Shown: positions 1 to 32,000 of the stretch, piece after piece | Position numbering within the stretch: the first letter of the stretch is position 1 | How the letters are laid out: each line of letters opens with the position of its first letter | Source of the DNA: an archaeon | Lineage (GTDB): Archaea; Asgardarchaeota; Thorarchaeia; Thorarchaeales; Thorarchaeaceae | DNA: 32,000 nt | Assembly (NCBI GenBank): GCA_024275415.1 | Contig: JAJRZD010000105.1 | Coordinates: 1 to 32,000, forward strand | Direction of reading: 5' to 3' | Notes under the pieces: generated by a model | Told to the model about the DNA's origin: nothing | The model's database searches: none | What the model saw: only the letters and a program-made list of their open reading frames with translations | Position numbers and translations under genes: made by a program

Positions 1-2
1 AG

Positions 3-1265
3 GCTTTCAGACCGCTATACCTCATTGCTATAGGCATCTTAATCTATGGGATTGGATCCATTATAACATACTTTGAACATTGGACCGGAACATACCTGCT
101 CATTGATGCATATTATTTCTACTACGTCTGCTTGACCATTGAGGTCATGATTGTGATTTCAGCCGCTGCAATGATTCTGAACACCAAAAAGCTCTATGCA
201 GCACCCATCGTGGTGTTGTCTTTGGCGTTATTCCTTTTAACCCTCACACTGCTCTTTCCTGATCAAGCAAGGTTTGTCTTTACTGTGGGGGGAGTCGTGG
301 TTCCGATAGGACTCCTACTCTTTGTTGGGTTAGTCTTCGCCTATATCACTAAAGAAACGAAACGGAGCACCAGCGCCGCACTGGCATATATGTTTATTAT
401 CCAGATGCTCGATTTGCCATTATTGTACACAGATTTTGTTAGCGGATTTCTCGAGATTGCATTATTGTTCATAGTATTGATGGGACCTGCAATGGTCACG
501 TTTGCATTTCTGCGACCAGACCAAAAAATCACCTTAGAACTAATAGGATATGGGTCTAGCTTCGCCGGTCCTGCTTTGATACTTGTCAGCCTTCAAGAGG
601 CTGCACTGTTTACGACCATTGATGTGGCGATAATTGCGATGTCTAGCGCCTTCGCGGTAGGGATTGTAGCTGCTGCTGCATCCTATCTTTATGGAAGATA
701 CCTCGAATCAAGGCAGGCTCCCACAATAATCATGGCTATGGCACTGTTATTGCTGGCTTATTCGCAGATTGTTGGCACGCTGGGCAACTTCGGGATTGGC
801 GACCTGCTAGCTGCATACTATATCGAGTTCATTGTTTCTGGTCTTGCACTGACACTTTTCACAGTGTCTGCATTGTATGCAACTGGGCGGAAGGTTCTAT
901 CAGTAACCCCGTTCACCATTCAGATTCCGATTGCAATCATATTTATTCTGAGCTATCCAGCCGATGTTACTGTCTTGCTCACCAGCATCTGGTACTTGAC
1001 TATTCCGCTGGTTGCCATCATGTTCTCTCCGGTGGTCATATTTCTGGGTGTTTGGAACAGGATGCGCAAGGACAAAATCCGTGGAAGATTCCGTCCCCTG
1101 GGATTAGGTCTTAGCATTATCCTGTACTTCATGCTGCGATTGCCTTCACTTGCTCTTGGGTCAGAGATCATAATTATAACATATGGACTCATATCTATTA
1201 GCTATACCCTGATGTGGCTTGCCGTCACCGGAAGGCTTGACAGGATTTTGGATAGGAACCGATAA
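3..1265 (+). CDS. Polytopic membrane protein of unknown function, 5'-truncated by the window edge
   Basis: The frame of the 132..1265 ORF is open back to base 3 (AFRPLYLIAIGILIYGIG...), so 132 is not the true start. About a dozen hydrophobic helices with short loops; no catalytic motif recognised. Confidence 0.85.
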   Translation, partial: AFRPLYLIAIGILIYGIGSIITYFEHWTGTYLLIDAYYFYYVCLTIEVMIVISAAAMILNTKKLYAAPIVVLSLALFLLTLTLLFPDQARFVFTVGGVVVPIGLLLFVGLVFAYITKETKRSTSAALAYMFIIQMLDLPLLYTDFVSGFLEIALLFIVLMGPAMVTFAFLRPDQKITLELIGYGSSFAGPALILVSLQEAALFTTIDVAIIAMSSAFAVGIVAAAASYLYGRYLESRQAPTIIMAMALLLLAYSQIVGTLGNFGIGDLLAAYYIEFIVSGLALTLFTVSALYATGRKVLSVTPFTIQIPIAIIFILSYPADVTVLLTSIWYLTIPLVAIMFSPVVIFLGVWNRMRKDKIRGRFRPLGLGLSIILYFMLRLPSLALGSEIIIITYGLISISYTLMWLAVTGRLDRILDRNR

Positions 1266-1274
1266 ATTAGAGAT

Positions 1275-1315
1275 GGCCTTGGTACAGCAAGTACAAGGCC
1301 CACCCCCCTTTTTTT
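1275..1315 (+). terminator. Hairpin plus U-tract terminator-like element
   Basis: GGCCTTG(G)TAC-agcaa-GTACAAGGCC stem with one bulge, then C6 and T7, starting 10 nt after the TAA at 1263-1265. Confidence 0.6.
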
Positions 1316-1559
1316 CACTATGTCTATTTTGGATAATTATGCGAACTTGACATATGGCCTTATCTTCGACAATATTGAGTTGCAAACAGATACGCTAGAC
1401 TTACCCAAACATGGACATCCCTTAGACGGATCCTTGAAGTAATGTATAGGACTTAATAGACTCGATCACTCACACAAGGAGTATGAGGTCGGCCATGGCA
1501 CACAAACGGCCTCGCAGAGCCCACCCAGTGCCGTTATCTGGGAGTACAACACTCTGGTG

Positions 1560-2186
1560 TCAAAGCTTGTACAACTTGCAATAAACGGCAAGGGCCATGA
1601 ATATGAACTCGAAGATAACAAGCATGATTACGAAGTTCCGTCCATGACCTGTTGAGATAAAATACCCGTATTCCGAGTACACCTGTACCTCCTCCATATT
1701 GAGAGCATCAGCAATTCTCCTTGCAAAAGCTGTTTCAACCTTCTCAGACGACACCTTATACCACCATAATAGGAGAGGAGTAAAGGCACTCCCGAAAATG
1801 CTGATCATGAAAGCAGTATCATTCATTCCAGAAAAGTATGCTGAGAAGAGAAAGAGGAACAGGAGAATGCTATAGAAGAGCAATATCAAAGTTGGAAGAT
1901 AGCCCATACGAATGGTGATGTCGTCATCATTGAACAAGGATGTCCTAGCAAAGGTGCTAATCATCATCTTGACACCTGATTCGATGTCCGTGTCATAGAT
2001 ATCTGCTTCTAACACATCATCCCGCACTTCCCACGTACAATTTCGTGCACTGGAGTGTTCGACCTTATTGAACGTGAATCTACATTCAACAGGAACCACA
2101 TCAAAGATTCGCCCAAGATCTAGTGCATTGTATGCACTCAGAAGCGTTCTTTCTGCCTTACTCCGATCCATCATTGCAAACATCAT
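1560..2186 (-). CDS. Hypothetical membrane protein (soluble N-domain plus about 3 TM helices); last gene of the putative surface operon
   Basis: 208-aa ORF starting 5 nt after the stop of the giant gene. Hydrophobic segments LPTLILLFYSILLFLFLFSAYF, AFMISIFGSAFTPLLLWWY and FVIMLVIFEFIFMALAVYC. Confidence 0.8.
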   Translation of the reverse strand: MMFAMMDRSKAERTLLSAYNALDLGRIFDVVPVECRFTFNKVEHSSARNCTWEVRDDVLEADIYDTDIESGVKMMISTFARTSLFNDDDITIRMGYLPTLILLFYSILLFLFLFSAYFSGMNDTAFMISIFGSAFTPLLLWWYKVSSEKVETAFARRIADALNMEEVQVYSEYGYFISTGHGRNFVIMLVIFEFIFMALAVYCKLYKL

Positions 2187-2191
2187 TCCTT

Positions 2192-5100
2192 CTAGTAGTT
2201 CTCACGTTCTACCTCTTGACAAGTCCTAAGTATGAGTGATATTGCACCAAGAATGAGTCCTACTCCAATAGAACCGGAAAGCATACCATATTGCATCTCC
2301 TTTGAGGTGTAGCCGGTCTGTCCTTTCCTATTCTTGTACACCCTATCCAGTAAAATGACTGCAACAACTCCTGCAATCAATCCTTGGAGTACGGTTAATA
2401 TCATTGATGCAATGATCTCTCCGCCAGTTGAGAAGTTGCTGATGATGAACTCACTAATCAGCCATGATAGCACTGTGATGACTGTTGTTGATGTGAACAC
2501 GGCGATGAACGTTTCCATTTTCGCATTTGGAGCTTGGCGGAATCCATTGACTATGAAGATTATTCCAAGCGCAATTAGACCAAAGGCAATCCAGACGCCC
2601 CATGGAAACGGGCCACCAGATTTGGTAAGGAACGAAGATCCTGAGATTCCCATAGAAAGCTCGATGAAGAACAGGACCAAAAGAACATTCAATCCGGTGA
2701 AGATACCGCCGAGAATCCCACTTATTAGCCCAGCAGCCCACCAAGGCATCTTTTCCGCATTTCTCGCCCATATCTTTCCAACAAGGCTTTCTATAGCTAT
2801 GGTTAGTAGCACACCGCCAAAGAACGCAAGCAACGCCACAAGAAACGCCTTGAGATTCCAAACATAGAAGTGTACGGTATCACTCAGCTCTTCGTTATTG
2901 ACTTCACTCTGAACCTCAACCTTGTGAGCTCCATTTCTTAGAGCGTCTCGATTCAAAAATCCAGATTCCTCAACAGTCTGCAACGAATACCGATAGTATA
3001 GAATAGCTCCATTCGAGGAAACATAGGAGGTATCAGGTTCTACCTCTATCGGATCTCCACCATCTACAGCGATAGTAGAGTTAATCTCACCAAGAAATTC
3101 TGGAAGGTATAGAGCCCATCGAACCTCAATAGTTTCTTGATTTTCAAAAACGTCATGTTCGTTGATATTGGTGATTTCAATCCTAGGGCTATCTATCTGG
3201 ATGTCACCACCTTCTATCGAGCCCGATTCAGTTGTAATAGCGATTGCTTCAGGGCTAGATGGAACCAAGGTGTTTGGTGAAACGTACGTTGATTGTGATT
3301 CCACAACGGGATTCTCGAATACTCCGATCAAATCATCCACTATGGCAGACAGTGGTCTTCCGTTGAATGAAGCGATGGTGTCTGTGTCTGAACCGCCGCC
3401 TAATTCGAAGTTCAATGTGGGCGATGTGATTTTCAAGTTGAATTCGTTATAGATATATGGAATCGGAACAGGGACCGTCGTCCACCCAATAATCGGCAGC
3501 CAAATATCGACGTTAACAATCCTAATCGAGGGATACGCTATCTTTTTGATATTGAAGTGCGTATCACCAGCCTTTGCATCAGCCATTAGGAAAGCGAGAC
3601 ATCCGAATGAGGTGAACTCGAGTGCGATGTCAACTGCGAGTAGAAGAATCACTGGTAGCACCCATAAGGGGGAGATTCCGCTTTCAGACTTTCCTCCACC
3701 CTCAGCAACGGTCACGGTCGTGCTCAATCGGAAGCCAACTTCCTCGACTAAGAAAAGAACCTCACCATCGAAAGCTGATTCAAGAACGAAGTCCCCATGT
3801 TCCTGAGGTGTCCACGAGTAGTGTGCTTCGCCAAAATTGTCAGTTTCCAGAAAGAGAATGTTCAATTCATTTTCGGGATTCTCTATTGACAGCTCGATGA
3901 AGCGTTTAGGTAGGGGGGCACCATCTTCATCCGTTAGTTTAATGCGGATGTCTTGCTTCTCCAGACTTTTCATATTATCGGGGTAGAACATCTCAATGGT
4001 AGTATACTCGAAGCATATGAATGTCAACGAGTCGCCGATAACATTATACACCCTGCCCAGATGAGTTCCTATTTGAACAGTGTGTTCACCAGCCTGTAGA
4101 TCGTCTGGCAAAGTGAAGGTGACCTTGTCAAAACCACTATAGTCATTGAAGGATTGAATTATCGTCCCATCTACAAGTACATCCAGTGTGATTGTTTCAA
4201 TCAGATCCGCATTCGTTAAATCATCTATTAGCGAAAGCGATAGGTTCAATGTGTCACCGCGATGGGCGTAATCAGTGCTCAGTTCTATTGAATCAACAGT
4301 CACATCTCTACGCCAGATAGTTTCAGTGATTCTACTGGATACGGGGTCAAAGAATATCGAACCCTCGTATGATGACCTGACGTAAAGTCCTCCACTTTGT
4401 TTGGGATGATATCCGAGATGAACAAGCCCATTGCCATCTTGACGGCTCTCAGTGATGCCTGAGAAATCTTCCCCGTTGATGGAGTAGTCCAGCGAGAACC
4501 CTATCAGCGGCTCATTATCCTCGTCAAATAACACGAATCGGAAATCAGTGGATTGTTCTACGTAGAAATCATCAACAGGCTTGGAGTCCCTTTCGGGGGT
4601 AATTGTCAGCGAGGTTCTTTCGATTATTCTCAGATCGAACTCTGTTGAGCCAGAGTAGATGTAATCCTTCCCTACTGATACAATGAAGGTGCGATTTCCT
4701 GCCTGTACCCATGGGTTGGATATCGAATCAGTTGGGATCGTCCAAGTGCCACGGATCTGACCATTCGTTCCGTATGTTTCCATCTCGTATGAAACGATTT
4801 CAAGGCTTAGGTCATCAGTCCAGTTCAAGTAGAAGGTCACTCCACTCTCAACTGGCACCATTGCATCAAGGTCAGGGTCATATCTTGTAGCAAACCCTGA
4901 GAAGGCAATGATATCATTCCTGTGCGCGGCAACTTGGCTTAACACTAGTGATATTGCAAGGTCAATCTTCTCTGCGACCATCGTGTCAGTACTGATAGCT
5001 GCGCCATAGTGATCATCACCAACAAATCTTGCTTGGATGATATATTCTCCAAGATAGGGTGGAATGTAGCGATATGATGCGATGCCATTCGTATCAGTCT

Positions 5101-8100
5101 GCAATGTTACAGACTGAACCACAGAACCCTCATGTGATATTGTGAGTTCGATGTCCCGATTGCCCAACGGAAGCCCTAGTTCATCAGTGAGAGTGACATT
5201 CATCTCTACAGGCAACGAGATAGAGGCTTGGCTTGGAGCTGAAACTGATAGAACCGAATTGGATTTCCGGATCGTCAGGCTAGTGCTAATATGCTCCGCA
5301 GAGGATTTCGCAAGGGTTCCGGGAAATACGACTTTGACCGTGTAGTTACCAGCAGGCAAGTTTGCGTTCCATGTCAAATCAGCCCATCCATCGGCTGAGG
5401 TCAATGCCCAACCCATCGGCACCCAAATGTTGTCATATTGGATATAGAAGAGCAACACCTCACTCTCTATGGGCAAGCCCAATGTGTCTTGAAGATGGGC
5501 TGAGATAACCACATCATGACCATAAATCGCAGAGGCATGAACGAGATAGATTTCGGTAGACTCAGGAAGGACTGTCAAAGTGCCTTGCGTTGCAACTGGA
5601 AGTGTCATCTCATCTCCATCAAAAGCGATTCGATAGGCATACTTGCCTGGAGAGAGGTCGACCATGTAGTTGACGCTTGCATACCCACTCACATCTGTTT
5701 CCACTTCATCCAACAGACGCCAGGTCTGTGTTGAAGAGTCATAAAGCTGGAATAGAACTGGCTTCTTGTATAGCGGATAGCCTTTGCCATCCTCGATGCG
5801 AGTGTCCAAGATTACTTCATGTCCTGTTACAACCAATTTCTCAGCACTGAAATCTGTGATGCGTGAGGACTGCCTGAGAACAGAGAGGGCGTCTTCCAAG
5901 AGGAGCGAGCTGGGAGCGTAGTTTGCATCGCCTTCGAATCGGATCTCGACTCCATGAGTTCCCTCCACCAGATAGGGTGTGTACACCAGTTCAGCAACAC
6001 CTTCAGAGTTGGTCTTATTCTGACCAATCCAATGGGTTGCATCATCGCGTCGGAGATAGAAGTCAAGTGTGCGGTTCTCCAAAGGCATTCCATAGTAGTC
6101 ATACAAGGATGAATATAGGGTGACAGGATGAGCGTATTCTGTCCAGTACTGTGTAGCATGTCCGGCAGCGGGCGATACAACTGTCGCAGCGCCTTCGACG
6201 GTAAGTAGCTTCAATGTCACTGCGCTGTCATGATTGGCGTCACCCTCATAGGTCGCATTGATGACGTAGCTTCCTTTTGGCAGGTTCAGTGTCCAGTCCA
6301 GACTGGCGATTCCTGTGTCGCTGGTCGTTGCAGTCCCGATCTCAGTCCAAGTGAGATTCTGTGCAGGACGATAGTAGAAGGTGACATCACCATTCGGCAA
6401 TGAGATGTTCTCGTACATTCTTGACAGTTGGGCAGCAAGGGAGATTGTTTGTTGCTTCGAGTAATACTGAATCGTTTCGCTTTCTAGGAGGATTTCCAGG
6501 GTCGTGGCAACCTTTGAAACCACCATTGTGATCCAACTTGTATCCCCATAGATTATTCCTCCAGATTCGGCTGTAACGAATGTATTCACAGTATAGGACT
6601 TTCCTGGAATGTACTTGGACTCGGAAATCCTAAAGGATACATTGACTAGGCCAGAGCCTATTCCGGCAACGGTATCAACTGGATTCCTAGCGGCATCAAG
6701 AATTGTCACGACATACTTTCCTTGTGCCACAAAAGAAACATCTAGTGTTCGCCTTAGAGGGACAATGATATATGTTGCATTGGGGGCTGTCGTAACTGTG
6801 GGGGTTATCGCCTCTTCGACCGCCAACGTGTTGTAGGTTATTCCAAAATCACTCATTCCTCGTGAAAAGGTTATGCTCTCGGGGGTGTAACCATTAGCAA
6901 TCACAATGTCGGAGTCCTCAGCATCAGTGGCGGCTGATACACCATCAAAGTTTGTCTGTAGATTGGAAAGCAGATTTGCCTCGAATGGATGGTTGTATGA
7001 TTCCAGAGCTAGACTGACATAGAGCATACCAACTGTCAGCAGTATTGCCATGCAAAGGAACATGAACTTCCGCAGTTGTGGGTTAAGACGGACAAAGTTC
7101 ACGCTGGCTGCAAGAAGCACCACAACAATGGCTGCCGCAAAGATGGAGTCCACCGAACTCGAATCGGTGCCAAAGTGGTTTGCACTATTTATGACATAGT
7201 CAGGAGCTTCTAGTTTCTTTGGCCATAGTCTAATGGGTGTCTTGGCATAGAAAGTCATTCCCTGATATTGTTTGGATGAGCCTTCAGCACCTAGAAGCAC
7301 GGCTTGATATCCCATGGAATCCACAGATCTGGGAGTGTTCCATAAGAGTATAGCAATGCCCTCACTGTTAGTGGTGTTGGCTCCAAGGAAATGCTCTTCG
7401 CCAGTTTCATCAAAGTAGAAGAACCGGACAGAGAACCCAGCAACTGGTTGTCCATTCAATGAGTTCACAACATTTGCCTGGAGCAGTACGGAATCGTCGC
7501 AGTAGATATCCTTTGGAAGCTCTCCAAATGATATCGTCACTGGGATGTGAGAAACAAGCATAGTGGATACATTCATTGATCTGGTCATACGCATATTATA
7601 GAACAATTGTGAAACCCATCTGAAACCAGAGGCGATTTGTCCTCCGCCATGTTGACACTTGACCCTTAGAGGGACAGTCCCTCCAAGAAATTCTGCATGT
7701 ATTGAATACTGACCAGCTTTGGAAGGTGTCCAATACAATGTATTGTTGTTTGAGAGATCCACTTGGTACTCAAAGATATAACCATCTGGACCGATGATAG
7801 TCACGTTGACATAACCACGATAGATGGTGTCGCCTATCTCATCACTTACATTGAAGTATATCAATTGAGGGCCACCTGAGAACATCCTAAGGTTGTCATT
7901 CTCAAAGCCGATTTCAACACTCGTTTGAATCAGATGGGAGGCCATTTTTGCGAGATCCATGGAAGGAAGATAAGTGGTGTTACCGTCATACTCTGCAATA
8001 GCGATTGCTCTGGCAGCGAATAGAATCCTATCAACCGCCCTTGAATCCAGAGTCAGTGTGAAGGTGTCATTCAGCCCAATGATGATGGTGAACTCGTATG

Positions 8101-11100
8101 TATGCCACAAAAGGTCTTCCAAATGCTGTTCAGCCTCGGGTGAATGCTTTGCATACCGTGCGTTGAATCCACTGCTCCAGAACTCTGTGTAGTTATCTGT
8201 TAGGGTTAGCGAAACAATTGCTCCATCAAGAGAGTTGCCAAACTCGTCAACTAGGTCGATGTCAAAGACGTATGTGAAATTGAGAGCACACTCGTAGTAA
8301 TCCTCAACATCTATTGAAAGGGTCGTTCTAATTGGATCGACTCTGATGGCAAGGATGTTGCTCATGGCTGCTTCATATATCTCAGAGCGTTGGACGATTG
8401 CGAAGATGCGGTAGGTCTCATAATGGGGAGGTGCAGACCATGTTATTTGTCCCATCCCGTGCCCATCCACAACGACAGAACCCAATGTTTCAAGGTTCAG
8501 ACCCACTCTGCGTACCAGATGAACGGTTATAGGTTCCAATAAAAGCTCGTTTTCAGTCGCATTCAAGTCAACTACATAAATATCTATAATGATGTCCTCA
8601 AAGGCATATACCGAACTCGGGGCTGTGATTTGTACATCTAGAAGCCGCCAACTGACAACAAAGAATGCAGGGGCGGAAGCAGATTCGTCATAATACTGAC
8701 TGCCCCTATAGATGCATTCTATGATATACATCCCATAGTTGGGGGCTGACCATACAAAGGTACTATTCACTCCTGTCAATACGGTGATATGATCCTCAAA
8801 GACATCGTTTCCGCCTGCACTCCTTATCAGAATCTCAACATACTCGCCAAGTAACAGGAATCCGTATTCATCCCATAGACGTATAGAAACGTTGACGTTG
8901 GTCGCGTCACCTCTCCACGATGCTTCGACCTGAATCGATGTGTCGATTAGTTGGTAGGATGTCACTTGGACTTCGCTGATACCTGTTTCATGAACATCAT
9001 TTCGGAAGGACAATGCGAATATAGTCAAGTCCTGGATTGGAATGACGGGCGCTTGCCAAACAAAAGACGCAGTGCCACTGCTATCAGTGACCGCAGTGCC
9101 AATCGCGGTGAATATGCCCCATGCAAGGAATTCACTAGCCAGAGTTTCATTGATGCTGCCGGTCATATTCCAAATTGGCATGAATACAGACTGGTTCTCA
9201 AGGACATAGCAATAGAGTACCGTGACATCTGCCATAGGCAACCCTGTGAGATTGTCAGTCACAGTGGAGGTAAGTGTGTATGAGATTTCAGACGGAGATA
9301 CATATGGGTGAATCACATCGGGTAGAGGATCTAATGTCACTATAGTGGAACGCCTGATTATCGTGATGACTGACGTAGAAGAACTTGGCTCATAGGTTTC
9401 CTGACCCAAGAACACACAAGTGATTACGATGTCACCGTTTGTATCGGGATGGAGCAGAATGGAATTATTGTACTCGGTCAGAAAGGTGTAGGAAGATGTG
9501 GCACCATTCCATGTGATATTGACGAGGACTTCAAGGTCGGCAACGGGAACACCGTGAATATCAACTACTTGGAATTCAATGAGGATGTCTTCACCAGCCA
9601 CAGCTTGGTTCGATTCGGGTGTTGAGGATATGTGGGTGAATGTCTTCAAACCATTCACGGTAAATCCTTGCGAAATCTGGCTGGACGCATAGACCTCAGA
9701 GCCTGCATATGACAAGTTCATTGTATAGTTCCCCCAAGTATCTAAGGTCACCACAAATGAACCATTAACTTCCGTAACAATGACAAAGGAGTCATAGTAA
9801 CCAGAAGTGCCACTGAGCTGAACAAGAACCTCGGCTGAAACTGTGTTCATAAAGACATCATACAGGTGAATGTTAACTGTAATGGATTCACCTGCTGAAA
9901 TCAATGTTGGCGAGAGGAATGGTGTGTTGAAGGAAGTACTGATTGTCGGAATGCTAACCGGTACCAAACCGACTCCGTTCAGGTAGCTGATAGTCTGGTT
10001 TGTTTCTACTTGAAACTGTATGTCCTTTCCAGCAATCTGTAGCCAGTCATCGTAACTCGGATCCCATGTCAGATAAGCAAGCCCAAATCCATCCGTGGTG
10101 GAGATCCCAATGACATAGTTCTGGTCATCAAGGGTGTAGCTGAAAGTAACCTCTAGACCTTCTATCGGATATCCTGATGCCCAAGCATCAGTCAGTTCAG
10201 CTGCCAAGACGATTGGGAGTCCGGGGGTGATCCCGTCGTCAATATCAAGAGTTAGATTGACCGGTCGCTGACCTTCCACAGACACAGTGAGACTGCTATT
10301 GGCAATATCGAGATAATAACCGCTTGGGACATAATCAAAGAGGAGTGTATATTCTCCAGCTTCAGTAAGATTGTACTTAAACAGGGCATATACACCGTCT
10401 TCGTGCAGCGTTTGATAGATTGCTATGGTGGTGTTGACATTAGGTCCAGTTATTGTTACCTCGACCAATTGGCCTATCATAGTATCGTCTAGGCCATACG
10501 AGTCCAACATCGTAACCTGCACCGTGAGCTGCCGTTGATCATACACAGTGGGGACATAGTGAACGATTACAGCATCAGCAGGGTCAAAGAGCCAGGATGG
10601 CTCCTCGAACAGTGTGAATCCTGCGAGGTTTGACGAAGGCGCCTTGGTGACATCGTAAAGGGGATAGTCCATGTTCAAGATGACTATGTAGAGATCAACT
10701 GGTCCCGCAACGAGATTAGAAGACAAACCGATGGAGAAGTATATCGTCACTTGTCCAGAGTTCGCTATAGTTGCTGTCGAAAGGAGAAGATTCTCGTTCC
10801 CTTGCACCGCATGAAGTTCTATCTCGAATGGCAGACCAGGTGGGACAATACCTTGGCTATCAGAAAGCGAGAGTGTGACTGAATGAGTCACTCCAAGAAC
10901 GATATCATAATCAACAGGCGTTTCCAGTGTCCATACTAAATCCGCCTTGCCTACGGAAACTATCACACTACGCTCAATGAGAGAAACAGAAGTAGAAGTC
11001 ACTACAGGGAACCTTAATGCATGTGCTGAAGTGTCCCAAATCACATTGGGGTCATCGACGAAGGAAATCGTGTCAGAGCCATCGACGTAAGAAATGTCTT

Positions 11101-13150
11101 CTAATGACCACATATCATCATAAGGTGGTGCAATCATAAATCGAAGCTCTGTATCAGTATCGCAGTTCGGAACGTTGAACACCAGTACAAGCTGGGAATC
11201 ACCTATTGTTGCACGGGCATATCCAATATAATTGCCATATTGATCCACCACGGGGATGAACGGTGCTACATAGTCGTCCTCATTCCTAAGGAGAACAATC
11301 AGGTTCACTATCTTTGTGTTGCCAGCATTATCAGTCGCAACAAATCGAAAGTGATGATAGCCATCCTGAATTCCTGTCGTTGGCCATGAATAGGTCCATG
11401 ATGTGCCACTGAAGGAAATGTCAATCGCGTCGTTGCCATCAATACTCACAGTGAACGAAGAGATCCCAGCAACTGACCCGTTTATTTTGCCCGAAAAGTC
11501 TATGGAGGAACCAGACACAGTATCTAGGTCACTATGGGATGTCACCTCAAGTATCGGTGCCGTGCTATCAAAAATAACACTGGCGGTGCTGGTCTTAGTA
11601 GCTACATTCCCAGCAACGTCAATCACTGTGACGTTCTTGATAGTATAAGTCCCCTCAAGATTTCCGGCTTCTAGTGTGAATCCGCCTTCACGATATACAG
11701 TGTCTTCGATGCCCGAGGAGGTTTCGGTTGATAGAGATACTGTAAAGTCGTTGCCAGCGGGATCTGTCACTACAGCGGTAACTTTCGAGATGCCAGAGCC
11801 AGATTCGGTGATTGCTGTTTTTATCGTGAAAGTTGTACCAGATGATCCGTAGGTGGGTGAGAAGGAGATTGTGCCAATGACGGGATCGGTGTTGTCAACT
11901 CGCACTGGGAATGTTTCAAGTCCGAAGTTTCCTGCATAATCATATGCGCCTATGCTGATGAACCTCGTTCCATCATCCACTTCGGTGGTGTCTATACTAC
12001 ATTTCCACGAAGATGTCCCTATAGCATCCACCCAGCTCCCGGTTCCGATTCGGCCAATGACCTTTAACAGCCCGCTCCCCTCAGTCCCATCGGAAGCGAT
12101 ACCACTCACTGTTATGGTACCTGAAACCCATCTGTAAGGTGACGGAGATGAGATGGTTATGGTGGGAGATTCATTGTCGACCCTGAAAGTGATACTCTCT
12201 CTCGTTCGGGTTCCAGTCGCATCGACCACATAAAAGTAAGCAATGTGTTCGCCATCCGTAAGTTCTGTCGTGTCAATCTCGGCTGTCCATGATGAGGTCC
12301 CATTACAAGAGGTCCAAAAGAGGAACGGATAAGCAAGTTCGATAAGGCCAGGATCGACCATGAAGTATACACCATTAAACCCTTCGCCTCTGTTATCAAC
12401 AGCGGTGCCGGAGAAGGTGTACTTTCCTCGAATCCACTGGTCTTCAACAGGGTCTGCTATCGTAAGGGAGGGAGGCGTACTTCCCAGATATAAATCATCG
12501 AAATATGCATCGATATAATGCCACCACCAACTCTCGGTTCTCACATGACACCATATCTCGTCGATTGATTGGGATGTGGGATCCTCCCCCTTTCTACTGA
12601 TATCATAGTAGATTTTTTTGTAGAAATGTTTCCATACATCCTGGGTGGAACCCATATCAAATGTATACTGTTCTCCGTCGATGTCTGGCATATCAAGATT
12701 GTCACTAACATAGTACACAAGCCAGTAGTCAGCGGGCGTGATATGAAGAACAATCGCGACAAAACGCTTGGTTGCATCAGAATCGAAGTACATGGCCCCT
12801 CCGAGAACGGTCGTACGTGTTATTGGGACGGGATCCAATGATTGATATACTGTTGCAAATGCAATACCTCCAGTAGCAATTGTTCCAGATATCTGTAGAG
12901 ACTTTGAACCTTCATATTTTTTGGAAGTGGTTGAACTCCATGTGCCCGTAAATCCTGATTTTGCATCCCATGCTATTGTGCCATCCTCGAAACCTGAATT
13001 GATAATGGCATTATCATTCGGAGGGTCACTCCCGCCATCTCCGGGGTCAATGATAGGCTCTGCAGCAACGTTGGTGGTTAGACTGCTTCCTATGACTAAT
13101 ACTGTCAAGCATGCTAGTACTAAGACCAGATATTTCGTTTCCTTCTTCAT
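2192..13150 (-). CDS. Giant (3652 aa) membrane-anchored Ig-like repeat surface protein / putative adhesin with an N-terminal CBM4/9-like domain
   Basis: Signal peptide MKKETKYLVLVLACLTVLVIGSSLTTNVAA. NAIINSGFEDG...W resembles the start of CBM_4_9-type beta-sandwiches. Many beta-rich Ig-like repeats, internal hydrophobic segments near aa 2000-2045 and 3155-3190, and a C-terminal multi-TM region. Confidence 0.9.
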   Translation of the reverse strand: MKKETKYLVLVLACLTVLVIGSSLTTNVAAEPIIDPGDGGSDPPNDNAIINSGFEDGTIAWDAKSGFTGTWSSTTSKKYEGSKSLQISGTIATGGIAFATVYQSLDPVPITRTTVLGGAMYFDSDATKRFVAIVLHITPADYWLVYYVSDNLDMPDIDGEQYTFDMGSTQDVWKHFYKKIYYDISRKGEDPTSQSIDEIWCHVRTESWWWHYIDAYFDDLYLGSTPPSLTIADPVEDQWIRGKYTFSGTAVDNRGEGFNGVYFMVDPGLIELAYPFLFWTSCNGTSSWTAEIDTTELTDGEHIAYFYVVDATGTRTRESITFRVDNESPTITISSPSPYRWVSGTITVSGIASDGTEGSGLLKVIGRIGTGSWVDAIGTSSWKCSIDTTEVDDGTRFISIGAYDYAGNFGLETFPVRVDNTDPVIGTISFSPTYGSSGTTFTIKTAITESGSGISKVTAVVTDPAGNDFTVSLSTETSSGIEDTVYREGGFTLEAGNLEGTYTIKNVTVIDVAGNVATKTSTASVIFDSTAPILEVTSHSDLDTVSGSSIDFSGKINGSVAGISSFTVSIDGNDAIDISFSGTSWTYSWPTTGIQDGYHHFRFVATDNAGNTKIVNLIVLLRNEDDYVAPFIPVVDQYGNYIGYARATIGDSQLVLVFNVPNCDTDTELRFMIAPPYDDMWSLEDISYVDGSDTISFVDDPNVIWDTSAHALRFPVVTSTSVSLIERSVIVSVGKADLVWTLETPVDYDIVLGVTHSVTLSLSDSQGIVPPGLPFEIELHAVQGNENLLLSTATIANSGQVTIYFSIGLSSNLVAGPVDLYIVILNMDYPLYDVTKAPSSNLAGFTLFEEPSWLFDPADAVIVHYVPTVYDQRQLTVQVTMLDSYGLDDTMIGQLVEVTITGPNVNTTIAIYQTLHEDGVYALFKYNLTEAGEYTLLFDYVPSGYYLDIANSSLTVSVEGQRPVNLTLDIDDGITPGLPIVLAAELTDAWASGYPIEGLEVTFSYTLDDQNYVIGISTTDGFGLAYLTWDPSYDDWLQIAGKDIQFQVETNQTISYLNGVGLVPVSIPTISTSFNTPFLSPTLISAGESITVNIHLYDVFMNTVSAEVLVQLSGTSGYYDSFVIVTEVNGSFVVTLDTWGNYTMNLSYAGSEVYASSQISQGFTVNGLKTFTHISSTPESNQAVAGEDILIEFQVVDIHGVPVADLEVLVNITWNGATSSYTFLTEYNNSILLHPDTNGDIVITCVFLGQETYEPSSSTSVITIIRRSTIVTLDPLPDVIHPYVSPSEISYTLTSTVTDNLTGLPMADVTVLYCYVLENQSVFMPIWNMTGSINETLASEFLAWGIFTAIGTAVTDSSGTASFVWQAPVIPIQDLTIFALSFRNDVHETGISEVQVTSYQLIDTSIQVEASWRGDATNVNVSIRLWDEYGFLLLGEYVEILIRSAGGNDVFEDHITVLTGVNSTFVWSAPNYGMYIIECIYRGSQYYDESASAPAFFVVSWRLLDVQITAPSSVYAFEDIIIDIYVVDLNATENELLLEPITVHLVRRVGLNLETLGSVVVDGHGMGQITWSAPPHYETYRIFAIVQRSEIYEAAMSNILAIRVDPIRTTLSIDVEDYYECALNFTYVFDIDLVDEFGNSLDGAIVSLTLTDNYTEFWSSGFNARYAKHSPEAEQHLEDLLWHTYEFTIIIGLNDTFTLTLDSRAVDRILFAARAIAIAEYDGNTTYLPSMDLAKMASHLIQTSVEIGFENDNLRMFSGGPQLIYFNVSDEIGDTIYRGYVNVTIIGPDGYIFEYQVDLSNNNTLYWTPSKAGQYSIHAEFLGGTVPLRVKCQHGGGQIASGFRWVSQLFYNMRMTRSMNVSTMLVSHIPVTISFGELPKDIYCDDSVLLQANVVNSLNGQPVAGFSVRFFYFDETGEEHFLGANTTNSEGIAILLWNTPRSVDSMGYQAVLLGAEGSSKQYQGMTFYAKTPIRLWPKKLEAPDYVINSANHFGTDSSSVDSIFAAAIVVVLLAASVNFVRLNPQLRKFMFLCMAILLTVGMLYVSLALESYNHPFEANLLSNLQTNFDGVSAATDAEDSDIVIANGYTPESITFSRGMSDFGITYNTLAVEEAITPTVTTAPNATYIIVPLRRTLDVSFVAQGKYVVTILDAARNPVDTVAGIGSGLVNVSFRISESKYIPGKSYTVNTFVTAESGGIIYGDTSWITMVVSKVATTLEILLESETIQYYSKQQTISLAAQLSRMYENISLPNGDVTFYYRPAQNLTWTEIGTATTSDTGIASLDWTLNLPKGSYVINATYEGDANHDSAVTLKLLTVEGAATVVSPAAGHATQYWTEYAHPVTLYSSLYDYYGMPLENRTLDFYLRRDDATHWIGQNKTNSEGVAELVYTPYLVEGTHGVEIRFEGDANYAPSSLLLEDALSVLRQSSRITDFSAEKLVVTGHEVILDTRIEDGKGYPLYKKPVLFQLYDSSTQTWRLLDEVETDVSGYASVNYMVDLSPGKYAYRIAFDGDEMTLPVATQGTLTVLPESTEIYLVHASAIYGHDVVISAHLQDTLGLPIESEVLLFYIQYDNIWVPMGWALTSADGWADLTWNANLPAGNYTVKVVFPGTLAKSSAEHISTSLTIRKSNSVLSVSAPSQASISLPVEMNVTLTDELGLPLGNRDIELTISHEGSVVQSVTLQTDTNGIASYRYIPPYLGEYIIQARFVGDDHYGAAISTDTMVAEKIDLAISLVLSQVAAHRNDIIAFSGFATRYDPDLDAMVPVESGVTFYLNWTDDLSLEIVSYEMETYGTNGQIRGTWTIPTDSISNPWVQAGNRTFIVSVGKDYIYSGSTEFDLRIIERTSLTITPERDSKPVDDFYVEQSTDFRFVLFDEDNEPLIGFSLDYSINGEDFSGITESRQDGNGLVHLGYHPKQSGGLYVRSSYEGSIFFDPVSSRITETIWRRDVTVDSIELSTDYAHRGDTLNLSLSLIDDLTNADLIETITLDVLVDGTIIQSFNDYSGFDKVTFTLPDDLQAGEHTVQIGTHLGRVYNVIGDSLTFICFEYTTIEMFYPDNMKSLEKQDIRIKLTDEDGAPLPKRFIELSIENPENELNILFLETDNFGEAHYSWTPQEHGDFVLESAFDGEVLFLVEEVGFRLSTTVTVAEGGGKSESGISPLWVLPVILLLAVDIALEFTSFGCLAFLMADAKAGDTHFNIKKIAYPSIRIVNVDIWLPIIGWTTVPVPIPYIYNEFNLKITSPTLNFELGGGSDTDTIASFNGRPLSAIVDDLIGVFENPVVESQSTYVSPNTLVPSSPEAIAITTESGSIEGGDIQIDSPRIEITNINEHDVFENQETIEVRWALYLPEFLGEINSTIAVDGGDPIEVEPDTSYVSSNGAILYYRYSLQTVEESGFLNRDALRNGAHKVEVQSEVNNEELSDTVHFYVWNLKAFLVALLAFFGGVLLTIAIESLVGKIWARNAEKMPWWAAGLISGILGGIFTGLNVLLVLFFIELSMGISGSSFLTKSGGPFPWGVWIAFGLIALGIIFIVNGFRQAPNAKMETFIAVFTSTTVITVLSWLISEFIISNFSTGGEIIASMILTVLQGLIAGVVAVILLDRVYKNRKGQTGYTSKEMQYGMLSGSIGVGLILGAISLILRTCQEVERENY
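3720..10760 (-). repeat. Two blocks of degenerate ~100-aa Ig-like (Big_1/invasin-like) protein repeats
   Basis: At least ten copies of a G-x-x-x-T-[DN]-x-x-G-x-A-x-x-x-[WY] motif, e.g. IGISTTDGFGLAYLTW, IGTAVTDSSGTASFVW, LGANTTNSEGIAILLW, IGTATTSDTGIASLDW, IGQNKTNSEGVAELVY, MGWALTSADGWADLTW. Confidence 0.7.
11301..12478 (-). repeat. Four tandem Ig-like (Big_3-type) protein repeats
   Basis: Recurrent P-x-[IL]-T-I-x-x-P...GTSSW...IDTTExxDG...D-x-A-G-N...[RI][VF]D pattern, best conserved in units 1, 2 and 4. Confidence 0.75.
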
Positions 13151-13209
13151 TTAGTTCCTCTCCATCAGGTTACTATGTGTACTTGTTGCAAGTTGAACAA
13201 TGCTGGATG

Positions 13210-15165
13210 TCACTCCCTATCGCGACCTCCGGAATCGGATATGGGAGAACCAGCAAGCACAGAAGTTGGTGCTGTTCTTGTGGTTCTGCTTCTTAGAACA
13301 AGTAGAACTACAATGGCCAGCGAGCCAGATATGCCACCCATCACGAGAATAACCAAGAGAAGATCACCTTCTGGAGTTGGTTGTGATGTGTCAGTCAGGG
13401 TAGGGGGTGGCGTAGTATTGCTTGTGGAAGTGCTTGGGTCGTATACTACATACTGATAGTACAACCCGGAATCCATGAACTCTTGCGAGTTTCCAACTGA
13501 ATCATTTGCGAGGATATAGTACTGCACAGTGGTACCATTTGATTGAGCAGGAATGTCACCACTGTAGTTCCCATTTTGTCCTTTTTGCATGATGATGATA
13601 TTCCAGCTCGTTCCAGAATCAACAGAATAGTTCAAGAGTACTGTATCAACAACTCCAATGTCATCAGTGATGTTCGCTATGACTGTGACATCGTCCTCAG
13701 AGGTCGGAGCCTGAGGGAGCTGCTCTATGGAGTGACAGACTGGGGCTGAACCATCGACCCTCGCTTCTTCGCGTTGACTGTCAACATAGACTCCAAGGGC
13801 ATCGCCCACAGAAACATAATACTCGATGACACCTTCGGTAAATGGACCAATCTCGGCAGCGAAGGTAACTTGGGAAATGAACAGTGAGGTCGTGTTCTGC
13901 ATTGTCACGTTAGACCAGATTCCCGAGTCCTGTCGGAAGTATAGAATGGCATCCCAGATGTGAAAAGTGCCTCTGGAGGCATTCGCTTGGATGAGCAGAG
14001 GGTCTGTTGGGCCATACAAACCAGATAGTTTTGCGATAGATGCAGTCGCTCTCTCAAAATGATGGTAGATAGTACGGTTCTCGGCACCGACCACTATCCG
14101 ATTGCCGTCTTCGGATATTCCCACTTGCCAGATCGTCCCATCCATGTCGATACGTAATCTGGTTCGATTGTTATCCTTCCTGAACAGATACGCAGATGCA
14201 TCATAACCACCGGCCAAGATGATAGAACCATTGCTCACCATATCGATCTCGGTGATTTGGTTTGTACCATTGAATGTCCATAATGTGTCATTTGAAGAGA
14301 ATTCAAACAGGTAGAGATTCGCTCTGGAAACAGCTGAGGATGTCCCAACTGCTATTGTCGAGCCATCCGCTGATATCTCTGCAGTGATGAAATCATTTCC
14401 AGTATACTCCCAGATCGTCGAATTGCTCGTCCTCTCGAAAGTGTAAATCCTTTCAGATGAAACACCGACAATTCTAGAACCATCCCTATTAATGCCTAGG
14501 CCGTTAACCCATCCTCCCATATCATAGGTCCACAGTGTGTTGTTGGAGTTTCGATCGAATGCGTAGAGTGTATTGTTCCTTCCACCAGAAACGATTGTGT
14601 TCCCATCATATGATATCGCAACACGCCACATCGGCTCTGGGGACTTGTATTTCCAAAGCGTATTGTTAGAACGATAGTCAAACAGGTAGGTCCATCCGCT
14701 CCAGTCTACAGCGGCGATTGTAGACCCATCGCCAGAGATAGCAATGTCAACAATCCAACCGGACGCATTGTAACTCCAGAGGGAGTAATTGCTGTCCTCC
14801 CCCATAAGATACACGAATCCACTTCCTAGTGCAGTCCCAACTGCTGTCAGTGACCCATTTTCGCAAGTAGAGAGTGAGAAGATATTCTCAGATGCATTGA
14901 AGGTCCATAGTGATATATTAGAGGAAGGGTCAAGTCGATGAAGTAGGTTATCTGACACGACAAAAACAGTACTTCCATCGTCAGATATTGTTGCCTTTGT
15001 CCATGATTCGTTTGTAGTGAAGTTCCAAGTCGTGGGCACGGTGTCATCTGAAAGAACTGATTGCATACCAGATGCAATTACACCTTCAGAGAATGCAGGA
15101 GAAATTACCGGGAGCGCTCCAAGTCCAAATAGGACAACACATAGGAATACCATGAACTCTCTCAA
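13210..15165 (-). CDS. Secreted, C-terminally anchored WD40/PQQ-like beta-propeller protein with two Ig-like domains
   Basis: Signal peptide; about 8 repeats of ~40 aa (xNxTLWxY...hxhSxDGSxhhxG...YLF); beta-rich domains; S/T/P linker; TM LLLVILVMGGISGSLAIVVLLVL followed by RSR. Start may be TTG 15165 or ATG 15153. Confidence 0.88.
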   Translation of the reverse strand: MREFMVFLCVVLFGLGALPVISPAFSEGVIASGMQSVLSDDTVPTTWNFTTNESWTKATISDDGSTVFVVSDNLLHRLDPSSNISLWTFNASENIFSLSTCENGSLTAVGTALGSGFVYLMGEDSNYSLWSYNASGWIVDIAISGDGSTIAAVDWSGWTYLFDYRSNNTLWKYKSPEPMWRVAISYDGNTIVSGGRNNTLYAFDRNSNNTLWTYDMGGWVNGLGINRDGSRIVGVSSERIYTFERTSNSTIWEYTGNDFITAEISADGSTIAVGTSSAVSRANLYLFEFSSNDTLWTFNGTNQITEIDMVSNGSIILAGGYDASAYLFRKDNNRTRLRIDMDGTIWQVGISEDGNRIVVGAENRTIYHHFERATASIAKLSGLYGPTDPLLIQANASRGTFHIWDAILYFRQDSGIWSNVTMQNTTSLFISQVTFAAEIGPFTEGVIEYYVSVGDALGVYVDSQREEARVDGSAPVCHSIEQLPQAPTSEDDVTVIANITDDIGVVDTVLLNYSVDSGTSWNIIIMQKGQNGNYSGDIPAQSNGTTVQYYILANDSVGNSQEFMDSGLYYQYVVYDPSTSTSNTTPPPTLTDTSQPTPEGDLLLVILVMGGISGSLAIVVLLVLRSRTTRTAPTSVLAGSPISDSGGRDRE

Positions 15166-15187
15166 ATGCCAATCCTCTCAAACCTAG

Positions 15188-15275
15188 GAGAAAACCAAAT
15201 AGCAGGTAACTTGGTTTTATCAATCTCCCATCAATTACAATCGTTCACGAGAAAACCCAGATATAAATATATTCG
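15188..15275. promoter_or_regulatory. Divergent promoter region with TATA-like box and inverted-repeat operator candidate
   Basis: TATAAATATA at 15262-15271 (TTTATA on the minus strand). Perfect inverted repeat AAAACCAA-N12-TTGGTTTT at 15191-15218. GAGAAAACC occurs at both 15188 and 15249. Confidence 0.5.
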
Positions 15276-15453
15276 ATAAGAAAAACACGGTTGGGAAATA
15301 GAACGAGGTGCTGAGCCATAATGCTTCGAGTCTGAGAGAGATTTGTGTGCCACGAAATTCATTCACTTTCCTCAGATACTGATTGTATTCTATTAGTGCG
15401 TTGCAGAAGGGTATATAGGGAATGTGCTCACAGAAATTTAGAGAGGTTTCTAA

Positions 15454-15849
15454 TTGTCAGACAGCAATACGTTCAGAGTGACGTGTCCCTACTGCGGGCA
15501 GACAAACGAGTACTATACATGGGACAAGCGAGACGATGGCCTCCTGCACTGCTCGACCTGTGGAAGCCTTATCGACACAGCACATGCAAGCACGAGGACT
15601 CCTCAAGCATCACCGCCTCTGCCTCCACGAGATGCCACATTCACGGATGGATATGCTCCTGCCCCGCACAGTGCACCTCCTCCCTCCACCGCAAAATCGA
15701 ATCAATGGCTTCTGTGTTGTGCGATCCTGTCCATCCTATTTCTTCCAATAGTAATAGGGATACCTTTGGGACTCGTTCTAGGAATTATGTGGTATCGACG
15801 GAAGAACAGAGTGGGAGCAGGAAGACCCAAACCTTCTCGGGCATGGTAA
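15454..15849 (+). CDS. Zinc-ribbon protein with Pro-rich linker and C-terminal membrane segment
   Basis: CPYC...CSTC zinc ribbon, Pro/Ala-rich linker, WLLCCAILSILFLPIVIGIPLGLVLGIMWY hydrophobic segment and RRK stop-transfer. TTG start with GAGG upstream. Confidence 0.8.
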   Translation: MSDSNTFRVTCPYCGQTNEYYTWDKRDDGLLHCSTCGSLIDTAHASTRTPQASPPLPPRDATFTDGYAPAPHSAPPPSTAKSNQWLLCCAILSILFLPIVIGIPLGLVLGIMWYRRKNRVGAGRPKPSRAW

Positions 15850-15939
15850 GGACTTGGATGGTAGTGTTTCTGTGGAGAAATATAAGCCCACATTCCATTT
15901 ATTACTAGACATGAAATAATTGGGCTTGGGAAAACGCAG

Positions 15940-17007
15940 ATGCAATCCTTAGAATTAGTACCTTCACTTCTCATATCGATGCTCGTGACATTCATTGCCC
16001 TGGCCGTTGTGATAAACTCGTGGAGGCAAAGAAGGTTACTTCCAACACTTCTATACGTCTTGACGATTGGTTGTTTCTCTGCAATGGTAATCGACCTCCT
16101 GCTCGATCAAATCTATATGCCATTTCGCAACTGGGGACTCGTTGTCAACGGTCATCAGTTGTGGGTATCGAATCTGCTTCTCACGCTCTTCATAGTCGGC
16201 GGTTTCATCTCCTGGTATTTTGCGATAATGTACTCGCAGTATGATACACCTCCGACCAAGCTGTCAATCCTAGTCGCATTCCTATCAGGAGGTGCCCTCG
16301 TTGGAGAACTGGTGAAAGGAAATTGGTCTAACTACCTGCCGTTGGTTATCGAGGTTGTTGCCTTTGCGATACTGATTGCGGTCATTGTTCAATATTATCG
16401 AAGGATTATCAGGACGACAACAGACAGGTCAGCTCGCCGAGTGGTCAGTTTCTACTTCCTTGGCTTTGTGATATGGATCAGTGCGGGCCCAATTGGACTG
16501 ATAATTGCAAGTTTGTCAGGGATTCCGTGGTGGGTGGGTAATCTCTGGACCGTCCCGTATACCCTCGGATTACTACTTGTTTCAATCACGGTTGCACAAA
16601 ATCCTAGATTGTTGTTCATAAGCGAGGCACGACCTCTTGACTTTATAGTGTTGGATAGTCAGGGGGTTCTTGTATTTAGTCACAGATTCCATGACTACCC
16701 TGGCAGTATGGACTCCGAGCTCGTTGGTTCTGCAATATCAGGTATCATCTCGCTAATGAAAGAACTCCTTGCAAGTGGCGAGTCTCTACAACGTATCGAC
16801 CATGGCGATGTGAAAATTCTTCTCGAGCATGGAGCGGATATTACCTGCCTACTTGTTGTTACAATAGCAACCTCAAGGTTTAGACAATCGCTACAGGCAG
16901 CATTGGTCGAATTTGAAACCACTTATAGGAAGCACTTGCACTCTGAGCATTCACTTAGCACGGGCTTCTTACCATTCAAGGCTCGGGCGGAAGAGATTTT
17001 CCTTTAG
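15940..17007 (+). CDS. Seven-transmembrane protein fused to a C-terminal longin-like domain
   Basis: Seven hydrophobic helices in aa 1-220. The soluble domain FIVLDSQGVLVFSH...DSELVGSAISGIISLMKE...IDHGDVKILLEHG...LLVV...FRQSLQAALVEFETTY follows the beta-beta-alpha-beta-beta-beta-alpha longin pattern typical of Asgard proteins. Confidence 0.8.
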   Translation: MQSLELVPSLLISMLVTFIALAVVINSWRQRRLLPTLLYVLTIGCFSAMVIDLLLDQIYMPFRNWGLVVNGHQLWVSNLLLTLFIVGGFISWYFAIMYSQYDTPPTKLSILVAFLSGGALVGELVKGNWSNYLPLVIEVVAFAILIAVIVQYYRRIIRTTTDRSARRVVSFYFLGFVIWISAGPIGLIIASLSGIPWWVGNLWTVPYTLGLLLVSITVAQNPRLLFISEARPLDFIVLDSQGVLVFSHRFHDYPGSMDSELVGSAISGIISLMKELLASGESLQRIDHGDVKILLEHGADITCLLVVTIATSRFRQSLQAALVEFETTYRKHLHSEHSLSTGFLPFKARAEEIFL

Positions 17008-17034
17008 GTGGTCATGACACATCCCCATTCTTGC

Positions 17035-17634
17035 TCATCCATCTGGCTGTCTGAATGTGACGATAACCAGCATCAGCACGAACAGAAGAGAGCCAAAGAC
17101 GGTGAACCACTCTGTAAGGGAACCACTTATGGTGAACGCGAACACTATTGTAGAGAGATCAAATATGATGGTGTATAGTCCCACAACACGAGGAAACGTG
17201 TTGTGAAGCAAAAGTCCTATCCCTGCTAAGAAAAGAACAAAAAAGTTCAGCATGAAGAAGGTCATAGATGCTATCATATGAGGTGAGCCCTGATCCTCTG
17301 AAAAGACGCCTATCATGATCAGTGCAATTGCGGATGCGATACCTAATATCTGAGCGTGGGACAGTATTACCCGTTGCAGCCCACTCTCAACGTGCCATGT
17401 CAGCAAGCTGATGAAAAACAGCACCAGAGCAATCCCAGTTAGAATGCAGCCAAAATTGTAGAATATCGCCCCTGATGGATTGTAGTCATAGTTTCCTAGG
17501 CGGCTGAGATAATGTGTAAGAGGTCCATACGGGGCAGGATACAGAGCCCACGAAAGAAGTGTAAGAAGACAATAAGTCGATATCACAAAGGCTCCGGATG
17601 CCACAAGTATTGATTGCATCTTGCTTTTGGGCAT
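17035..17634 (-). CDS. DUF998-like multi-pass membrane protein
   Basis: YP.Y...HYLSRLG...GAIFYNFGCILTG and IGVFSED...HMIAS...FF patterns; about 6 TM helices. ATG 17634 follows AGGGAG and avoids overlap with the divergent gene. Confidence 0.7.
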   Translation of the reverse strand: MPKSKMQSILVASGAFVISTYCLLTLLSWALYPAPYGPLTHYLSRLGNYDYNPSGAIFYNFGCILTGIALVLFFISLLTWHVESGLQRVILSHAQILGIASAIALIMIGVFSEDQGSPHMIASMTFFMLNFFVLFLAGIGLLLHNTFPRVVGLYTIIFDLSTIVFAFTISGSLTEWFTVFGSLLFVLMLVIVTFRQPDG

Positions 17635-17778
17635 ACTCCCTTTATTCGTTCGAGTCGCTCTTAAATCATTAGTGTGCACTGTATGACATCACCTTTCGAT
17701 ATTGATGAAATGTCACACCACAATCCATTTCTCAGTCCGAGCTGCGATGTTGCCAGAGCTGAGAAGATGCTCATTCGA

Positions 17779-18819
17779 ATGGAATTAGTGGTAGAATTGA
17801 CAGATAGAACAACACGCGTCCTATTCATATGGAAAGTCCGAGATGAGCTGAGAGAGTATCTGGCCGAGAACCTAGAGTCACTTCCTGCTGTCGACCTTAT
17901 ATTCCCAGAACAAGCCAGCGAAGAAGAGTATCTCAAGTATGCTCCTGAAGCTGATTTAATCGTTGGGTGGCGTCCCTCGGAAGAACTCCTGCAAAGAGCT
18001 GCGAATCTAAGGCTCTTCATCAATCCTGGTGCCGGAGTCCAGCATCTCATTGAACAATTTCGTGGTATCAACAGAAAACAAGAAGTGATACTTGTAAATG
18101 GACATGGGAATGCTTATTTCACAGCCCAGCATACGGTGGCCCTGTTGCTGGCACTAACGAACAAGGTGATTCCTCATCATAATTGGATGGTGGAAGGTAG
18201 GTGGCGACGAGGAGATGACTATGCTAAGACGATCCCACTCAGATGGCGAAAGATAGGACTTCTTGGATATGGCGCCGTCAATCGCAATGTCCATAGATTC
18301 CTCTCTGGCTTCGACAACGAGTTCCACATCCTCAGGACTGGTTGGCCAACAGAAGATGAATATCCCACAGAGATTGAGCAATATACGTCAGGCGAACTTC
18401 ATGATTTCCTTCAGTGTATTGATACACTCATCATTGCAGTGCCTCTTACCAAGAGAACCGAGGGACTGATTGGGACGAATGAGCTCACACTACTGGGTAG
18501 TCAAGGACTACTGGTCAACATGTCGCGTGGAACAGTGGTCGATGAGAAGGCACTCTTTCTGGCATTGAAGGACAAGCGGATCGCTGGTGCTGCAATTGAT
18601 GTATGGTATGAGTATAGTCCTGAGCCAGATGTCGATGCTAGGCGGTATCCGTACCACTATCCGTTCCATGAGCTTGAGAATGTTGTGCTATCGCCACATC
18701 GAGGAGCATCACCAATGGATGACCTGCACAGATGGAATGAAGTAATTGAGAATATCAAGCGTTTCGCCAATGGACGGACAGATTATCTGAACCGAGTGGA
18801 CATCCAGAGAGAGTATTAA
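17779..18819 (+). CDS. D-isomer-specific 2-hydroxyacid dehydrogenase (NAD-binding; substrate unknown)
   Basis: KIGLLGYGAV Rossmann motif, AVPLT..TEGLI, LVNMSRG (catalytic Arg), AAIDVW and SPHRG (catalytic His). Start uncertain (ATG 17779 or TTG 17797). Confidence 0.9.
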   Translation: MELVVELTDRTTRVLFIWKVRDELREYLAENLESLPAVDLIFPEQASEEEYLKYAPEADLIVGWRPSEELLQRAANLRLFINPGAGVQHLIEQFRGINRKQEVILVNGHGNAYFTAQHTVALLLALTNKVIPHHNWMVEGRWRRGDDYAKTIPLRWRKIGLLGYGAVNRNVHRFLSGFDNEFHILRTGWPTEDEYPTEIEQYTSGELHDFLQCIDTLIIAVPLTKRTEGLIGTNELTLLGSQGLLVNMSRGTVVDEKALFLALKDKRIAGAAIDVWYEYSPEPDVDARRYPYHYPFHELENVVLSPHRGASPMDDLHRWNEVIENIKRFANGRTDYLNRVDIQREY

Positions 18820-19123
18820 CTAGGGCTGACATTAGGTTTCATAGTATATCGATGTGAAAGAGTCGTGAACAGCTGCGAGAGAACTGAACCTCTCGTGGTA
18901 GGTGATTATATCCGACTGGACAGTACTATGTCGCAAGGTCGAACGACAAGCGACGCTGACCACACAGAGTCGTTCCCGGTGTCGTCCCTGGGAGGACAAT
19001 GCTCTGGTGTCCAGACTTGTCCAGATTACACTGAACGGCAATGGACTCGGACAGGATATCATTCAGGTCAAATACGAACATGGCTGGCACTATTACTGTG
19101 ATGGCATATTAGAATGTCCCTTG

Positions 19124-19163
19124 AAAACAAAATCAGGAAGACCCCGAACGAATCGGGGCTTCC
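19124..19163 (-). terminator. Hairpin plus U-rich terminator-like element
   Basis: GGAAG-a-CCCCGA-acgaa-TCGGGG-CTTCC stem at 19136-19163, followed on the minus strand by tgattttgtttt; lies 13 nt past the TGA at 19176-19178. Confidence 0.65.
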
Positions 19164-19175
19164 TCTTGGCAGAGT

Positions 19176-19351
19176 TCAACCTGCTCCCTGTTTCTTTTTG
19201 AGTAGGACGACTATTACGACCACTACCGCGACAGCAGCTGTACCACCGATGATGAGCAGGAGTGGCCCAACGTCAAAGGGCTCGGGAGGCGTCGTTTCAG
19301 GGACGTACGCTAGCACGCTTACTATTGAACTTGTCCAAGCGTGTCACCTCC
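19176..19351 (-). pseudogene. Remnant of a C-terminally anchored surface-protein gene (or a 46-aa micro-membrane protein)
   Basis: Minus frame encodes YVPETTPPEPFDVGPLLLIIGGTAAVAVVVVIVVLLKKKQGAG* (linker, TM, KKK). Upstream GGAGGTGA (19351-19344) precedes TTG 19338, which opens MDKFNSKRASVRP* in a different frame. Confidence 0.6.
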
Positions 19352-19632
19352 GCAAGGAGAAGCCTAGATTGAGCCCTGGTATGCGGACATGCCTCAGTCA
19401 GCTAGGTCATGGCAACATTGTGATGACGGCCCACAGGTTATCCGCAGGATCTGCACTGCACTTTTGTCCTGTTACATGATATATGCCCCTTTGCGTTCCT
19501 ACCTTCTCAAGGTCGAAGGTGATATCCCACGACCTTTTGCCATGATGCCAATCCTGACTAACAGATCTGATGACCGGAGTGGGAAGTTTTTACTTTCTGC
19601 CGCCAACGATATAGTGGATGAGAACTGATCCG

Positions 19633-20385
19633 TCATGTGTCACATTCGAAGAGAAGAACCGTGTAATGTCCCAGCCTACTCATACGCTCGATTGGATATC
19701 TTCTGTCGAATTCGATTGAATCTGAAGTATGCGAATTGAAGTCTATTCCCCATATGAAGTTAAACCCGTGCGATTCGAGAAATGCAATGTTATCCACAGG
19801 ATAAAGCATGCAAGGCTGGGTGACTATAAGTAGACCATCACCATGCATTGTTTCGCGAAATCCCTTCATACTCGCTTCCGAGTTTGTGTATTCTTTGTAG
19901 TAACTATGGATATAGCCGATGACATCATTGTTCAGGATACCGATGTCAAAGCACCCTTTAGGTATCTTGTTGTATCTGAGCACCTGCTCATCAACAGAAT
20001 TTAATTTCTCCAAGCAATTCATGTATTCAATCTGGGTCTCAGGAAAGTGAGCTTCGCTAATCATCTTTTCAAACTTGGAAACGACTATCCTCGTGTTTTT
20101 TATCAATCCCATCTCTTTCAGTTTACTGTAAAGGCTCTCTATCCTAAGAGTATGAAGATCTATGCAATAGACTGTGGATGAGAATCTTATCTCCCGTGCA
20201 TCCAGTGCTCTTGGTAATTCATGATGCATAAAGAGAGGAATCTCCTCATTCTCCCCCGATGCATAGTCTGCAACTAGAATCTCACGTTGTCCGTTAGATT
20301 CTACTAGATTCCCCACCGTTTCAAGAAATCTCTCGCTGCTGTTCAGTATTGCAATCGGAAGCCCTACCATGATGATCCACTTCAT
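19633..20385 (-). CDS. Divergent class I SAM-dependent methyltransferase-fold protein
   Basis: ILVADYASG (motif I-like), VYCIDL (motif II), FDIGILN and DGLLIV strands in the class I order. Starts 8 nt after the GTPase stop; alternative ATG at 20370. Confidence 0.6.
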   Translation of the reverse strand: MKWIIMVGLPIAILNSSERFLETVGNLVESNGQREILVADYASGENEEIPLFMHHELPRALDAREIRFSSTVYCIDLHTLRIESLYSKLKEMGLIKNTRIVVSKFEKMISEAHFPETQIEYMNCLEKLNSVDEQVLRYNKIPKGCFDIGILNNDVIGYIHSYYKEYTNSEASMKGFRETMHGDGLLIVTQPCMLYPVDNIAFLESHGFNFIWGIDFNSHTSDSIEFDRRYPIERMSRLGHYTVLLFECDT

Positions 20386-20393
20386 CAGGTATC

Positions 20394-20891
20394 TTATTCA
20401 CAGGTCACGATTCGTGTGATTTCTTGTGAGAGACGGTCAAAGTTCAACCCTGTCTTTGCACTCACGATGACATAGGGAACTCCCAGCTCTTGAGCCTTTA
20501 TCTTTACATCTTCTTCTGTGATAGACGCTACGTCCGCCTTGTTCCCCACAAGAAGCCACTTCTCCCGTGGGATGTGTTGGACGATATGCATCCACTCGTC
20601 CACCGCAGCCACGGTCGTGAATCGGGACATGTCTATCAGAATGAGAACACACTCCGCGCCTATGATGAAGGCATCTTGAAAGCTCCTGAATTGCTTCTGT
20701 CCCCCTAAATCGAACGCTGCAATCTTTATCTGACCAGACGAATCTAAGTCGCTGATAGTCCATGTGGTAATGTCCAGTCCAATAGTCATGGCTGTTTCTT
20801 GAAATGCACCATTGGCCAGACGATATGCGGTGGCAGTCTTTCCAACACCGCCAGCTCCAACTAATACGATTTTCATTACACTGCTGGCCAT
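20394..20891 (-). CDS. Ras-superfamily small GTPase (Asgard Rab/Arf-like)
   Basis: G1 GAGGVGKT, G2 TIG, G3 DLGGQ, G4 NKAD, G5 SAK; 165 aa; AGGAG upstream of the ATG. Confidence 0.95.
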   Translation of the reverse strand: MASSVMKIVLVGAGGVGKTATAYRLANGAFQETAMTIGLDITTWTISDLDSSGQIKIAAFDLGGQKQFRSFQDAFIIGAECVLILIDMSRFTTVAAVDEWMHIVQHIPREKWLLVGNKADVASITEEDVKIKAQELGVPYVIVSAKTGLNFDRLSQEITRIVTCE

Positions 20892-21058
20892 CTTGTCTTG
20901 CTCCTAGCCTGTCCTTTTTTTTAAAAAAATATACTTTAAGCTATTTCTGATGGTTTAAGGCACATTAAATAGTATGCGTAATATATTGACTGCATCCGTA
21001 AAAGACGGGTTCATATAGGTTAGATGATAAGTCGAGAGAAAGCAAGTGGTGACTCGCC
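20892..21058. promoter_or_regulatory. Divergent promoter between the GTPase and ferredoxin genes
   Basis: AT-rich region with a T8A7 quasi-palindrome at 20915-20929, TATA-like TTTAAG and ATTAAATA, and GGTGA at 21048-21052. Confidence 0.45.
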
Positions 21059-21241
21059 ATCCCGACCATCTTAGATGAGAACTGTTGCTCAGGCTGTGGA
21101 AAATGCGTCAAGGAATGCAGATATGGGGTCTACGAGAAGATTGATGAAACCCCTCAGGTCGTCAATGTCCAGTACTGCAAGAATTGCGGTGAATGCATCA
21201 AGGTCTGTCCAAATGGCTGCATAGCTTTCAGGAAAATCTAG
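21059..21241 (+). CDS. 2x[4Fe-4S] ferredoxin, 60 aa, lacking a canonical start codon (ATC at the expected start)
   Basis: (I)PTILDENCCSGCGKCVKECRYGVYEKIDETPQVVNVQYCKNCGECIKVCPNGCIAFRKI* has two CxxCxxCxxxC motifs. In-frame TGA at 21050 and no ATG/GTG/TTG before the first cysteines. Absent from the ORF track. Confidence 0.85.
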   Translation: MPTILDENCCSGCGKCVKECRYGVYEKIDETPQVVNVQYCKNCGECIKVCPNGCIAFRKI

Positions 21242-21354
21242 TCCCTGTAGACGCATTCGCCAGTCCTCATAATCATACTACCACTAACACAGCATGTGAT
21301 ACATTTGAAAGCACTCTCTACACACGATTCATCTCTACAAAATCTCTAAAACAT

Positions 21355-21390
21355 CCTTTTTTCCGAACAAGTTACCAAAAAAAAGGGGGG
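21355..21390. terminator. Possible bidirectional T-tract terminator
   Basis: CCTTTTTT (21355-21362) and its complement AAAAAAGG (21379-21386) within A8G6, between the ferredoxin and the next promoter. Confidence 0.35.
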
Positions 21391-21463
21391 ATAAAATCAC
21401 TATATTCTTTATATTGTCGATAGAAAAGATTAGCATATATTTAAGCATGTTATCTTTTATACC

Positions 21464-23749
21464 ATGCTTGAACGAAGAGGAGAGTCAGCAATCGCATTGA
21501 ACCACACTCGTCATATAGCACTTAGCCTTATATCTTTATTATCAGGGCTTGTCGTCTTTTTGCTAAGTTCGCCTCCATGGGACACTCCCGGTGCTGCCAC
21601 AGTCTATTATTCGATTCTGGCATTTCTTAGCATCACTGTGACTGTCTGTGGAAGGGCTCGGATTCGGACGGATCCGTCTCCAGCACACACACTCTTTGTG
21701 GGAGGGACACAATTCGCCTCGGTCATCTTTGGAGGGGCTGCCCTCTTTTATCTCTTCAATAGGGATGCCCCAGTGACCCATCTATATACATCAGGCATCT
21801 TTCTGAACTTGGTCGCATTTGCCATCACTGGAGTCACAATGTTTCTGTACGCCTATTTCCAAAATCACCCTCCATCTGAAAAGTCATTCCTGTATAATCG
21901 CTATCTATTACATCTCTTCGTGATCTTCACTGTAGGTCTATTCGTGGTTCTACTCATAGTTTCACGGATCTTTCTGACTGCATCATTCTTCCTGCTTTGG
22001 GGGTACGTGACAGGTGCCATCGCAGTGACAACGTACATGAGTGCTGCATATCTCCTTCTTAAGCCAAGGACTAGGATCGCAGACACTCATGAACCTATGC
22101 GACTTGCCCTCACATTCATCCTTTTGGGAGCAGCTAGCACCATTCATATAACACTGCTTCCAGCGCCCAATAGTCTTTGGACATTATCTATCCTGTTGAC
22201 GATTGTAGCATTTATCTATGCGATAGTTTCCACAGGTTACCAATACCTATTCGATATCTCGGTAGATGAAAAGATAGCATATGCCATCGCAGTATCGATC
22301 AGTGCGATAGTCATAGGCCCATTCTTGATACTCCAGCTGATTGAAGGTTACATCTTTATGGGAACGGTGGTTGAGATTGGAGCCCCGTTGCTCATCCATA
22401 TTGGAGGCACTATCTTTGCCGGATCCATTGCTTTCTCTCTTTTCAGGAAGACGCGACACAGAAATGTCACATTCTTTGCCCCACTAATATCAATTCTCAT
22501 ATTCTGGACTATGGCTTAATTCGCCCTTGTTCTTTCCCATGTGCTCCCATTATATGGATCTCCTTCGGAGTCGCGTGTGCCGTATATTGCAGGGAGCGTG
22601 GTCATGATAGTATTTCTTATCGAGATCATACGAGCTATTCTTAGACCTGAAAGCAGGATAAATGGTCATTACAGCTTCCAGAAATATGCATCCCACATTG
22701 TTATCTTTGCCATAATGATAGGCCTTGGTGAAGTCGTTCAGGCATATCTCTTCACCACAAATCCTACTGTATTCGATGGCACTTTCGGGACAGCACTCAT
22801 GTTGGGGTTGAGCTATATCTCATTGTTCCTTCTCCTTGACTTTTTCTTACTTCTTGCAAGTATGCTAGGAGGCAAGACCGATATGGAAACCCTTGCATGT
22901 GGTTCATTGACAATCTGGTTGGTCATCATCATCATGAAAGCAAACTTTGGAGTCTGGACGGTAGGGTACTGGGTGGCTGAGGGAGTTCTTGCAGCTTCAG
23001 TTGCAGTCTTTCCAATCATCCTACTCTTTTACTATATCTCTGAGAACGAGCGCGCAACACTCATGGAATCTAACATGGCAATTTACTCACGATTTGTGAC
23101 TGAACAGATACGATCACACCATCATGAGGCGATCAATAGTCTTGAAACGATGGTTCAAGAATCCGGTTTTGACGATAAACGACTTGACTCTATCTCCAAG
23201 ACACTACAAGAGGTTTCACTTGCCGAAGAGCTCACACGGAATATGTGTAGCGTATTGGAGAATGGCAGATTCGCAGAGGAGGCATTGGAACCACTAGATC
23301 TAGTAGATGCTATCATCATCGCAATGGAGCGATTGATACAGGATAAAGAATCACTGCCTCAAATAAAGATCAATCGTGAGAGAGGGGCTTGCTACGTCAT
23401 TGCGAATTCTCTTCTTATTGACACATTTGAGAAACTGCTTGAAGGAGTCAGTAGACATATTGGAATCATCAGGACGCTGGACATCTCCATCTCACAGGAA
23501 GCCTCCGATGTCCAACCATCTTGGCATACCACATTCACCATCGAGGCTGTCACACAGGACGTAAGGAAATCTGAGTTCCTGTTTGAGAAATACACGCTGG
23601 GTGCCTGGGAAACAATACCCAGCTTTGCATTTACATATCGTCTTGTCAAGCTGTTCAATGGAAAAATATCAATCAGGAGCATCGTTGGTGCGTCCACCCA
23701 GCTATGGTTGGAGATAAAGGTACGCCTACCTTCAACCCCCTCTATCTGA
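21464..23749 (+). pseudogene. Large polytopic membrane sensor with degenerate histidine-kinase-like C-terminus, interrupted by one in-frame TAA (22517-22519)
   Basis: ORFs 21464..22519 and 22541..23749 share a frame, and the junction WTMA*FALVLSHV reads as one TM helix. The C-terminus keeps HisKA/HATPase spacing (LEPLDLVDAI, CYVIANSLLIDTFEKLL, LFEKY, RLVKLFNGKISI...VRLP) without the canonical H, N or G boxes. Confidence 0.75.
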
Positions 23750-23794
23750 ATGACCTATTGGCAATACGGGTTGTGCGACAAGAACGTATGACTT

Positions 23795-24613
23795 CTATGC
23801 CTTAGCTACAGCAATGGCCCTAAAGGTGGTGTCGCTCACAGGGTTGAATGTGAGGTTCTCGAAAGTACCCATGACCTCAAAGCTACAGCGTTCAAGGATT
23901 GATGATATCTCTCGTGGAGTGAACGTGCGAAGTCGGTGTTCTTCCACAAACTCATCAACCAGTTCCTTACCTGAAATCACATAGCCGTGAAAGGTCAATG
24001 CAAGGACGTTGGTATCTGTTTCGAACTTGCCCTCGTCCAGCCGGATAACAGTGATGCCGTCTTTCTCGGCCTTGTGCCAAGAGCTTTTCCTACCTGTGAC
24101 TCCCCTGGTGTTCCAGAATTCGAAGATGAACAAACCGCCGGACACGAGATGTTTCTTGATTCGCCCAAGGCTATTCTCTATGTCCCTGTCAGACTCGTTG
24201 TACCCGATCGAGCCAAAGAAACTGACAGCGGCATCGAAGGTTTCACCCATATCAAAGTCCCTCATGTCCGCAACGTAAAATGATGGCACCCCCTGCACTC
24301 CTGATGACACTTTTGTCCGGGCCAGTCTGACCTGCTCCTCAGAGATATCGATTCCTACAACGTCATAGCCTTGGGCATGAAACTCAATCGCATGGCTTCC
24401 CGTTCCACATCCAATATCAAGGATCCGTCTAGGTTGGGTTTTGGAAAACCGTTCAAATATGCTCTTGACATACTCGCAATCGCTTTTGTGGTCATAGAAC
24501 GAGTACATCACATCATACCATTTTGCCATCTTGTTGTAAATCGACATGGCACATGGTTCTAGCAAGAGGCTTTTATCCTTTCCATTGTTTTCTCCAGATG
24601 ATTTATCAGTCAC
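23795..24613 (-). CDS. Class I SAM-dependent methyltransferase (Methyltransf_25-like)
   Basis: YD..Y, ILDIGCGTGSH, VVGIDISEEQV, ADMRDF, FDAAV and LVSGGLFIFE motifs. Start may be ATG 24547. Confidence 0.92.
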   Translation of the reverse strand: MTDKSSGENNGKDKSLLLEPCAMSIYNKMAKWYDVMYSFYDHKSDCEYVKSIFERFSKTQPRRILDIGCGTGSHAIEFHAQGYDVVGIDISEEQVRLARTKVSSGVQGVPSFYVADMRDFDMGETFDAAVSFFGSIGYNESDRDIENSLGRIKKHLVSGGLFIFEFWNTRGVTGRKSSWHKAEKDGITVIRLDEGKFETDTNVLALTFHGYVISGKELVDEFVEEHRLRTFTPREISSILERCSFEVMGTFENLTFNPVSDTTFRAIAVAKA

Positions 24614-24669
24614 TAGTCTTTTCGTGGATGCAGCCGCGCTTGTGAAGAGAAACTCGAGGACCGACGTAG

Positions 24670-25227
24670 ATGTCTAACACAGTCAAGGCTTGGCAATTCA
24701 AAATAGTTCTAATTGGTGATACTGGAGTCGGAAAGACCTCTATTCACCGTCAGTACATGGGCAAGAAATTCAGGTCTGCTCATATAGCGACAATCGGGGT
24801 CGATTTCTCAAAGTGCGTCCTCACCATGGAGGCTGGGAAGGTTTCACTTATGATCTGGGATCTCGCAGGAGAATACAGCTATGAAACCGTCCGGAGGCAT
24901 TATTACTCTGGCTGCCATTCGATCATCCTAGTATATTCTGTAGTGGATCGTGCGTCCTTCGACAACACCTCGAAGTGGCTCATCGAGACCCTCAAGTACA
25001 TGGACAAGCTCCCCCCCGTGCTGGTTCTAGCAAACAAGATTGACATTAGACCAGATCACAGCCCTTCAGATACCGTGTTACAAGAAGAAGGTGAGCGGTT
25101 TGCCAGAGTGCTAGCAAAGCGCCTTGATGTCCCTACGCTCTTCAAAGAAACCTCTGCACTTACCGGGGAGAATGTCGATGATGCATTCAGGGAGCTAGCT
25201 GAGCTGATGATAGAATATCACACTTGA
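24670..25227 (+). CDS. Rab-like small GTPase
   Basis: G1 GDTGVGKT, TIGVDF, G3 WDLAGE, HYYSG, G4 NKID, G5 ETSAL. Confidence 0.95.
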   Translation: MSNTVKAWQFKIVLIGDTGVGKTSIHRQYMGKKFRSAHIATIGVDFSKCVLTMEAGKVSLMIWDLAGEYSYETVRRHYYSGCHSIILVYSVVDRASFDNTSKWLIETLKYMDKLPPVLVLANKIDIRPDHSPSDTVLQEEGERFARVLAKRLDVPTLFKETSALTGENVDDAFRELAELMIEYHT

Positions 25228-25240
25228 CCTGTAGGGCGGG

Positions 25241-26035
25241 CTAGTCCTCTCCCATCATTGGCAAAGAGAACCTCGAACTGAAGATACCATTCTCCCGACA
25301 TGCCTTGATGCACTTGCCACAGACATCCTTCACAAGCCCTTTCGATTTTAAGAATAGGATATAGCGCCTGCAATTCTCCCTGTAGTCAGTGAGTTTCTCT
25401 CGGTTTTTGATGAATGTACATGCGTCCTCGCACGCGGTACAAGAACCGCACCTTGATCCGACAGGTGTCCCATATTCAAGAGAGACTGGAATAATGACGG
25501 ACGCGAATCGCACGGCACAGCTGAACTTCTCGTGGATGATTAACTGGTTCTTTCCTCTCCATCCTAGCCCCGCCTGCTCCGCAATTGCCCGATGTGATAC
25601 TACCATGCCGAAGTAGTCTGACACATGACTCACCTCACCGATAATCCCCCCGATGGTCGCTGTCAGGGCAATCCCGTTGAAATGGTCTGCGATGGTACGG
25701 GACATCTAATTCAGTACTTGGTTTATCCTGTGGTACTCCAACGCGTATTCATTCCACACAACATAGTCCGGCATGCCGTCCTCTCTCTTGTCAATGACGG
25801 ACGTAATAGGGTCTCTGTATGAAACCGCTATGCTCACTAGCGATCCCCTTGTCATGAACTCGTCAAAGCGTTTTCCTGATATTGTCTGCAACTTTTCCTT
25901 TTGGATAGGCATCAATGAATGAAACACATCGCGAAATCGAGAGGCCCCAATATCTCCTTCTTCATTGTATTCCTGTTTTAATTCGTCAAAGAGAGCAGCG
26001 AGTTCCCGCATATGGCGCTCTGTAGAGTCTTGCAT
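25241..26035 (-). pseudogene. Epoxyqueuosine reductase (QueG) / reductive dehalogenase-like 2x[4Fe-4S] protein split by an in-frame TAG (25708-25706)
   Basis: ORFs 26035..25706 and 25705..25241 are in frame (YHRINQVLN*MSRTIADHF). HRAIAEQAGLGWRGKN.L, VRFASVI, CGSCTACEDAC and CGKCIKAC match the QueG-like family. It may instead be a functional two-part gene. Confidence 0.75.
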
Positions 26036-26123
26036 TCCAGTGAACCATCCGCCAAATAGAATGTAATCTTGTCCGATAAAAGGATGGAGGTCAGTAGTTG
26101 TTCCATGAAACTGGCAGGACTAC

Positions 26124-26156
26124 AATTATCCTTTGAAAAACATATTCTGGATAATT
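26124..26156. promoter_or_regulatory. Inverted repeat, candidate operator upstream of the QueG-like gene
   Basis: AATTATCC-N17-GGATAATT, perfect 8-bp arms, about 90-120 nt upstream of the ATG at 26035. Confidence 0.35.
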
Positions 26157-26194
26157 CGACTTTGCCGTAACTATGTTTCAAGTCCCTGTGTATC

Positions 26195-26224
26195 GAAAAT
26201 GGAAAAGAGGGGCATTGAGCCCCT
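26195..26224 (-). terminator. Hairpin plus U-tract terminator of pepF
   Basis: AGGGGC-loop5-GCCCCT (26208-26224) followed by cttttccattttc on the minus strand, 7 nt after the pepF stop. Confidence 0.65.
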
Positions 26225-26231
26225 GTTTGTT

Positions 26232-28013
26232 CTAGAGTGTATCTTTGAACATATCGACGAATTCTGAGAACTGATCGATGCCCTTCTGCCAGAAGTCTTC
26301 TTTGGTGATGTCAAACCCAATCTCAGCAGCTAACTGACGTGGACTTTTGCTTGAGCCAGCGGCAAGCAAATTCTTCAGTTTCGGCACGAAATCCTTCCCC
26401 TGTTCTTTGTAGAGCTTATACATTGCGAAAACGAACAGCTGGGCGTACACGTAAGGATAGTTATAGAAACGATAGTTGGGGATGTAGAAGTGAAGCTTCA
26501 TGGTCCACCACCACTTGTCCTCGGGAATCCATTCCACAGCATCACCGAAGATACGATCCCGAGCCTCGACCCAGAGTTTGGAGATGGCTTCCCCGTCAAG
26601 AAGCTTGTTCTTCTCAATTGCATCGTAGATTGATTGCTCGAAGAACACTCTCGCAGAAACCTGATATGCGGCGGCAACAAACTCATCGAGCACGATTGCA
26701 AGGATCTCCTGTTTTCCCTCTTTGGACTCGACCTTCGAGAGCAATTTCTCAGTGAGCAGGAGCTCTCCGAAAATGGAGCCGGTTTCTGCCACGCAGCTTC
26801 CAATCTCATAATTCGATGGCTTTTGTGCTCTCGTGCCCAGATATGCATGCATAGCATGGCCAAGTTCATGTGCAGAGGTATAGATGTCCCCAATTCGCTC
26901 ATTGTAGCTTTGAAGGATGTATGCACTCTTCCCATTGAACCATGTAGAGCAGAATGCACCCGATCGCTTTCCCGAACGCACTTCAGCATCCAAATGCCGT
27001 TTATCGTACATCTCCTTTATCCAAGTGCCTACCTCGTAATCGAAGTCTGTGTACGCATTAACCACAAGTTCCTTTGCTTCATTCCAGTTCCATTTCTTAT
27101 CTGGAACGTTAGGGAGCGGGGCGGATAGATCCCAGTTCCCAAGGATGTCCAGACCCATGACCTTTGCCTTGAGCTTCAGATAGTCGCGCACCATACCCAC
27201 GTTCTTCTCAATCGTGTTCATGAGTGCCTGTATCGTTTCCTCATCTACATCATTGTCGATGAGGCTTTGTGTCATGGGACTATCCCACTTTCGCAGCTTG
27301 GTCATCTGGACATGGTCGGCATTGATGGCTTTGAGTGCGGATGACCACAAGAGATGATCCTTCCCCAATGTGCCAAAGACGACTTCCATCGCTCGTTTTC
27401 GGAGGTCTCTATTGGGGCTTTGATACAATCCCGTGATTTCACCATAGGACATTTCCTTCATCTCACCATCGACCTCTATCTTGAAGGTGCGTGTTGAAAG
27501 CCAATCATTGAACAGGTTCCACAATGCTTGGATCCCGTTGCGGTCTTTGATGATGATGATCTGTTCTTCCTCTTCACTCAGGAAATGAGGGGATTTCCTC
27601 TGGATTCTCTCTAGATAATGCTTGTATTCAGCAACAGCACTGTCGTTTATGATATCGGGATTTTTCGTGAGGAGTTTGCCAAGCTCGATGTCAATGAAAG
27701 CTAGGTTCTGCCCCATCATCATGTATGATGTCTGGGAACGATCATATAGTTTCTTGTTGACATCAGTAGTATTGTCAGCCGAGTAGGACAGCGAAGCGTA
27801 TTTGAAGGGGCCTTCGTACCTCAGTCTGAACTCGTCAATTGATTCCAAAAGATCCTTGATCTGTTGTGCATTGAATGACTCGATCTTGCCCCGATACTTG
27901 TCCCGAAAACTCTCTGATTCTTTCACAGCGGCAGACATACGTTCTTCGATCCATGCAGGGTCGTCAAACTCCACTAGATGTGTTAAATCCCATCTCATTT
28001 CTTCAGTAGTCAT
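26232..28013 (-). CDS. pepF: Oligoendopeptidase F (peptidase M3B)
   Basis: N-terminal WDL, RSGKRSGAFC, HELGH zinc motif, AETGSIFGE, HFY...FYNYPY; 593 aa. Confidence 0.95.
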   Translation of the reverse strand: MTTEEMRWDLTHLVEFDDPAWIEERMSAAVKESESFRDKYRGKIESFNAQQIKDLLESIDEFRLRYEGPFKYASLSYSADNTTDVNKKLYDRSQTSYMMMGQNLAFIDIELGKLLTKNPDIINDSAVAEYKHYLERIQRKSPHFLSEEEEQIIIIKDRNGIQALWNLFNDWLSTRTFKIEVDGEMKEMSYGEITGLYQSPNRDLRKRAMEVVFGTLGKDHLLWSSALKAINADHVQMTKLRKWDSPMTQSLIDNDVDEETIQALMNTIEKNVGMVRDYLKLKAKVMGLDILGNWDLSAPLPNVPDKKWNWNEAKELVVNAYTDFDYEVGTWIKEMYDKRHLDAEVRSGKRSGAFCSTWFNGKSAYILQSYNERIGDIYTSAHELGHAMHAYLGTRAQKPSNYEIGSCVAETGSIFGELLLTEKLLSKVESKEGKQEILAIVLDEFVAAAYQVSARVFFEQSIYDAIEKNKLLDGEAISKLWVEARDRIFGDAVEWIPEDKWWWTMKLHFYIPNYRFYNYPYVYAQLFVFAMYKLYKEQGKDFVPKLKNLLAAGSSKSPRQLAAEIGFDITKEDFWQKGIDQFSEFVDMFKDTL

Positions 28014-28093
28014 CGTGAATCAACAATTGTGAACCTGATACTCTCCTTTATGAGTCCAACGGAATATGCCACGCTCACAAAGGCGGTCTAGTA

Positions 28094-28702
28094 TCAATCC
28101 GACAGACGCTTACGGGTGCTACGCTTCCGGCTCTTCTTGACTCCATATATACCAGCAGCGAAAATGACTCCAGCAATCGCCATCACAATCAGACCTACCC
28201 ATACGATGGGTGACTCAATGCTTGGTGTCACCACGAACGGTCCGACTAAATTCTCTGGAGACAGGGCTTGGAAGAATGCTATGTGTGTGGCATTCCTGTA
28301 CGCACCAGACACCATGACAGCAAAGTAACATTCGGTTCCGCTGTCAGTGCTGGCGAAATTAAATTCGGAAGTGAAGTTGGCAAAGGTCACACCTGTTGTA
28401 ATGGGTGTTCCAGACACCTCGTCAGCTGCCATCAAAATATAGTCTGACTGATCGGCTTCCACCTTGTTCAATATCACATCTATCCTCGTGATATTGACCT
28501 GTGTCATCTGGTCTATGAGTGGCTCAACGCTGATAGTGACGTTGACCTTCTCGTTAAATGGGGCTGTCCAAGGTGTATTAGCTTCAACTGTCACAAACAC
28601 CCGGACACCGTCATCGCTGTAGGACACTGGTTCATACCGTATCGAAGACATCGGCACAGGCATGACCAACAGGATGAGGAAAACCACCGATACCCGCTTC
28701 AT
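28094..28702 (-). CDS. Small secreted beta-sandwich protein with C-terminal membrane anchor
   Basis: ATG 28702 after GGAGTGA gives signal peptide MKRVSVVFLILLVMPVPMSS; beta-rich body; TM IVWVGLIVMAIAGVIFAAGIYGV; basic tail. The track start at 28837 would overlap the S9 gene. Confidence 0.8.
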   Translation of the reverse strand: MKRVSVVFLILLVMPVPMSSIRYEPVSYSDDGVRVFVTVEANTPWTAPFNEKVNVTISVEPLIDQMTQVNITRIDVILNKVEADQSDYILMAADEVSGTPITTGVTFANFTSEFNFASTDSGTECYFAVMVSGAYRNATHIAFFQALSPENLVGPFVVTPSIESPIVWVGLIVMAIAGVIFAAGIYGVKKSRKRSTRKRLSD

Positions 28703-28763
28703 ATGATTCACTCCGCACCTTCTCTCCCTATCATGCCTCTTAACTTTGTCTAATAAAGAAGAT

Positions 28764-30617
28764 CTACACGATTTCATTGAGCCACGCAAGTACTCTTGTA
28801 TATGCCCTGATCTTGTTCGACAGCCTCGAAAGCCCATGTCCCTCGTCTGAGAACCGCATCAATTCCACAGGGATGCCCTTCTTCTTCAGTGCTTCATAGA
28901 TCTGGATAGACTCGGACAGGGGAACTCGCTCATCGTTATCGCCCTGGATGATGAAAAGGGGGCAGGTGATACGGTCAACTTTGTGAATCGGGCTGATGCG
29001 CTCCAGAGTCTCAATGTCTTGTTCCAAGCTCCCATACTCGTATTCTCGGTTGGATCGTCGCCATGCAGCCGTATTCTTCAGGAACGTGACGAAGTTCGAT
29101 ATCCCGACGATATCAACTGCCGCTTTCCATAGTGTCGGGTACTCCGTGATGGCAGACAACACAGCAAACCCACCATAACTACCTCCATAGACCACGACCC
29201 GAGAGGAGTCGATGGCGTCATCACTAATCCGGATATGCTGATACAGCTGCTCTATGTCTCTTATGGCATCAAGCCTCTTCTCGACGTTGTCCATGTCAAG
29301 ATACGTCTTGCCGTACCCGGTACTGCCTCGGATATTTGGTGTTATCACCGCATAACCGGCATTGATGTAAAATTGGATGACTGGATTAAATCCCGGACGT
29401 ATCTGAGCCTCGGGCCCTCCATGGATCATAAAGACTGTAGGCCATCCCTTCTCAGGCATCTTGCCCTTTGGACAGTACTTGAAGTAGGGTACGCTTAGCC
29501 CATCGAAGCTACTGAACCGGCTTAGTGATGCCTTTGCAAACATACTCGTGTTCAGACTAGCCATCTGTACGTTGGTCGCTTTCCATGTGTTCATGGTCTG
29601 AGTATTGATAATCCAGATGTTCGCAGGCTCAACCGAGGAGCTGAGCGATATCGCCAGCTTTTTTCCGTCAGGCGAGAGAGCCATCCCCCTCGTATAGGTA
29701 CGATGATCACCGGAACCAATCACACCTTCCATGGGCAACCGGATTTCCTCGACATCCTTCATGGAGTCCTGAGTGAAACGAGCACGGTAGACACGGTTAT
29801 AGCCTTCTTCGTTCACCGAATAATAGACATATTGAGTACCTTTTGAAGTAGCTGTGTGTTCATACGGATATCTGGTAGTTCTCTCGATTTCCTCAAATGT
29901 GCCGAACTCGCCTTTCAGTGATAATGAGGTAAGCCTCATATAGTCAGAACGATGATCTGTTCTCACTAAGATGTGGTCATCATCGATGAACCCTACGGGT
30001 AGCCAACGAGAATCACGTTCGTTGAGGGACTCCGTGATTGGAGTTGTCGTGCCATCATTGAGATCGAACAGGAGCAGATTGTGTCTGGCATTCCCTTGCA
30101 TATGGTGGATTATGGCGACCGACTTGTCCTTCGATACCTCAAGGATTGCCATACGCCCCTTTGTGGTCTTCAAGATGAGCTCGGGATCATTGTTCAGGAT
30201 AGGTAATTTATGTCGATATATGTCCAGCCTTGACTTGTCTTCAATATTAGCGTTGTAATAGACTGCGTCATCATCGATAAACGTCGGGATATGCTTGGCT
30301 TTCTCGTCATCTGTTATCCAAGAAAGGTGTCCCTTAGTGTCGATGTGTCCTATCTGAAAGTTCTCATTGCCCTCGAAATCTCTGGTAAAGATAATGCTAC
30401 CATCTGAAAGGTATCTTGGGTTAGTGCAACGATCCCGTTCATATGTCAATCTGTCTGGCCAGATAGACCTTCCTTCGTCCACGTATGAATGATAGACCTG
30501 AAAATTCCCGGGCGCATCATATACGAACACAAACTCAGAGCTGTTGGGATGCCATGATGCCCCTCCTGCAGATTCAACAGCAAGGAAGCGTTCAGGTCCT
30601 ATTTCGGTGCCGGACAT
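28764..30617 (-). CDS. S9 family peptidase (acylaminoacyl peptidase / dipeptidyl aminopeptidase-like)
   Basis: N-terminal propeller region, IHGGP, PNIRGSTGYG, GGSYGG (Ser), NDERVP (Asp) and DEGHG (His). Confidence 0.95.
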   Translation of the reverse strand: MSGTEIGPERFLAVESAGGASWHPNSSEFVFVYDAPGNFQVYHSYVDEGRSIWPDRLTYERDRCTNPRYLSDGSIIFTRDFEGNENFQIGHIDTKGHLSWITDDEKAKHIPTFIDDDAVYYNANIEDKSRLDIYRHKLPILNNDPELILKTTKGRMAILEVSKDKSVAIIHHMQGNARHNLLLFDLNDGTTTPITESLNERDSRWLPVGFIDDDHILVRTDHRSDYMRLTSLSLKGEFGTFEEIERTTRYPYEHTATSKGTQYVYYSVNEEGYNRVYRARFTQDSMKDVEEIRLPMEGVIGSGDHRTYTRGMALSPDGKKLAISLSSSVEPANIWIINTQTMNTWKATNVQMASLNTSMFAKASLSRFSSFDGLSVPYFKYCPKGKMPEKGWPTVFMIHGGPEAQIRPGFNPVIQFYINAGYAVITPNIRGSTGYGKTYLDMDNVEKRLDAIRDIEQLYQHIRISDDAIDSSRVVVYGGSYGGFAVLSAITEYPTLWKAAVDIVGISNFVTFLKNTAAWRRSNREYEYGSLEQDIETLERISPIHKVDRITCPLFIIQGDNDERVPLSESIQIYEALKKKGIPVELMRFSDEGHGLSRLSNKIRAYTRVLAWLNEIV

Positions 30618-30639
30618 AACATTTCAAGACAATTAGTAG

Positions 30640-30652
30640 GGTATATCACTTT
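30640..30652 (-). promoter_or_regulatory. TATA-like box suggesting a near-leaderless S9 transcript
   Basis: GTGATATACCC on the minus strand about 25-30 nt upstream of ATG 30617; no clear SD sequence. Confidence 0.3.
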
Positions 30653-30717
30653 GTCCATCTAGGCGATGTGTCATTTATGCTGGTGGTGTGTGACTGAAAT
30701 AGGGGGTTGAGCAGTTG

Positions 30718-32000
30718 TTATTCCTCAACAATTTTGCGCTGCTTCTGAAGAATCAGCCAGACAAGACCCACTGCCATGAAGGTCTCGACACCAAGAATGC
30801 CGATGAATGCCGTTTCTGCAACGGACAGAGGCATACCCAAGACCGACTGGTTTCTTTCTCCGATTGTGACCCTGACAGTGTCAGATATTCGGTTATCACG
30901 TTCATCAACTAACCACAGAGTCACCGTATGGGCTCCAGCATCCAAGTATGACAAGTCTATAGCGATGTTATCTCCATCCCATGTGCTGTTCACTGCTATC
31001 TGACCATCGACAAGGACAGTGTAGAATACCGGGTCTGAATCCCAAGCGTACCATTCAATCACCACTTCAGTGTCATTAGTGTTATCATACGTAACGTCAT
31101 CCAAGGGAATGAGAAATGGAATTCTATCTTGATATTCGTTGATGAACATCGGATAATTGTCTACACTATTGGCATCTCCAAGTATCTCATACTTTCCAGA
31201 TGCGTTGTAGTCACTCCAATAGTTACCAAACCCTTCGCTATCGTCCCAGATGTTGTCGATGCCGTCGTCATAAGCATTCCCCATGTAATTCTTGCCTATC
31301 TCGTTGTGATATACCATGCAGTTGTCTGAATCCGACTCGAATTTGATCCCGTAACCTGCATTGTCCCAAATCACGTTCCTCGTGAAGTTAACACGATAAC
31401 TCCAATATACTGCAATGCCATTCCCTGCACAGGATACTATCTCGTTCCGTGTGACAACAGATCTCTTGACATTACTAAGAAATAGCCCCTCCATAGACTG
31501 TGTGATTGAGTTGTTTTCCACCAAAATTTCACCAGACGAGTAGACATTAATGCCGACGGTTCCTCTCTTGATAGAATTTCCCTTAATAATGGAATGAAAC
31601 GTAGATGTGATTCCGATGCCCACTCCATACTCGGTAGTGAATGTGATGACATTATCAGATATCGTGGTATAATATCCATCATAAATTATTATGTCCCCGT
31701 CTTTAATGAGGTTACCTGTAATCGCCGAGTCATCTATCTGATAGAGGTTGATAGCATGTCTATTCTGCCATGGCTCACCACCTTCCATATAGAATGTATT
31801 CTGTTCGATGACCAATTTTCTAGTATTCTCTCCACTGATACCATACCCCCCGAAGAGTTTGCAATTCGATATCTCAATATTTGACGATCTACGAATCTTA
31901 ACACTCTCGAATGACGTTTCAATGCTACACTCTTGGATGGATACATCCTTGGATCTCAAGACTGCAATTCCAACTCCACTTCCCGTCAGAGTGATATTTC
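30718..32000 (-). CDS. NosD/CASH-type right-handed beta-helix surface protein with Ig-like domain and C-terminal anchor, 5'-truncated by the window edge
   Basis: Frame is open to the edge (NITLTGSGVGIAVLRSKD...). Repeated GI.h..S....I..N.I coils, GNYWSDY...DNYP motif, an Ig-like domain, a TM helix and a basic tail. Confidence 0.9.
   Translation of the reverse strand, partial: NITLTGSGVGIAVLRSKDVSIQECSIETSFESVKIRRSSNIEISNCKLFGGYGISGENTRKLVIEQNTFYMEGGEPWQNRHAINLYQIDDSAITGNLIKDGDIIIYDGYYTTISDNVITFTTEYGVGIGITSTFHSIIKGNSIKRGTVGINVYSSGEILVENNSITQSMEGLFLSNVKRSVVTRNEIVSCAGNGIAVYWSYRVNFTRNVIWDNAGYGIKFESDSDNCMVYHNEIGKNYMGNAYDDGIDNIWDDSEGFGNYWSDYNASGKYEILGDANSVDNYPMFINEYQDRIPFLIPLDDVTYDNTNDTEVVIEWYAWDSDPVFYTVLVDGQIAVNSTWDGDNIAIDLSYLDAGAHTVTLWLVDERDNRISDTVRVTIGERNQSVLGMPLSVAETAFIGILGVETFMAVGLVWLILQKQRKIVEE

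Follow-up and report, generated by a model that had tools for sequence, protein, structure and literature searches.

The chief unexplored component of the cell surface in Asgard archaea is its giant proteins, and the export and anchoring of chains of several thousand residues are poorly understood. Translation of the window, the 32,000-nucleotide stretch of Thorarchaeota DNA analysed here, revealed a single open frame of 3,652 aa plus stop on the reverse strand (2192..13150), the largest open frame of the genome. A hydrophobic hairpin interrupts its chain near aa 2000-2050, raising the question of whether the hairpin stitches one long protein through the membrane or contains an internal signal peptide at which two proteins are separated. 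With moderate confidence, we interpret the hairpin as a stop-transfer/re-start pair in one very long polytopic protein whose second helix (TM2) is left uncleaved.

Organization of the giant reading frame

Features of the locus are given below, with a slash marking a putative cleavage site.

2192..13150, (-): giant ORF; translation, with collinear full-length homologues of 3,563-3,650 aa
13064..13150, (-): Sec-type N-terminal signal peptide, aa 1-29; basic n-region, 15-aa h-region, polar c-region ending V-A-A/E-P
7148..13063, (-): ectodomain 1, aa 30-2001; Pfam and alignment
7091..7147, (-): TM1, aa 2002-2020, SIFAAAIVVVLLAASVNFV; conserved A2014 and P/S2016
7067..7090, (-): turn RLNPQLRK, aa 2021-2028; 8 residues, net basic, placed in the cytoplasm
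7007..7066, (-): TM2, FMFL...VSLA, aa 2029-2048; ends in invariant L-Y-x-x-[LM]-[AG]
6968..7006, (-): juxtamembrane motif, aa 2049-2061; [LIVM]-E-S-x-x-H-P-F-x-A-x-L-[LIV]
3677..6967, (-): ectodomain 2, aa 2062-3158; Pfam and alignment
3581..3676, (-): second hydrophobic element, aa 3159-3190; S-P-L-W-x-L-P ... [DN]-x-x-L-E-x-x-T-[FY]-G
3566..3583, (-): ADAKA/G, aa 3190-3195, after the second hydrophobic element; not conserved
2849..3580, (-): domain 3, aa 3191-3434 (~240 aa); beta-rich, one Ig-like domain
2228..2848, (-): C-terminal six-helix membrane bundle, aa 3435-3641; no family match
13210..15165, (-): upstream co-oriented gene for a 651-aa beta-propeller (PQQ/WD40-like) surface protein with a C-terminal TM anchor

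The original prediction had described an anchor, a short basic loop and a signal-like helix near aa 2000-2050, and every string that it quoted was found where it had been placed. Upstream of the hairpin, Pfam matches order ectodomain 1 as a weak CBM_4_9-like tip followed by Big_7, Big_13, Filamin-like and MG4-like Ig-type repeats, with a linker to TM1 that is variable in the alignment. Downstream, ectodomain 2 comprises a variable linker, a conserved P-N-A-[ST]-Y domain and about ten Ig-like domains. The proposal that a second Ig-rich ectodomain follows the hairpin was borne out by Pfam matches to Big_3_5 (four stretches) and Big_1 within aa 2050-3158.

The C-terminal part of the chain is less familiar. 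Domain 3 and the six-helix bundle gave nothing above cut-off in Pfam, NCBIfam gave nothing significant for the hairpin and C-terminal module, and a search of the ESM Atlas for look-alikes of aa 3150-3652 gave no usable match. AlphaFold2 (AF2) runs on the hairpin region and C-terminal module had mean pLDDT values of 50.9 and 52.2 and were used for secondary structure only. K/R content alternates along the loops of the C-terminal bundle, a pattern from which domain 3, along with both large ectodomains, is predicted to lie outside the cell. The middle of the second hydrophobic element contains acidic but no basic residues, and AF2 showed one low-confidence helix in this element (3161-3180); it is probably a tight or re-entrant hairpin that spans the membrane an even number of times. 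This hydrophobic element, which had been expected to end in an A-x-A site, is indeed present together with ADAKA/G, but the site itself is not conserved. A-x-A occurs in the window protein only, with the -1 column reading A there and Y, V, M, L, I and L in six homologues. ADAKA/G is thus probably due to chance.

Conservation of the hairpin

The family is rare, with 7 representatives among 1.84 billion proteins in an exhaustive profile search. Its seven members come from independent Thorarchaeota assemblies and are 31-42% identical and collinear end to end, although as related sequences they are not independent of each other; the five complete members are 3,563-3,652 aa in length. All seven representatives have the hairpin at the homologous position. 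Because this position is kept in every relative, the hairpin is beyond what chance would produce. The same collinearity disposes of an assembly artefact, in which a chimeric join, or a sequencing error that deleted a stop or caused a frameshift, would lie at about 7000-7160. While the source is a metagenome-assembled genome in 127 contigs, the same uninterrupted frame occurs in independent assemblies of different samples and genera (isolates A361, C14-20 and A399; Logan contigs) with 30-50% identity on either side of the hairpin, and GC is 0.45-0.48 along the whole gene with no compositional break. We therefore consider a chimeric assembly, which the original prediction had named as a possible refutation, to be excluded for practical purposes.

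The helices of the hairpin have the hydropathy of membrane segments. Kyte-Doolittle 19-residue means were 2.48 and 2.38 for the two helices and 2.33 for the N-terminal signal peptide, and the hairpin helices matched those of the C-terminus by the same measure. Among the 53 frames of at least 1,000 aa in the genome, this hairpin was the sole closely paired mid-chain hydrophobic pair with long TM-free flanks. Its turn has 8 residues in every member, with a net charge of +2 to +4, almost no acid and a near-invariant Asn2023. With two TM-length helices and a short turn in agreement with the positive-inside rule, all conserved in place, the pair has the properties of a polytopic hairpin, and the suggestion that the chain may be stitched through the membrane fits this conserved pattern. 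TM1 is predicted from sequence to be a stop-transfer helix running out to in (low-confidence AF2 helix, 1998-2019), and TM2 a re-initiating helix running in to out.

Anchor and signal peptide properties of TM2

Discrimination between a retained anchor and a cleaved signal peptide centers on TM2 and on the putative signal peptidase bond between A2048 and L2049, which is followed by E. Signal peptide h-regions span 7-15 residues and are shorter than TM helices, according to the human signal peptidase complex structure paper (10.1101/2020.11.11.378711). The c-region of a cleavable signal is polar, 3-7 residues long and usually contains a helix breaker. The uninterrupted apolar run of TM2 is 20-24 aa in every member. 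Within the same genome, the corresponding run has a median of 21 (IQR 18-23) in 34 C-terminal anchors versus 15 (IQR 12.5-17.5) in 83 N-terminal signal candidates, and runs of at least 20 occur in 68% of anchors versus 16% of signals. N-terminal signal peptides of the family itself have apolar runs of 11-20 aa and polar c-regions (mean hydropathy about 0 to 0.5). TM2 has no such c-region: residues -6 to -1 read L-Y-[VTIG]-[SVG]-[LM]-[AG], without Pro, and the mean hydropathy of the six residues before the site is 0.4-2.4, mostly about 2. If 3-7 residues are nonetheless counted as c-region, the TM2 h-region becomes 13-17 aa, which is borderline at the upper edge of the signal peptidase range; a Thr/Ser/Gly cluster 8-10 residues before the site is a possible h/c boundary.

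Conservation around the site also has the character of a helix. TM2 carries 1.40 bits per column versus 0.65 for the N-terminal signal peptide, which shares its layout among homologues but is poorly conserved in sequence, and the juxtamembrane motif (aa 2049-2061) is the most conserved part of the hairpin region. With test windows picked after the alignment had been viewed, conservation from -11 to +8 showed a periodicity peak at exactly 100 degrees per residue (permutation p = 0.007), and the same test from -8 to +5 gave p = 0.002. This periodicity indicates a single conserved helix face that extends across the putative scissile bond. The low-confidence AF2 model has a continuous helix, 2024-2053, through the putative cleavage site.

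Two further approaches were uninformative or negative. An unsupervised EM cleavage-site matrix built from the 83 N-terminal signal candidates settled on the hydrophobic core rather than the cleavage site and was discarded. An internal translation start at Met2030/2034 was rejected, as no Met is conserved there in homologues.

A proposed stitched chain and its assembly

Under the favored, uncleaved reading, the N-terminal signal peptide would direct the 2,000-residue Ig-type ectodomain through the Sec channel until TM1 stops translocation. The basic 8-residue turn would be retained in the cytoplasm, and TM2, acting as an N-in signal-anchor, would re-open the channel for the 1,100-residue second ectodomain, which the S-P-L-W element and the six-helix C-terminal bundle would tie down again. 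TM2 would most likely remain uncut in the mature protein, with its outer-leaflet end and the E-S-x-x-H-P-F segment forming one continuous conserved helix face that may pack on another membrane element. A complex prediction of the hairpin with the C-terminal membrane module scored 0.00, below the mark, in a run without controls, and is evidence neither way.

This layout probably goes back to an ancient event in which two neighboring genes for surface proteins were fused in frame. Block 1 (aa 1-2028) consists of a signal peptide, a 2,000-aa ectodomain, one TM and an 8-aa basic tail, an architecture shared by at least 34 surface proteins of the same genome. Because block 1 looks exactly like these ordinary proteins, head-to-tail joining, as originally envisaged, is a reasonable origin. 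Homologues with the blocks as separate genes were found in no search. Split-gene forms were absent from the exhaustive profile search and from 87 genomes of the class and 400 of the phylum, and word-index searches yielded no shorter protein matching the hairpin region or C-terminal module. The only distant stand-alone protein resembling block 2 was P0016, with its own N-terminal signal-anchor, a domain like the first of block 2 and then Big_3_5-type repeats.

Some considerations weigh against a stitched chain. An uncleaved chain would hold its rod of about ten Ig-like domains at both ends, an arrangement for which we know of no precedent, and cleavage would instead give two ordinary C-terminally anchored stalks. 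In addition, all members conform to the (-3,-1) rule, with small residues at both positions, and have Glu at +2.

Cleavage as an alternative

The alternative with a real, if lesser, chance of being correct is that TM2 acts as an internal signal peptide, cut after [S/V/G]-[L/M]-[A/G] by the archaeal type I signal peptidase. Two products would result: an adhesin of about 2,020 aa with the TM1-TM2 hairpin as its anchor, and a second protein of about 1,600 aa held by the C-terminal helices, whose new N-terminus would be the conserved L-E-S-x-N-H-P-F. Both would have the standard architecture of the genome, and the distant stand-alone protein P0016 also speaks for this reading. Every member has [S/V/G]-[L/M]-[A/G] followed by [LIVM]-E-S around the site, with S/V/G at -3, A/G at -1, Glu at +2 and no Pro from -3 to +1, and a basic n-region (the loop of +2 to +4 K/R) directly abuts TM2 throughout. 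An enzyme is at hand: an archaeal signal peptidase I encoded in the genome scored 94 bits, above the family cut-off. Moreover, astrotactins, which have the same topology, are cut by endoplasmic reticulum signal peptidase just after TMH2 (10.1101/493858).

These points are offset by others. Conserved small-x-small triplets are not rare in the family, occurring in 54 of 3,237 column triplets (1.7%), some within other helices, and one would lie no more than 2 residues from the end of any given helix by chance in about 8% of cases. TM2 is anchor-like in length, with a hydrophobic "c-region" and a hydrophobic +1 residue. Neither the invariance of L-Y at -6/-5 nor the helical pattern of conservation across the site is accounted for by peptidase recognition, and in no relative found do the blocks occur as separate genes. 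The fuller proposal, that the gene is a cellular polyprotein from which a Sec11-type signal peptidase cut after TM2 frees two surface proteins in strict 1:1 ratio, we regard as less likely than not.

Less probable still is a cut at or close to the hairpin by some other protease, intramembrane or surface, or a hairpin that lies outside the membrane altogether; nothing specific speaks for either. The strongly conserved E-S-x-x-H-P-F just outside the membrane could in principle be recognized by something other than signal peptidase, but no protease gene is conserved beside the giant gene, and a non-inserted hairpin is at odds with two helices that are typical of TM anchors in hydropathy and length and are joined by a conserved basic turn.

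Comparison with known systems

A close topological parallel is with vertebrate ASTN1 and ASTN2, in which a signal peptide and ectodomain are followed by two TM helices with a cytoplasmic joint and a large ectodomain, and in which a (-3,-1)-type site lies at the end of the second TM helix. Signal peptidase cleavage of astrotactins has been shown experimentally, with the fragments remaining disulfide-linked (10.1101/493858). There is no sequence relationship between the two families, and the archaeal protein is three times longer and runs into eight more membrane segments; its cleavage is putative, with several features pointing to an uncleaved anchor.

The glycoprotein polyproteins of flaviviruses (prM-E-NS1) and bunyaviruses (Gn-Gc) are cut by host signal peptidase. 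There too, the first helix of a hairpin anchors the upstream ectodomain and the second is the signal for the downstream one, whereas the present case is a cellular archaeal gene with one hairpin rather than several, whose processing would be putative. A prokaryotic example is the FbcH cytochrome b / c1 precursor of Bradyrhizobium japonicum, which Thony-Meyer et al. in 1991 reportedly demonstrated by experiment to be processed into two proteins. Like the giant protein, FbcH is a single-gene chain with an internal signal-like segment between membrane/periplasmic modules, but the proteins are unrelated and processing is established for FbcH and only putative for the archaeal chain.

Among the giant Ig-repeat surface proteins of this genome, block 1 would be unexceptional, and Big_3_5, Big_1, Big_7 and Big_13 domains are common to both. 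Ordinary members, however, have one anchor and end a few basic residues after it, whereas the giant frame runs on for 1,624 residues and ends in a multi-helix bundle. Omnitrophota "Archaeovorins" are giant bacterial proteins with many TM regions and SecA-like and peptidase domains (10.1101/2023.11.21.568195). They resemble the present family in being very long, mostly extracellular and TM-punctuated, and for them too, one chain versus several products is in question. They are, however, bacterial, ten times longer and unrelated in sequence, and the archaeal family has no embedded protease.

Implications and genomic context

The family provides a clean, conserved case of a chain that exits the membrane, returns and exits again. 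If uncleaved, it would represent an unusual architecture in which an Ig-domain rod tethered at both ends sits beside a 2,000-residue free arm. If cleaved, it would be an archaeal counterpart of signal peptidase-processed polyproteins, with a conserved L-E-S-x-N-H-P-F neo-N-terminus at the stalk tip of the second protein. To our knowledge, no archaeal case of maturation of the enveloped-virus glycoprotein or astrotactin type has been described, and this would be the first, if true. Restriction of the family to a few Thorarchaeota makes its broader impact modest unless the principle is general. At about 60 residues, the hairpin is nonetheless an easy substrate for learning how the eukaryote-like signal peptidase of archaea separates signal peptides from anchors.

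Downstream of the giant gene lies a gene for a 208-aa membrane protein; tblastn at the loci of relatives gave no match at 1e-3, and we claim no conserved partnership for it. Two relatives likewise have the beta-propeller gene immediately upstream of the giant one.

Architecture of the giant open reading frame

Positions 2192..13150 of the window, minus strand, form a single unbroken frame of 3,652 codons, the longest open frame of its genome (3.5 Mb, 127 contigs). The following features of its product, hereafter the giant, were recognized by hydropathy scan, with Ig-type and other domains assigned by Pfam.

aa 1-29 (-): N-terminal signal peptide
5' of the hairpin: Ig-type domains (Big_7, Big_13, Filamin-like, MG4-like) and a weak CBM_4_9-like tip
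aa 2002-2020 and 2031-2049 (-): two strongly hydrophobic 19-mers
between the 19-mers (-): basic octapeptide R-L-N-P-Q-L-R-K
after the hairpin: Ig-type domains, Big_3_5 in four stretches plus Big_1
aa 3159-3190, window 3581-3676 (-): further hydrophobic stretch
aa 3435-3641 (-): six C-terminal helices

The hairpin comprises TM1 (aa 2002-2020), the basic turn and TM2 (aa 2029-2048), with a putative scissile bond, A2048|L2049, directly after TM2. Hairpin strings quoted in the original prediction are present exactly at window 7147..7001, and the second Ig-rich ectodomain claimed to follow them is borne out by Pfam Ig-type domains on either side.

Conservation and origin of the hairpin

Queries with the C-terminal module and the hairpin region identified homologous frames, one complete at 3,650 aa, in four further genomes of the same family; these are MAGs of Candidatus Thorarchaeota that come from different isolates. 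When 1.84 billion representative proteins were searched exhaustively with a profile, only seven contained the whole hairpin region (E < 1e-30). These seven share just 31-42% pairwise identity with collinearity from end to end, and 30-50% in the 100-residue windows either side of the hairpin. Complete members span 3,563-3,652 aa, with the hairpin at position ~1,900-2,050 in all. The hairpin is thus real and conserved. Distribution of the family is rare and patchy (5/87 genomes of the class); of 400 Asgard genomes, these five alone have the C-terminal module, the remaining matches covering one Ig-like domain only. Two of the five family-bearing genomes each carry two diverged paralogues (G006:C247 and G006:C364; G034:C179 and G034:C438), those within G006 being ~34% identical; all four end at contig ends.

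The window's genome has at least 34 proteins (600 aa or more) in which a TM-free ectodomain is preceded by a signal peptide and followed by a single C-terminal TM helix with a basic tail (median length about 7 residues). Block 1 of the giant (aa 1-2028) has exactly this standard form and is followed directly by a signal-like helix. The simplest origin would be an old in-frame fusion of two neighboring surface-protein genes before the family diverged; an unfused relative supporting such a fusion was not found.

Stitching through the membrane versus cleavage after TM2

In what is probably, though by no means surely, the best reading, TM1 as stop-transfer and TM2 as signal-anchor would stitch a single polytopic giant through the membrane. 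The main rival, credible but distinctly less probable, is that signal peptidase cuts after TM2 to give two proteins. The site reads [S/V/G]-[L/M]-[A/G] | [L/I/V/M]-E-S in all members, satisfying the (-3,-1) rule throughout, a basic n-region precedes TM2, and the genome has a gene for an archaeal signal peptidase I. Cleavage would also turn the giant into two stalks of the type standard in this genome, and an uncleaved form would tether ~ten Ig-like domains at both ends, an unusual arrangement. As a control, conserved small-x-small triplets were counted over the whole family alignment: 54 of 3,237 testable triplets (1.7%) qualified, some within other helices, and the chance of one falling within 2 residues of a given helix end is roughly 8%. 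Conservation of the triplet is therefore compatible with a cleavage site but not compelling.

Several properties of TM2 argue against cleavage. In every member it has an uninterrupted apolar run of 20-24 residues. Across the window's genome, the median run is 21 in C-terminal anchors (n=34) versus 15 in N-terminal signal candidates (n=83), and runs of at least 20 occur in 68% of anchors versus 16% of signals. Signal peptides have h-regions of 7-15 residues and c-regions of 3-7 polar residues (10.1101/2020.11.11.378711). Residues -6..-1 of TM2 are hydrophobic (mean hydropathy mostly about 2), as is +1, whereas the genuine N-terminal signals of these same proteins have polar c-regions. TM2 is also far more conserved than those signals (1.40 versus 0.65 bits per column), with L2043 (-6) and Y2044 (-5) invariant although peptidase recognition does not need them. 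A single helix face holds the conserved L-6, Y-5, L-2, A/G-1, E+2 and S+3. Because this face spans both sides of the bond, the alignment suggests that in the functional protein the two sides are parts of a single structural element. Between -11 and +8, the conservation profile has its maximum at exactly 100 degrees per residue (permutation p = 0.007; for -8 to +5, p = 0.002), which we consider moderate evidence since the windows were picked after the alignment was seen.

The turn between TM1 and TM2 has eight residues in all members, with +2 to +4 K/R and practically no acid, and the 15 residues outside each hairpin helix are acidic. The hairpin almost certainly sits in the membrane; a hairpin that is not membrane-inserted, or proteolysis of another kind, is improbable. 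An artefact is least likely by far: the chimeric assembly that the original prediction allowed for, or a lost stop codon, is excluded because independent assemblies share the same fused frame, GC content is flat along the gene, and the hairpin is a family trait.

Hairpins of the same local topology occur in flavivirus and bunyavirus glycoprotein precursors, and an internal signal within a one-gene precursor has a bacterial precedent in Bradyrhizobium FbcH. The giant's hairpin also shares local topology with vertebrate astrotactins, which ER signal peptidase cuts just past the second TM helix (10.1101/493858). For the TM-punctuated giants of Omnitrophota, one chain or several is likewise an open question (10.1101/2023.11.21.568195). 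Among giant archaeal Ig-repeat surface proteins, we regard this one as architecturally a new variant; it would be considerably more interesting if cleaved.

Topology of the C-terminal module

In the C-terminal bundle, K/R-rich loops (+2 to +5) alternate with K/R-free ones. By this pattern the stretch leading into the first bundle helix, and hence the beta-rich domain 3 (aa 3191-3434), is placed outside the cell, and the aa 3159-3190 element should therefore make an even number of membrane crossings. The element is one of the module's best conserved parts: an invariant S-P-L-W-x-L-P is followed by Asp/Asn and Glu in the middle of the segment and by T-[FY]-G, and a basic turn is lacking. It may be a tight or re-entrant, half-membrane hairpin; a low-confidence AF2 model shows one helix. 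A second signal-peptidase site proposed after it, A-D-A-K-A|G (aa 3190-3195), proved not to be conserved, occurring in the window sequence only, with Y, V, M, L, I and L in the -1 column of the six homologues. In our topology model the chain has about ten membrane segments, and its three extracellular parts measure 2,000, 1,100 and 240 residues.

Candidate split forms

Homologues with the blocks as separate genes, which the original prediction proposed to look for, were not found, and word-index searches returned no shorter proteins matching the hairpin region or C-terminal module. Exhaustive profile search for split forms gave two marginal cases only. P0016 (1,124 aa, ended by the contig end; L025:286-3657, GCA_054384095.1, JBQSDD010000253.1, from an AT-rich genome) is a stand-alone surface-protein gene with its own AT-rich upstream region, an N-terminal signal-anchor and the juxtamembrane string H-x-F...[ND]-L. 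About 130 residues past the signal-anchor lies a domain similar to the one with which block 2, the part after the hairpin, begins (HMM E = 2e-6), and Big_3_5-type repeats then run collinear with block 2 at 20-23% identity. P0016 may be an unfused relative of block 2, and faintly hints that a block-2-like protein can exist on its own. P0009, a 151-aa ORF at L026:1211-1666, holds little beyond TM1-loop-TM2 and E-S-x-x-H-P-F, and is 42-49% identical to family members. On its 2.5-kb Logan contig (L026:1-2497, run ERR15087787) it lies between an upstream frameshifted 3' end of a giant-family gene with a 200-aa membrane protein and a downstream radical-SAM-like gene. Because of that frameshifted end, P0009 appears to be what is left of a decayed second family copy, not a functional split form.

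Neighboring genes

The giant gene lies 59 nt downstream of a gene (window 13210-15165, minus strand) for a 651-aa beta-propeller (PQQ/WD40-like) surface protein with many N-x-S/T sequons and a C-terminal TM anchor. A 33%-identical homologue is directly upstream of the giant gene in another family-bearing genome (G010), and on the contig of family member P0002 a 674-aa beta-propeller gene overlaps the start of P0002; the pair looks like a conserved two-gene unit. Five nt downstream of the giant gene (window 1560-2186, minus strand) is a gene for a 208-aa membrane protein for which neither Pfam nor tblastn against loci of relatives gave a match. Both on the P0002 contig and in L026, the giant gene is followed by a gene of similar size (195 and 200 aa). 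Elsewhere in the window's genome, contig G000:C38 (minus strand) has a 2,101-aa frame, from about nt 3676 of the reverse strand, with about 40 hydrophobic segments throughout; it would be either a single polytopic membrane protein of unusual size or several proteins fused together.

Follow-up and report, generated by a model that had tools for sequence, protein, structure and literature searches.

The window analysed here is a 32,000-nucleotide stretch of a Thorarchaeota genome that carries 44 Ras-like GTPases at a density of one per 80 kb. Within it, 9.3 kb (positions 15,940 to 25,227) had been proposed in an earlier note to encode a candidate circuit leading from a membrane receptor to small GTPases. 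The genes of this stretch and the gene just upstream are the following:

15454..15849, plus strand: 131-aa protein with a Zn ribbon and a transmembrane (TM) part, upstream of the 7TM-longin gene
15940..17007, plus strand: P0001, a 7TM bundle (residues 6-220) with a C-terminal longin-fold domain (229-355) (AF2, VIA-align)
17035..17679, minus strand: 214-aa polytopic membrane protein, between the 7TM-longin gene and the dehydrogenase
17674..18819, plus strand: D-2-hydroxyacid dehydrogenase (Pfam 2-Hacid_dh_C, E 3.3e-36)
19633..20385, minus strand: P0003, 250 aa, class I SAM-methyltransferase fold, 9 bp downstream of P0004 (AF2, Foldseek)
20394..20891, minus strand: P0004, small GTPase (Pfam Ras, PF00071, E 1.4e-25)
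21464..22519, plus strand: N-terminal 351 codons of the sensor (TM region), in the same frame as 22541-23749 and matching residues 4-350 of a ~750-aa family
22517..22519, plus strand: in-frame TAA in the sensor gene, read directly
22541..23749, plus strand: C-terminal 402 codons of the sensor, with the last TM helices and a degenerate DHp/CA (pseudo-histidine-kinase) module
23795..24613, minus strand: 272-aa SAM-dependent methyltransferase, divergent from P0005 (Pfam Methyltransf_25, E 2.1e-17)
24670..25227, plus strand: P0005, Rab-like GTPase (Pfam Ras, PF00071, E 5.4e-40)

We compared these genes with those of about 90 related genomes, and presence counts are given for 87 Thorarchaeia genomes.

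The 7TM-longin gene and its neighbours

The AF2 model of P0001 (355 aa, pLDDT 81.6) places seven TM helices within residues 6-220, followed at residues 229-355 by a domain of beta-beta-alpha-beta-beta-beta-alpha topology (by DSSP, strands at 232-239, 244-249, 285-287, 292-297 and 301-307 and helices at 259-276 and 312-328). VIA-align superposes this domain on the longin domain of VAMP7 with a Z of 14.2 and an rmsd of 2.0 A over 110 residues, and on the longins of Fuzzy, Sec22b and zeta/delta-COP with Z 13.1-13.4; longins are a better structural match than Roadblock structures. The likeness extends over the eukaryotic longin GEF platforms (Mon1-Ccz1, TRAPP, Fuzzy-Inturned/CPLANE) and longin SNAREs (VAMP7, Sec22b), with Z 13-14 and rmsd 2.0-2.8 A over 110-120 residues, but identity to these domains is 10-17 %, Pfam longin models stay below threshold, and in P0001 a 7TM bundle is joined to the domain, a combination that our literature search did not find. 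As modelled, the C-terminal domain has a true longin fold, and the description of P0001 as a 7TM-longin protein is borne out.

Sequence comparisons give only faint signals for this domain. In Pfam the match of P0001 to Fuz_longin_1 (E 0.16, 12.6 bits) falls under the gathering cut-off of 26.1, and among 19 family members there are sub-threshold matches only, to Fuz_longin_1 in 4 (best E 0.002) and to Robl_LC7 in 5 (best E 0.01). A profile of the longin domain run against PDB sequences returned chance-level matches only (E of at least 0.27). Foldseek with the whole P0001 model gave no match with E below 0.008, and the fold assignment is based on VIA-align, not on this whole-model search. An ESM Atlas feature search with the longin domain returned scores below 0.9 only; one cluster, named Roadblock/LAMTOR2 and with Fuz_longin_1 on 22 % of its members, is a lead only.

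The 7TM bundle aligns with MRGPRD (Z 14.8, 3.9 A) and bacteriorhodopsin (Z 13.6), in a range where helical bundles reach Z ~13-14 by arrangement alone. No 7TM Pfam family matches P0001 above its cut-off, TM7S3_TM198 (E 0.01) being below its own. A rhodopsin reading of the bundle was rejected, TM7 having no Lys.

The 7TM-longin family is single-copy and present in 25 of the 87 Thorarchaeia genomes. In 12 of 24 other genomes (and in 4 of 5 lineages with long flanks) the next gene downstream, on the same strand, is the dehydrogenase; only about 3-60 bp separate the two open frames in relatives, where the two genes are probably co-transcribed. In the window the 214-aa membrane protein stands between them. 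It belongs to a real family found in 78 of 87 genomes, at other places in those genomes, and comparison with relatives indicates that this unrelated gene was inserted here. The true start of the dehydrogenase is probably near 17780. Upstream, the Zn-ribbon protein has an orthologue at the same position with 67 % identity at loci L006 and L007 and 46 % at L103. Judged by gene order, the 2-hydroxyacid dehydrogenase is the only conserved genomic partner of the 7TM-longin family.

No such conservation connects the family to GTPases. The GTPase nearest to P0001 is 3.4 kb away, a distance within which a random gene of this genome has a GTPase with P = 0.09 by permutation. Ras-like ORFs are missing around 29 other loci of the family, for which the flanks covered were +-10 kb in 5 genomes and +-1.5 kb in 24. 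Two genomes of the same genus, G017 and G018, have no 7TM-longin gene; both keep orthologues of P0003 and P0005, and G018 keeps those of P0004 and the sensor as well. The 'proto-GPCR/GEF' link between the 7TM-longin protein and the GTPases of the stretch thus has no comparative support, and the conserved neighbour is the dehydrogenase.

An interrupted sensor and two GTPase-methyltransferase pairs

The sensor is encoded by two ORFs that make up one frame of ~754 codons split by the TAA. The stop aligns with a conserved Glu of relatives (GAG in the G018 orthologue), and only 5 of about 140 sensor-family matches have an internal stop of any kind; the TAA may be a consensus error of the MAG, and a search for public sequencing runs covering 21900-23100 listed none. 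Stop-codon recoding was rejected as an explanation of the break, the codon being TAA and not TGA or TAG.

Residues 1-528 of the sensor contain about 15 TM-like segments, and the part encoded at 22541-23749 corresponds by homology to residues ~350-751 in a family of ~750-aa membrane histidine kinases. phmmer connects the sensor along its full length with ~750-aa proteins; the more remote of these have HATPase_c and HisKA, and the family consensus has all four kinase boxes. This homology indicates that the sensor shares descent with bona fide histidine kinases. It resembles the canonical ~750-aa Thorarchaeia histidine kinases (for example the paralogues on contigs C56 and C63) in length, TM region and DHp/CA scaffold, but its subfamily reads EQIRS in place of HDIxN and FEKLLEG in place of FxNLxxN and has no DxGxG, no GxGLGL and no HATPase_c match. 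Neither PF02518 nor PF00512 matches the sensor, and PF02518 matches nothing on the contig, though two paralogues elsewhere in the genome do match it. The loss of the H-box His, the N-box Asn and the G1 and G2 boxes is common to the whole subfamily, which keeps shared motifs such as RYT.G and EFAYA.RL. From the lost boxes the sensor is predicted to be incapable of phosphorelay. Having neither the phospho-acceptor His nor the ATP-binding boxes, the subfamily would therefore have to act non-catalytically, as sensor or scaffold. The large membrane sensor with a dead kinase domain described earlier is thus found, though in a gene broken into two ORFs.

None of the 21 receiver domains of the genome is on this contig (C89), in agreement with the earlier statement that the window has no response regulator, and the sensor has no cognate receiver there with which to form a two-component system. 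The absence is uninformative because canonical sensor paralogues also lack an adjacent response regulator: only 1 of 11 canonical-kinase paralogue loci has an adjacent receiver.

The two GTPases had been called intact and of different flavour. Both are Ras-family proteins and they fall in separate clades of the tree. P0004 has the Ras-superfamily motifs (G1 GAGGVGKT, G3 DLGGQ, G4 NKAD, G5 SAK) including the catalytic Gln. In P0005, G1, G4 and G5 are intact, but G3 reads DLAGE, so that Glu replaces the catalytic Gln and the word intact does not hold for it; it has no C-terminal Cys. Its closest orthologues have DLAGQ, the codon being GAA in the window and CAA in G018. The P0005 clade (24-25 rows, SH-aLRT 97) includes only about 4 of the 44 GTPases of the host genome.

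Each GTPase lies beside a methyltransferase-like gene. The AF2 model of P0003 (pLDDT 90) matches PDB methyltransferases in Foldseek with E 3.5e-10. A GTPase adjoins a P0003 family member in only 2 of 30 genomes, the host genome and G018; in the latter the P0004 orthologue (64 %) and the P0003 orthologue are 5 kb from the sensor. The divergent pair of methyltransferase and P0005 GTPase is kept in the same-genus genomes G018 and G017.

GTPases beside the sensor in related genomes

Across 29 sensor-orthologue loci with 379 kb of flanking sequence, we counted 4 GTPases, compared with 4.7 expected at the density of the host genome (1 per 80 kb), and 25 of the 29 are free of GTPases within 8.8 kb. 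Of the four GTPases, three (in G015, G009 and G007) belong to the P0005 clade and lie less than 600 bp from a co-oriented sensor, and the metagenome locus L130 repeats the G007 arrangement. The gap between stop-to-stop open frames is 257 bp in G015, 143 bp in G009 and about 575 bp in G007 and L130. Locus L008 has two more P0005-clade GTPases 3.2 kb from a sensor orthologue, and all GTPases within 3.2 kb of a sensor orthologue are in this clade. These P0005-clade GTPases beside the sensor are more numerous than expected from random placement, which could reflect function rather than descent alone.

The gene orders of relatives point to an ancestral syntenic block, which would have contained the sensor, possibly a methyltransferase, one or more GTPases, possibly a QueG-like gene, oligoendopeptidase F (pepF), a membrane protein and an S9 peptidase. 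The GTPase follows the sensor in G015 and G009 and precedes it in G007. In G008 and G014 the sensor and pepF are present and a GTPase is missing; in G017 and G016, pepF and the membrane protein occur with the methyltransferase or GTPases, and the sensor is missing. Sensor and GTPase would thus have been lost independently in different lineages. Because of this independent loss within the block, the two genes appear to be at times side by side and not obligate partners. The 7TM-longin gene and the sensor share 18 genomes compared with 8 expected, and as a sign of a link this was rejected, the excess disappearing (17 versus about 15) without two large genera that lack both.

It is conceivable that a Rab-like GTPase of the P0005 clade takes the place of a response regulator as the output of the 15-TM pseudo-histidine kinase, in a pair ancestral to part of the Thorarchaeia and now decaying in the host genome. 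There are precedents: the Streptomyces conservon consists of the sensor kinase CvnA, the Roadblock/MglB-like CvnB, CvnC and the MglA-like GTPase CvnD, has no response regulator, and its GTPase has been proposed as the output (PMC4316618); Rup group 1 GTPases, which have no catalytic Gln, adjoin kinase or GGDEF-type proteins (PMC4316618). The single clade of the sensor-adjoining GTPases agrees with such a pair, as does a kinase domain conserved after the loss of its boxes, which implies a non-catalytic role under selection; the TAA in the sensor and the change of Gln to Glu in P0005 would be the marks of decay. Against it stand the GTPase count at the sensor loci, which does not surpass expectation, the independent losses, the gene order that varies between lineages, and the canonical-kinase paralogues, whose own missing neighbours mean that an absent response regulator does not point to GTPase output. 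We regard this pairing as unlikely. The earlier suggestion that membrane sensors here signal through GTPases rather than phosphorelay accordingly keeps its negative half, since phosphorelay is lost, and a few adjacencies in favour of the other, while most sensor loci do without a GTPase.

Like a conservon, the window itself combines a membrane sensor descended from histidine kinases with a domain of the Roadblock/longin superfamily and a small GTPase, and has no response regulator. However, the conservon is a tight and highly conserved four-gene operon, whereas the genes of the window are spread over both strands with unrelated genes between them and are not conserved together, so that no conservon-type operon is found here. 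The kinase of the window is moreover catalytically dead and interrupted, its GTPases are Rab-like and not MglA-like, and its longin is fused to a 7TM bundle. Asgard systems described by Liu et al. (bioRxiv 10.1101/2020.10.19.343400) include a LAMTOR1-like/Rab-like GTPase/DENN operon and NPRL2-like longin domains fused to two-component domains. They share with the window the general idea of longin/Roadblock domains and GTPases connected to prokaryotic-type sensors, but those cases are conserved operons or physical fusions and the cluster of the window is neither.

The stretch as a whole

How often would such a cluster arise by chance in a GTPase-rich genome? In permutations of the host genome, a random 9.3-kb segment holds at least 2 GTPases with P = 0.018, or about 7 such segments per genome. 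A randomly placed 2.3-kb stretch has a GTPase within 1 kb at each end with P = 0.00045; if the genome has about 3,300 genes, this amounts to roughly 1.5 cases. Adjacency does reveal true partners in this genome: in a positive control, 6 of its 15 bona fide Roadblock genes had a GTPase within 600 bp, compared with 3.8 % expected. Pairs of MglA/MglB type (on contigs C120, C57, C66 and C104) likewise combine a small GTPase with a Roadblock/longin-superfamily regulator, but their members are about 100-600 bp apart, in contrast to the 3.4 kb of the 7TM-longin gene and its GTPase-free loci in other genomes. The co-location is not beyond chance, and the four-gene set is conserved in none of the about 90 related genomes compared. 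The caveat of the earlier note that proximity may be accidental is largely what the data show.

Taken together, these results suggest that the 9.3-kb stretch is probably not one system and is instead a mosaic of independent units, in which chance or common ancestry mostly accounts for the closeness of the four kinds of gene. The first unit would be the Zn-ribbon protein, the 7TM-longin protein and the D-2-hydroxyacid dehydrogenase, in which the longin domain may serve as a cytoplasmic protein-binding platform on a 7TM anchor, not tied to the GTPases of the window. GTPase P0004 followed by the methyltransferase-fold protein P0003 would make a second unit, paired only in the host genome and G018. 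The third, the ~754-aa pseudo-histidine kinase with ~15 TM segments, interrupted by TAA in the window copy, and the fourth, the divergent methyltransferase/P0005 pair, would both derive from the ancestral block.

Alternatively, the 7TM-longin protein may regulate a small GTPase encoded elsewhere, the GTPases of the window being irrelevant to it. The longin fold carries invariant surface motifs in 27 family members (ELxGSAxSG in helix 1, and DHGD), the genome offers 44 Ras-like candidates, and regulation in trans is compatible with the missing synteny. Yet no positive evidence singles out any GTPase partner, the sole conserved genomic partner is the dehydrogenase, and the best structural matches (SNAREs, adaptor sigma, zeta-COP) are longin folds that also serve GTPase-independent binding; we think this quite unlikely. 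That the 7TM-longin protein is a receptor-GEF platform which, with the pseudo-kinase sensor, regulates P0004 and/or P0005 of the same cluster is highly improbable: the longin fold is real, longin and Roadblock domains are known GTPase platforms (PMC3747258) and the genes lie within 9.3 kb on a contig without a response regulator, but the strands differ, unrelated genes (the dehydrogenase, the inserted membrane protein, the methyltransferases) intervene, same-genus genomes with both GTPases have no member of the 7TM-longin family, and the conserved synteny that the earlier note demanded is not there.

An Asgard pathway from a receptor to small GTPases would be relevant to the origin of eukaryotic G-protein signalling and of membrane-traffic regulation. 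Where one GTPase occurs per 80 kb, the closeness of genes is weak evidence for it. We would give little credence to the combined view in which the 7TM-longin family is a receptor whose longin directly regulates a GTPase encoded elsewhere and, separately, the pseudo-histidine kinase and a P0005-clade GTPase form a conservon-like module. If it were true, the 7TM-longin protein would unite receptor and GEF/GAP in one molecule, as a prokaryotic counterpart to GPCR-to-G-protein coupling. Three things are worth keeping: the conserved gene pair of 7TM-longin and 2-hydroxyacid dehydrogenase, a long-lived subfamily of pseudo-histidine kinases with about 15 TM helices, and the few genomes (G015, G009 and G007) in which an intact sensor directly adjoins a Rab-like GTPase and which suit a test of a conservon-like mechanism much better than the interrupted copy of the window.

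Genes of the cluster

The source metagenome-assembled genome, from Thorarchaeota (3.53 Mb, 92.9 % complete, 127 contigs), carries the following genes in the stretch for which a receptor-to-small-GTPase circuit had been proposed. Homologues of the window's proteins likewise bear Thorarchaeota annotations.

Genes of the 15.4-25.3 kb stretch of the window
15454-15849, +, Zn-ribbon/TM protein, 131 aa
15940-17007, +, P0001, 7TM-longin protein, 355 aa
17035-17679, -, membrane protein, 214 aa
17674-18819, +, D-2-hydroxyacid dehydrogenase
19633-20385, -, P0003, methyltransferase-fold protein, 250 aa
20394-20891, -, P0004, GTPase, 9 bp upstream of P0003
21464-22519 and 22541-23749, +, sensor, two ORFs sharing one frame
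23795-24613, -, SAM methyltransferase
24670-25227, +, P0005, GTPase

Upstream of the cluster (2192-15165, -) are the genes of a surface protein of 3652 aa and of a beta-propeller-like protein of 651 aa; giant surface/beta-helix proteins also neighbour 7TM-longin genes in other genomes (L001, L002, L006).

The AF2 model of P0001, with 27 family members as input (pLDDT 81.6, pTM 0.71), shows a bundle of seven TM helices and, C-terminal to it, a domain of beta-beta-alpha-beta-beta-beta-alpha topology. Foldseek matches the full-length model to longin and Roadblock proteins with weak E-values, while VIA-align matches residues 229-355 to the VAMP7 longin (Z 14.2, rmsd 2.0 Å, 110 residues) and to the Fuzzy, Sec22b, COPI and TRAPP longins (Z 12.9-13.4), confirming the 7TM-longin protein described earlier. 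Pfam matches in the family are sub-threshold (Fuz_longin_1 in 4 of 19 members, Robl_LC7 in 5 of 19). With Z 13-15 at rmsd ~4 Å, the likeness of the 7TM bundle to GPCRs and rhodopsins is one of arrangement only; by the tool's own warning, helical bundles attain such values without homology.

The 402-aa sensor ORF aligns to the C-terminal part (residues ~350-751) of proteins about 750 aa long, in 139 representative clusters, and a 351-aa ORF lies upstream in the same frame. The TAA between them (22517-22519), across which the genome search reads one single match, replaces a conserved Glu of the relatives (GAG in the closest orthologue); internal stops of any kind occur in only 5 of about 140 family matches. 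The ~230-aa cytoplasmic module follows about 15 TM-like segments. The family, present in 74 of 87 Thorarchaeia genomes, has a consensus carrying HDIxN, FxNLxxN, DxGxG and GxGLGL, and its distant members match HATPase_c and HisKA. All four motifs are missing from the subfamily of the window, where other motifs are conserved instead; contig C89, which holds the window, has no HATPase_c match, and two same-genome paralogues (C56, C63) retain that domain. Since its members share only 24-49 % identity with the window copy, the subfamily is old; by its motifs it is a conserved pseudo-histidine kinase. The loss of catalytic motifs described in the earlier note is shared by the whole subfamily, and the local gene is itself split.

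Within 3.2 kb of the sensor TAA lies a second interrupted gene, that of a QueG-like Fe-S protein (25241-26035, -): an in-frame TAG (...QVLN*MSRT...) divides it into 109-aa and 154-aa ORFs, and its orthologue in G007 is one uninterrupted frame of about 289 codons (L016:7608-8474). Three of the 30 HATPase_c matches in the source genome also have an internal stop (TGA, TAG, TGA). Together these stops suggest either frequent pseudogenes or assembly consensus errors.

P0004 and P0005 both match Pfam Ras, and P0004 has a complete set of G motifs. The G3 motif of P0005 is DLAGE where its closest orthologues (G018, L008) have DLAGQ, a one-codon change (GAA vs CAA) that removes the catalytic Gln, and the terminal branch of P0005 is ~3x as long as those of its orthologues. 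The same Gln-to-Glu state is seen in the second copy of tandem GTPase pairs (G017, G018, L008). The components of the cluster are real, with the reservation that the sensor is interrupted and that P0005 is not intact at its catalytic residue.

Neighbourhoods in other genomes

Flanks of the sensor orthologues hold 4 Ras-like ORFs against 4.7 expected (29 loci, 379 kb of flank), and of six further metagenome loci only one has any. Three of the four are co-oriented and within 600 bp (G015, G009, G007); L130 repeats the G007 arrangement, and L008 has two GTPases 3.2 kb from the sensor. All GTPases at these five loci belong to the P0005 clade (SH-aLRT 97), which comprises only about 4 of the 44 GTPases of the source genome; the fourth is a P0004 orthologue 5 kb away in G018. 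This bias is a non-random signal, a weak association of pseudo-kinase sensor and P0005-clade GTPases confined to some lineages, and it makes a pair resembling a Streptomyces conservon the main, though unlikely, rival reading. Much of it is explained by descent, because the genes downstream of P0005 (oligoendopeptidase F, a 247-aa membrane protein and an S9 peptidase) also flank sensor orthologues (G008, G014, G009, L131). Sensor and oligoendopeptidase F occur without a GTPase in G008 and G014, and the methyltransferase or GTPases occur with oligoendopeptidase F and the membrane protein but without the sensor in G017 and G016; sensor and GTPase therefore belong to one ancestral block and were lost independently, which counts against such a pair.

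Other recurrent neighbours of the sensor, seen in several metagenomic and MAG contigs, are Peptidase_C13 (legumain/caspase-like), WGR-domain and acetyltransferase-SCP2 genes (L008, L009, L010). One locus (G003:C5:146321-150916, L037) holds a tandem pair of full-length pseudo-kinase sensors.

The proposed roles of P0004 and of the 7TM-longin protein find no support in synteny. The fold of P0003 is that of a class I methyltransferase (model pLDDT 90; Foldseek E 3.5e-10), and 43 of 87 genomes carry the gene as a single copy; of 30 loci only those of the window and of G018 have an adjoining GTPase. The 7TM-longin family is found in only 25 of 87 genomes, and no Ras-like ORF lies within ±10 kb of seven loci in five other genomes or within ±1.5 kb in 24 further genomes. 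Its partner is a 2-hydroxyacid dehydrogenase, directly 3' and co-oriented in 12 of these 24 genomes and in 4 of the 5 long-flank lineages, the called genes being 21-52 bp apart. In the window the two are separated by an insertion, the 214-aa membrane gene; its conserved polytopic family occurs in 78 of 87 genomes but is sited elsewhere in the others. The same-genus genomes G017 and G018 lack the 7TM-longin family though they keep P0003, methyltransferase and P0005 orthologues, and G018 also retains P0004 and the sensor. That the 7TM-longin protein acts in trans is an unlikely reading, somewhat more so than the conservon-like pair.

Proximity, chance and known systems

The source genome has 39 Pfam Ras matches and 44 Ras-like ORFs by jackhmmer, one per 80 kb. 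Under the permutation null suggested earlier, a gene as long as P0001 has a GTPase within 3.4 kb with P = 0.09, and a 9.3-kb stretch holds at least two with P = 0.018, or about 7 such stretches per genome. GTPases within 1 kb on both sides of a random 2.3-kb stretch have P = 0.00045, about 1.5 cases per genome if roughly 3,300 genes are assumed. As a positive control, 6 of the genome's 15 Roadblock genes have a GTPase no more than 600 bp away (3.8 % expected), so genuine regulator/GTPase pairs are detectable by adjacency here; P0001 is unlike them.

As the earlier note stated, the window encodes no response regulator; the genome has 21 receiver domains, all of them on contigs other than C89. 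This absence is uninformative because receivers are generally not adjacent to pseudo-kinase loci (1 of 29 within 3 kb) or canonical-kinase paralogue loci (1 of 11). A kinase- and receiver-rich contig of the source genome (G000) carries a Ras-like GTPase ORF (32680-33204, +) and, 34 bp away, an ORF for a receiver domain (33238-33573, -; G000:C97:32680-33573).

Among described systems the Streptomyces conservon comes closest: it combines a sensor kinase with a Roadblock protein, with CvnC and with an MglA-like GTPase, the proposed output, and has no response regulator; Rup group 1 GTPases lack the catalytic Gln and adjoin kinase or GGDEF-type proteins (PMC4316618). The cluster has the same cast of components but not the defining operon or conservation of the conservon. 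For Asgard archaea, published work describes a conserved LAMTOR1-like/Rab-like/DENN operon as well as fusions of longin domains with two-component domains (bioRxiv 10.1101/2020.10.19.343400), and a sensor/longin/GTPase link is as a general idea already in the literature.

Taken together, we consider that the 15.4-25.3 kb stretch is probably a mosaic of independent units. As candidate GTPase-regulator modules, the genes of the window rank below the Roadblock genes found directly beside small GTPases (MglA/MglB-like) on C120 (9038-10540), C57 (21525-22568), C66 (5158-6948) and C104 (18564-19488) of the source genome.
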